A stretch of 64,000 bases of DNA from contig OZ059895.1 of assembly GCA_964057225.1 (NCBI GenBank), forward strand, positions 14,074,001 to 14,138,000. Direction: 5' to 3'. How positions within the stretch are numbered: position 1 is the first letter of the stretch; each line of letters starts with the position of its first letter. Under the pieces are notes generated by a model. It did not search any database. It was not told where the DNA came from and saw only the letters and a list, made by a program, of their open reading frames with translations. This document shows positions 1 through 64,000 of this stretch, one piece after another. The stretch comes from Auanema rhodensis. Lineage: Eukaryota; Animalia; Nematoda. The position numbers were made by a program, and so were the translations under genes.

Positions 1-858
1 CCCTAGTATCACGAGCTGCAACTATTTCATCATCTAATAATTGTTGAAATCGAAGTTCATCATTCTTTTCAATTGTATTAATAGCATCATTCATTTTTAT
101 CTAAATTAATTGATTAAAATGCTTTAATTAATCAAATTTTGTCACTTGAATCTTACGAAAAGCTGAAATATGCTGAATAAGCTTTTCATTGCCAATGTTT
201 TTCTTCAAAACGCGCCATATTTGATCGGCTTTTCCTTCCATTTGTAATTCTTCCAAAACCTACACAAAATTATTTTTTTCTTTTATCTTTAATATTATAG
301 AAAACTTGATAATTTCCTTTTGACATATCCATACTCAATAAACGTTCCATAATATCTGGATCTACTGCTCCTTCCAAGTTGATATCTGTTAACTCGGGTT
401 TATCCCTAAAAACAAACAAAAATATTTCATTATCAACGAAACATATACAGCTTTTACCTCATTTTATCGGTTTCGACCGAATGAAATCGGGATTGATGCA
501 AAATTTTTGTTCTTGAACCCTGTAAAAGGAAAAATATCAAATTTGAATTTCATTTATATGAAGAAAATGAAAAATATGATGATGCTGATGATGATGATGA
601 TGATGATGATAAAGCAAGATGGATCAAACTAAGATTTCATTTATTTTCATCATTTCTACTAGCTGGCTTCTTAGCTCAAAATCAAAATCGTCAACTAGGT
701 TCAAATATTTTCTTTTTCATTATTAATAAAGAAAAATATTTAAGAAATATGTTAATAATGATTAAAATAAAATTGAATTAAAGTTGAAAAACATGCATAT
801 ATGAATGAAGAGAATCTTAAAAGCTCCCACCACCCCATAGCTAAGTATACGAGAGAGC

Positions 859-909
<51 letters not shown>

Positions 910-1343
910 AAGTCAATGAAGCAAACTTCCGTTATAAGTATATAAGAAGGCAAAATGGAAATGATGACTAATATTATATAATAATAATAATAATAAAATA
1001 AATAAAAATTAAATATAAAATAGTATATACTACATACATACATATGTAGTTGATGATATACAACTACTAATGAATAGCTAGAGATTGAAAATATTATAGA
1101 ATGAACAGATACAACAAAGAGGATTCTGTGAAGGAAAAACAAATTTTGAAAAGCCTTAGAGAAATAATCAAAAATATAAAATGAAATAGTAATATTTGAA
1201 AATGAAACGTCGATTTCTTTCGACCAAAACAAATGAGAAACGTTTGTTGTTTTACAAATATTTCAGATAATTTTTTTTATTATAATAATTTTATAAAATA
1301 AGTTATAATAATTTAAATATAATAAATGAATATACATATATAG

Positions 1344-1377
<34 letters not shown>

Positions 1378-3858
1378 TGAAAGAGAAATGATATGAAATG
1401 TGATGACTGATTATCTCAGAAGAAGAGAAAAATGCCCGGAGAAGAGGGGGGGGGGAGGATGTAGAAGAGGATGATCCATGTAGAAAATCGTCTCTTGTTT
1501 TATCTTTTTACATAAACTACTTTACTAATTTATAATCAAAATATCCCGAAATAAACGAAATATTTTCTTTTTTTTCCATGAAAAAGAATAGAAAAAAAGA
1601 TTTTTTTTTCAAATTCAACTTATATAACTTACCCGTCGTTGTTGAGTTTTTGGAACAAGTAGCATATTCTTAACATTAGCAACAGCTGCAGGTACACGAC
1701 CTTTCTATAAAAATTCAAATAATTTATATTAGAAATCATTAATTTTTAATTTTTAAAAATTATAATAAAATACTTTTATAATATTAAAATAAAAATATGA
1801 TAGATAGTCTTATATACATGTTATTTAATTTAAAAAAAAAAGAAAAAGAAACTTCTTCCATGAATAGCCTTACCTTATCTGTTAATTGTGCTGCTTCTGG
1901 ACATAAATGTAGTAAATAACTAATAACAGGCTCAAATCCTCTTCTAAATTATATATTTAATATTATATAATTATAATAATAATAATAATAATAATATTAC
2001 TTATATGCTAAATGAAGTGGTGTTCGACCATCCTTATCTCGACATATAGCTAAGGATTTTGAATATAATAACTGTTTAACAGTTCGTTCATCTTCAGCAT
2101 TAATTGCATCCCAAATGCCTAATATTTGTGCCTTAAAATATAAAATATATATTTATATATTAAATATTTAATTATATATATATATATATATATATAGTTT
2201 ATTATACTTGAAGTAAAGCTAATCGAGCATAGACATCTGATTGATGAGTAGGTGGTGGAGCAGCAGATAAATCTAATTCACCCTGTAATAATTATATAAA
2301 CATATAGTTAAATATGGAAAATGATATTTATATAAGTTTTTTTAATTCATAATATATCAAAATATTTATTTAATATTTTAGTTTTATCTAAATCTATCAA
2401 GTATTTACTTCATTTCTTATCTTAGATCTTCTAATTCTTAAAATTTCAGATAATCGTCTATCTCGTCATCTCATTGTTTTTCTGTTTTTATCGCATTTTA
2501 TTTGCAAAAAAATATATATATTAAGTAATAAATATTATTATTTTTATGAAATAAAATAAATTAAACTAACTTGTATAATCATATTAGTTAATGTGACTTC
2601 ATCCATTGTTGCCAAAAGGTTATCCCATTCTTGATCAAATAAAACAGGATCTAAATATTATTTAAAAAGATTAAAAATAATTATTTAATTCAAATATATT
2701 AATATAAATTGATTATTTAGTTATTTATTAAAGATTCTAAATTCATTTTTTTGTATTATTTTTATTAGAAATGCTCACATGTGTTCAGCTGACGACATCG
2801 CTCAATCTGAATAAGATCAGGATTTTGCCTCACATCCAAAGCTGTAAAACCTTCAGCATCTGTAAAAAAGAAAAGAAAATGAAAAGGATATAATGCTCTT
2901 TTCATATTATTATAAATAAATAAATATTTATTTATTTATTTATATTACTATATTAAGGAAATTAATCAAAAACATCAATACCAATAATAGAATCTTTAGC
3001 ACCGGCTTCAGTTAATAGATAATACAATGTAAGGTCTCCTTGTAATCCACTTATAGCTGCGGCATGGTGTAATGCTGTTCGACCATCCTGAAAACGGAAA
3101 AAATTGATTAAAGTGATGAAGCCCGAAAGTATTTGTTTCACAACCAGAGAGATTGACATATGACAAGCAACACTGAGAAACATAAAATAAACACATACAT
3201 TGTCCTTAGCATCAATATCTAAACTTCTAGTACTTAACAATAATTGTAAAATGATTGGATGTTCATGAATAACTGCTAGATGAAGTAATGAACTTGATGT
3301 ATTTGGATGAGAAATCTAAAGTATTTTGTGTGAAAAATAAGATTTTATAACATATATATTCACCTTATTATTACAAATAGCTAATAACTGTCTGACAGTA
3401 TTTTCATCATTTTGACATATGGCAGTTAAAAGTTGTTTCGCTTGTGAAGCATTACGGACACGTAATTTCTGTTGCTGTAATTAAACTATATATATATATA
3501 GTAAATATAATATTTTATATGAAAAATAGTTACAAATCTTATTCTTTCAGGCTTTTTCTTCATTTTTTTTTATTTGTATAGCAAAACAAAATTTTTTTAA
3601 ATATCTTAATTTCATCTGAGAATAGATTGTAATGCAAAATATCTTATGAAATCTATAGATATGTATAGATTTGCAATATATTATTATTAATAAATGAAGA
3701 ATAGTTATGGATAATCCAATGAAATGTCAACTTACAGCACTTCGTCCAGGCATATTCGGTGGTGTTCGCGGACGTTTATCAATGATAACAGCTCTACCGT
3801 ACATGGGTGAAACAGGAGTTGTAGGAGGTGGAAGCTTTCGAGCCATCGGCTTTTTCAT
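1..3858 (-). CDS. Multi-exon ankyrin-repeat protein, 3'-truncated by the window edge
   Basis: Acceptor TTTTTCAG then ATG at 3858 (MKKPMARKLPPPTTP...). Downstream GT-AG exons join in frame: QQKLRVRNASQAKQLLTAICQND..., ISHPNTSSSLLHLAVIHEHPIILQLLLSTRSLDIDAKDN, DGRTALHHAAAISG..., and ...RDKDGRTPLHLAY. These match the ankyrin consensus G-x-T-P/A-L-H-x-A. The start may lie further upstream (exon-like block ~4121-4185). Confidence 0.75.
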
Positions 3859-4680
3859 CAACACGGATCTGAAAAATCGAAACAAGTCAAGCCATAGATG
3901 CACATGTTAGTTGTATAATAAGTGAGAAAGTAAGTTCTCTGAGGAGATCAGACACTCCTCCCTGATGTAATGCTTTATTCTTTATTCATCATAGCCATGT
4001 TCATTATGAAACAAGAAAAGAAGAAGAAGAAGAAGAAGGAAGAGAAATCGAGAAGATAACAGTCATAAGAACAACTTTTTAATCAACAATGAACACATAA
4101 TTAAACATTTGATTTGATACCTATTACACGTCTACAAAGTCGATGGCGTACACTCTCTCTTGAATCACACGTTTTTCCTCCGAACTACATAATAATCGAA
4201 GAATTTATAATAAAGTATCTGAATATATAAATATAAATAAGAATAATAGAAAATTATCTTTAAAGACGATTAAATGTCAAAGAAAAGTAAATGAAATAAA
4301 AATATTTGTTTAATGAAAAGATGATTTAGAAGATGAAGCTCATCATACATAAATCAATTAATATAGTTATGACGTTATTATTGATTATTTATAAAAATAA
4401 ATAAATATTTTAAATATAATATAATCAAATATATATAGAATAAGTTAGATGTATGTATGTAGTTTGTATTCAATTATACTTTTCAAAATAAAAAAGTAGC
4501 TGAATGAAATGAAGTTTCGAATAACAATAATAATAATCGTAATCTTAATAATATAATTGAAATTTGTTTATAAATAGATTTAAAAAGAAAAAGAAAAAGA
4601 AAGGAAACTAAATTTTTATTCAAAATATATTGTTTAAGATAAAAGAAATTAATAAAATGTTTTATAGACATATGATAGAC

Positions 4681-4732
4681 TACTACTACCTGCTACTACT
4701 ACCTGCTACTACTACCTGCTACTATTACCTGC
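4681..4732. repeat. 13-bp minisatellite (TACTACTACCTGC) x4
   Basis: Read directly from the sequence; the last copy has one mismatch. Confidence 0.9.
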
Positions 4733-6056
4733 TATTGCTACATCTCTTGGGAGTTTATATATATATATATACATTAGAGGAAAAGAGACGAAAAGAGAGA
4801 ACATAGATGAGGTATAAGAGTGATATGATGGTTCTGCATACGCGTATGCCATGCTTTGTTCTCTCACTTCTATATATTATGCTGAATGTCTCATTCCATC
4901 TAACAATGACGACAATCAAAATGATTCTTTTGGGTTGATATTAAAAGAATATTGAAGGTGTTGAATAGACTAGTTGAAGATGTGAAGAAAATAGATAAGG
5001 CTTCAACATATAAATTGAAGCGAAAAAAGAAATAGAATATTAAAATAGTAGGATATATAGATAGATATAAAGAATATAAATAAATATTATTTCATTCTTC
5101 ATAGTAACTAAGAATGTTCGTGACTTATACTCATTTTTCCTTTATGTACTTATGAATAACTTAATAAAGTCAGTAAAGTTAGTAAAGTCAGTTATATACT
5201 TTAAGCAGACGCTAAGTTTTAATTCAAAATCAATCTTTCTTCAATACAAACTTTGAATAGATACAACTGAAATGGAAAAACAACCGTTCTTGATCAATTC
5301 CAAAAAGTTAATGGATTACTTCAGGTGTATGTGTGTGTGAGAGTTACGTGGAGGTAGATTATAACAGATTTATTGCATTTCTTTGTTTCTTCTCATGAGA
5401 TTCAGCTTAGTTTCGTTATAATAATGATTTTTCTATATTTGACAAATTATTAAATTCATATACATACATCTGTATGTATTATTGATATGTTTTTTTATAT
5501 TCTTAACATAATAACGAGATTATTAAATGTAAAACCTTCAGAAGAACTGCGAGAGATTTATTTGAAGATGAATGAAAATACTATATTTAGTTTTTGTCGG
5601 AAATATAGAAAAACGTTATTTTCATCAGTTTTTAATCAAATTGCGATAGCAGGAAAACGAAACCTATTGTTAATTTAATGATCAACATCATACTTTTGTT
5701 ATTTCTCTCTACTTTGGTTTAAATATGTATGAAACCTCTATAAGACCGCATATTATCTAGTTGATAGATAGCTGAAACTAATGTTCTGATTATATTACAT
5801 TTCCCATTCAAAATTTATATAATGTTGTAATTAAAACAAAGTTTCACATGTCATATGACGATTATTTTGTATGTATATTCAAAGTACAAATGCATAAAAG
5901 TTATATAATATAATGCTGTTGATATAGTTAACTTAGCACCTTCTTATCAGTAAATTTCTTTTTTCTTTTCACATTAATGTTGTTGAAAAAAATGTTCTTG
6001 GGCATAATTGATAGCAACATCTAGATGTTCCTTCGTCATTGTAATAAAAGAATGTT

Positions 6057-6069
6057 GTTGACTAGCAAC
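6057..6069. promoter_or_regulatory. Candidate X-box (RFX/DAF-19 site) upstream of kap-1
   Basis: GTTGACTAGCAAC (reverse complement GTTGCTAGTCAAC) is one mismatch from the RFX palindrome GTTGCTAGGCAAC and lies ~215 bp upstream of the ATG of a ciliary IFT motor subunit. Confidence 0.4.
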
Positions 6070-6283
6070 GGAAGAGCTTCATCCCTCTTTTGCATTCAGT
6101 TCACTCAATCTTACACGCGTCAATGTGTATGCAACTCAGACGCGTTTAATGTGCTAGCGCATATGCTGTGAAATTGTATTTACTTATGCCAACTATATCA
6201 AAGCTCGTATAGCTTTTCCTGTGCTCATAACAATAATTATTTTATTCTAGGTATGAGTGACCATTTGTAGTATAGTTTATAAG

Positions 6284-9049
6284 ATGAGGTAAGCTTATTT
6301 GTTTACGTTTTGTTTACGTTTTATTTATTTTTATTATTTTTATTAGGGAAATTGTCAGTATTGATGCTCATGCTATAGATGAAGCATTGGTAGTTCGCTA
6401 CCAAAATGGTGAAAAATCACAAATGTATGTCTTATAATCTATTTATGAACTTGATTTATTCTTATAATTTTAGGATAAATCTTAAAGATTTGAACGATGA
6501 AGTAGATATCACATCATTAGCCAATATGGTTCTCGCGAATTGTTCATTTATCCCTTCTTCTTCAAGACAGGAGCTTGAACAAGTTTTATTTTATTTACAA
6601 AAAAGGAAAAAAAGTGGAAATCGAATAGGTAATTCTTATAATGATATTTTCTTGTTACAATATAGTGTTAAGGAAGTGCATCTTCAACTGATAACACTAT
6701 GGTTGCATCTACCATCAAAGCTAGCATTGATGATGTTGAGGTTTAGTCGAATATTTTATCAAACGTTACTTTTTATATGTTTTAGTCATATATTGAAATG
6801 TTTTATGAAGATATACCTGAAAAAGTTCGTGGAACTTTGTGCATATTAGAATTAACGAAGACCAATGCATATGCTTCTGAAATAATATCGAATGGTAATT
6901 ATTGAATTCTGACAATTTCCACTTATATGTATATTATAGAAACTTTGATTGGAGCTTTAACTCGTGTATTCCGCGAGGATTGGAAAAAGAATTTTGAACT
7001 AGCTGTCAACATTGCTAGAATTTTTTTGAAACTCTCAAGCTATCATCAATTTCAATCTACTCTTGTTCATCATAAGGTATTTAAATTTAAATTTCAATAT
7101 GTATATATGTATATTTTACCAGATTGGTGCTCTTTGTGTAAACGCAATAGAATATGAATTAAAAAGAGGAGAAGCTTGGACCAAAAGTTTAGCAAGTAAT
7201 GATGAGAGAACAGCTAAAAAATGTCGCTTAGCTATTAGAAAGCAACATACTCTTCTTGCTAGTAAGCAAATCATACAATTTATATTATTTCAACTTTATT
7301 ACAGTTTGCATATCTATTTTAACAAATATGGCTAATGATCTGAATATTGAGCTTAAGATGATCCGAAGAGATTTAGTTCCTTTATTAATTCGATGTTTAC
7401 TGTAAGTTTTTGAGTTATCAAAATTAGAACTCTCTAGCTTGTTTTAGATACAGTACAACAAATGAATTACTATTATCAACTATGCAATTTTTATTAAAAT
7501 TAAGTGTGTTTGAGGAAAACAAAGTTTTGCTGGTTAGTTATATATTTCATATTCCTACCTAAAGTAAGCTTTATAGGAAACTAATACTGTGATAGATCGT
7601 CTAGTTTCATTGTTTCCTATTGAGGATGTTGAACTCAGAAAAGCGGCTATACGACTTCTTTTTAATTTATCATTCAATAGTAAAGTTCGAAGTAGAATGA
7701 TTTCAGCGGGGTTAGTAACACATATTGCTCCACTTATTCAAGGTAATCCCTTTTGTTTTTGAAATTTCAATTCATCATCATTTTCAGACGATGCTAAAGC
7801 TTTAAATTTACTATATCAGTTAAGTATAAATGATGATGCTAAGGCTATGATTACCTTCACAGATGCAATTCAACTGGTAAAATTTGCTTAGTTTTCGATG
7901 TATAGTTCTCTTGTTTAGCTGATGAGAGATTTACTTTCTGGATCCGGCAGTGATGTTACTAAAGCTATCCTTCTGAATGCTTGTGCTGAGAAACGAAATG
8001 CACAATTAGTTAGTGGAAGCAATGGCCAAGGACTTGATCTTTTAATGGAGGCAGCCATGGATAATTTAGATTTACTAGTTGCTAAAATTATTAGATCTAT
8101 TGCTGCTCATGATGGACCCACCCAAGATATGTTTGTGGTGAGTAGTTTGGAGTTCTTATGTGTATAAATAAACAAATTTTTGAAGAAATGGATGCCTCGC
8201 CTATTAAAGATAGGAATGGTTGAATCTGTACAATCCGCAGAAGAACGAGCTGCACTGGGCTTAGAATGTATTGGAATCGCAGCTCTCATTCGACCTGTAG
8301 ATTGGATAAGGTATTCTTTTTTATTCCAAGAGATTGGTTAGAATTATAAATTTTCAGGATTTGTAATGAGCTCGATCTCGTTGAGTGGATGGGTGATCAA
8401 CTACGATCATCACTCAAAGAAAGAGAACCTCTTCAACTCCAAATTGTTATTATGTGTGGAACTATGACACGTCAATTGGAAGCGGCTAGAGCTTTAGTAC
8501 CATTGCTTGATGTTTTTCTAAATCTGTTGCATAGTATATTCATATTTTAATGTTTTTTTATTACCATATATCAATTTAGCGATGCAAATCGACGATGAGT
8601 TTGTTGTTCAACTGCTTTACCTATTTCTTCAATTACTAAGACATAAGGTTTGTTTTGATCCCAATTTCCATTACAATATACTCCAATTTAAGGAATTATC
8701 TGATCGCTTAATGGGACCGCAATCAACCCTTGGAGCATATGTGATTGATCTAATGCATGACAAGAATGGTTCCATACGTGAGATGTGCTCCAATGCTTTA
8801 GTTATTATCGGGGAACATTCCCAAGATTGGGCTCGAAGAATCGCTGCTGAGCGATTCCGATGGCACAACGATCAGTGGCTAACAATGGTTGAAGGGGGCC
8901 ATCCTTTAGATATTCCCCAGGTTAACTTTAAATGTTCAATCTCAGTTATTAATTTTGTTTAGCTTGAGGATGATTATTCTGCTGAAGTTCTATTTGACGA
9001 TCAATATGATGATGGATTTGATTTGAATTCAGAAGAACCTTTGTTTTAA
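6284..9049 (+). CDS. kap-1: Kinesin-II associated protein (KAP3/KIFAP3 orthologue), ARM-repeat, many ~45-60 nt introns
   Basis: ATG AG|gtaag, then exons EIVSIDAHAIDEALVVRY, CSFIPSSSRQELEQVLFYLQKRK, ETLIGALTRVFREDWKKNFELAVNI, MQIDDEFVVQLLYLFLQLLRHK and ERFRWHNDQWL, ending ...NSEEPLF* (TAA 9047-9049). Recognised as C. elegans KAP-1/KIFAP3 motifs. Confidence 0.93.
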
Positions 9050-9280
9050 ATTCTTTATTTTCCACTTTAATATATTGTGAATATATTGTGAATATTTGTA
9101 TATAGTTTTATTCAAGTTTTACTAAGTCAACGATCTAGTCTTTCCAATCTCATTCTTGTCCATAATGGTCTCTAATAAATACTATTATCTTCAAAATTCA
9201 TTCTTACTATCGAAGTGTATTATACGCTTTCAAATATTTCTATTTGTTTCACTATGTTCTTATTGAAATACTTGTTTTAG

Positions 9281-11140
9281 ATGTTAAACCTATCTTGGTT
9301 ACTGTCATCCGCCCAGCATCCTCAGGGAAAGCAGGGTTTGATGGCTTCGGCCATTTGTTTTGGTTGTATCTTAGTACAAGGGTATTGTGTTTCTGCTAGT
9401 CACTCAATTGGTAAACTTAAATATTTAATATATTTTCATTTCGAACCCTTTTTCAGTTTTAATGTTGTCACTTTGGATATCTGTTTTTGCTTTGTGTTCT
9501 ATTTTATCAGCATTATATTCGATGACTATCACCCACAAACCAATGGAGAAATTTAGCTATGGTTTAGCTAGAGTACCAGTTTTAGCTGTTTTTAGTACTA
9601 CTGTAACTATATTTTCTCTTAATTTATATGTTAGATTTCCCCTTCTAGGTGCTTGCACAATTGTTTTCAATTTTTTTGTCGAAAGAATCGTTTGAACATC
9701 TCTTAGCCCCTGGTCATCATGGATCTCATGACGCCAATGCTGCACATGAGCACGAACCTGATGATATTGGTTTGTTCTCAAAACAAAAATTATTAAATCT
9801 TTTCTGTTTCAGGAGGTTGGCCTTACTACGTTGGTGCTCTCTGCTCCTCGATTGCTTTACTTTTATCCGCTTATTCATTGAAAAACCAGCCATTCCAGCA
9901 TGTATTAACATCTGCTTCCAGCTCTAGTCTTCAGGTAGTTCGAGCGTACCGTTCTTAAAAATATGCTTTTCCATTTTAGGAGCATGCTGCTGACTTATCT
10001 CAAGCGTTATGCTGGATAATTCCTGGTTTATCTCGTTTGTTACTTCCTAGAATTAATGCTATGGTTCTATTGGCCGGATGTACAACTTCTCTTCATTTCT
10101 TGTGTGAGCATTTCCGGTAAGCTTTTAAATGATTTTTAAAACATTTTAAATCTGGAGTTTAGTCATGACTTTGCTTGGGCTGATCCAGTTTGTTGTCTAA
10201 TTCTATCAATTGCTGTCTTCTCGACGATGTGGCCCTTGTCTACATATACTGGTATGATTCTCCTACAAACAGCTCCACCACATTTATTGAATCAGCTTGA
10301 TCGGTTAGTGGTTTTAGTTCGAACTTCATGAAGTAAAACATTTTTTAAGAGTTATTTCCGAAGCTTCAACCATCGATGGTATCTTAGAAATCAGAGCAGG
10401 ACATTTCTGGCAATTAGATTTTTCTCAATTGGTTAGTGTTTATGCGTAAATATTTGAATATTTAAGTTTTCTTAGGTTGGAACTGTTGACGCCAGAGTAC
10501 GTAGAGATGCTGATGAACAGCGTGTGCTCACTTTGGTTACTGAAAAACTGTCATCTATCGTACATGTTCTTACTGTTCAGGTAATTAAATTAAATTATTT
10601 TATTTATATCTCACATGTTTAGGTTGTAAAAGATGCTTCTACTTGGCAAGCTCATGATGCTGCTCCTGTGAAACATGTTAGTTTCTATAATTTATTTGCA
10701 AATCACTGTTTTGACAACAAAAAATACAAATTTGAACTTGTATGTTATAGGAATATGACAATGGACATTCCAACAAGGGACACGGACACGGACATAGTCA
10801 TGACGATGGACATGGTCACGGACATTCACATGATGGAGGTAAATCATGTTTACAGCAATCAGATGGAACGCAATTTCAATAAATTCCTAAAATTCCGTTC
10901 AATTCAGTGCTTGTTCATTTGAATTATAGTTTTAAGTTCTGCTTTAAAACATTTTTTCTAGGATGTGACTCTCATGAACATTCGAACCATGGACATTCTC
11001 ACAGCCAAGACTATTCAATCCCAGCTGCAGCCGCTTATCCTCCCGAAAATGCCTACGGAGCTGCTCATCACGATCATTCTCACTCTTCTGGAAATTTAGG
11101 AAATCATGGACATAGTCATGGCGAAGTAACTTATCATTAA
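9281..11140 (+). CDS. toc-1: Cation diffusion facilitator (SLC30/ZnT-type) transporter with His-rich C-terminus
   Basis: ATG immediately after acceptor TTTTAG. Exons include FSYGLARVPVLAVFSTTV, LAQLFSIFLSKESFEHLL, MILLQTAPPHLLNQLDR, HFWQLDFS and VGTVDARVRRDADEQRVL. A GHGHGHSH-rich tail ends ...HGEVTYH* at 11140. Lies directly upstream of clk-1, as toc-1 does in C. elegans. Confidence 0.88.
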
Positions 11141-11403
11141 ATGAAAGATCTTAAAACAAATACAACGTTGACTAGCATTTGTATATATTTCTACTTCCAT
11201 TCGAGTCATTAATATTATTTTTTAATTTATTGGGTGTTAATTTTTTTCTGTGATGGTATTTATTTCATGGTTGTTGGTTATTGTTTCATAAAACAATTTT
11301 CTGCTTTAATCGCATAATTCCTTTGAAAAAGTTATTTGGTCCTATACAATACTTAATTGTTTGTTTTTTTGAGAATATTTTTGATCTTTTAATAGTTTCA
11401 AAT

Positions 11404-12114
11404 ATGATGATGAATCGGGTATTCATGCGCATGGCTTCAACATCTGCTCAACGAAAAGCTTTGATTGAAAAAATCATCAGAGTTGATCATGCGGGAGAAC
11501 TTGGAGCAGATCGAATTTATGCTGGACAAATGGCTGTCTTAAATGGTTCTTTTAACTGAAAATAACCTATGAACATTCCTTGTTAGGTTCTTCTGTTGGT
11601 TCCATAATTCAAAAGATGTGGGATGAAGAGAAAGAACATCTTGATACGATGGAACGTCTTGCTGCTAAACATGAAGTTCCTCATACAGTATTCTCTCCTG
11701 TCTTCAGTGTTGCAGCTTTTGCCCTAGGTTTTCAATGACTTGGTTTCGGTTTTTCTTTCGAACTGTCGAAATGTTTAGGAGTGGGATCAGCTATGTTGGG
11801 CAAAACAGGTGCAATGGCTTGTACTATTGCAGTAGAAGAGTTAATAGGCCAGCATTATAATAACCAATTAAAAGGTTTGAAGATCGTAAAGCATTTTATC
11901 CAATATATCTCATTCTTCTATAGAATTGCTTGCTGATGATCCAGAAGCTCACAAAGAATTATTGCAAACTTTGACAAGATTACGCGACGAAGAATTAGAG
12001 CATCATGACACAGGAATAAAGCATGATGGCCTTAAAGCTCCGATGTATGAAGCTCTAAAGTTTGCTATCCAGACTGGATGTAAAGGTGCCATTTACATAG
12101 CAGAGAGAGTTTAA
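11404..12114 (+). CDS. clk-1: Demethoxyubiquinone hydroxylase COQ7 (di-iron carboxylate), 4 exons
   Basis: [28 protein letters not shown]...[19 protein letters not shown]...[21 protein letters not shown]...[12 protein letters not shown]...[15 protein letters not shown]; the ExxH motifs are intact. Confidence 0.97.
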
Positions 12115-12539
12115 ACATCGGGGGAGTTGTAGTATTAGATTAGTTAATTTATATCAGTTTTATGCTGTTGTGAATATTTGTAAATAATTTTTTCATGTTC
12201 TTTTTGTGTAATTTTGGTAATTTTCTCTCAAAAATTGCAAATTTAAGCTGTGAAACTATTTTTTGTTTGTGTTTTTTCGAGTTTCTTATGATTATTCTTG
12301 AAAACATATGAAATAGACGATTCCAACAATACAAGTTTATCGATTCGATGTGATACAAACTGATAATAGCAAATAGCAGGCAGGCAAGCTTAGCGCAGTT
12401 TATAAAATGTTTACGGGAGTAAAATGATGCACAGAAACCGACGACTGGGGATATATCGTGGTTCAAATCAATGCTAGTAAGACAAAAATAGTTCTATCGG
12501 GGAACGTTCTAATGAGATCATTTGGATGAAGTGAAGCTC

Positions 12540-19312
<6,773 letters not shown>

Positions 19313-22300
19313 TTTTCTTTGGATTTATTGGTGAAAAATACACAAATGAAGAGAACGAGAGCTGGTTAAAGCGTCGTCTGGTCTCTGCCTACCACAATGA
19401 CAGTAGGGGTCAATGTGCCTCGTCAGAATTTTCTCCTCCAAAAATGGAGGCGGAGTCTGCATGTCGTGCATCTCTGCGTGTCTATATCTACTGGTTTTCA
19501 CCGAAATTGTCATCTAGTTTCTCTGAATGTCTGACCAGGTTTTGATGCCTCTGTTTCTCGTCAAAGCCTCTCGATTAGCCTTTATCTATCTCCATATTTC
19601 TTCGTCCGTCTCTCCTTAACTTCACTGCCGAACCATAGAGTTTGCTATCTCAAGCCATGATCCTGTCCCTCGGGGTCTTCACCCCATTCACTCTTCTATT
19701 TCCTTCTGTGTCTTGCTCTCCATGCATATCTCTTCATCTGCCTGCTCTCCAGCACTTTCTTCCTTTCCTTTAGGATGTGATGACCAATCCAAAAACCGAA
19801 CTGCTGAGCACTTCGATATTCACTGGCATACCAGCACACACTTACATGCACACATGCTTATACTCACAGTTTCACTCACTCACATACACACATGCACATC
19901 CATACACATACACACACGTTCTGGCTCCTCCCATTCGGTTGTTCGATCACCAGATTCAGCTTCTAAGGGCCCTGAGGGCAAACAGTATCGGATTACAAAA
20001 CTACCGTACTTGAAAGAATATAGTGCAGTATAAGAGAGAGAAAGAGAATGCAAAAGAGAATGAAAGAGAAGACAAGGGTTGGCAGTCCATCTACGGCAGT
20101 CGTTGCCCTGTCGACAGCTGCAGTCGGCGGCACGACCAGCTCTCGGTGAGCTCCTGGTACAGCAAACGTCGTCTATCCCCATCCATTTCTGAGTTACTAA
20201 ACGCAGGTATAAAAACCAAAAACCTGTGTGCCATGGTCAGTCTGTTCTCTGAAGAGAACTATCACCTCTCCCTGATCCTGTTTATCATGAAATCCGCTTT
20301 CCTAATTTGACTACTTCATTTGCAAATCTATAGCTGTTTCCGCTTTAAAGCGTCATATTCTGTATTCAATGAGTAAAGAGACGATGGCCATCGCTGTGAC
20401 ATCTCGATTTGATTCCATCATTACATCTTGTCCAGCTCCTCCTCCTCCCCCTCATTGCGTTTTGTCTCTTCTTCTTCACCTCCTTCTGCTCCTTTTCCCT
20501 CATCCCTTCATCTTTCTTCTCCCTGTAGCCTTCCTCATCATCTGTTTTGCCCCTTAGCGTTTTGCCTGTAACTTCACGTTGCTACTTACTGTCAACTCAG
20601 AATATCTTCTTTATCTGCTCGGCTATTCTAGTAGTCAGCTGTACTTTTCAGTTTACTGATTCATACGCATCTGAAGCTTCCCTGTTTGAAGCAGGTTATT
20701 GAGTTCAGCTCTATCTACCTTCTATCAAATATGCTTCATAATTCCAATTCCAATTAATTAGTTTCGGAAAATCCCAAAAACACAACATAAGAATTCCCTG
20801 GAGTCTAATGTCGCCAACCTTCAGCATTTTATGAGCGTTTCCGTTCGGGCTTTCTAGCCAACGAGAGCACATAAAGACGATGTTCGTTGTTTATGAAGCC
20901 TGTCCGGAGATGTCTTGATAATTGTCCCAATTTCTGTTTTTTGTTGAATTTCAGCAGAATAATCGTGAGCAATACATCATTTTTCCATATATTTTTCTTT
21001 CATAACTCAATTTCTACATTAGAAATTTTATAAATTCTTGATTTCATTTCAATTTCGATCTATTTTTTTGTGCTTAAATAGCTTGTAAAACTAAATGAGA
21101 CATTGGCTAGCTAATGTCTTCAAGATGATTCTTTCATCATCAATGCTTAACCTGTTGAATTTCCAGCGTTTTGTTATGTTATTCAGTGTGTAAAGTAGAA
21201 ATAAAAATTTATAATTTCTGTTTCTAATGTTTTATATTAGCCTAGACTTCCATATCCAGTTTCCGGTACTTTAATTATTGAGGAAAGGACGTGAGAGCTC
21301 ACACGGCTTGCCTATTGGCCCCTACTTCTCGTATTTCATTCCATATTTGAAATGGAATTTGATGGTTTTCATTGATCTATACAAGAAATGAAATGTTTCA
21401 TACATACATGTGCATATATACTAAGATGCATCTCGATGTAGCAAAAGCATAGATGAATTAATTGAAGAATACAGGCATAAATAAAGAAATTTCAATTAAA
21501 TTTGTATTTGTTTTTGTTTATTTACATGTAAAACATAAAATAATGATAATTGATGAAAAACTAATTTCATTTACAAATTTTGCTATTAAAAAAGAAATTC
21601 ATCTCTATTAAACCATTTATCTTTCAACAATACGTTCTCCAAATTAAAAAAATGTATTAAAACAATGATATAGTAATTTGAAGTCAATTATTGAAGCCAA
21701 CTACTGAGAAGCCAACTACTGAAGTCAACTACGGAGAAGTCAACTGAATAACAGTAAACATATATGTGTTTGACTTTCAAAAGTATAAACAAGGTGTACA
21801 TAGGAATACGTACTTAGCTTATGAAAGAAATATGAAAAGTAAATGAAGTATTGCATTAATCATGATCGTTAGCAAACATTCATTAAATGAAATTTGATAT
21901 TCAGAGCATGTAGAGATGTGGTTTCTTTTTCCAAAAGTAGAAAAAGTAGCCTCAAAATGAGATTAAACAATCAGATGGTTAATAGCTTTGGTCAGCTTAT
22001 TTAAGTTTTCAAATGGCATTGAAACTGACAGACTCAAGTTATTGTTCTCAAAATTCGGAAGAGGAAGTTTGATTAATGAACATATTTGATTTTGATTCTT
22101 CATTCATCCATACATACTATATGATCACTTGGTGAATAAGTTTGAGAGGGAAATGCTTCATATCTAGAGCAAACGAGAGAGTGAGAGAGAGAGAGAGAGA
22201 GGGAGAGAGAGAGGGAGTAAGAGAGAAAATAAGAGGAAAAATGAGAAAATGGAGGAAACAATATTGGATGCAAGTAGAATAATGAAACGAAGAAGAGAGC

Positions 22301-23705
22301 AAAGGATAGGAAGGAAAAGAATATGAGCAGATGTTTTACGGTTCGGAAATTAATGGATTCAATCCACAAATACAGCTTAAACTATGAAAATAAATGTAAA
22401 ACATTTAGAAATCTTTCTTAAACCACATATTCCTTTCTAATTCGGGTGTGCACAAACATATTTCCGTCAAAATTTCAAGTCATCTCATTTGAATCTGCGA
22501 CATGTACATAAACGGTTGAACTAAATACGCGTGCGTATGTAGTATGCTTAGTTGAGAAAAGAAAGATGAAAAGATATATTTTTTTGTAAAATATTGAAGA
22601 ACATGTTGTAATTTAAAGAAAATATAACTAATCAAACGAATTTATATATATTTGTATGTATAGTATATAGAAGTATTGATTTTGTATTTGTAATATTATA
22701 TGTATGAATGACAAAAATGTAAAAACGAAATGCTGATGATGATGACGATGATGATGATGACACTTGTTTAATACTTGAAAGCTTGCTTAGAAAATAATAG
22801 AAAATCAATTCATATATTATGTATTGAAATACATTTTAAATTTTATTCGAAACATCTTTCATACAGCAATATGCCTTTTATAGTTAATATTTTAGTGCAT
22901 TTCAATGCAAGAGTGTAATATACATGGATATGAAGATCTTTTTGATCTTTACATCATCAAAAATTTAATTATAATATAATCTTTATATATATATGTATAT
23001 ATTTATATGTATTTAATTATATATGAGATAGTTATAAATAAATAAATTGATAAAGAATCTTATAAGATGTAAGATGAGATGTTTGATTGAATATGTACTT
23101 CAATCTTAATATTGTAACAATTCTTGAATGGTCCTAGAACTATTTAAACAAATAAATCGACCGAATAATACTGTAATTGTCCTTTAAAAGACAACAAACT
23201 GTCAATTTAAAGCTTGTTAAGATGATGCTCAAATATGATTCAAGTGATAAAGATCAAATTACCGTTCAAATAATACATACACAACTAATTTTCTTTTTTT
23301 TTTCTCATTTTCAAAAAGATTACAACATTTTCAGTAATTTTAAATATAAAAAATATGATTTTTTCCGAAAGCAGATGAAATATATATGAATATAATATAA
23401 GGCTTTTCAATCGACAACCCATATTAATGCTATAAATTGCAGTCATATTCGTCAGACACAAAGCTGAATATATGCCATTTTCATTAAACTTTTGTTAAAA
23501 ATTAAAGATTAATCAATATATAATATTGAAATACACCATATGTATAACTTATATGCAATTCTTCTGTTCTTATAATATCATCCAATTGTTTCAAAAGAAA
23601 AGTTGCCTATTATCTGCTATTGATGAAGAAAATGTAGATTTTCGACAGGCAATAGAAGCTGTTTCTTTCGAAATTTTCAGTTTTTTTCAGTCTAATTGAG
23701 AAAAT

Positions 23706-25268
23706 ATGTGTGTTATGATAGCAGACGAGTCAACTGATTCATATATATTATTACAAAATATATTATTTGGATTTAATTGTATTATAACTATTATTGTATT
23801 ATATATAGTATTATATCGTTCATCAATACAAATGTCATCATATAAATATATTTTAATTTCACATCTTATATGGTATGTTAATTATTATTATAATTCTACT
23901 AACTATACATGTATAACTAACTATATCTATATATTTAACACGTTATTCTCATATTTAAGTTTCTTCTTACATGATTTTCTTGTTGGAGTATGTATGGCAT
24001 TACAAGCTTATCCACAATTTTGGGGATTTCGACAGTCTGGCTTAACAGCTCAAGGAAATATTCCAATGAAACCAATTGCTTATATGGCTGGAAGTTTCAT
24101 TGCAGGTTCATTAGCATAACTATATTATCTATACGTGGGCATTGACTATATATGCTAATTTTGCTCGGCTCAATGAAAAAAAAAACTTTTTGTAATTCAA
24201 ATTCTAAACATTTCATTTTTCTTTTTCATTCTTTCTTATTTTTTCTTTCAAAAAAAAAAAAATAATTATTTCATTCTCGTATTGTAATTGAAAGTTACAT
24301 CGAATAAACTTTGAATAAAAATAAATAACAATATATGATATAACTAACTTAAATATATATAATATATAAAATTATTTTTATAGAAGTTTTGGGAATATAT
24401 TTGAATATGGTTCATTTTCGTACAAGAGCTATATTACATGAGACACATCCATTTCGTTTACGAAAATCTTTATATATTATAATTAGTTTTTCATTTTATA
24501 ATTTATGGATACCATTCTGTATTGTATTTTACATAACATGCTCAACTGATTATGCTGATAAATATAAGCAACTTGAGGTTATTTTTCTTCTAAAAATCAT
24601 TATTTAACTATTATTTATTTTAGTTATATAATATATGTAAATCAAATTATAGTTTTATAATGATGTCTGAAGATATTATTATAATTCCACGAAGTCGATT
24701 AACTGTTGTTTTAATATTTTTCGTATTAGCTTGTTTAATTATAACATTTGTATTTGTTTCATGTTTTACTATATCTATTTATATGTTATATTTCTCTGTA
24801 TCTGTTTTATCTAAAAAAACGAAACAACTTCAACGGTCATTTCTTCAAGCTCTTTTTCTCCAGGTTTTTTCATATAACTTTATATGTTTTTAATATAAAT
24901 TTTAATTATACTATATGTAATAGTTATAGATATTAATACCAGAAATATTTATGTCTGTGCCTATTTTAGTTATAATATCTGGACAATCATCATGTAATTT
25001 CTTTAAAATTCTTACTATGTTTATCTTTTTTTTCTTTTTTATTTTCAGTTGTCGAACAAGTGGCAATGATTTGTTACTGTTGCCATGGATCAGCTAATGC
25101 TATTGTGCTACTATTTGCTCATAGAGATTATAGAAATATTATATTCAATTGGTTTCGAACATTATTAAGAACAAGTAATAAGATTATTTTAATTTATTTT
25201 AATGTTTCAACCTATACTTAGAAAGTCCCGAAGCTTCTGTACGTGCTATTCGTCTCACAAATTTATGA
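23706..25268 (+). CDS. Nematode chemoreceptor GPCR, srh/sri-like (Str superfamily)
   Basis: In-frame hydrophobic exons with family motifs QMSSYKYILISHLIC, SVLSKKTKQLQRSFLQALFLQ and CCHGSANAIVLLFAHRDYRNII; ends ...RLTNL* at 25268. Confidence 0.85.
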
Positions 25269-26389
25269 ATGTTCAAGAAATATATAGAAGCATTAACATA
25301 TTATTAATAACTATTAAATAGGTTTTATAACATATAATTAATATAATATTTAACAAGTACAAAACTATTATATACATATCATGTGTGTTCATATGCTTAA
25401 AAAACTTGAAACAACTTATCTTTATAATTACTTATCTATCTATCTATACATGTACATCTATATATATTAATCTTTTCTATTATTATATATAATTATTAAT
25501 TATATACATATTGTATATTATTATAAATTTATTTTTAGATAAATTTCAAATATAAATATATATTTTTAACTATGAAATAATTTTTAATAGTATTAAATGA
25601 TCAATAAACATTCTAAAATAATTGATTTTTCACAAATATTTTAAGGATATTGTATAATAAATTCATATATCTATATCTATATAGATATAGATTATATGAT
25701 ATAGTTATCTATATTTGGACTTTTAATGAAATATTTATTAAAAATAAAAAGTTTGAAAAGAAAGTTTTATTACTCATCACGCATAATAGCTAGCCCGTGT
25801 GCATGATATAGTAGACAAATAAAATTTTTTTGTTTTTATTAAAACATTTAAACTTGTAGAGAGAGAGAGAGATAGAGAAACAGGGAGAGAGAGGGAAAGA
25901 GAGAGAGAGAAAGGTATAAGTTATTTGTATGGGAAAGACAAATTTTAAAGAAAAATGCCATGTTGAATGATAGAACAAAGATGCAATAAACGAGAGTAAC
26001 ACCGTGAGTTTGTCAAGGAAAATAAGCAAAAAGTAAAATAACAAGAAGAGACAATGAGGAAAAAAGAATTTTAAGTACAATTTCAAGTAAAAAACAAGAA
26101 ATATGAATTACATTAGTTATATATATATATATATATAGTTTATGAATATATTATATGTATGTATAGAGGCAGGATTGGCTGAGCAGCATTTGTCTTTTTC
26201 AAGAAAATTTGGAAAAAAAACACATTTTTGTTGAATTTTTTCCAACAAAAAAAAAGACAAAAGGAATGTTGAACATAAAAAATGAAATATAATTTGAAAC
26301 TATATTGAATGAAATAAGATTAATAATTCTTAACCTAAGTAAGAGCTTATGATGATGATGTTGTTGTTGTTGTTGTTATTGTTGTTATA

Positions 26390-29300
26390 TTAATATCGTC
26401 CAGAATAGGAATACCTCTGAAATAACATAAAAATAATTAATTTCTTATTTATAATTTATAGTTAGCATAGTTAATATTCCCAGAATTAAAATAAAAACAT
26501 TGTTAGAATATATAACTAACCGTATTGCTATGGTTATTATGATTATTATAATTATTATAACTAGTAGTAAAAGGTGGACTGTGACGACTAGATGATGGTC
26601 CACTACTTGGTGAAGATGCTGACGGATTATTGTGAAGATTCCAATAAGAACCGTATAAGGACATTCGACCCGACTAGAAATTTCCCATATTAGATTAAAT
26701 TGAGTTAGTATAGAAACATATAAATATAGTTATAGTTAGCATAATATAGATATACATATAATTAATGTTATTATTATATATTTTACCTGATTATATCCTG
26801 CCATTTCTCCACTTAATCTAGCTGTTTTATCTATATTATCATCATATGCTCCTTCTAAGTTCTTTGATCCTCTCTAAAATACGTTTTAAAATTAATGTTT
26901 ATACTATAATGTTTTCTAATAAAACCTTTAAAGCATATGCTGTCGGTCGTACACCATAGGTAGGCCCGTACATAGCACGGAGATGAGCTGATGAGCTTCG
27001 TCGACGACAACACACAACAAGTGCTATGATGATAAGCAGAATAACCCATACAGCAACTATTCCAGTTGGTATGATAATAGCTAATTCTGAAGATGATTAA
27101 GCTTTAGAATGAATAACATGATCAAGAAACGAACTGCTATTATCAGCTACTGAAGGTGATTGATCAGAAGGAGTATTTGGTTTGCCGGTAACAATGACGG
27201 GCTTACTGCGCGGAGTTGTAACACGAACAGGCTAAAGTGGTAATTATTAACAATACTCATAACTATATCATATAAATATATATTAATTTAATTGAAAAAT
27301 AAATGTTATATTAGAATTATTAATATTCGAGTTAGAGACTAACTGGTTTACGTGTAGATGATGTAAAGATGAAAATTGGTGGATTAGATGATTCTATTGA
27401 CGTCGTTGTTATTGTTGAATCAGATGATTTGGATGTGATTTTAATATCAGAAGGAGATACTATGCTTGATTTTTCAAGAATATCAAGTTTAGAAGGAATT
27501 TGTGCTGTTTTAGTAGATGATAATGAATTTTGGTGTTGTTGAATTGGAATAAAATGCGATGCTGGTCGTCGATTTGTTTTCTAAAATGTTATTATTTGAA
27601 GGATTAGTTAGATGATATGATGTAAGAATATGATGAAAGTTATCCAAAAGTTAGAATTATCGTGAATGGTTACCGTGAAATCATCCTCATCTTCACTATC
27701 ATCGCCTTCAGAATCTTCATTTGATGGAGAAATATTCAAAGAATCAGAAGACATCTGTGGCGTTATTGCTATTCCATTATGAACTTGAATTATAGAATTA
27801 TAGAATTTTATAAATAATATATACTAACCATTATTAATAGTATTCAGACTATCATTTTCATCATTCAAAGAGAATGTTGGGAACGTTGGTTCATTAGTTA
27901 CTGAAGTTGATTTTCTTGTACTATCGGTAGTTTCCTAAATATATTATATTAGAATAATATCCTTAACTATATGATATAAATAATTTTAAATGAATAAACT
28001 TGCCTGAGAAATTGAGAAATTTGGAAGTTTTTTCTTGGATCCAGTAACAAACTCTGGAACTACGGTAACGATGGGCGGGAAAGTAACTACTGTAGCTTCT
28101 GTTTCAAATACATCTTCATCAATATTGAAATCATCTTGAGCAATAGAAACTAATGGTCTTGAAAGGAAAATAGATTAGAATTTGTTTTTAATCGGGACAA
28201 TACCTATGTGGAGTACTTTGGAATTGAGGTCTTGGTCGATGAGATGTAGTAGTTGGAGTAGATATAGCAGTAGTAGTTGGTTTGGATGTTGAAGCTGTTA
28301 CGACAAGCTGAAATCACATCATAAGAAGAAGAAAGTGAAAAGAAAGTTACATCAACAGCGAAGTTGTTGCGAGGTTGTTCTTCGAAAGTTGGAGTTATGA
28401 TACGAGGTCCACCAATCTTAAACGAAGCAAACATTATATTTGAAATTCATAGGTAAAACTAACGGCAATTGATGGAATTATTAGATTTTGAGATTTTTCG
28501 TCTAAGTTTTTCTCAATATCAACTTTCGAAATAGATTTAACAGAAGAGAATGAAGATGAATGCTCTGTAGGTGTATCAGATGATACTTTCTCACGATCAC
28601 AGTAAGGTGGTTGAAGTTTATCAGATGGACATGGTTGAATAGATGTTGAATCTTAATTATATATATTATATGATATAATAATATTTTTAAATTATAATAT
28701 TACCAATACGATACATCCAGATACCAGGTTGACCGACATTCGATAGTTGAGGTAGTTGTTCAAGTCCTTGAGTACCCGATCCAGGAAGTGATAATGATGT
28801 TGTAGCATCATTAGTAATAATCCCAGCCTATAAATCAATATGGTTGTAAAACTTAAGTTATAAGTTTTATATGAAAAACCTCAGCATCATCAGACCATGG
28901 CATATCCTTATATAAGAATTGAACATAAGTTGATTTCTGTTGACTATCATTCAATCCGCCAATTAAAACTGTTTGGAATGTATTTGCTGTCTGGAAAAGT
29001 TTTGAAAAAATTGAAAAATCGAAAAAATTAAAAATAATACTTGATCATTTCCATTTGTAACATTTTCATAAGTAACTATAAGAGCACTACGAGCAATGAA
29101 TGATTTATCTCCAAAATGCTCAGCAACAGATCGAGATGCTCTTGTCAATATGCTTGAATCTGAAAAAACAAAAAAGTTTTTTGTTTTAAATTAAAAAAAT
29201 AAATAAAATTCTTACCAGTAACTTCAGATACAGTAATTGTGCCATGAGTTGACGTATCAATTGGAGCAAAGAAAGGTGCAATTCCACTTATATTCAATGA

Positions 29301-31639
29301 ATCAAGATGTTTACTTGAAATAGGACCCATTTCTGACATTGATATAAGACCAGATGTTGAAATCTTAAATGAAAAAAATTAAAAAAAATTAAGAAATCAA
29401 TCAATAATTACTGTTAATTTATCTTTTGTATCTCCAAGAATCTTTAATGGATTCTTTAAATGCCAACCAACTTTAGCATTTTTACTTTTCGGAAGTGATT
29501 GATGTCCATCAAATGGATATAAGAATTCTTTTCTACAAATTGTTTTACCATCTCCTATAAATAGAAAAAAATAATAAATATATATAGATTATATAATTAA
29601 AATTTTATAATTATTTATAAAATAATTAATTATTTAAGATATTATAACATAAAACTAATATATACTATGTATATATGAAAAGCATATATTTTAAATTATT
29701 ATAATTTATCATATATATATATAGTATAAAGTAGAAATAAATAATTTTGAAGATTATACCTGTATAGCCTTCTTTACATTGACAAAAATATCTTCCAGGT
29801 GTATTGGTACATATGGCATTTGCATGACAAATGTTTGTTTTCTGACATTCATCAATATCTAAAAAAACTTGAATAATATCACGAACATCTGTCATATCGT
29901 CATCTTATTTGTTTTTGAAATTAATTTATAAACAACAATCCTTTTAACTATGTGTATAAGTTATGTTACCTTTGCATGATTTGTGTCCATCGCCGGTAAA
30001 GCCTTCTAAGCATCCACATCTTTGAACTGGCTCACCACATCGATCATAATCAGTAAACATGATAGCATTCGCAGTACATTGAATTGCTGCAGCACGACGA
30101 TCACATGTATCTTTTTCTATAATTATATATAATTTATAATATTATAGTTAACTATGTGTACTTGTTTGACAGCTTTTGCCTGTCCAGCATTGATGACAAC
30201 CACGAGAGCATTCTCCAGTTACTGGATGGCATGTTCCATCACTACAGTGACAGCACTGAGCACAATCAGCACCCCATTCACCAGCAGCACACTCTTGAAA
30301 GGAGATAGGTTCATTGAGATGTAAACAAAGTATGTTTTACCTTCATCACATGTATCTCCTTTAATTCCAAGTTTACAACGATAAACTGTCTTTTCACTCA
30401 TTTCAAACATCCATTCACCAGGAATTCCTACAATTCATACACATAGTTAGCATATAATTATAATAATAGTTAACCTGTATTGCCATATTCTTCTAAATAC
30501 ATAATGTTTCCAGTACCAGATGTTGGAAGAGAAAAATGATGTCCACCATTTCCTTCATTAAATCCTGCTTCAGCACCTTGTGTCCATCCAATGTTACTGT
30601 AGATGAAATTAGCAAATGTTCCATTACTTGTAACAAATAAAGCAGCTTGGAATGTATTTGTATTCTTTAATTATAAATAATAAACAATAAACAATGTTAT
30701 AAAATCTATTTTACCTCATCAGGTAAAGCATCTGAATTCAATGGCTGCATCTTTTCCCATGTTACTATAACAGCTGATGTGACTTTCACATTCTTATCAT
30801 ATTGATATCTGATTTCACTTTGTCCACGTTCAAGAGCTCTTCCTTCTGAAATTTGGAAATTTGTTTTGAAATTCAAAACAAACGGCTCATGATAAACAAC
30901 CGCTTTGCGTCATTTGTATTGTTACAACATTGATATCACGTACGTGTGCATTTATATTTTTATTTATGCTAATTTTGGATAATTTATGCTAATTTATGCC
31001 ATATATTTTAATTTAAAAATAGTTTTACTTACTTGTAACTTCGCGATAATAGACATGTCCACCTGTACGTAAATCATTTCTATTCCAAAATGGAGCAATC
31101 ATACGTGATCCACTTGGAAATACATCTTGCTTATATGTTCTAGCTGATACATCAAATCCTACAGCTCCATTAGATAAAATCTAAATAAAACAGAATAATA
31201 TATAATATATTTCTTAATTATATTAATTATACATATATAGTTTTATATTCATTTCCATAAAAGCGAATTGCTTTTTGTAGATCAACTTTCTTTCCAATAT
31301 CTAATCCATTTGGCAATTCAGAATCACCAGCACTTAATCCATATTCAAATAATCGAGATGAAAATAATGGAGCAGTAACCTATAACATCATATATAGTTT
31401 ATAACATATATAGTTTATAACATATATAGTTTATAATATATATTTATTATTATCATTTTTTAGTTATTTAATCCTTTTTCTTTTATGGAAAATTAATGTT
31501 TGTCAAGATATTCAAGATAAAGAGAATTCAGAAGAAAAATGTCACAAAGATTTTGTTCGATAAAATATTTGCAAATGGACGGCTGTCATCAAAACGTCGT
31601 GGCAAGATCATGAACTACATACACGCATAGATCTTACAT

Positions 31640-31708
<69 letters not shown>

Positions 31709-32254
31709 CTTTCCTTTATTCTTATTTTTCATGTTTGACTCAATGACCGGATAAGATTTTGATGACATCTAGATAAAGATTGTCAAAACAACATTGAATC
31801 CATGTTTTCGTTAGCATTTTCTTCATAAAAAAAAATATTCAAAACAAGTAGAAACATAAATTTACAAGTTTATATAGTTAATTATATTTTCTTTTTTAAC
31901 TATATAGTAAAATAATAATTGTTGTAAAAGAAAAAAAAAGTAAAACAAGCAATAGTTTGAAGAAATTATTGTCAAAATCCGTCAATCAATGTGTGTATTG
32001 AGAGACCGGAAAATGAAAAAAGAAGTAACTAACTATACCTGAATACTAATTTCTTTTGGTTGTAACTGACGTCTTCCACGTAATGATCGTTCTAATTTAT
32101 CATTTTCAATTTCCTGTAAAATAGCTTTGTGTGTTGTGGTTAAAATGGAATTTCGAACTTGTTCTATCCGAAGACGAGCAGCAATACGTTCTGGATCTAT
32201 CCTCATAGCACCCATTATGGGTAAAAGGGACAGCAAGATAGCTGTCCATTTCAT
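26390..32254 (-). CDS. dex-1: Nidogen (NIDO)/EGF-domain apical ECM protein with mucin-like stalk and TM segment
   Basis: Signal peptide [15 protein letters not shown] and furin-like RGRR. Then [66 protein letters not shown], a Ca-EGF ([32 protein letters not shown]), a second NIDO domain and a TM segment ([25 protein letters not shown]). Ends RYSYSGRY* at 26390. Confidence 0.92.
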
Positions 32255-34142
32255 GATTTTAAAGTCTAAATAAATGAATTTTTAAGAAAAAACAACAACA
32301 ACAAAACAATAAACAAGGAAAAAAAAGAATAAATGATTTCAGGTAAAACAGAGAAATGGTATAATGAGGGTAGATGTAATCATCAAATATTAGAATTGTT
32401 GATCAAATATAGTAAAGAGATGGTTGTAAGCTGATCTCAATATCCGTCTGTCTTTTGTACATATTCGGAGCGTGATTGCCAATAATGAAAGTAAAGAAGA
32501 GTAAGGAAAAGAGAGAGAAAGAGTGCGAGATAAAGAGAGAGAGAGAAAGAGAGAGAGCGAGGTGAGGAGTTTCCGGGGTGCCAAGTACATGTCAAGTGAC
32601 GGTAACAACACAAGATAATTCAATAGAAGCTTTAATATAAAAGAGAAAAAATGAGGGCGAAGGAAGAAAAGGCTTGTTGAGCGAAAATACTCAGAAAGGA
32701 AATTCAATAACAACAAATCATACAGATATGAAATACAATAAGCTGACTGTACTATAACTACAATAAATTGGAAGTAAAGATGAAACAAGGCTTTTCCTCT
32801 TCGGCCTCACCCCACCCGTGCCTCCTATTGTGAAAGTTTTAACAGAAACATATTAAGTTTTTTTAATTTTATAAAAAAAAACAATTTTCTTTAAAAACAG
32901 GAATATACAGCATTTGTATTTACTTAATCTAAACGGAATTAGGATGACCACGATGACGATGATGATGATGAAGATGGAAAGTGGGACTGTGTGTCTTCTT
33001 CAAAATCTTGAATGTCATATGTTGTTCTTAACAAATTTTTCTTTCTTTTCAATACACACATATATTCTTAATTATAAATATTATAATTTTATATTAAAAA
33101 AGAAAAAGAAAAGAGGAATAGCGTGGGAAAGGTGAGCTGATGGGGCAGGTGGCATGGGGTAACAAACTCCAAAAAAACTTTGGAAAGGTCAAGGATGGGT
33201 GAAGATAAAAGAGGACATGATTGGAGGTAATGATTGGAAATGTGGATGTGAAAATTAAAAAAATTAATTAAATTATATATTTATATTAGAATATATTAGA
33301 ATATATATAAGAGAAATAGTTAATATAGTTTGAATTAGAAATGGACAGGCGTCGTCTGAGATAGATTTGAATGAAGAGGCTAGTGTGTGAAGGAGAGTGT
33401 TGGCAGGTAAGAGGAAGAAGAGGGTAAGAGGTGTATAGAAGGGACATTGGTTGGTCATGACCCCGGCTGTTTAGATGACGGTATTTGTGAAAGCCAATGA
33501 ATGAATAGCCAACCATATACCTATTGAATGATCCTTACGTACGCTACGGCACAGGAAATGCTAGAAGACTGTGAGCAAAAGAAAGAAAAAATACAAAAGA
33601 GCATGGGAAAATGAGAGAGAGAGGGAGAGAGGGAGAGAGAAAGAGATTTGAGTTCATGTTGGGAGGGAGGGATATATGAAAGCTTAATACAAGACTATTA
33701 CAGTATTATATTAATAGTTAATAGATGTTGTTTTCTTTTTATGTTTACATGTGTCTGCTACTACTCAGCCACTCTCCTCTCCTCCTCCTGCACCTCCCTC
33801 CCAACACGACTAACTCACCCAAATGATAACTATGCGTATTTATGCTAATCAGATATAAAATCTTTTATAGCAAACTAGCAATTAAGAAGAACTTTGTTAT
33901 GACAAACTATGTGTCACAGGAAATAGATTGAAGGAAATATATGAACGGTAGCAAGATAATGAAAGAAAAATGAAAAATAAACATGAAATCGGAAGAAAGA
34001 GAGAGGTGAAAAGAGGGTGGATGATAGGAAAAAGGAAGAAGAAATTCATTTGATTCAATTTAAACATATGAATAACCTTGAATAAATGAATTCTTGAACA
34101 CGTAATAGACAACAAAGAGACTTCTATAAGGGTTAGAGGGAA

Positions 34143-34188
<46 letters not shown>

Positions 34189-35381
34189 CTGAAGTGATGT
34201 GTTCATAGTAACGGTCAAACATGGTTTAAACAACTTTATTGAAGAAGATGAGGATGAGAAGTAACAAGAAAACATAATAAAAGCCAATTACAAAGCAAAT
34301 TAACTATAATGCCTGAGGCATAACACACACACACACAACTACTGTATGGCATTTTGATAATGAAAATAGAAAATGTTGGATATTTGTACATATAATCCAG
34401 AAGAAAGCAGCTAAACTGAAGTGAAGTGACAGTGAATAGTCATTTACGGATTCAGATGAGACAGAAAAAGCGGACGATAATCGGCTTAACGGTATGAATC
34501 TACAGAAGTTTTGATAAATGGTTCAAGTTTTGAAGTGGACTAATAAATAGGAAAAAGAAGTTTAAAAGAGAGATTTAAAGAAATATGAATATAAAATCTT
34601 ATATTATAGTTAAAAAGGATTTATATGAATTGATTTCATAACCATTATAACATATAGTAAAAAATCTTTTTACTATATGTATATGTTAATCATTATACTT
34701 GGAAGTAATAGCAGGATAATGGGATGGACGGAGGGTAGATCAAACGAAATGAAAGAAATGATGAGTTAAGTGGCTTGAAGCTGTTGCTGTTACTGCTGTA
34801 GCTACTGCTGCTACTGCTGCTGCTGCATGCATTCAAGCAAGCAAGTTAAGGAGAAGTAATGGTAGATATACTAGAAACAACTTCAATACATAACTACAAA
34901 CATGTAAACAAGGACTCAGTTCGTTTTTTTTTCGAAGAAAAGAATAAGTTTTTGAAAAAAATTTAAATAAAAAAATTAGACTGGAAGTAATGAAATTGGA
35001 TGAAAGTTTATGGAAGGATAAGGAATTGAAAGAGTTAGCTATGAACCATATGAGATGAAAGATTTTTCTATAACTTGTTTCTCAATATATGGACATATGA
35101 AGGTGATTTGTGTCTTTTCCACCTTTCGATACTCTTCAATCTTCCTTCTCTTGTTCTCTTTCTTGAAGAGAAAATAGAACTAAAGATATCAGATCAGATA
35201 GGAGGACCTATGGCTCGAAAGACAAAGTTGATTGTCATCGTCCGAGTCCGTCACCTTCGGAATGCTGGAAGAGGGAAGAGAGGTAGACAAGAGCCGATGT
35301 TCGAAGATTTAAGGATGGTTTCTTAGTTCTTCGATAAATCTAAGGATAGAGGAATATCGGGAGAGAAAGAGAGAGAGGGAT

Positions 35382-35416
<35 letters not shown>

Positions 35417-37255
35417 AGGGATAAAGAGAGAGAGAGAGAGAGAGAGAGGGATGAAGAGTATATGTTAGCTGAAGGATGCGATTGACGACAAACTAACATG
35501 GCGATAATGATGAGCGTAGAAATACATGTATATGATTGAAAAATAAGAGAAAGAAAGAAAATGAGGAAATAGCTGGATATTAGATGTAAATGAGGTCAAA
35601 TATATTCGTTATCCATATGTAAAATCTTAAAAGATATTCTCAAATAACAGTCAAAATACATAGATTTAGAGTCAAAACAACCATACCATGGATATCAAGA
35701 AGGTAGGATGGATACAGGAAAATTCAGAAGATTCTATGCTTAGAGAAAGAGAGAGAATATGAGGGAGAAGGAGAGTGAGGGAGGGGGGAGAGAGGAGAAA
35801 TAGAAACAGTCAATTGCTTGGCTTCATCTTGTGTTGTCGTATGGACATCCGATGTCCGGATCTGTCGGCGGTGTCGTCATCATCATCATACGTCGGTCCT
35901 ACCGACCGAATGTTGTCAGCTGCTGTACGGGCTAGGTTCTCCCTCAGCCTAACAGGGCTGTTCCAAACGAGACAGTTTTGAAAAGCGCGATTGTCTGATA
36001 CATGGAATGCTGACGATTTGATGCGATTGACGTTGAAAGATGATGAAAGAAGATGTACAGAAACGAACGTGGCGAAACAATGAATACAGATTCTCCCTGA
36101 GGCATATTTCCGGCTAGAATGAGACTTAGCGAAAATCTTTTTTCGGTTATTCTTCATCAAAATAGTGAGAATAATGATGAATGACAGTTAAAAGAGGAAA
36201 TGAGTCAGACAACTGATTTGCAAAATTTTAATCTTTCTCAGCCAAAATTTCTGTAATAATAGGATGAAGGTAGAGAGTTCGAAACCAGATTTCACAGATA
36301 TTCTGCAAAACCTTAGAGAGAAGAGACCTTGATGCTAAAACAGAAAATACACATTTGTTATGAGAATTGTTCGAGAAATTGAGAAATTACGGAAGAAAAA
36401 ATGATTAGTAAGTCAAACTGAGAGCAATAGATTGGTTGAAATTCACAAGATGGGAAGGTCAAATGCGTTCAATTGAAATCTTCAGCAACGACTACTGTTA
36501 CTTCTACTGCTGCTGCTACTGCTGCTGTCCTCGTACTTATAAAATTTTTATTTTTTTTTCAATTTAATTAATAAAATATTTATATAATATAATAAAAGAT
36601 TATAACAAGATGAAACTTGATGAATGAAGTAAAAGGAAGATCGATCAAAGGTGAGTTCAACATGTAGAGGCAGTACTAGTTGGAAGGAGGAGAAGAGTAA
36701 TTAGCTGAATGGACCGTGGAGCGTGGATGAGGACAACGATCGTCGATCGTAACGAAGAAAGCAACGACTACAGTGATGACGACGAAGAGAACGATGAGTG
36801 TGAAGATGAAGAACAGAAGGATGAAGGAGGATGACGACAAAGTGAGAGAAGGTAGTAGTAGTAGTAGTACATGAATGTAAGGACAGTTGAAAGGAAGAAA
36901 AGAGGAAAAATGCGAAATTTCAATGAAAGAGATCGACCTGAGTTTGAGAAGCTAATTGAGATGCCGTTCTGAAGTTCATCTGACCTTCACAATACTCACC
37001 TGTCAACAATCAAAATGGTTTTAAGGATAAAAAAAAGAATTTTTCATGCACAACGGTGTTGTATTTGCTATTTAAAAAAACATTTTGTTGAGAAATACCA
37101 AGGTAAAACATGTTTAAATCTGGTTGAAGGTTAAAATAATAAAATAGAAATTATAATAATATATAAGATATAGTTAAGTTTAAAGAAAATACAGGTGTTT
37201 ATAAAAAGTTTATGTTCTTCAATGTTTTAACCTTTTAATTTTACCTCTTAATAGA

Positions 37256-37317
<62 letters not shown>

Positions 37318-39938
37318 AAGAGAAATTTACGTGAAATTAAGAAAAACAACAACAGCAACAACAACAACGTGAGGAAAGAAATTGAATGAATGAATGAGAA
37401 TGAGTGATCATGTCCTGTCCTATATAGAAGAATGAGATCAGGCAAATAAGAAAATGAAAAGCGAGATGTATCTCGCTTATGATGATGATGAAGATGATCA
37501 TCATCATTCTCACATATTTGGATAATAAAATAGAAAAAATAATAGAAATATGGTGTATATTAATAATTTTTAATATTAAAATAATTCAAAACTATTAATC
37601 TTATTTGTAAAATTAAAAGAAAATTTATAGTTAGATCGTTATACATAGATATGTTTATGGTTATTTTTAGATTTTAAAGTTTTATTATAGTTATATTATA
37701 GTTATTTTTCATTATAATATAGATTAATAGTTAGTATAGTTAGTATAGTTAGTATAGTTAGTATAGTTATACAGAAAGTTTTATATAAAACTCTCTGACT
37801 ATACTAAGATTTTACTATACTTTTCACAAAATGTCTTTACGAAGTTACATACGTAGGGAGTAGAGAGGTAGGTGAGAATGATGATGGTTTTTACTGTACT
37901 TTTAGCTGTCGTACAAACTTAATTGCTAAATAGACGACAGATTTCGAGAAAAAAATTAATACAGTTTTTGAATTCAATGGTATTGCCAGAGGGCTTAATT
38001 GAGATCTGCGAGTCCGGATGATGACACAGACTGTATGATAGGCAAGAGGACAGGTGTAAGAGAAGTGTTTATCTTTGTACAATCATGTTTTGGATAAGGA
38101 AACTTCTGATTGATGTAAGTTATTTGAATGGCGCTTCGTCATCTTCTTCACATGCCGTCAAGAAGGATGATGTCAGACAGATGAACTGGATTTTACATCG
38201 AGAGAGGGGAAGAGTGAGAGAGGAGGGAAAAAGAGAGGTAAGACGACAGAAATGGATAGATACTATGCGGTAGTTTTTCATATAAAGCTTATTTCAGTCG
38301 GCAAGTTTGTTCTTTTCTATGAAAATCCCATTCAAATTCTTTATTCATTCGATTTTCTCTGACAGTTTTAATGCCAAATGTTATCTTTTATTCTATGAAA
38401 AACGGTATAAAATGATTGAGATGAGTATTAGAAATTTTCTTATTCCTTCATTTTCAACTTGAAAAGAAATTCTTAACAGAGACAGAGGGAGAGAGAGAAC
38501 GAGAAAGAGAGAGAGAGAGAGAGAGACAGAGAAAAAAAGAGAGAGAGAGGAAGTGCTAAGAGAGGTCCTTTGACATATATTGAAGAAGTCTGGAAAAAGT
38601 TGTGGAAGAAGCCAAGACAGGAAAAGCTTCATAATGGGTTACGGTTGATTGAATACTCACAACTACAATATGAAAATGAAGGAATAATATACTCATATAG
38701 TTAGTGGAACATAAATAAAATAATTTTGAAAAAGAAATCTGAAAGTCAAACTGTTGAGAAGAAGAAAAATCAAAGAAATACCATCAAAATGCATTTCTTT
38801 CTGCCTAATTTGTTAATTTTTATCTTTTTCTCTGAACCTCTTCATCACTCTCTCTCTCTCTCTTCTTCTCTCTCTTTCTCTCTCTTCCACTGTTTGTATA
38901 TTCTCTTATTATGGTCTAATAGCTTATGCTTCAATTCTTTTTAAAGTTTTAATCATCATTAATGATGCTGATGATGTAAAGTAGAGGAAGCTTCTCTGAC
39001 TAAATGATCATCAGACCTGTTCCAACTACTGGTCATTCATTTTTCTCTAATTCTCTTAATCATCTATACTATTTTCTAGTTGGAAAAAACATCAGCAGCG
39101 ATATGCTTTGAATAGAGGAGGAATAGCTGGAACATGGTTGTTCATGTATTGGCTTCGGAACATTCACATGAACGTTGAAACGACAAAAAACCAGAACATA
39201 CATACATAGCTTTTCCTCTGTTCGCTTGCCAAGCCTTCGTTCGTACTTCTTCATCTCGCACACACAACCACATCATAAGTTTTATTTTATGAATTTCAAA
39301 AAAAAAATGAAAAATTGAAGAGAAAAATAGTATTTTAATGAATTTTTTATAAAATTTATAAAATAATTATGGAAATTTGAAGTAAAATATATGAAAAATG
39401 ATTCTGACTTCTGACTTGCATATGTGGAAAGTCTCAAGATGGTCATGAAGGCAGAGAAATAGATACGTGTAGATAATTACAATTCTGAAAGCTTTAGAAG
39501 GACATTAGTAGTCGTTGATGTGAAAAAAAAAATATTTTGATTGAATTTTAGCACAGAAGGACATCAGACATCTGTCATGTTCAACTAACTATTACGTATA
39601 GTTAATGACTTCATGAGGATATGCAAGAATCTGATGAATAATGAACTTCAGAAGGCCAAACAAGTCAAACGAAATAGAAGAAAATTGAGGGTGTAAGATA
39701 TCCAATGACAAAGACGACCATGACAGTACCGAGGTTGGCATAGAAAGTAAGAAAAGCGATTAAAGGAATTGACATCAGTTGAAATGAAAGGAAAAGCTAG
39801 AGAAAAGAAAAGAAAAACGAATGTCTTCTTCTATAAAAGGAAATTTATAATTTCTATTACGATCTTTAAACTATATAGCACGGTTATAGTAAAAATATGT
39901 TAACTATTCCTTCATTTTTTCATTGTCGGTCATTCTAA

Positions 39939-39941
<3 letters not shown>

Positions 39942-39998
<57 letters not shown>

Positions 39999-40015
39999 GA
40001 GAGAGAGAGAGAGAG
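39942..40015. repeat. (GA)n microsatellite, representative of many (e.g. ~863-905, 15196-15238, 16104-16150, 31648-31704, 34145-34182, 35385-35448, 37260-37320)
   Basis: Read directly from the sequence. Confidence 0.95.
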
Positions 40016-41554
40016 TGAGGAAGCGATGGCACAACTAGAAGAGGTCATGCATTGCAGTAACTGTAAAAGCCAATTGTTATGTTGCCGACATAGCAAAATC
40101 ATAATAAATGATGATTATGATGATGATGACCGTATAAGGTAATAGTTAGACAGACGATGTCCGATTGAACTAGACATGACCTAACATCATGAGCATGATC
40201 AACACATGAGGCCAGGTGGGTAATATGAAAGAAAGCACATGACGTTGATGTCTTCATCTCACTCTCTCTCTCTCTCTCATTACATGTTGTTATAACCGAA
40301 AATAGTCTTACATACTATTACTAGATTTAGATTTAGAACATGGAAAGAATATGATGAATTGAAGCAGAAATAATCAAAGAATTCAAAATAATTATATGAA
40401 TAAAGTTAAATTATTTAAAATATAATAACTTATATTAATTTATATTTAAATAAGATATGAGGAAATTCATGTAAACCCACAAAAAAAACTAAAAAAAGAG
40501 CGAAAAAGGGTAATTACAATACAAAGTACTCAAAGAATTGTATGTAAGCTCGCTTACAGAAGGCAATTATAACCGGAAGAATTCAGAAGCAATTGAGGTC
40601 ATGGGCGGTGACAATGCGGACACGGTCACACAATGAAAAGAAAATACAGAATAAGTAGAAAAATGGAGAAAAGGAAACACCAAAAGAGCATTTCTGTGAT
40701 TTTATTTTCAGAGAGAAATCAATAATTGAAATTTTAGAAAAATCTTCTAATCGAATAATTAGGTGTGTCTGCTTATTCTGTTCGTTGAACTTCCTCGGAT
40801 GCTACCCATTTAGAGGCTTCAGAACACTCCTTCAAACTACAAAAAAAACCAAAAATGTATGGCATACCGAATAGAGGTGTTGAAATTCGTGAAAAATCAA
40901 TATTTGGAAAGAAAAAGGTTTTTATTTTCTTAATTAGATCAAAATAAAAATACTATGTTAACTTGACAAATCAATTATTTTTATATATTATATGTATGTC
41001 TGATTATTTAAACAAACTGTCCCTCTATCCATTTCTTGAGAGATGAACATTTCCAAAAACAGGGTTGAAATCGAAATAATAGAATATTTTTAGAAAAAAA
41101 CATATATTTTGATTGAATATATACTATATAAACTCTCAAAATATCTAAAATTATTGAAGTTTTTTTTAGTTTGTAGAAGATTTCTGGTGTCTGTAAGATA
41201 GGGGCATCGGGCATTTCATCGCAAATGACTGTAGTTATTTCATTTTTTTTCTTTCAACCCTATACTTTATTAAAAAAATTCTAAATATTATAATAAATAT
41301 AATTTATCTGCAAATATATATATATATATAAATATAAATATATTTTATTTGGTCTAATAAATAACAAAGAAAATATAGTTTTGTATAATTTAGAAAATTC
41401 TAAGAAAATATTTCAATGCTTCAATAAACAATCTTATTTTTTATAATTATTATAAAGATTAAACAACAACAAATTCAAAAAATCATTTTATTATTATAAA
41501 TATAATTAATAAAATCTGATATCGAAATAGATAAATTGAGTATTTGTAGTTAAA

Positions 41555-43102
41555 TTATTTAATTTCTATACTTTTTATACTTCTTTCATAAGGTTGTATA
41601 GTCTTAATATCAATTGAATTCAAATCTAAGAGAAAATGAATGAATAATCTTCAATTTCAGTTTTTAAAAATTTTAATTTACTTGATTTCATTATTAATCT
41701 TTTCAACATATTTATGAAAACTCGTCGATATTCTGTATGTCCAAATAATAAAATAATTGAATTAGCACTACCATGTATGGAAAAGATTAAAACTGCAATA
41801 AATCCAACAACTATAATTTTGTATTTTAAAAGAATTTTTATTTCAAAAAGAAAAAAAACCTGTTGATTTGAATATCATCATTGAAATAATAGGACCAGCC
41901 ATTAATAACATTGGAATACTTATCTAAAATATAAATAATAATATACAAATCTATTATATGAATTACATATATCTCAGGATTGTGCATCTCTAATTATTTT
42001 GCGAATCGGACCGTTTTCGCGAAAAAATCCCAAAAATCAACAAGAGGAATGAGAAATTAAAATGATCCGGTCCGGTCCGCAAGATCCGTAGTACCGTTTA
42101 CGGATGCGAATCTAGCGAAATACCTCAATATTTCGGATTTTTTGGATATCCAGTCCGCACAACCCTGGTATATAGATATGTAAATATGTTACAAACTTGT
42201 AGAATTAATGTTCTTAGAAGAGATTTTTGCAGTCTTCGAGTTCGTTTCGATAAGTTGGAAGTATTTGAAACTAAAGTTTGTATACAAATAGTTAAAGTTA
42301 ATGCCCATAAAATAGCAACTAATAATAAATGAATACAATAATGAATAGCTGTATATGCTATACGATCATATAATATTATAATATAATTATCTGATAATAA
42401 TATTAAATTATAATTATTTTTACAAATATTTAAATTCTAAAATATTATTTTTACATTATTTTATATAAAAAATACATTAAAAACAAACTTCTAATTGCTT
42501 AAGTTTATCAACATATTCATCTGATGTCACTAAATATACATTTAAAGCAAAAAATATACATAAACCATGTCCATATATTAAAAATAATTTATGAAGATAT
42601 TTATTGTAAAAAACTGGATGAGATGTTGGTACTATAGCTCTTGTTCGATATAATAACATATGTGTATAGATTCCAACTACTTCTGTTAATAATAGTTACA
42701 ACTTTTTAAAAGCTTAGCAAGTTGTTATGATGTACCGAAACCGCATAAAATGCCTATGTATGCGTTGAGCATGAATGGCATTCCTATCTTGGCTCCGAAA
42801 CCTGATTGACGGAAAGCCCAGATCACAGGATGAATTGTAACAGTGCAACTTATGCTGACTATAAAATCTTGCATGATAAAGCTTCAAGATATTATATTAA
42901 TTTTAAAATTAAATTAATTTCATGAACTAACTAACCACAACAGATGACATATTAAGAAATACTTATAAGGAGACATTTGTGATGGAGAATATTGTATAAT
43001 AATATAGAATGTTATAGAAAATAATAAAAAATTAATAGTAAACACAATATCTTGTGAAAATACATATAAATCATCGTTTTCTATTAAAATTTCCGTACAC
43101 AT
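41555..43102 (-). CDS. Nematode chemoreceptor GPCR, srh/sri-like; paralogue of 23706-25268
   Basis: Exons MCTEILIE...QMSPYKYFLICHLLC, WAFRQSGFG, YRTRAIVPTSHPV, NLSKRTRRLQKSLLRTLILQ and SIHGSANSIILLFGHTEYRRV. Intron positions match those of the + strand paralogue. Confidence 0.85.
41975..42167. mobile_element. Short non-autonomous DNA transposon (MITE, hAT-like termini) in an intron of the second srh gene
   Basis: GC-richer 193-bp island in an AT-rich intron, with termini CAGGATTGTGC ... GCACAACCCTG (11-bp inverted repeat, 1 mismatch) and internal TCCGG/TCCG repeats. The 8-bp flanks ATATATCT / GTATATAG match only partly. Confidence 0.55.
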
Positions 43103-43626
43103 CTATATGATATAGTTAAGAATAATTCTGCAATTAGGCTATACACAACGATGTTTTAACAATAAATATTTCAAAATACGAAAACAAATGAACAAAAACG
43201 AGATGAATTTCAAAACTTTTGATTCATGCAAAGTGAAAAATTATTTATTTTTCCAACAAAGAAAAAAAAAGAAAATTTATAAGAACAAATAATAGAAATA
43301 TGTTATACTTTCATATAATTTATCTAAATGCCACAACATCAAGATTACATATAAACGTGCAGATGTTTAAGTTCAACAAAAAAAATTATAAAATACTTTG
43401 AACTATGAAAGTTTCATGAAAAAAAGTTTTTAATCTTGAACATATGATCAACTCATTTTACCATATATATATATATATATGTATATCAGCACATTGAATG
43501 TGAACATTGAACAACAGAAATCTCAGATGTTTTTTTGAAATATATATTCTCTCAAGTTTAATAATTCAGTTAACATCAGAGTTCAAAGTAACTCAAGCAC
43601 ACATGTCACAAGGCTCTCTGAAAAAC

Positions 43627-43729
43627 AGACACAACACGTATTCATACCATGCGACAGCGAGGAGACACTGCTTTATTGGTTTAATTACCAAAGTTTGAAG
43701 TACTTTCCTGATTCAACCAGAAACATTCT
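43627..43729 (+). pseudogene. Degenerate, truncated SL1 RNA gene in opposite orientation at the left array border
   Basis: 43678-43699 GGTTTAATTACCAAAGTTTGAA (2 mismatches to SL1) followed by GTACTTTCCTGATTCAACCAGAAACATTCT, cut before the Sm site. Upstream remnants AGACACAACACGT and GAGGAGACACTGCTT are retained. Confidence 0.85.
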
Positions 43730-43730
43730 C

Positions 43731-46700
43731 ATCACATAGACGTGTTGTGTCTCTCCCCCCAACATGATAAAGACCGTCTCTCTTGACTAGACACCATGGG
43801 TCATACACACGTGTAGGCTACATCGAACTTGGCTCATCTCAACTACAATTCCCAGAATGATTATCATCTTCGTTGATTTTTCATTTTTAAAAATCCAAAG
43901 AACTTGATTCATCCAATGATTTTCGATTCATGTTGCTCTCCAGTGGAGAGCGTTCCAAAATTTAATTCGAACACAGAATGTTTCTGGTTGAATCAGGAAA
44001 GTACCTCAAACTTGGGTAATTAAACCGACGAAGCAGTGTCACCTCCCAGTGGCATCAATGCACATGTCGTATCACATAGACGTGTTGTGTCTCTCCCCCC
44101 AACATGATATAGACCGTCTCTCTTGACTAGACACCATGGGTCATACACACGTGTAGGCTACATCGAACTTGGCTCATCTCAACTACAATTCCCAGAATGA
44201 TTATCATCTTCGTTGATTTTTCATTTTTAAAAATCCAAAGAACTTGATTCATCCAATGATTTTCGATTCATGTTGCTCTCCAGTGGAGAGCGTTCCAAAA
44301 TTTAATTCGAACACAGAATGTTTCTGGTTGAATCAGGAAAGTACCTCAAACTTGGGTAATTAAACCGACGAAGCAGTGTCACCTCCCAGTGGCATCAATG
44401 CACATGTCGTATCACATAGACGTGTTGTGTCTCTCCCCCCAACATGATATAGACCGTCTCTCTTGACTAGACACCATGGGTCATACACACGTGTAGGCTA
44501 CATCGAACTTGGCTCATCTCAACTACAATTCCCAGAATGATTATCATCTTCGTTGATTTTTCATTTTTAAAAATCCAAAGAACTTGATTCATCCAATGAT
44601 TTTCGATTCATGTTGCTCTCCAGTGGAGAGCGTTCCAAAATTTAATTCGAACACAGAATGTTTCTGGTTGAATCAGGAAAGTACCTCAAACTTGGGTAAT
44701 TAAACCGACGAAGCAGTGTCACCTCCCAGTGGCATCAATGCACATGTCGTATCACATAGACGTGTTGTGTCTCTCCCCCCAACATGATATAGACCGTCTC
44801 TCTTGACTAGACACCATGGGTCATACACACGTGTAGGCTACATCGAACTTGGCTCATCTCAACTACAATTCCCAGAATGATTATCATCTTCGTTGATTTT
44901 TCATTTTTAAAAATCCAAAGAACTTGATTCATCCAATGATTTTCGATTCATGTTGCTCTCCAGTGGAGAGCGTTCCAAAATTTAATTCGAACACAGAATG
45001 TTTCTGGTTGAATCAGGAAAGTACCTCAAACTTGGGTAATTAAACCGACGAAGCAGTGTCACCTCCCAGTGGCATCAATGCACATGTCGTATCACATAGA
45101 CGTGTTGTGTCTCTCCCCCCAACATGATATAGACCGTCTCTCTTGACTAGACACCATGGGTCATACACACGTGTAGGCTACATCGAACTTGGCTCATCTC
45201 AACTACAATTCCCAGAATGATTATCATCTTCGTTGATTTTTCATTTTTAAAAATCCAAAGAACTTGATTCATCCAATGATTTTCGATTCATGTTGCTCTC
45301 CAGTGGAGAGCGTTCCAAAATTTAATTCGAACACAGAATGTTTCTGGTTGAATCAGGAAAGTACCTCAAACTTGGGTAATTAAACCGACGAAGCAGTGTC
45401 ACCTCCCAGTGGCATCAATGCACATGTCGTATCACATAGACGTGTTGTGTCTCTCCCCCCAACATGATATAGACCGTCTCTCTTGACTAGACACCATGGG
45501 TCATACACACGTGTAGGCTACATCGAACTTGGCTCATCTCAACTACAATTCCCAGAATGATTATCATCTTCGTTGATTTTTCATTTTTAAAAATCCAAAG
45601 AACTTGATTCATCCAATGATTTTCGATTCATGTTGCTCTCCAGTGGAGAGCGTTCCAAAATTTAATTCGAACACAGAATGTTTCTGGTTGAATCAGGAAA
45701 GTACCTCAAACTTGGGTAATTAAACCGACGAAGCAGTGTCACCTCCCAGTGGCATCAATGCACATGTCGTATCACATAGACGTGTTGTGTCTCTCCCCCC
45801 AACATGATATAGACCGTCTCTCTTGACTAGACACCATGGGTCATACACACGTGTAGGCTACATCGAACTTGGCTCATCTCAACTACAATTCCCAGAATGA
45901 TTATCATCTTCGTTGATTTTTCATTTTTAAAAATCCAAAGAACTTGATTCATCCAATGATTTTCGATTCATGTTGCTCTCCAGTGGAGAGCGTTCCAAAA
46001 TTTAATTCGAACACAGAATGTTTCTGGTTGAATCAGGAAAGTACCTCAAACTTGGGTAATTAAACCGAAGAAGCAGTGTCACCTCCCAGTGGCATCAATG
46101 CACGTGTCGTATCACATAGACGTGTTGTGTCTCTCCCCCCAACATGGTATAGACCGTCTCTCTTGACTAGACACCATGGGTCATACACACGTGTAGGCTA
46201 CATCCGAACTTGGCTCATCTCAACTATAATTCCCAGAATGATTATCATTTTCGTTGATTTTTCAATTTTAAAAATCCAAAGAACTTGATTCATCCAATGA
46301 TTTTCGATTCATGTTGCTCTCCAATGGAGAGCGTTCCAAAATTTAATTCGAACACAGAATGTTTCTGGTTGAATCAGGAAAGTACCTCAAACTTGGGTAA
46401 TTAAACCGACGATGCAGTGTCACCTCCCAGTGGCATCAATGCACGTGTCGTATCACATAGACGTGTTGTGTCTCTCCCCCCAACATGGTATAGACCGTCT
46501 CTCTTGACTAGACACCATGGGTCATACACACGTGTAGGCTACATCCGAACTTGGCTCATCTCAACTATAATTCCCAGAATGATTATCATCTTCGTTGATT
46601 TTTCAATTTTAAAATTCCAAAGAACTTGATTCATCCAATGATTTTCGATTCATGTTGCTCTCCAGTGGAGAGCGTTCCAAAATTTAATTCGAACACAGAA

Positions 46701-49700
46701 TGTTTCTGGTTGAATCAGGAAAGTACCTCAAACTTGGGTAATTAAACCGACGAAGCAGTGTCACCTCCCAGTGGCATCAATGCAAGTGTCGTATCACATA
46801 GACGTGTTGTATCTCTCCCCCCAACATGGTATAGACCGTCTCTCTTGACTAGACACCATGGGTCATACACACGTGTAGGCTACATCCGAACTTGGCTCAT
46901 CTCAACTATAATTCCCAGAATGATTATCATTTTCGTTGATTTTTCAATTTTAAAAATCCAAAGAACTTGATTCATCCAATGATTTTCGATTCATGTTGCT
47001 CTCCAGTGGAGAGCGTTCCAAAATTTAATTCGAACACAGAATGTTTCTGGTTGAATCAGGAAAGTACCTCAAACTTGGGTAATTAAACCGACGATGCAGT
47101 GTCACCTCCCAGTGGCATCAATGCAAGTGTCGTATCACATAGACGTGTTGTGTCTCTCCCCCCAACATGATAAAGACCGTCTCTCTTGACTAGACACCAT
47201 GGGTCATACACACGTGTAGGCTACATCGAACTTGGCTCATCTCAACTATAATTCCCAGAATGATTATCATCTTCGTTGATTTTTCAATTTTAAAATTCCA
47301 AAGAACTTGATTCATCCAATGATTTTCGATTCATGTTGCTCTCCAGTGGAGAGCGTTCCAAAATTTAATTCGAACACAGAATGTTTCTGGTTGAATCAGG
47401 AAAGTACCTCAAACTTGGGTAATTAAACCGACGATGTAGTGTCACCTCCCAGTGGCATCAATGCAAGTGTCGTATCACATAGACGTGTTGTATCTCTCCC
47501 CCCAACATGATAAAGACCGTCTCTCTTGACTAGACACCATGGGTCATACACACGTGTAGGCTACATCCGAACTTGGCTCATCTCAACTATAATTCCCAGA
47601 ATGATTATCATTTTCGTTGATTTTTCAATTTTAAAAATCCAAAGAACTTGATTCTTCCAATGATTTTCGATTCATGTTGCTCTCCAGTGGAGAGCGTTCC
47701 AAAATTTAATTCGAACACAGAATGTTTCTGGTTGAATCAGGAAAGTACCTCAAACTTGGGTAATTAAACCGACGATGCAGTGTCACCTCCCAGTGGCATC
47801 AATGCAAGTGTCGTATCACATAGACGTGTTGTATCTCTCCCCCCAACATGATAAAGACCGTCTCTCTTGACTAGACACCATGAGTCATACACACGTGTAG
47901 GCTACATCCGAACTTGGCTCATCTCAACTATAATTCCCAGAATGATTATCATTTTCGTTGATTTTTCAATTTTAAAAATCCAAAGAACTTGATTCATCCA
48001 ATGATTTTCGATTCATGTTGCTCTCCAATGGAGAGCGTTCCAAAATTTAATTCGAACACAGAATGTTTCTGGTTGAATCAGGAAAGTACCTCAAACTTGG
48101 GTAATTAAACCGACGATGCAGTGTCACCTCCCAGTGGCATCAATGCAAGTGTCGTATCACATAGACGTGTTGTATCTCTCCCCCCAACATGGTATAGACC
48201 GTCTCTCTTGACTAGACACCATGGGTCATACACACGTGTAGGCTACATCCGAACTTGGCTCATCTCAACTATAATTCCCAGAATGATTATCATTTTCGTT
48301 GATTTTTCAATTTTAAAAATCCAAAGAACTTGATTCATCCAATGATTTTCGATTCATGTTGCTCTCCAATGGAGAGCGTTCCAAAATTTAATTCGAACAC
48401 AGAATGTTTCTGGTTGAATCAGGAAAGTACCTCAAACTTGGGTAATTAAACCGATGAAGTAGTGTCACCTCCCAGTGGCATCAATGCACGTGTCGTATCA
48501 CATAGACGTGTTGTGTCTCTCCCCCCAACATGATAAAGACCGTCTCTCTTGACTAGACACCATGGGTCATACACACGTGTAGGCTACAACGAACTTGGCT
48601 CATCTCAACTATAATTCCCAGAATGATTATCATTTTCGTTGATTTTTCAATTTTAAAAATCCAAAGAACTTGATTCATCCAATGATTTTCGATTCATGTT
48701 GCTCTCCAATGGAGAGCGTTCCAAAATTTAATTCGAACACAGAATGTTTCTGGTTGAATCAGGAAAGTACCTCAAACTTGGGTAATTAAACCGACGATGC
48801 AGTGTCACCTCCCAGTGGCATCAATGCACGTGTCGTATCACATAGACGTGCTGTGTCTCTCCCCCCAACATGGTATAGACCGTCTCTCTTGACTAGACAC
48901 CATGGGTCATACACACGTGTAGGCTACATCCGAACTTGGCTCATCTCAACTACAATTCCCAGAATGATTATCATCCTCATTGATTTTTCAATTTTAAAAA
49001 TCCAAAGAACTTGATTCATCTAATGATTTTCGATTCATGTTGCTCTCCAGTGGAGAGCGTTCCAAAATTTAATTCGAACACAGAATGTTTCTGGTTGAAT
49101 CAGGAAAGTACCTCAAACTTGGGTAATTAAACCGACGATGTAGTGTCACCTCCCAGTGGCATCAATGCAAGTGTCGTATCACATAGACGTGTTGTATCTC
49201 TCCCCCCAACATGATAAAGACCGTCTCTCTTGACTAGACACCATGGGTCATACACACGTGTAGGCTACATCCGAACTTGGCTCATCTTAACTATAATTCC
49301 CAGAATGATTATCATTTTCGTTGATTTTTCAATTTTAAAAATCCAAAGAACTTGATTCTTCCAATGATTTTCGATTCATGTTGCTCTCCAGTGGAGAGCG
49401 TTCCAAAATTTAATTCGAACACAGAATGTTTCTGGTTGAATCAGGAAAGTACCTCAAACTTGGGTAATTAAACCGACGATGCAGTCTCACCTCCCAGTGG
49501 CATCAATGCAAGTGTCGTATCACATAGACGTGTTGTATCTCTCCCCCCAACATGGTATAGACCGTCTCTCTTGACTAGACACCATGGGTCATGCACACGT
49601 GGAGGCTACATCTGAACTTGGCTCATCTCAACTATAATTCCCAGAATGATTATCATTTTCGTTGATTTTTCAATTTTAAAAATCCAAAGAACTTGATTCT

Positions 49701-51929
49701 TCCAATGATTTTCGATTCATGTTGCTCTCCAGTGGAGAGCGTTCCAAAATTTATTTCGAACACAGAATGTTTCTGGTTGAATCAGGAAAGTACCTCAAAC
49801 TTGGGTAATTAAACCGACGATGCAGTCTCACCTCCCAGTGGCATCAATGCAAGTGTCGTATCACATAGACGTGTTGTATCTCTCCCCCCAACATGGTATA
49901 GACCGTCTCTCTTGACTAGACACCATGGGTCATGCACACGTGGAGGCTACATCTGAACTTGGCTCATCTCAACTATAATTCCCAGAATGATTATCATTTT
50001 CGTTGATTTTTCAATTTTAAAAATCCAAAGAACTTGATTCATCCAATGATTTTCGATTCATGTTGCTCTCCAATGGAGAGCGTTCCAAAATTTAATTCGA
50101 ACACAGAATGTTTCTGGTTGAATCAGGAAAGTACCTCAAACTTGGGTAATTAAACCGACGATGCAGTGTCACCTCCCAGTGGCATCAATGCAAGTGTCGT
50201 ATCACATAGACGTGTTGTATCTCTCCCCCCAACATGGTATAGACCGTCTCTCTTGACTAGACACCATGGGTCATACACACGTGTAGGCTACATCCGAACT
50301 TGGCTCATCTCAACTATAATTCCCAGAATGATTATCATTTTCGTTGATTTTTCAATTTTAAAAATACAAAGAACTTGATTCATCCAATGATTTTCGATTC
50401 ATGTTGCTCTCCAATGGAGAGCGTTCCAAAATTTAATTCGAACACAGAATGTTTCTGGTTGAATCAGGAAAGTACCTCAAACTTGGGTAATTAAACCGAC
50501 GATGCAGTGTCACCTCCCAGTGGCATCAATGCACGTGTCGTATCACATAGACGTGCTGTGTCTCTCCCCCCAACATGGTATAGACCGTCTCTCTTGACTA
50601 GACACCATGGGTCATACACACGTGTAGGCTACATCCGAACTTGGCTCATCTCAACTACAATTCCCAGAATGATTATCATCCTCATTGATTTTTCAATTTT
50701 AAAAATCCAAAGAACTTGATTCATCTAATGATTTTCGATTCATGTTGCTCTCCAGTGGAGAGCGTTCCAAAATTTAATTCGAACACAGAATGTTTCTGGT
50801 TGAATCAGGAAAGTACCTCAAACTTGGGTAATTAAACCGACGATGCAGTGTCACCTCCCAGTGGCATCAATGCACGTGTCGTATCACATAGACGTGCTGT
50901 GTCTCTCCCCCCAACATGATAAAGACCGTCTCTCTTGACTAGACACCATGGGTCATACACACGTGTAGGCTACATCCGAACTTGGCTCATCTCAACTACA
51001 ATTCCCAGAATGATTATCATCCTCATTGATTTTTCAATTTTAAAAATCCAAAGAACTTGATTCATCTAATGATTTTCGATTCATGTTGCTCTCCAGTGGA
51101 GAGCGTTCCAAAATTTAATTCGAACACAGAATGTTTCTGGTTGAATCAGGAAAGTACCTCAAACTTGGGTAATTAAACCGACGATGTAGTGTCACCTCCC
51201 AGTGGCATCAATGCAAGTGTCGTATCACATAGACGTGTTGTATCTCTCCCCCCAACATGATAAAGACCGTCTCTCTTGACTAAACACCATGGGTCATACA
51301 CACGTGTAGGCTACATCCGAACTTGGCTCATCTTAACTATAATTCCCAGAATGATTATCATTTTCGTTGATTTTTCAATTTTAAAAATCCAAAGAACTTG
51401 ATTCTTCCAATGATTTTCGATTCATGTTGCTCTCCAGTGGAGAGCGTTCCAAAATTTAATTCGAACACAGAATGTTTCTGGTTGAATCAGGAAAGTACCT
51501 CAAACTTGGGTAATTAAACCGACGATGCAGTGTCACCTCCCAGTGGCATCAATGCAAGTGTCGTATCACATAGACGTGTTGTATCTCTCCCCCCAACATG
51601 GTATAGACCGTCTCTCTTGACTAGACACCATGGGTCATACACACGTGTAGGCTACATCCGAACTTGGCTCATCTCAACTATAATTCCCAGAATGATTATC
51701 ATTTTCGTTGATTTTTCAATTTTAAAAATCCAAAGAACTTGATTCATCCAATGATTTTCGATTCATGTTGCTCTCCAGTGGAGAGCGTTCCAAAATTTAA
51801 TTCGAACACAGAACGTTTCTGGTTGAATCAGGAAAGTACCTCAAACTTGGGTAATTAAACCGACGATGCAGTGTCACCTCCCAGTGGCATCAATGCACGT
51901 TTCGTATCCCATTGGGGTGTTGTGCATCT
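43731..51929 (-). ncRNA. sls-1: Tandem array of 24 SL1 spliced-leader RNA genes, 340/341-bp unit
   Basis: Each unit contains the reverse complement of GGTTTAATTACCCAAGTTTGAG|GTACTTTCC...AAATTTTGGAAC GCTCTCC-ACT-GGAGAGC. SL 5' ends at 44026, 44366, 44706, 45046, 45386, 45726, 46066, 46407, 46748, 47089, 47429, 47770, 48111, 48452, 48792, 49133, 49474, 49815, 50156, 50497, 50838, 51179, 51520 and 51861. Confidence 0.97.
43931..44026 (-). ncRNA. sls-1: Representative SL1 snRNA gene (~96 nt)
   Basis: 22-nt SL1 exon identical to the canonical nematode SL1 (44005-44026), GT donor, Sm-binding site AATTTTGG and a terminal 7-bp hairpin. The 3' end is estimated. Confidence 0.95.
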
Positions 51930-51942
51930 TTTAGAGCGATAT

Positions 51943-54900
51943 CGTTCCATTCGGAGATCAATACGTAGCAAGCAGGTTAGAATCAGACGACATGAGGCTG
52001 AGAGAGGACGACACGCCCTTCATGTGGAACACAGCCTTTAGCTTTGCCTTATGGATTGACTATGGATGGTTGGTCTTCCTTTCTTAGCTCTCTTTTACTT
52101 TATATCTTTATGTTGACTTATATAACTTATTGTAATCATGTAGACATAATAAACCTTTCTTTCTCGAGTCTTATGTTTATCCATTATGCTCTATATCTAC
52201 CGCTACATTTGGAATACTATTACACTCATCTTGTAGGCTTTATTGGCCTATAGGATCGATGTGAGAGCATAACGGAACGTGGAGATTCCACCTCGAACGT
52301 TTCTCTTATTTTCTTAAATTTTATTCACTCTCGTAATTTTCATTTCATTTAACTTTCTCCTATCCATTGCCATCTTCTCTACGCTAAAACACAAAACGGA
52401 GGGGCCAACATCGTTATAGGGAACAGATGCAAGGAACTCTCATAATAAGAGAGAAAAATTACACATTTTGGGAAGAATTTATTTTACTTGATCCCGTTGT
52501 TCACAATTTTGTCATGTCTGAACCTAAGTCACATATCCTTGTTATTAACATCTGATTATACTGTTACCCGACCTCGAAGCCACATGAGGACTTTAGGCTG
52601 AATTCGTGAACAGATTCACCTAAAGATTTTATATATTTTGATTACCCACACCATTCTCCTCTTAAGGATTGATTTCGGCTTTGAGGAAAGAATAACTCCA
52701 GTTATTTCTTAAATTTTGTGGATGAAAAGCATGCCAATTTGAATTTTAAATAATTTTGCGATAAGGACTATTATATTTTGCGTTTAAAATCGTTCAGACA
52801 ACTTTTAGCATTTACCATCCAAAAAATATAACAAAACGCTTAAAAATCGTACGGGAAACCTCACAACAAGTGAGAGGATGTTTAATTTAATAACTTACAT
52901 TCGCTATAGTCCGAAAAATCCTGCGATATTCTCACAAACTGATCTCCCAATTTAAATTTATTCGTCAGGTCGAGTTGGCTAAAGCATATTAGTTGGATTT
53001 TCTCCCCATACTATATGTCACCTTCCTCATACCGTTTTGTTGTTTAGAAACATGAGACTCAATTCCAAATCATCTTATTCTTTTTATAATTTCGTATAGT
53101 TCTTGTAAATTTTAGTCAGCTATGTAACTTCAATATTATAAAACGAGATCTTTGGTTTGCAAAACGACTACGGTAGATTTTCTTAAAAAAGATCCTTACT
53201 TCCCGTTGAACCATGAACGAACGAATTAAGTATGCAATTGGGACTAGTAATTCCTCTTGGATAGATTGATGGATTACCAAAGGCCAATTTTAATACAACT
53301 TTTTGGAATGCCTAAGGGAGTTTGCGACTAAAAATCAGAAATTTCTATAATAAAGAGAAGGGAATAAGCCCATTGAGACTAGGCAATCATCCATAATGTG
53401 GGCGAAGAGAAAAGAAAAATGCAAATGCTATACAAATTGGACCCAAAAGACCAAGATAACCAAAGTCCAATTCCAAAGTACGGTAGAAGGCGGATCTAAA
53501 GTTATGGCCAGAACCTTAGATTCATTCCTATCCTTCCGACTTGACCAAACCAGTTGTCAGTCTCAATCTAACTTTTCCCAACTTACCACCAACAACTAAA
53601 CGTACATACCCGCCCAATTACGTTCAAATTCCATCATCCCACACGTAATCAGACACTCGAGGTTTTTTTCAAACCAAGAGCCCTAACAAGGTGGAGAGAA
53701 GGTATAACTCAGCAGTACCTCTTAGTACACACTCCAACCCGGATCCCCGTGATTCAGCTCCAGTAACTAGAAGCCAAACTCGCGCGCAAAGTGTCGCTAT
53801 CATCAACGAAGACACAGCAGAGGAGAAACCTAACATCGAAAAATTTTACACACCTCGCGCTAGTACGTTTTCTCCTTCAGAACATTTTAGCGATCCGGAC
53901 TACACACCATCCGGAGACGACGAGCGATCCTTGATCATAGACGAACAGACACCGAACACTACTACGAAAGAAAAGAAGACACAAACGCGCATTTGTTAAA
54001 GAATGTTTATTTCCTGTGGATCAAGATAGAGGAATGGAAGTTGAAGATTTTGAAACTTTTCAATCGAAGTTCAACATGTGGAGCAGCGCACAACACTCGC
54101 TCCAAAGCAAGGAACAGCGACTCAGATGACGACAGTGACATCGAAATTGTTGAATTTATACACGGAAACAATAACAAAGAATTAGACACTGAAATTGACT
54201 CACAAGACCCATCGGATCAAAACTGGATACCATCAAGAAGAAGATAAAACAACTACATTGATTACACTATTGTTAAACATTCTACATGAAATCTTTTTAA
54301 GGAAACTAGAGCTAAAAAAAAAATAATTTTACCAATACAAGCAAAAGATAGATGAGCAGTAAGCTATAACATAACGAGCAGTCAAGTTTCAAGCAAACCG
54401 AAAAAAAATTAGCTACAAAATATCATAAACGTTACTCCGATTTCAAATAATTTCCCTTAAAATCCGAAGAAATGAAAGATGAGAGACATCATATTGCAAT
54501 TTCAGCTAAGCAACAGTCATCATCAAGTAATTAATGATTCATTTCTGGAAATTATACGGGATTGTTTTAATAATTCCAAACAAATAATGTTTTCTTTCAA
54601 AGCTGAAGAAACAGCCTAGCTTTATTGAGAATATAGCTTAACTCTCGCTACTCTGCTCTATATTGGTTAGACATACAGCGCTGTGCCCAAAATAATACTT
54701 ACATGCACTTTCGCTGATAAAATATAGCTCTAGTATTCTTAAAAGATTGTGTTTTTGCTTTATACTCATGTATACTTAATTTTTATTAAATTTTTTAGAC
54801 AATATTGTTAAGGATAATATTGTATAATTTTGTATTATTTGAACAACAATAATGTATTTTAACATGTAAAACTTCTAAACCTCTTGCTACGATTGAAACA

Positions 54901-55286
54901 AGCCACACATTATTATAGTTGCGAGGACGCGACATAAACTCGAAAAAATGGCTTCCATCCGGATGATCAATACGTAGCAGGCGGGTTAGAGCTAGACGAC
55001 AAGAGACGAGAAGAGCTGACACGCCCTTTATATGGAACTCAGGCTTTAGTTCTGTCTCATGGAATGACTAAGGATGGCTTGTCATCTCCTCTAGCTCACC
55101 TATAGTTTATATCTCTTTATTTCTTATCGTAACTTATTGTAATCATTATGTAGAATAAACCTTTTTTTTCATGAGTCTTATGTTTATTCATTATGCTCTA
55201 TATCTACCGCTACATTTGGAATACTGTATCGCACATCTTATAGACTACATTGGTCTATAGGATAGATGCGAGAGCACAACGGAACG
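51943..55286 (+). mobile_element. Degenerate LTR retrotransposon inserted in the SL1 array
   Basis: Diverged direct repeats at 51943-52279 (337 bp) and 54951-55286 (336 bp), each with AATAAA and the shared block CATTATGCTCTATATCTACCGCTACATTTGGAATACT. A PBS follows LTR1 immediately. The ~2.7-kb interior has only broken ORFs (53396-54247, low complexity, TRSQTR/TRSKAR motifs). No RT or integrase was recognised, and no TSD was seen. Confidence 0.75.
52280..52292 (+). other. Primer-binding site complementary to tRNA-Gln 3' end
   Basis: TGGAGATTCCACC matches the tRNA-Gln PBS TGGAGGTTCCACC at 12/13 positions and abuts the end of LTR1. Confidence 0.7.
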
Positions 55287-56203
55287 CACTATGGGTCATA
55301 CACACGTGGAGGCTACATCGAACTTGGCTCATCTCAACTATAATTCCCAGAATGATTATCATCTTCGTTGATTTTTCAATTTTAAAAATCCAAAGAACTT
55401 GATTCATCCAATGATTTTCGATTCATATTGCTCTCCAGTGGAGAGCGTTCCAAAATTTAATTCGAACACAGAATCTTTCTGGTTGAATCAGGAAAGTACC
55501 TCAAACTTGGGTAATTAAACCGACGATGCAGTGTCACCTCCCAGTGGCATCAATGCAAGTGTCGTATCACATAGACGTGTTGTATCTCTCCCCCCAACAT
55601 GGTATAGACCGTCTCTCTTGACTAGACACCATGGGTCATACACACGTGTAGGCTACATCTAAACTTGGCTCATCTCAACTATAATTCCCAGAATGATTAT
55701 CATCTTCGTTGATTTTTCATTTTTAAAAATCCAAAGAACTTGATTCATCCAATGATTTTCGATTCATGTTGCTCTCCAGTGGAGAGCGTTCCAAAATTTA
55801 ATTCGAACACAGAATGTTTCTGGTTGAATCAGGAAAGTACCTCAAACTTGGGTAATTAAACCGAAGAAGCAGTGTCACCTCCCAGTGGCATCAATGCAAG
55901 TGTCGTATCACATAGACGTGCTGTATCTCTCCCCCCAACATGGTATAGACCGTCTCTCTTGACTTGACACCATGGGTCATACACACGTGTAGGCTACATC
56001 TGAACTTGGCTCATCTCAACTATAATTCCCAGAATGATTATCATCTTCGTTGATTTTTCATTTTTAAAAATCCAAAGAACTTGATTCATCCAATGATTTT
56101 CGATTCATGTTGCTCTCCAGTGGAGAGCGTTCCAAAATTTAATTCGAACACAGAATGTTTCTGGTTGAATCAGGAAAGTACCTCAAACTTGGGTAATTAA
56201 ACC
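55287..56203 (-). ncRNA. sls-1: Three further SL1 RNA genes (5' ends 55521, 55862, 56203)
   Basis: The same 341-bp unit resumes after the LTR element. The copy at 56203 has foreign sequence starting ~4 nt upstream of its first G. Confidence 0.96.
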
Positions 56204-56254
56204 GAACAAATATCATTAATTGTGAATCCACCAAAAGGGTTAAATTCGTTTAAA

Positions 56255-57934
56255 CTATGTGGATCTTGTCCGCTTTTTGTACCATTTGCTAACCTGAAAA
56301 TATAAGTAAAACTAAAATAATTCAATCTACAAGATACCATAATCCATATGGATAACGACCTACTCCCAGTTCGTGATGGTCAGTGTTTTGAGTTATAGTT
56401 TTCCAATCATTCAGTTGTATAGAAGCCAACAAAAACTTAAAAAACAAAAATAATATAAACGCTCAAGTTCAAATTCAAGTTTCTCACTTTAGCCAAAGCA
56501 GCATCAATAATAGTTTTGATGAACCGCCCATTAACTATTGGATCTTTCTTCCAATTTTCGGAGATACAACCTATAAAGTAAATAATACATTGGCACATAC
56601 GATAGAGTTGTATACCCAAAGTCAATAATAGTTTGCATGGTAATTACAATGTGGACTAGTTAAGCCTCGTTGAATTGATCTCTAGCTGTTTTTCCTCCAG
56701 TAAATCCATCAGAAGGTTCCATGTAAAGATCTGGAAATATATCAGCTTTTAAGTATTTTTTATGGCTCAACCTTGTAGATCATTTCCATTTTATAAATAA
56801 AACAAAGACAAATAATTTATTTATTAAATATTACAAAGATGGAAAATACCAGAATCATCATATAAATCTATCGTACATGTGTATTCCGAATTACCGTAAT
56901 TCTTCTTGTATTTTAACTCCATCATGATTATCATTGGCATCGGCGTCTGTATCTACGGAAAATCAACATTTTTTTACTTCAATCACATAACACTTACCTT
57001 TCTAATCGTTGAATATCATCTTTCTTACTTTCACATTTGTTTTGCATATTATGTTGATATCCAGTAAAAACTCATTAATCGGAGGCCCATCTATTGGAGA
57101 CTCTATCATTAACAACATTATTATTACGTATTAAATAAGCCAATTCTTTTTTAATTTTTTCAAAAACAAATATTCTTCTCACCTGCTTCTTCTTCTCTTC
57201 TAACTCTTTGATCTTCAGCCGTCTGGATATTATCAGTTAAACTCGAATCTTCTTTTATCTTTTTCGAAGAGACTTCAGGAGAATGGTGAGTTTTACTTGA
57301 TTCACTCAATGCGTCTTGGCTGAAAATATAGAATTAGTTTACTGTACTTTACTTATATCGATTTAGAATTACCGTAATTCTTCTTGTATTTTAACTCCAT
57401 CATGATTATCATCGGCATCGGCGTCTGTATCTACTGAAAAGTTTTTTCCTTTTTTAATTTTTTCAAAAACAAATATTCTTCTCACCTGCTTCTTCTTCTC
57501 TTCTAACTCTTTGATATGTTGCTCCATCAAAGCCAAAGTTAACATGTCTAAACTTCTCAAAACTGTCATAATCACTAATATCATCGCCAGGAAGTTGACA
57601 AGGAAACCCTTGATTAGAAAGCATTGCTAAAATTAATTTGTTTTTACTGCAATCACATAACACTTACTTTTAAAAATATTTTGTGCAAGATGTTTAAAGT
57701 AATCACAGACTCCCATTTTTTTATCATTAGCAACAGGATAATACTTCTGATTTAAATAATCAGCCCCTTTTTTAAATATTTTTTTAGCTTTGATTGATAT
57801 CTATAATATTTTGAAAACTAAAAAAATATTCAACAGAGATTAACCGTCTGGATATTATCAGTTAAACTCGAGTCTTCTTTTATCTTTTCCGAAGAGACTT
57901 CAGGAGAATGGTGAGTTTTACTTGAATCGCTCAT
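56255..57934 (-). CDS. Orphan multi-exon gene with internally duplicated exons; ~220-aa open frame over 6 exons to TAG at 57002-57004, then further exon-like blocks to 56255 (possibly a pseudogene)
   Basis: TTTTCAG-GCCACA-ATG, then GT-AG exons that join in phase: MSDSSKTHHSPEVSSEKIKEDSSLTDNIQT / ISIKAKKIFKKGADYLNQKYYPVANDKKMGVCDYFKHLAQNIFK / TMLSNQGFPCQLPGDDISDYDSFEKFRHVNFGFDGATYQRVRREEEA / VDTDADADDNHDGVKIQEELR / QDALSESSKTHHSPEVSSKKIKEDSSLTDNIQTAEDQRVRREEEA / ESPIDGPP...FND*. Confidence 0.6.
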
Positions 57935-58160
57935 TGTGGCCTGAAAATATAGAATTAGTTTACTCTACTTTACTTATAATCAAGCAAATCGCGAAAAATA
58001 ATTGATATAATCGTATGAAATGGGAAAACTTTTTAATTTCTTTTTAATTTAGTGAAAATTCTAATTTTATATAGTTTTCTTGAGGTTTGATGAAGAATGA
58101 AACGGATTGAGTTTGAATTCAAGCTGAAGGTATAATGATTCAATAGCGATGTGATATCTA

Positions 58161-58381
58161 CAGTCCTGTGCGATACCTACGGTCCTGTCCAGTCCTTTCC
58201 TATGGCATAGTTTCAAACAAGTAAGCTTCAGCATCTGAATTTTATCTATGAAGATAAGTTGGTTTTTCTGCATTCATTATCGTTTTTTAATATTCAAAAT
58301 ATATTTCTTTGAATTTTTGTAGTTTGTCAGAGAAGGTATAAGGGTTTCTAGTGGGTGTGCAACCCTCATCGCACAGGACTG
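58161..58381. mobile_element. Tc1/mariner-type MITE (221 bp) in the palindrome spacer
   Basis: Perfect 14-bp terminal inverted repeats CAGTCCTGTGCGAT ... ATCGCACAGGACTG, flanked by TA on both sides (58159-60 and 58382-83). Confidence 0.8.
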
Positions 58382-58996
58382 TATATGAGATATGAAACGA
58401 TAATATTATTTGTCTTACAATAAATAAACTGATATGGAATTTTAATTATTGCTTGTATAATCATTTCGCCGATAAAGAGGGCGTTTTAGATAAAGCTGAT
58501 GCTATTCAAGATAAAGGTATATAAAGGTGTAACTAAAGAATATATTAAAATAATAATAACAATAATAATATAATTATATATTATAATTATTATTATATTA
58601 ATTATAATATAATTATATGAATTTGAATGAAGAGCGGAAGTAATGTTACTGTTATCTGTTAAGCTGCTTTTTATACGAGAAAAATTGTTCTAGAATTTTC
58701 TGAACTGTTGTCTTCGTTGTAAGACTTATTAAGTACAATATTGTCTCATACCGTATCTTATACATCTTCGCATAGAAGCTCATCATTATACTTTCAGCTT
58801 GAATTCAAACCCAATCCGTTTCATTCTTTATCAAACCTCAAGAAAACTATATAAAATTAGAATTTTCACTACTTGTAGAAATTAAAAAGTTTTCCCATTT
58901 CATACGATTATATCAATTATTTTTCGCGATTTGCTTGATTATAAGTAAAGTAGAGTAAACTAATTCTATATTTGTATTATATTTGTAGTATATATT

Positions 58997-60268
58997 TGGA
59001 GCAACATATCAAAGAGTTAGAAGAGAAGAAGAAGCAGGTGAGAAGAATATTTGTTTTTGAAAAAATTAAAAAAGGAAAAAACTTTTCAGTAGATACAGAC
59101 GCCGATGCCGATGATAATCATGATGGAGTTAAAATACAAGAAGAATTACGGTAATTCTAAATCGATATAAGTAAAGTACAGTAAACTAATTCTATATTTT
59201 CAGCCAAGACGCATTGAGTGAATCAAGTAAAACTCACCATTCTCCTGAAGTCTCTTCGAAAAAGATAAAAGAAGATTCGAGTTTAACTGATAATATCCAG
59301 ACGGCTGAAGATCAAAGAGTTAGAAGAGAAGAAGAAGCAGGTGAGAAGAATATTTGTTTTTGAAAAAATTAAAAAAGAATTGGCTTATTTAATACGTAAT
59401 AATAATGTTGTTAATGATAGAGTCTCCAATAGATGGGCCTCCGATTAATGAGTTTTTACTGGATATCAACATAATATGCAAAACAAATGTGAAAGTAAGA
59501 AAGATGATATTCAACGATTAGAAAGGTAAGTGTTATGTGATTGAAGTAAAAAAATGTTGATTTTCCGTAGATACAGACGCCGATGCCAATGATAATCATG
59601 ATGGAGTTAAAATACAAGAAGAATTACGGTAATTCGGAATACACATGTACGATAGATTTATATGATGATTCTGGTATTTTCCATCTTTGTAATATTTAAT
59701 AAATAAATTATTTGTCTTTGTTTTATTTATAAAATGGAAATGATCTACAAGGTTGAGCCATAAAAAATACTTAAAAGCTGATATATTTCCAGATCTTTAC
59801 ATGGAACCTTCTGATGGATTTACTGGAGGAAAAACAGCTAGAGATCAATTCAACGAGGCTTAACTAGTCCACATTGTAATTACCATGCAAACTATTATTG
59901 ACTTTGGGTATACAACTCTATCGTATGTGCCAATGTATTATTTACTTTATAGGTTGTATCTCCGAAAATTGGAAGAAAGATCCAATAGTTAATGGGCGGT
60001 TCATCAAAACTATTATTGATGCTGCTTTGGCTAAAGTGAGAAACTTGAATTTGAACTTGAGCGTTTATATTATTTTTGTTTTTTAAGTTTTTGTTGGCTT
60101 CTATACAACTGAATGATTGGAAAACTATAACTCAAAACACTGACCATCACGAACTGGGAGTAGGTCGTTATCCATATGGATTATGGTATCTTGTAGATTG
60201 AATTATTTTAGTTTTACTTATATTTTCAGGTTAGCAAATGGTACAAAAAGCGGACAAGATCCACATAG
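58997..60268 (+). pseudogene. 5'-deleted mirror copy of the orphan gene
   Basis: Reverse complement of 56255-57526. It lacks the equivalent of 57527-57944 (acceptor, ATG, exons 1-2 and most of exon 3), which is replaced by a 23-bp filler at 58974-58996. Confidence 0.75.
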
Positions 60269-60319
60269 TTTAAACGAATTTAACCCTTTTGGTGGATTCA
60301 CAATTAATGATATTTGTTC

Positions 60320-63300
60320 GGTTTAATTACCCAAGTTTGAGGTACTTTCCTGATTCAACCAGAAACATTCTGTGTTCGAATTAAATTTTGGAACGCTCTC
60401 CACTGGAGAGCAACATGAATCGAAAATCATTGGATGAATCAAGTTCTTTGGATTTTTAAAAATGAAAAATCAACGAAGATGATAATCATTCTGGGAATTA
60501 TAGTTGAGATGAGCCAAGTTCAGATGTAGCCTACACGTGTGTATGACCCATGGTGTCAAGTCAAGAGAGACGGTCTATACCATGTTGGGGGGAGAGATAC
60601 AGCACGTCTATGTGATACGACACTTGCATTGATGCCACTGGGAGGTGACACTGCTTCGTCGGTTTAATTACCCAAGTTTGAGGTTCTTTTCTGATTCAAC
60701 CAGAAACATTCTGTGTTCGAATTAAATTTTGGAACGCTCTCCACTGGAGAGCAACATGAATCGAAAATCATTGGATGAATCAAGATCTTTGGATTTTTAA
60801 AATTGAAAAATCAACGAAGATGATAATCATTCTGGGAATTATAGTTGAGATGAGCCAAGTTCAGATGTAGCCTACACGTGTCTATGACCCATGGTGTCTA
60901 GTCAAGAGAGACAGTCTATACCATGTTGGGGGAAGAGACACAACACGTCTATGTGATACGACACGTGCATTGATGCCACTGGGAGGTGACACTGCTTCGT
61001 CGGTTTAATTACCCAAGTTTGAGGTTCTTTTCTGATTCAACCAGAAACATTCTGTGTTCGAATTAAATTTTGGAACGCTCTCCACTGGAGAGCAACATGA
61101 ATCGAAAATCATTGGATGAATCAAGATCTTTGGATTTTTAAAATTGAAAAATCAACGAAGATGATAATCATTTCGGGAATTATAGTTGAGATGAGCCAAG
61201 TTCAGATGTAGCCTACACGTGTGTATGACCCATGGTGTCTAGTCAAGAGAGACAGTCTATACCATGTTGGGGGAAGAGATACAACACGTCTATGTGATAC
61301 GACACGTGCATTGATGCCACTGGGAGGTGACACTGCTTCGTCGGTTTAATTACCCAAGTTTGAGGTTCTTTTCTGATTCAACCAGAAACATTCTGTGTTC
61401 GAATTAAATTTTGGAACGCTCTCCACTGGAGAGCAACATGAATCGAAAATCATTGGATGAATCAAGATCTTTGGATTTTTAAAATTGAAAAATCAACGAA
61501 GATGATAATCATTTCGGGAATTATAGTTGAGATGAGCCAAGTTCAGATGTAGCCTACACGTGTGTATGACCCATGGTGTCTAGTCAAGAGAGACAGTCTA
61601 TACCATGTTGGGGGAAGAGACACAACACGTCTATGTGATACGACACGTGCATTGATGCCACTGGGAGGTGACACTGCATCGTCGGTTTAATTACCCAAGT
61701 TTGAGGTACTTTCCTGATTCAACCAGAAAGATTCTGTGTTCGAATTAAATTTTGGAACGCTCTCCACTGGAGAGCAACATGAATCGAAAATCATTGGATG
61801 AATCAAGTTCTTTGGATTTTTAAAAATGAAAAATCAACGAAGATGATAATCATTCTGGGAATTATAGTTGAGATGAGCCAAGTTCAGATGTAGCCTACAC
61901 GTGTCTATGACCCATGGTGTCTAGTCAAGAGAGACAGTCTATACCATGTTGGGGGAAGAGACACAACACGTCTATGTGATACGACACGTGCATTGATGCC
62001 ACTGGGAGGTGACACTGCTTCGTCGGTTTAATTACCCAAGTTTGAGGTACTTTCCTGATTCAACCAGAAACATTCTGTGTTCGAATTAAATTTTGGAACG
62101 CTCTCCACTGGAGAGCAATATGAATCGAAAATCATTGGATGAATCAAGTTCTTTGGATTTTTAAAATTGAAAAATCAATGAGGATGATAATCATTCTGGG
62201 AATTATAGTTGAGATGAGCCAAGTTCAGATGTAGCCTACACGTGTCTATGACCCATGGTGTCTAGTCAAGAGAGACAGTCTATACCATGTTGGGGGAAGA
62301 GACACAACACGTCTATGTGATACGACACGTGCATTGATGCCACTGGGAGGTGACACTGCTTCGTCGGTTTAATTACCCAAGTTTGAGGTACTTTCCTGAT
62401 TCAACCAGAAACATTCTGTGTTCGAATTAAATTTTGGAACGCTCTCCACTGGAGAGCAATATGAATCGAAAATCATTAGATGAATCAAGTTCTTTGAATT
62501 TTTAAAAATGAAAAATCAACGAAGATGATAATCATTTCGGGAATTATAGTTGAGATGAGCCAAGTTTAGATGTAGCCTACACGTGTGTATGACCCATGGT
62601 GTCTAGTCAAGAGAGACAGTCTATACCATGTTGGGGGAAGAGATACAACACGTCTATGTGATACGACACGTGCATTGATGCCACTGGGAGGTGACACTAC
62701 TTCATCGGTTTAATAACCCAAGTTTGAGGTACTTTCCTGATTCAACCAGAAACATTCTGTGTTCGAATTAAATTTTGGAACGCTCTCCACTGGAGAGCAA
62801 CATGAATCGAAAATCATTGGATGAATCAAGATCTTTGGATTTTTAAAATTGAAAAATCAACGAAGATGATAATCATTCTGGGAATTGTAGTTGAAATGAG
62901 CCAGGTTCGATGTAGCCTACACGTGTGTATGACCCATGGTATCTACTCAAGAGAGACGGTCTTTATCATGTTGGGGAGAGAGATACAACACGTCTATGTG
63001 ATACGACACGTGCATTGATGCCACTGGGAGGTGACACTGCTTCGTCGGTTTAATTACCCAAGTTTGAGGTACTTTCCTGATTCAACCAGAAACATTCTGT
63101 GTTCGAATTAAATTTTGGAACGCTCTCCACTGGAGAGCAACATGAATCAAAAATCATTGGATGAATCAAGTTCTTTGGATTTTTAAAATTGAAAAATCAA
63201 CGAAGATGATAATCATTTCGGGAATTATAGTTGAGATGAGCCAAGTTCAGATGTAGCCTCCACGTGTGTATGACCCATGGTGTCAAGTCAAGAGAGACAG

Positions 63301-64000
63301 TCTATACCATGTTGGGGGGAGAGATACAACACGTCTATGTGATACGACACGTGCATTGATGCCACTGGGAGGTGACACTGCATCGTCGGTTTAATTACCC
63401 AAGTTTGAGGTACTTTCCTGATTCAACCAGAAAGATTCTGTGTTCGAATTAAATTTTGGAACGCTCTCCACTGGAGAGCAACATGAATCAAAAATCATTG
63501 GATGAATCAAGTTCTTTGGATTTTTAAAATTGAAAAATCAACGAAGATGATAATCATTTTGGGAATTGTAGTTGAGATGAGCCAAGTTCGATGTAGCCTA
63601 CACGTGTGTATGACCCATGGTGTCTAGTCAAGAGAGACGGTCTTTATCATGTTGGGGGGAGAGATACAGCACGTCTATGTGATACGACACGTGCATTGAT
63701 GCCACTGGGAGGTGACACTGCTTCGTCGGTTTAATTACCCAAGTTTGAGGTACTTTCCTGATTCAACCAGAAAGATTCTGTGTTCGAATTAAATTTTGGA
63801 ACGCTCTCCACTGGAGAGCAACATGAATCAAAAATCATTGGATGAATCAAGTTCTTTGGATTTTTAAAATTGAAAAATCAACGAAGATGATAATCATTTC
63901 GGGAATTATAGTTGAGATGAGCCAAGTTCAGATGTAGCCTCCACGTGTGTATGACCCATGGTGTCAAGTCAAGAGAGACAGTCTATACCATGTTGGGGGG
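60320..64000 (+). ncRNA. sls-1: Tandem array of at least 11 SL1 RNA genes, continuing past the window end
   Basis: SL1 starts at 60320, 60661, 61002, 61343, 61684, 62025, 62366, 62707 (variant T9A), 63047, 63388 and 63728, each followed by a GT donor, Sm site and hairpin. Confidence 0.97.

What the first reader, a model, noticed from the sequence alone, without database searches (positions are those of the whole stretch)
43731..64000. Divergent, palindromic SL1 spliced-leader locus: two opposed SL1 arrays radiating from a gene-containing inverted repeat
Seen: 27 SL1 genes on the - strand and at least 11 on the + strand point away from a central palindrome whose ~1.3-kb non-SL arms look identical. 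Known: the C. elegans SL1 genes form a head-to-tail tandem array interleaved with 5S rDNA. Inference: the locus arose by inverted (fold-back) duplication of a gene+SL1 junction, and both arrays then expanded outward. The core may act as a shared divergent promoter, a boundary or an amplification origin. I am not aware of a described SL1 locus with this architecture.
Basis: partly seen in the sequence, partly recalled or inferred. Interest (0 to 1): 0.9.

Follow-up and report, generated by a model that had tools for sequence, protein, structure and literature searches.

The report
Palindromic SL1 spliced-leader gene cluster
Two tandem arrays of nematode SL1 trans-splicing RNA genes point away from each other around a 4-kb inverted repeat that carries two head-to-head copies of a small orphan gene; the layout is in the sequence and is most likely an old inverted duplication kept identical by copying between its arms, an unusual arrangement of ordinary parts, not a new mechanism.

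Summary
Observation confirmed. There are 27 SL1 genes on the minus strand and 11 on the plus strand, in 340/341-bp units without 5S rRNA. They diverge from a core at 56207-60319.

It is perfect over 1661 nt (55866-57526 against 58997-60657), which covers the 1320-nt non-SL arm plus the whole first SL1 unit. It drops to about 97% in the next unit and about 95% in a 195-nt inner arm pair. A 642-nt unique spacer, a 418-nt segment present only on the left, a 3.4-kb LTR-like insert only in the left array, and array-specific variants all argue against a simple fold-back artefact.

My reading: an older inverted duplication of a gene-to-SL1 junction, later overwritten by arm-to-arm gene conversion.

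The arms hold a spliced 243-aa orphan ORF, intact on the left and 5'-truncated on the right. Its trailing exon fragment runs straight into the first SL1 gene, so that gene has lost its upstream promoter region on both arms.

Physical proof is therefore missing.

The scan has noted other SL1 arrays and other palindromes in this same genome. I found no evidence for a promoter, boundary or origin role of the core.

The parts
43488..43730 (+). Decayed plus-oriented SL1 unit relic. It keeps a spacer/promoter remnant and SL1 RNA nt 1-52; the leader at 43678-43699 has 2 mismatches. It ends abruptly against the minus array, forming a convergent inversion junction.
43731..51929 (-). Minus-strand SL1 array, 24 units (M27-M04) of 340/341 bp. 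M21-M26 are identical to each other.
51930..55286 (.). LTR-like insertion present in the left array only. It has direct terminal repeats 51945-52279 and 54953-55286 at about 81-85% identity and no Pfam-recognisable ORF. About 39 nt of the SL1 unit are missing at the insertion site.
55287..56206 (-). Three core-proximal minus-strand SL1 units: M03 (cut by the insertion), M02 and M01.
55866..57526 (-). Left half of the perfect inverted repeat (1661 nt, 0 mismatches against 58997-60657). It comprises SL1 unit M01 plus the 1320-nt non-SL arm.
56197..56570 (-). Three in-phase exons (56570-56488, 56435-56338, 56293-56197; 92 aa) of a gene fragment. Its reading frame ends at a TAA formed by SL1 nt 5-7, so homology to the normal SL1 upstream region stops 0-2 nt before the SL1 5' end.
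56660..57934 (-). Predicted spliced orphan gene A, 243 aa, 7 exons: 57934-57845, 57800-57668, 57626-57486, 57433-57373, 57319-57183, 56952-56895, 56771-56660. All introns are GT-AG. A TTTTCAG acceptor sits 6 nt before the ATG. The gene contains internally duplicated modules. Exon 3 is weakly similar to the RNase H1 N-terminal domain.
57527..57944 (-). Left-only segment (418 nt). It holds the ATG exon, exon 2 and the 5' part of exon 3 of gene A, and is absent from the right arm.
57945..58139 (.). Left inner arm (195 nt), about 95% complementary to 58782-58973 (3 substitutions and one small complex indel). This is the upstream region of gene A.
58140..58781 (.). Unique non-palindromic spacer (642 nt). 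It contains a small element with 19-nt inverted ends (58156-58174 and 58368-58386).
58782..58973 (.). Right inner arm (192 nt).
58974..58996 (.). 23-nt filler that stands in place of the 418-nt left-only segment, marking a deletion in the right copy.
58997..60657 (+). Right half of the perfect inverted repeat. It holds the 5'-truncated copy of gene A (no ATG exon), the exon fragment, and SL1 unit P01.
60320..64000 (+). Plus-strand SL1 array, 11 units (P01-P11), running off the end of the window. P02-P07 carry variants not seen in the minus array.

Best explanation
This is a genuine genomic palindrome inside a stand-alone, 5S-free cluster of nematode SL1 spliced-leader RNA genes.

Proposed history (inferred):
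1. An SL1 array came to abut the last exons of a small protein-coding gene. The break lies within 0-2 nt of the SL1 RNA 5' end.
2. The block [upstream region - gene - SL1 units] was duplicated in inverted orientation by a fold-back or template-switch event. This left a 642-nt unique loop between the copies.
3. The right copy then lost 418 nt, including the ATG exon.
4. An LTR-like element entered the left array, and the two arrays drifted and were amplified locally.
5. Recently, a non-reciprocal copying event between the arms (gene conversion) made 1661 nt identical. The tract is bounded inside by the deletion heterology and outside, in register, at the first/second SL1 unit boundary.

How it works (inferred): each SL1 unit is transcribed from its own upstream region. 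Opposite orientation of the arrays is therefore a by-product with no demonstrated role. The first SL1 gene on each arm has lost its upstream region and is probably weak or silent.
For: Shown:
- SL1 counts and strands; 341-bp unit; full-length SL1 RNA features.
- 1661-nt perfect mirror identity with an abrupt inner end and 11 mismatches in the next 341 nt.
- Inner arms at about 95%.
- Unique spacer and arm-specific 418/23-nt difference.
- The deletion boundary lies inside exon 3 of a 7-exon in-frame model, so the right copy is the derived one.
- The LTR-like insert is present on the left only.
- Array-private variants exist. P01 differs from M01 at 1 site and from M02 at 4 sites, but from its own neighbour P02 at 11 sites.
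- Between 78% and 90% of sampled 31-mers of 56150-60380 are held by eight DNA runs from two studies, and 22-54% by three runs of a third organism.

Inferred: the order of events and gene conversion.
Against: - The structure therefore rests on one assembly.
- The 31-mer shares cannot prove that the 418-nt left-only segment or each junction is present in the other runs.
- Perfect identity over 1661 nt could partly reflect polishing of multi-mapping reads.
- The direction of conversion is only suggestive, because core-proximal units are a mixed variant type.
- Loss of promoter function in M01 and P01 is inferred from my own knowledge that nematode SL RNA genes need an upstream element. It was not tested here.
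Confidence: 0.6

Rival explanations
1. Assembly artefact: the inverted join, or the second arm, was created by the assembler from chimeric fold-back reads or by joining haplotypes or homoeologues head-to-head. The real locus would then have one orientation only.
For: No spanning reads could be examined. The arms are 100% identical over 1661 nt. The region is repetitive, and the genome may be polyploid or heterozygous. Other palindromes are reported by the scan in this assembly, which could reflect either biology or a recurrent artefact.
Against: - Fold-back chimeras give spacer-less, fully symmetric palindromes. Here there is a 642-nt non-self-complementary spacer, 95% inner arms and a 418-nt versus 23-nt asymmetry whose boundary falls inside an exon.
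- The LTR-like insert is in one array only, and the two arrays carry private variants.
- A head-to-head haplotype join would make the upstream regions mirror each other through the centre, which they do not.
Confidence: 0.15
2. No gene conversion. Instead, a very recent second event copied 1661 nt (arm plus one SL1 unit) in inverted orientation next to a pre-existing plus-strand array, creating the perfect arms de novo.
For: Zero differences over 1661 nt with sharp ends. P01 resembles the left-side units more than its own neighbours.
Against: - The outer end joins the plus array exactly in register: 60320 to 60661 is 341 nt. That needs homology-guided resolution, which is recombination or conversion.
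- The inner arms beyond the deletion are also inverted copies but diverged, so an older palindrome already existed.
Confidence: 0.15
3. The core is functional for the SL1 arrays. It might be a replication origin, boundary or bidirectional control region, so that both arrays are transcribed away from it (for example co-directionally with forks).
For: Only the geometry: all 38 SL1 genes point away from the core.
Against: - Nothing in the core resembles a known RNA or a regulatory family.
- The core is filled by a protein-coding gene pair and a small inverted-repeat element.
- The SL1 units next to the core are the ones that lost their upstream region.
- A decayed plus-oriented unit at the far end of the minus array shows that orientation flips happen here without a core.
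Confidence: 0.05
4. A foldback-type transposable element: long terminal inverted repeats built from tandem subrepeats (here SL1 units) around a unique middle.
For: The overall shape matches foldback elements. Such elements are reported in root-knot nematodes (title seen, PMC3169594; paper not read).
Against: - The subrepeats are complete, intact-looking SL1 RNA genes.
- The arrays are very unequal and extend beyond the window.
- No second copy of the core exists in the window.
- Element ends and target-site duplications cannot be defined.
Confidence: 0.03

Closest known systems
C. elegans 5S rDNA-SL1 tandem cluster (about 1-kb units on chromosome V)
   Same: Many copies of the SL1 RNA gene in tandem. 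The 22-nt leader is identical, and the donor site and Sm site are the same.
   Different: Here there is no 5S gene in the unit. The unit is 341 bp rather than about 1 kb. The genes form two opposed arrays around an inverted repeat rather than one head-to-tail array. Comparison papers: PMC8961926 and PMC8022731.
Stand-alone SL-gene satellite DNA of root-knot nematodes (MelSat01 / INC satDNA, Mi-SL1b; PMC9673304)
   Same: Short repeat units that each carry one SL RNA gene without 5S. The SL exon and Sm site are conserved while the rest of the unit varies.
   Different: This array carries the canonical leader. No palindromic arrangement or embedded gene is described there. Sequence identity to MelSat01 or Mi-SL1a was not tested, and the species of this window was not established.
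Large genomic palindromes homogenised by arm-to-arm gene conversion (for example human Y-chromosome ampliconic palindromes; from my own knowledge)
   Same: Near-identical inverted arms, a unique spacer, genes inside the arms, and identity in the arms higher than in the surrounding older sequence.
   Different: The scale is about 4 kb of core rather than tens of kb to Mb. The arms continue into tandem arrays of an RNA gene. One gene copy is truncated.
Fold-back inverted duplications with a short unique spacer, including the head-to-head rDNA palindrome of Tetrahymena with a non-palindromic centre (from my own knowledge)
   Same: RNA genes lie head-to-head and are transcribed away from a non-palindromic centre. 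Such a structure is thought to arise from a short inverted repeat and fold-back priming.
   Different: This one is chromosomal and germline-encoded rather than a developmentally made minichromosome. The spacer is 642 nt rather than about 28 nt. The flanks are tandem arrays.

Membership tests
Nematode SL1 spliced-leader RNA gene (Rfam RF00198) | 22-nt SL1 leader followed directly by a GU splice donor | tested here: met
   37 exact copies and 1 copy with one mismatch; GT follows the leader.
Nematode SL1 spliced-leader RNA gene (Rfam RF00198) | Sm-binding site AAUUUUGG between stem-loops, within a three-hairpin fold | tested here: met
   The cmscan alignment covers model positions 1-103. The MFE fold gives three hairpins, z = -2.6.
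Nematode SL1 spliced-leader RNA gene (Rfam RF00198) | Score at or above the Rfam gathering threshold (75 bits) | tested here: not met
   Score is 50-54 bits at E 2e-8 to 2e-7. Stem 1 pairs are not kept. I still call these SL1 genes on the three features above.
Nematode SL1 spliced-leader RNA gene (Rfam RF00198) | The leader is donated to mRNAs by trans-splicing | not testable with these tools
   No reads could be laid.
5S-linked SL1 repeat (Caenorhabditis type) | A 5S rRNA gene in every repeat unit | tested here: not met
   No 5S rRNA match anywhere in the 64-kb window. The 341-bp unit is too short to hold one.
Stand-alone SL-gene satellite (MelSat01 type) | A short unit of about 300 bp with one SL gene, arranged head-to-tail in long arrays | tested here: met
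   Units are 340/341 bp, with 24 + 3 and at least 11 copies. Sequence relationship to MelSat01 was not tested.
Genomic palindrome maintained by arm-to-arm gene conversion | Inverted arms with a unique, non-palindromic spacer | tested here: met
Genomic palindrome maintained by arm-to-arm gene conversion | Arm identity far above that of adjacent, equally inverted sequence (a conversion tract) | tested here: met
   0 differences in 1661 nt, against 11 in the next 341 nt and about 5% in the inner arms. At 3% divergence about 50 differences would be expected.
Genomic palindrome maintained by arm-to-arm gene conversion | The structure is present in native DNA (spanning molecules), and the arms co-evolve between species | not testable with these tools
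Runs of three coded organisms hold 22-90% of the words, but the architecture cannot be seen from that.
Foldback transposon | Defined element ends with target-site duplication, and multiple genomic copies | tested here: inconclusive
   The right array leaves the window. The left array ends at an inversion junction, not at a recognisable terminus. There is no second copy of the core in the window.
RNase H1 N-terminal (hybrid-binding, Pfam PF01693 Cauli_VI) domain protein, for the arm gene | Significant match to the domain | tested here: inconclusive
   No Pfam hit, even at E up to 10. However, phmmer gives E 3.5e-5 to a protein made of four such domains, BLASTP gives 29-35% identity over 34-45 aa, and hhalign gives 79% probability.

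The most novel reading that the evidence does not exclude
SL1 arrays in this genome colonise new sites starting from a promoter-less SL RNA copy. The array edge on both arms lies within 0-2 nt of the SL1 RNA 5' end, as expected for a retro-copied or transcription-start-associated break that later grew by recombination with other arrays. Palindrome formation plus arm-to-arm conversion would then be a regular way in which such gene-embedded SL1 clusters are kept and spread. This would link the several SL1 clusters with protein-coding 'cargo' and the other palindromes that the scan has noted on this chromosome.
Probability: 0.1. Interest if true: 0.6.

Novelty: new variant of a known kind. Interest (0 to 1): 0.35.

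Why it matters
SL1 RNA is needed to mature most nematode mRNAs, and its genes are usually drawn as a simple head-to-tail array. A cluster built as a palindrome, with a conversion tract that runs from a protein-coding gene into the first SL1 unit, matters in three ways:
- It shows how these arrays are rearranged and homogenised.
- It gives a natural pair of promoter-less SL1 genes for testing promoter requirements.
- It marks a place where assemblies are easily wrong.

It does not by itself reveal a new mechanism.

Tried and rejected
Reads and independent contigs:
No read evidence exists.
- Look-ups of junction-crossing ORFs in public contigs found nothing on record. One search used wrong ORF bounds and was corrected.
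- A word-index protein search with the junction ORF gave no hit.
- Two metagenome scans, with a spacer pattern and an arm-exon pattern, were blank.

Identity of the arm gene:
- Pfam on eight exon-bearing pieces gave nothing.
- PDB sequence search gave nothing meaningful.
- The ESM Atlas suggested PAZ/Argonaute for exon 2, at low recognition and low shared-feature counts. I rejected this as unsupported.
- A third HMMER hit (P0003) is a bacterial secreted repeat protein matching a short Cys-rich motif. I rejected it.

Other checks:
- No tRNA was found at 40000-58538, which covers the left arm and the left part of the spacer. No further Rfam family was found at 56100-58538.
- A whole-array higher-order repeat was looked for and not found; there are only local duplicated blocks.
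- A simple two-break inversion does not restore continuity at 43731, so I rejected it as the sole event.
- The species was not established.
Full report
**Observation**

The 22-nt SL1 leader occurs exactly 27 times on the minus strand and 10 times on the plus strand. The minus copies are 44005-51861 (24 copies) plus 55500, 55841 and 56182. The plus copies run from 60320 to 63749, with an eleventh copy at 62707 carrying one mismatch. None is expected by chance.

Tandem Repeats Finder reports a 341-bp unit at 96-98% identity. No family reaches Rfam's gathering score anywhere in the window, so there is no 5S rRNA gene. With the E-value threshold, each unit gives a full-length SL1 (RF00198) match at 50-54 bits, E 2e-8 to 2e-7, below the curated 75 bits. 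The RNA has the GU donor, the AAUUUUGG Sm site and three hairpins. These are intact-looking SL1 genes in a stand-alone 340/341-bp repeat.

**The core**

The non-SL arms are 100% complementary. Mirroring base by base gives no mismatch over 1661 nt, 55866-57526 against 58997-60657. That stretch is the 1320-nt arm plus the entire first SL1 unit on each side.
- Outward, the second units differ at 11 of 341 sites.
- Inward, identity stops dead at 57526/58997. The left side has 418 nt (57527-57944) where the right has a 23-nt filler (58974-58996).
- Further in, a 195/192-nt inner arm pair (57945-58139 and 58782-58973) is again inverted, but with three substitutions and a small complex indel.
- Between the inner arms lies a 642-nt spacer that is not self-complementary. 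It contains a 231-nt element with 19-nt inverted ends.

**What the arms encode**

On the minus strand of the left arm, a 7-exon model with canonical GT-AG introns of 41-230 nt stays in frame for 243 codons. Its ATG is preceded by a TTTTCAG acceptor. The model contains internally duplicated modules.

Downstream, three further exons keep a consistent phase for 92 codons. They end at a TAA formed by SL1 nucleotides 5-7. Similarity to the normal SL1 upstream sequence ends 0-2 nt before the SL1 5' end. Hence the first SL1 gene on both arms lacks the upstream region that all other units have.

The 57526 boundary lies inside exon 3, so the right copy is a 5'-truncated derivative without the ATG exon.

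The gene has no Pfam match and no word-index homologue. An exhaustive HMMER search gave three weak hits. The informative one is a protein made of four RNase H1 N-terminal (Cauli_VI) domains:
- HMMER E 3.5e-5.
- BLASTP 29-35% identity over 34-45 aa.
- hhalign 79% probability over 36 columns.

I treat this as a lead. The gene is best called an orphan.

**The arrays**
- The left array is interrupted at about 51930-55286 by an element with 330-340-nt direct terminal repeats at 81-85% identity. It has no recognisable protein, and about 39 nt of the SL1 unit are missing at the site. The right array has no such insert in its 11 units.
- P02-P07 carry variants absent from the minus array, and M04-M20 carry variants absent from the plus array.
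- M21-M26 are six identical units, and several other units recur at a distance. No array-wide higher-order period was found.
- P01 differs from M01 at one site, at the unit edge. It differs from M02 at 4 sites, but from its own neighbour P02 at 11 sites.
- At the far end, the minus array stops at 43731 against a decayed plus-oriented unit (43488-43730). That unit retains SL1 nt 1-52 with two mismatches in the leader. This is a second, older inversion junction.

**Real or artefact**

I could not lay reads. Attempts to obtain independent contigs through junction-crossing ORFs or metagenome scans were blank.

What remains is internal evidence. A fold-back chimera or a head-to-head haplotype join would be symmetric through its centre. 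This structure is not: it has a unique spacer, diverged inner arms, an arm-specific deletion whose edge falls inside an exon, a one-sided retroelement and array-private variants.

Eight DNA runs from two studies hold 78-90% of the sampled 31-mers of 56150-60380. Three runs of a third coded organism hold 22-54%. The sequence therefore exists outside this assembly, although this does not prove the architecture. I put a real palindrome at roughly 80-85% and an artefact at about 15%.

**History and mechanism**

The identical gene/SL1 junction in both arms means the junction predates the inverted duplication. The unique spacer fits a fold-back or template-switch origin.

Zero differences in 1661 nt, next to 3-5% divergence on both sides, is not compatible with one age for the whole palindrome. 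At 3% divergence about 50 differences would be expected. The simplest account is an older palindrome whose outer arms were recently overwritten by arm-to-arm gene conversion. The tract was stopped inside by the deletion heterology and resolved outside, in register, within the SL1 repeat. P01's resemblance to left-side units hints at left-to-right copying. This is only suggestive, because the core-proximal units are a mixed variant type.

Functionally, each unit should be transcribed from its own upstream region. This rests on my own knowledge of nematode SL RNA genes, which use an upstream element together with the leader sequence. The divergent orientation therefore needs no functional explanation. 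M01 and P01 are probably weak or silent.

I found nothing supporting a promoter, boundary or origin role of the core for the SL1 genes.

**Comparison with the known**

Tandem SL1 genes linked to 5S are the Caenorhabditis pattern (PMC8961926). Unlinked 5S and SL1 genes are reported in Oscheius (PMC8022731). Stand-alone SL-gene satellites are described in root-knot nematodes (PMC9673304). None of the papers retrieved describes opposed SL1 arrays around a gene-bearing palindrome.

Palindromes homogenised by conversion, and fold-back duplications with a spacer, are well known in other systems. This is therefore a new arrangement of known parts.

The scan has already noted other 5S-free SL1 arrays, another inverted duplication at an SL1 cluster about 0.7 Mb away, and other palindromes with conversion signatures in this same genome. 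I did not test those notes.

**Verdict**

Novelty is that of a new variant of a known kind, and interest is moderate to low (0.35). The most intriguing loose end is that the array edge coincides with the SL1 RNA 5' end.

Noticed in passing
window 43488-43730: A decayed plus-oriented SL1 unit (leader with 2 mismatches at 43678-43699, cut after SL1 RNA nt 52) directly abuts the minus-strand array. This is a second, older, convergent inversion junction at the far end of the array.
   Followed up: partly
window 51930-55286: A 3.4-kb element with 330-340-nt direct terminal repeats at only 81-85% identity, so it is old. It has no Pfam-recognisable ORF, sits in the left array only, and about 39 nt of the SL1 unit are missing at the site. 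The adjacent unit M03 is the most diverged unit of the array.
   Followed up: partly
window 56195-56210 and 60316-60331: The edge of SL1-array homology lies within 0-2 nt of the SL1 RNA 5' end on both arms. The open frame of the preceding exon ends at a TAA inside the leader. The chance of such a phase is roughly 1-3%. A retro-copy or a transcription-start-associated break could explain it.
   Followed up: partly
window 44027-46066: Six consecutive SL1 units (M21-M26) are identical to each other, indicating a recent local amplification at the distal end of the minus array.
   Followed up: yes
window 58156-58386: A small element with 19-nt inverted ends (95% complementary, 193 nt apart) lies inside the unique spacer. 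It is MITE-like. One weak match to its end (2 mismatches in 15 nt) lies at 41218-41232; there is no other copy in the window.
   Followed up: partly
window 57486-57626 (minus strand): Exon 3 of the arm gene is weakly similar to the RNase H1 N-terminal hybrid-binding domain: HMMER E 3.5e-5 and hhalign 79%, but no direct Pfam hit.
   Followed up: partly
window 62707-62728: One plus-strand SL1 gene (P08) has a T-to-A change at leader position 9. Its unit is also the most diverged of the plus array.
   Followed up: no
window 60410-60450 and the same place in each unit: An imperfect 18-bp tandem duplication (about 2.1 copies) lies just downstream of the SL1 RNA 3' end in many units. It may be a 3'-end formation signal.
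   Followed up: no
window 56150-60380: Four small runs guessed to be RNA each hold 14-15% of the sampled words of the core. That is about the share expected if the spliced arm gene is expressed.
   Followed up: no
window 13149-13685 (minus strand): A long open exon that reads as alpha-tubulin. An ORF at 8582-8962 looks like a kinesin-associated protein fragment. So ordinary housekeeping genes lie 30-35 kb from the SL1 cluster.
   Followed up: no

Follow-up and report, generated by a model that had tools for sequence, protein, structure and literature searches.

Tandem gene arrays can have truncated edge repeats and captured gene fragments at their borders, at segmental-duplication junctions that arise through microhomology-mediated end joining or template switching. 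Fold-back inverted duplications are known from yeast and human, and arm-identical palindromes from primate sex chromosomes. Retrotransposons that target SL genes include NeSL-1 in Caenorhabditis elegans and SLACS, CZAR, and CRE in the trypanosomatids. Template switching onto small nuclear RNAs can yield chimeric retro-copies, of which the U6-L1 chimeras of mammals are an example.

In the window analyzed here, the whole of a 64,000-nt stretch of the Auanema rhodensis genome, the innermost gene of a tandem SL1 array is preceded by foreign DNA and its normal spacer is gone (60319/60320 on the + strand, mirrored at 56204/56203). As in the captured fragments of tandem-array edge repeats, the foreign DNA is intron-bearing, dead, doubly truncated, joined through a 2-nt microhomology, and accompanied by further inserts; it differs from them in that the break lies within 2 nt of the transcription start and appears to have been copied subsequently into a palindrome. 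The palindrome resembles fold-back palindromes in its 1.66-kb identical arms, its non-palindromic spacer with short inverted repeats, and its AT-rich self-complementary sequence, but its arms lead into two tandem SL1 arrays and one arm carries an additional 395 nt. The arrays themselves are like the 5S-free tandem SL1 arrays of nematodes, with 341-bp units that each contain a complete SL1 gene and a conserved upstream box, except that two edge copies, and only these, are without the upstream part.

With NeSL-1, SLACS, CZAR, and CRE the locus shares the interruption of an SL array by foreign DNA near the 5' end of the leader; unlike those elements, it has no target-site duplication and the inserted DNA consists of intron-bearing cellular gene fragments. 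An SL-targeting retrotransposon was rejected, as no reverse-transcriptase/endonuclease ORF or Pfam domain of that kind is present between the two junctions. Simple insertion into an SL1 gene was also rejected, because SL1 begins at +1 on each flank and the two flanks are oppositely oriented, facing outward; so was a DNA transposon bounded by long terminal inverted repeats, since its flanks would share one orientation. The junction and the SL1 genes and arrays on either side of it are placed as follows.

60318 to 60319, + strand: TC dinucleotide at the junction (mirror at 56204-56205; BLAST blocks end at 60318 and 56205)
60320 to 60414, + strand: innermost SL1 RNA gene of the right array, with the exact 22-nt leader and a match to Rfam RF00198
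56109 to 56203, - strand: innermost SL1 RNA gene of the left array, 100% complementary to 60320-60414 (22-mer at 56182-56203)
60318 to 64000 and on past the window, + strand: 341-bp SL1 array, 79 copies in total (TRF and copy runs)
43731 to 56205, - strand: 341-bp SL1 array, 27 copies, with inserted DNA at 51924-55286

One exact copy of the SL1 22-mer begins at 60320 on the + strand and another at 56203 on the - strand. Both of these innermost copies are preceded by ...AATGATATTTGTTC, and normal units by ...GACACTGCTTCGTC or near variants. Across the 264 kb that we compared (C3:14.074-14.338 Mb), the aberrant upstream 14-mer is found in 2 of 122 SL1 copies, the innermost pair only, in agreement with the first-pass annotation, which had reported a non-standard sequence upstream of them. 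We placed the breakpoint by aligning the window with five paralogues of the foreign DNA on C5 and with one normal SL1 unit. The homology to the paralogues ends exactly at 60319, and the last two nucleotides, TC, are common to the paralogues (...TTTGTTC|TGTACAAT) and to the SL1 spacer (...CTTCGTC|GGTTTAAT). Because TC is shared by both sides, the breakpoint lies between -2 and +1 of SL1; this alignment with donor-type paralogues moves it to 0-2 nt from the SL start, from the ~3-4 nt upstream first proposed. A random break in the 341-nt unit would fall within 2 nt of SL1 +1 with a chance of about 1-2%.

The foreign DNA on the far side of the junction is made up of two parts, the second of which ends in an exon that runs into SL1.

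58997 to 59775, + strand: mosaic of short exon-like blocks, related to C5 by blastn (mirror at 56748-57526, - strand)
59776 to 60319, + strand: GH25-like lysozyme gene fragment (pseudogene), with 90% identity to a paralogue (mirror at 56204-56747, - strand)
60231 to 60326, + strand: last lysozyme exon in the family frame (LANGTKSGQDPHSLNEFNPFGGFTINDICSV), with its TAA stop at 60324-60326

The mosaic matches the minus strand of L011:6437-8951 at 71-90% (blastn). This relative is a C5 gene of repeated RNase H1 N-terminal (hybrid-binding) domains, of which an ORF matches Pfam Cauli_VI (PF01693, E 3e-13); the ORFs of the window mosaic have no Pfam match. The mosaic and the lysozyme fragment lie on the same strand in the window, and the two genes are convergent on C5. 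Between the junctions (56204-60319) no ORF exceeds 71 aa, and no domain of transposon type was found.

The lysozyme fragment comprises the last four exon-equivalents, with introns kept, and is 90% identical over 565 nt to L011:5168-5725 on C5. Its homology starts in an intron, the 5' exons are missing, and ~20 C-terminal codons are lost at the junction. Relative to the paralogue it has suffered deletions of 10 nt (~59855), 1 nt (~59965), and 2 nt (~60112), a premature stop (TGA for TGG at 59899-59901), and an alteration of the intron acceptor CAG near 60080. It contains no intact GH25 ORF, and the catalytic region is missing. To judge from the three frameshifting deletions, the premature stop, and the lack of 5' exons, the captured piece is dead.

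The first-pass annotation had taken this fragment for an orphan gene ending in the block VSKWYKKRTRST*, whose stop lies 51 nt short of the junction, with no AATAAA in between. Both the stop and the absence of AATAAA or a common variant (59760 to 60319) are found in the sequence, but the frame that starts at 60230 and contains the stop is not that of the family. In the family frame, which stays open across the junction, the exon reads LANGTKSGQDPHSLNEFNPFGGFTINDICS; nucleotides 5-7 of SL1 supply the TAA. Last-exon paralogues in the 60231 frame give 33 genomic matches, all but the two window copies on C5; apart from the window pair and a truncated copy on C5, none of them has an internal stop. 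Two diverged C5 paralogues compared in this frame by BLASTP share 40% identity (E 4e-16), and the phase-2 intron TTATG|GTAT...AG|G is kept in three diverged paralogues. The 31 residues of the window exon match a C5 paralogue at 97% identity; alignment with the family extends no further than ...NDICSV, and the conserved QY...C.I.CN.DF tail is absent. The proposed gene end is accordingly in the wrong frame, as judged by the 33 paralogous exons, the phase-2 intron, and the alignment, and the gene is no orphan: it has at least 33 lysozyme paralogues on C5 and is truncated by the junction.

The family was assigned by a profile of eight last exons, which matches the C-termini of proteins named as lysozymes by their sources, from Panagrolaimus, Anaeramoeba, and Caenorhabditis (E 4e-5 to 8e-4); Pfam GH25 scores 27 bits (P0007, at the cut-off) and 17.5 bits (P0015) on the profile matches. 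Protein searches were run exon by exon, on exons of 35-70 aa. At this scale Pfam PF01183 did not match the window or paralogue exons singly, nor the genome in six frames, a PDB sequence search with one lysozyme exon returned no match, and the ESM Atlas gave weak leads only (at 0.85), including GH25 and Rv2525c-like clusters. A paralogue with a single long exon was sought, and every inspected copy has short exons. The ORF that crosses the junction found no candidate in a word-indexed protein collection, a blank of little weight given the length window of that search. On the profile and paralogue matches, we assign the window gene to the GH25-like lysozyme family as a pseudogene fragment.

On the other side of the junction, the SL1 gene at 60320-60414 is preserved, with the exact leader and GT donor (GGTTTAATTACCCAAGTTTGAG|GT at 60320-60343 and at the mirror), the Sm site AATTTTGG, and a 3' stem-loop; its native upstream sequence is missing. 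RF00198 matches this copy over model positions 1-103 (54 bits, E 1.8e-8; gathering score 75), taking in AAUUUUGG and the 3' hairpin. A score below gathering is common to every unit of the array, and at the gathering threshold Rfam has no match in the whole window, SL1 being visible only under an E-value threshold. Against the array consensus, the innermost unit shows only four differences, all at common polymorphic sites; such an undecayed unit fits a recent event or array homogenization, and equally continued use.

Normal SL1 genes have an upstream element composed of an ATACG box (-46 to -42) and a CTGGGAGGT-like box (~-27 to -15). Both boxes are found in 11 promoter-bearing copies of three kinds (341-bp units, 252-bp units, and dispersed copies), a conservation that suggests that they constitute the promoter. 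The SL1 genes at 60320 and 56203 have neither box and are the only two among the 122 copies in the 264 kb to lack them. The earlier claim that the innermost copies lack an snRNA promoter therefore stands as a loss of conserved upstream boxes, with conservation identifying these as the probable promoter. The two copies would be promoterless because the lysozyme fragment joins at the first base of SL1.

The junction and its mirror image lie within a larger inverted repeat.

55320 to 57526, - strand: left arm, 2.6 SL1 units plus 1,323 nt of unique sequence (2,207-nt inverted repeat, 99%)
58997 to 61203, + strand: right arm, partner of 55320-57526
57527 to 58996, no strand: asymmetric center, with shorter inverted blocks and a non-palindromic core

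The inner parts of the arms (55866-57526 and 58997-60657) are 100% complementary over 1,661 nt, and each of the 19 mismatches between the arms lies beyond the first SL1 unit. The center contains inverted blocks at 57945-58041/58877-58973 and 58050-58139/58782-58871, and is asymmetric, with 418 nt on the left (57527-57944) versus 23 nt on the right; its 642-nt core (58140-58781) is non-palindromic and includes an AT-rich self-complementary stretch (~58540-58620). Near-identical inverted arms around a non-palindromic spacer mark this as a probable fold-back palindrome with spacer. The outer limits of the arms are masked because they pass into tandem SL1 arrays that homogenize. The junction had been reported on both arms; it is indeed present twice, but as a single event copied, not as two observations, since copying of the junction region in inverted orientation would account for both the second junction and the two outward-pointing arrays. 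Because the closest paralogue is just 92-94% identical over the query stretch, the capture would predate the duplication of the arms, or the arms have been kept alike by conversion.

The right-side SL1 sequence runs in register through ~245 nt of untranscribed spacer into the 79 tandem units. Within the 264 kb, the 341-bp arrays have non-transposon breakpoints at unit phases 0, +6, +51, +136, +294, and +296, the one at +6 being a second junction in the same array, with the microhomology ATT. These arrays also contain further fragments of foreign genes, as well as another head-to-head junction, which shows that the locus rearranges often. At locus L008 the breakpoints are at +192/+195 and -106; the 252-bp array begins at ~-78, and its units carry TTTT directly before SL1. 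A genome-wide pattern search found one other exact SL1 22-mer with a base other than T at -2; it is a retro-copy-like SL1-plus-mRNA sequence (C4:11749558), not an array edge, and as a single, unlike case gives no sign of recurrent exact +1 junctions.

We consider the junction to be probably an ordinary rearrangement scar, rather than a designed transcription unit or a new route to leader RNA. A genomic piece of the lysozyme / RNase H1-binding-domain cluster of C5 would have been joined to the 341-bp SL1 array of C3 by way of the 2-nt TC microhomology, which happens to sit at the first SL1 base; the join would have removed the spacer and promoter of the SL1 copy as well as the ~20 lysozyme codons. 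Later inverted copying of the junction, the first SL1 unit, and ~1.3 kb of the captured DNA, most likely by fold-back or template-switch repair, would have produced the palindrome with its spacer. Most likely, little or nothing is transcribed from the two promoterless SL1 copies, and their contribution would be negligible beside that of the at least 1,258 exact SL1 genes in the genome.

Several other readings account for parts of this structure. An assembler mis-join in a highly repetitive region could have created the inverted duplication or the junction, as near-identical tandem repeats are where long-read assemblers err and the inner arms are perfectly identical; we think this quite unlikely, as a fold-back chimeric read would give a spacerless perfect palindrome, whereas here the center is asymmetric around its core, past the first unit the arms differ as much as units normally do from one another, and the junction is deep within a 24-Mb contig. 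Read-through from the upstream coding unit into the promoterless SL1 gene would yield chimeric RNAs with an internal leader, donor, and Sm site, which could serve as donors of an extended leader or undergo snRNA-type 3' end formation. The intact SL1 part and the lack of a polyadenylation signal from 59760 to the junction are consistent with this, and if the 1990 work of Hannon et al. applies here, some SL-type processing might reportedly be independent of an upstream promoter. It is nevertheless very unlikely: the upstream unit is a mosaic pseudogene that lacks both an intact reading frame and a demonstrated promoter, the stop codon on which the proposal relied is in the wrong frame, the junction ORF is unmatched in the word-indexed collection (a weak blank), two copies add little to the SL1 genes of the genome, and a rearrangement scar accounts for the whole structure. 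More improbable still is retroposition, by insertion of an SL1 cDNA that began at the cap site or by a template switch of reverse transcriptase at the 5' end of SL RNA. A junction at +1 is the expected end of a full-length cDNA, as in U6-L1-type chimeras, where the junction is likewise at the exact end of the small-RNA sequence, and the genome holds at least one retro-copy-like sequence, that on C4. Unlike in those chimeras, however, both partners here are genomic, with introns on one side and untranscribed spacer on the other: the lysozyme fragment aligns to its genomic paralogues including their introns, and the SL1 side continues unbroken through the spacer into the array. Neither poly(A), a target-site duplication, nor a reverse-transcriptase ORF was seen, and the capture of an SL cDNA suggested by the first-pass annotation is therefore largely refuted.

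It is also possible, though we regard it as unlikely, that the position of the break reflects transcription. Busy SL1 genes might break preferentially at the promoter or start, through transcription-replication conflict or in an open, factor-bound promoter, and a junction at +1 would then be a typical product of recurrent array splitting, inversion, and capture of foreign DNA. That SL1 +1 lies within 2 nt of one breakpoint, with a second at +6, may hint at this. Four of six breakpoints lie between the ATACG box and +6, about 16% of the unit, and the microhomologies at the two junctions are as expected of end joining or template switching. However, this grouping is post hoc and the sample small, the L008 breakpoints and the start of the 252-bp array dilute the pattern, and the genome-wide search gave no sign that exact +1 junctions recur; the case rests on a single event. 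It is correspondingly doubtful that the SL1 segment from the ATACG box at ~-46 to ~+6 is a preferred site of breakage.

The observation is real but ordinary, and its biological weight is small: two of more than 1,250 SL1 genes would be promoterless after a rearrangement that left a dead lysozyme fragment beside them. The annotation is corrected in that the "orphan" is a lysozyme pseudogene and the palindrome accounts for the opposed arrays; the case also cautions that choosing the wrong phase for exon-like blocks can create a spurious stop and a spurious 3' UTR. The locus is a well-defined and dated case of SL1 array splitting and inversion, in which an old capture would be followed by a palindrome that is very recent or maintained by conversion. 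If breakpoints do cluster at the promoter and start, the locus would argue for fragility linked to transcription in arrays of small-RNA genes; highly active SL1 genes would then drive the fission, inversion, and foreign-fragment capture of their own arrays, and the junction would not be a chance scar.

The window (C3:14,074,001-14,138,000) belongs to a 181-Mb, nematode-type genome; its SL1 spliced-leader RNA genes are arranged in tandem units of 341 bp, each holding one complete gene (exact 22-nt leader, GT donor, Sm site AATTTTGG and terminal hairpin). Rfam RF00198 matches these units over its full length, but at 50-54 bits (E about 1e-8) they do not reach its gathering score of 75. The two arrays flank a palindrome, and breaks in them are given as unit phases, +1 being the first leader base:

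43731-51924 and 55287-56205, minus strand: SL1 array, interrupted by inserted DNA
51924-55286: inserted DNA; the halves of the minus-strand array end here at unit phases -62 and -107
55320-57526 and 58997-61203: palindrome arms, between the minus- and plus-strand arrays
58997-59775: mosaic upstream of a lysozyme fragment, related to a gene of RNase H1 N-terminal-domain repeats on contig C5
60318 to past the window end, plus strand: SL1 array, 79 copies

Along the array, the SL1 intron start takes two forms in alternating blocks, GAG/GTACTTTCC and GAG/GTTCTTTTC (60342-60352 versus 60683-60693 and later units), and the copy at 62707 has an altered leader (GGTTTAATAACCC).

Both innermost SL1 copies, at the plus-strand junction 60319/60320 and its minus-strand mirror 56204/56203, carry ...AATGATATTTGTTC upstream in place of ...GACACTGCTTCGTC, as the first-pass annotation had observed. 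Only this pair has the aberrant sequence among 122 SL1 copies in 264 kb (14.074-14.338 Mb of C3, the window's contig), and the junction occurs exactly twice in the whole genome. Although present on each arm, it is a single event, the arms being 100% complementary over mirror positions 58997-60657 and 57526-55866; these 1,661 nt comprise 1,323 nt of unique DNA and the entire first SL1 unit. All 19 arm mismatches fall beyond that unit, in SL1 units two and three, and are as frequent as differences between units usually are. The palindrome centre (57527-58996) is imperfect, with 418 nt on the left against 23 nt on the right, and its 642-nt core is not self-complementary, which argues against a simple fold-back-read artefact.

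We aligned positions -110 to +25 of 341-bp units, 252-bp units (from an array at C3:6.74 Mb), six dispersed copies, the edge copy at 43678 and the junction copy. An ATACG box (-46 to -42) and a CTGGGAGGT-like box (about -27 to -15) are common to all aligned SL1 copies except the junction copy, which has neither. If these boxes are the promoter, as their conservation would suggest, the two innermost copies lack it, in agreement with the earlier proposal. The 252-bp units form a second, much larger array (L037:1501 onward in the fetched stretch, C3:6,741,531 onward in the assembly); they differ from the 341-bp units in the SL RNA intron part and have the same ATACG..CACGTGC upstream box, of which array the first copy is preceded by about 78 nt of its own upstream sequence.

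The DNA abutting the arrays had been described as an orphan gene; it belongs to a lysozyme family. Positions 59776-60319 are 90-94% identical to several copies on C5 near 6.84-6.86 Mb, and a six-frame genome search with the last exon gave 33 matches, all on C5 except the two window copies. The last exons of two diverged paralogues are 40% identical (E 4e-16). A profile of eight last exons, searched against 1.84 billion proteins, matched the C-terminal ends of 195-285-aa proteins, among them Panagrolaimus and Anaeramoeba proteins labelled lysozyme by their sources, as well as Caenorhabditis proteins. With Pfam GH25, one profile match scored at the cut-off (27 bits) and another 17.5 bits; Pfam found none among single lysozyme exons or in a six-frame genome search, the exons being individually too short. 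By these sequence matches, we assign the fragment to a GH25-like lysozyme gene of the amoeba/nematode type.

In the last exon, the family frame begins at 60231, reads LANGTKSGQDPHSLNEFNPFGGFTINDICSV, and is entered via a phase-2 intron (TTATG/GTAT...AG/G) kept in three diverged paralogues. In the paralogues it extends 20 more codons, with a conserved QY...C.I.CN.DF tail; in the window copy it enters the SL1 gene and ends at a TAA from SL1 nt 5-7. The stretch VSKWYKKRTRST, previously read as a last exon whose stop lies 51 nt before the junction, is in a neighbouring frame. Because the family frame is open through the junction, there is no stop with a 51-nt 3' UTR, and the junction truncates the coding sequence itself; the reported absence of AATAAA before the junction is real and is simply expected inside coding sequence. 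The 5' exons are missing, since paralogue homology starts only at 59776, inside an intron; the fragment, which still contains introns, carries further lesions relative to the paralogue:

near 59855: deletion of 10 nt
59899-59901: TGA instead of TGG
near 59965: deletion of 1 nt
near 60080: altered acceptor
near 60112: deletion of 2 nt

The fragment is dead. The repeat gene related to the upstream mosaic (Pfam PF01693 in the C5 copy, E 3e-13) is convergent with the lysozyme gene on C5, whereas the two are on the same strand in the window. On C5 (fetched stretches L011:6437-8951, minus strand, and L012; C5:6.84-6.86 Mb) it is built from tandem repeats of 585 bp, every one of which codes for an RNase H1 N-terminal (hybrid-binding) domain; the block of repeat gene and convergent lysozyme paralogue is duplicated whole, at 5.3- and 5.9-kb periods, and is interspersed with short, 240-nt copies of the lysozyme 3' end.

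Homology to the paralogues ends exactly at 60319 (...TTTGTTC/TGTACAATATTCCC... in the paralogues versus ...TTTGTTC/GGTTTAATTACC in the window). Since the SL1 spacer has TC at its end too, the breakpoint lies inside a 2-nt TC microhomology, 0-2 nt upstream of SL1 +1, slightly off the 3-4 nt given before. The first SL1 unit next to the junction is not distinguishable from the array consensus. Capture of an SL cDNA, suggested earlier, is not supported: one side has kept its introns, and the other leads, without loss of register, through untranscribed spacer into further SL1 units. Nor is an SL-targeting retroelement supported, since RT and EN ORFs are lacking and the flanks face opposite ways. 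Between the junctions, no ORF is longer than 71 aa or contains a transposon-type domain. The simplest reading is that a break in the SL1 array would have captured C5 genomic DNA, joined via microhomology, and that inverted duplication would have followed. Divergence from the nearest paralogue is 6-8% and between the palindrome arms 0%, suggesting that the capture long predates the palindrome or that conversion keeps the arms uniform.

A break at +1 has a chance of about 1-2%. Non-transposon breakpoints in the 264 kb fall at phases 0, +6, +51, +136, +294 and +296, four of the six between the ATACG box and +6, a grouping that is suggestive but post hoc; further breakpoints lie at +192/+195 and -106 (fetched stretch L008) and at about -78 (start of the 252-bp array). 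Among exact SL1 22-mers genome-wide, one other has a non-T at -2 and it is not at an array edge, so there is no sign of recurrent junctions at exactly +1. Downstream of this 22-mer (L039:1231-1524, minus strand; contig C4:11749288-11749581) come a 24-nt leader, an 81-aa ATG ORF and a 336-aa coiled-coil gag-like ORF, not the SL RNA intron; the whole resembles the retro-copy of a retroelement mRNA trans-spliced to SL1.

Other rearrangements were seen in the arrays. At 43649-43731 part of a plus-strand SL1 unit (about -29 to +51), diverged in sequence, is joined head-to-head to the minus-strand array, which is broken at 43731 within its GATACG box; the far end of this array therefore bears a second inverted junction, a small one. 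A 3.1-kb foreign insert in the plus-strand SL1 array (L019:3006-6100; C3:14,161,006-14,164,100) contains serpentine-receptor-like and carboxylesterase-like ORF fragments; the array ends at +136 and restarts within the leader, at +6, where there is a microhomology of ATT. The breakpoints at 43731 and L019:8776 (C3:14,166,776) are independent and have phases +296 and +294; separated by 2-3 nt, they lie just inside the conserved ATACG box or at its 5' edge.

The first-pass observation was largely right; the interpretation erred on the gene, the frame and the cDNA idea. As to the proposed read-through from the upstream gene, no protein was retrieved by a word search with the junction ORF, a weak blank. 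In Ascaris, internal elements reportedly serve initiation and 3' end formation, by the title of a 1990 report from Hannon et al.; by analogy, promoterless SL1 copies may retain residual transcription or processing. The feature is an ordinary rearrangement scar within a young palindrome, real in the assembly, and, since at least 1,258 exact SL1 genes exist in the genome, two promoterless copies at the array edges, preceded by a dead mosaic gene, are unlikely to matter.
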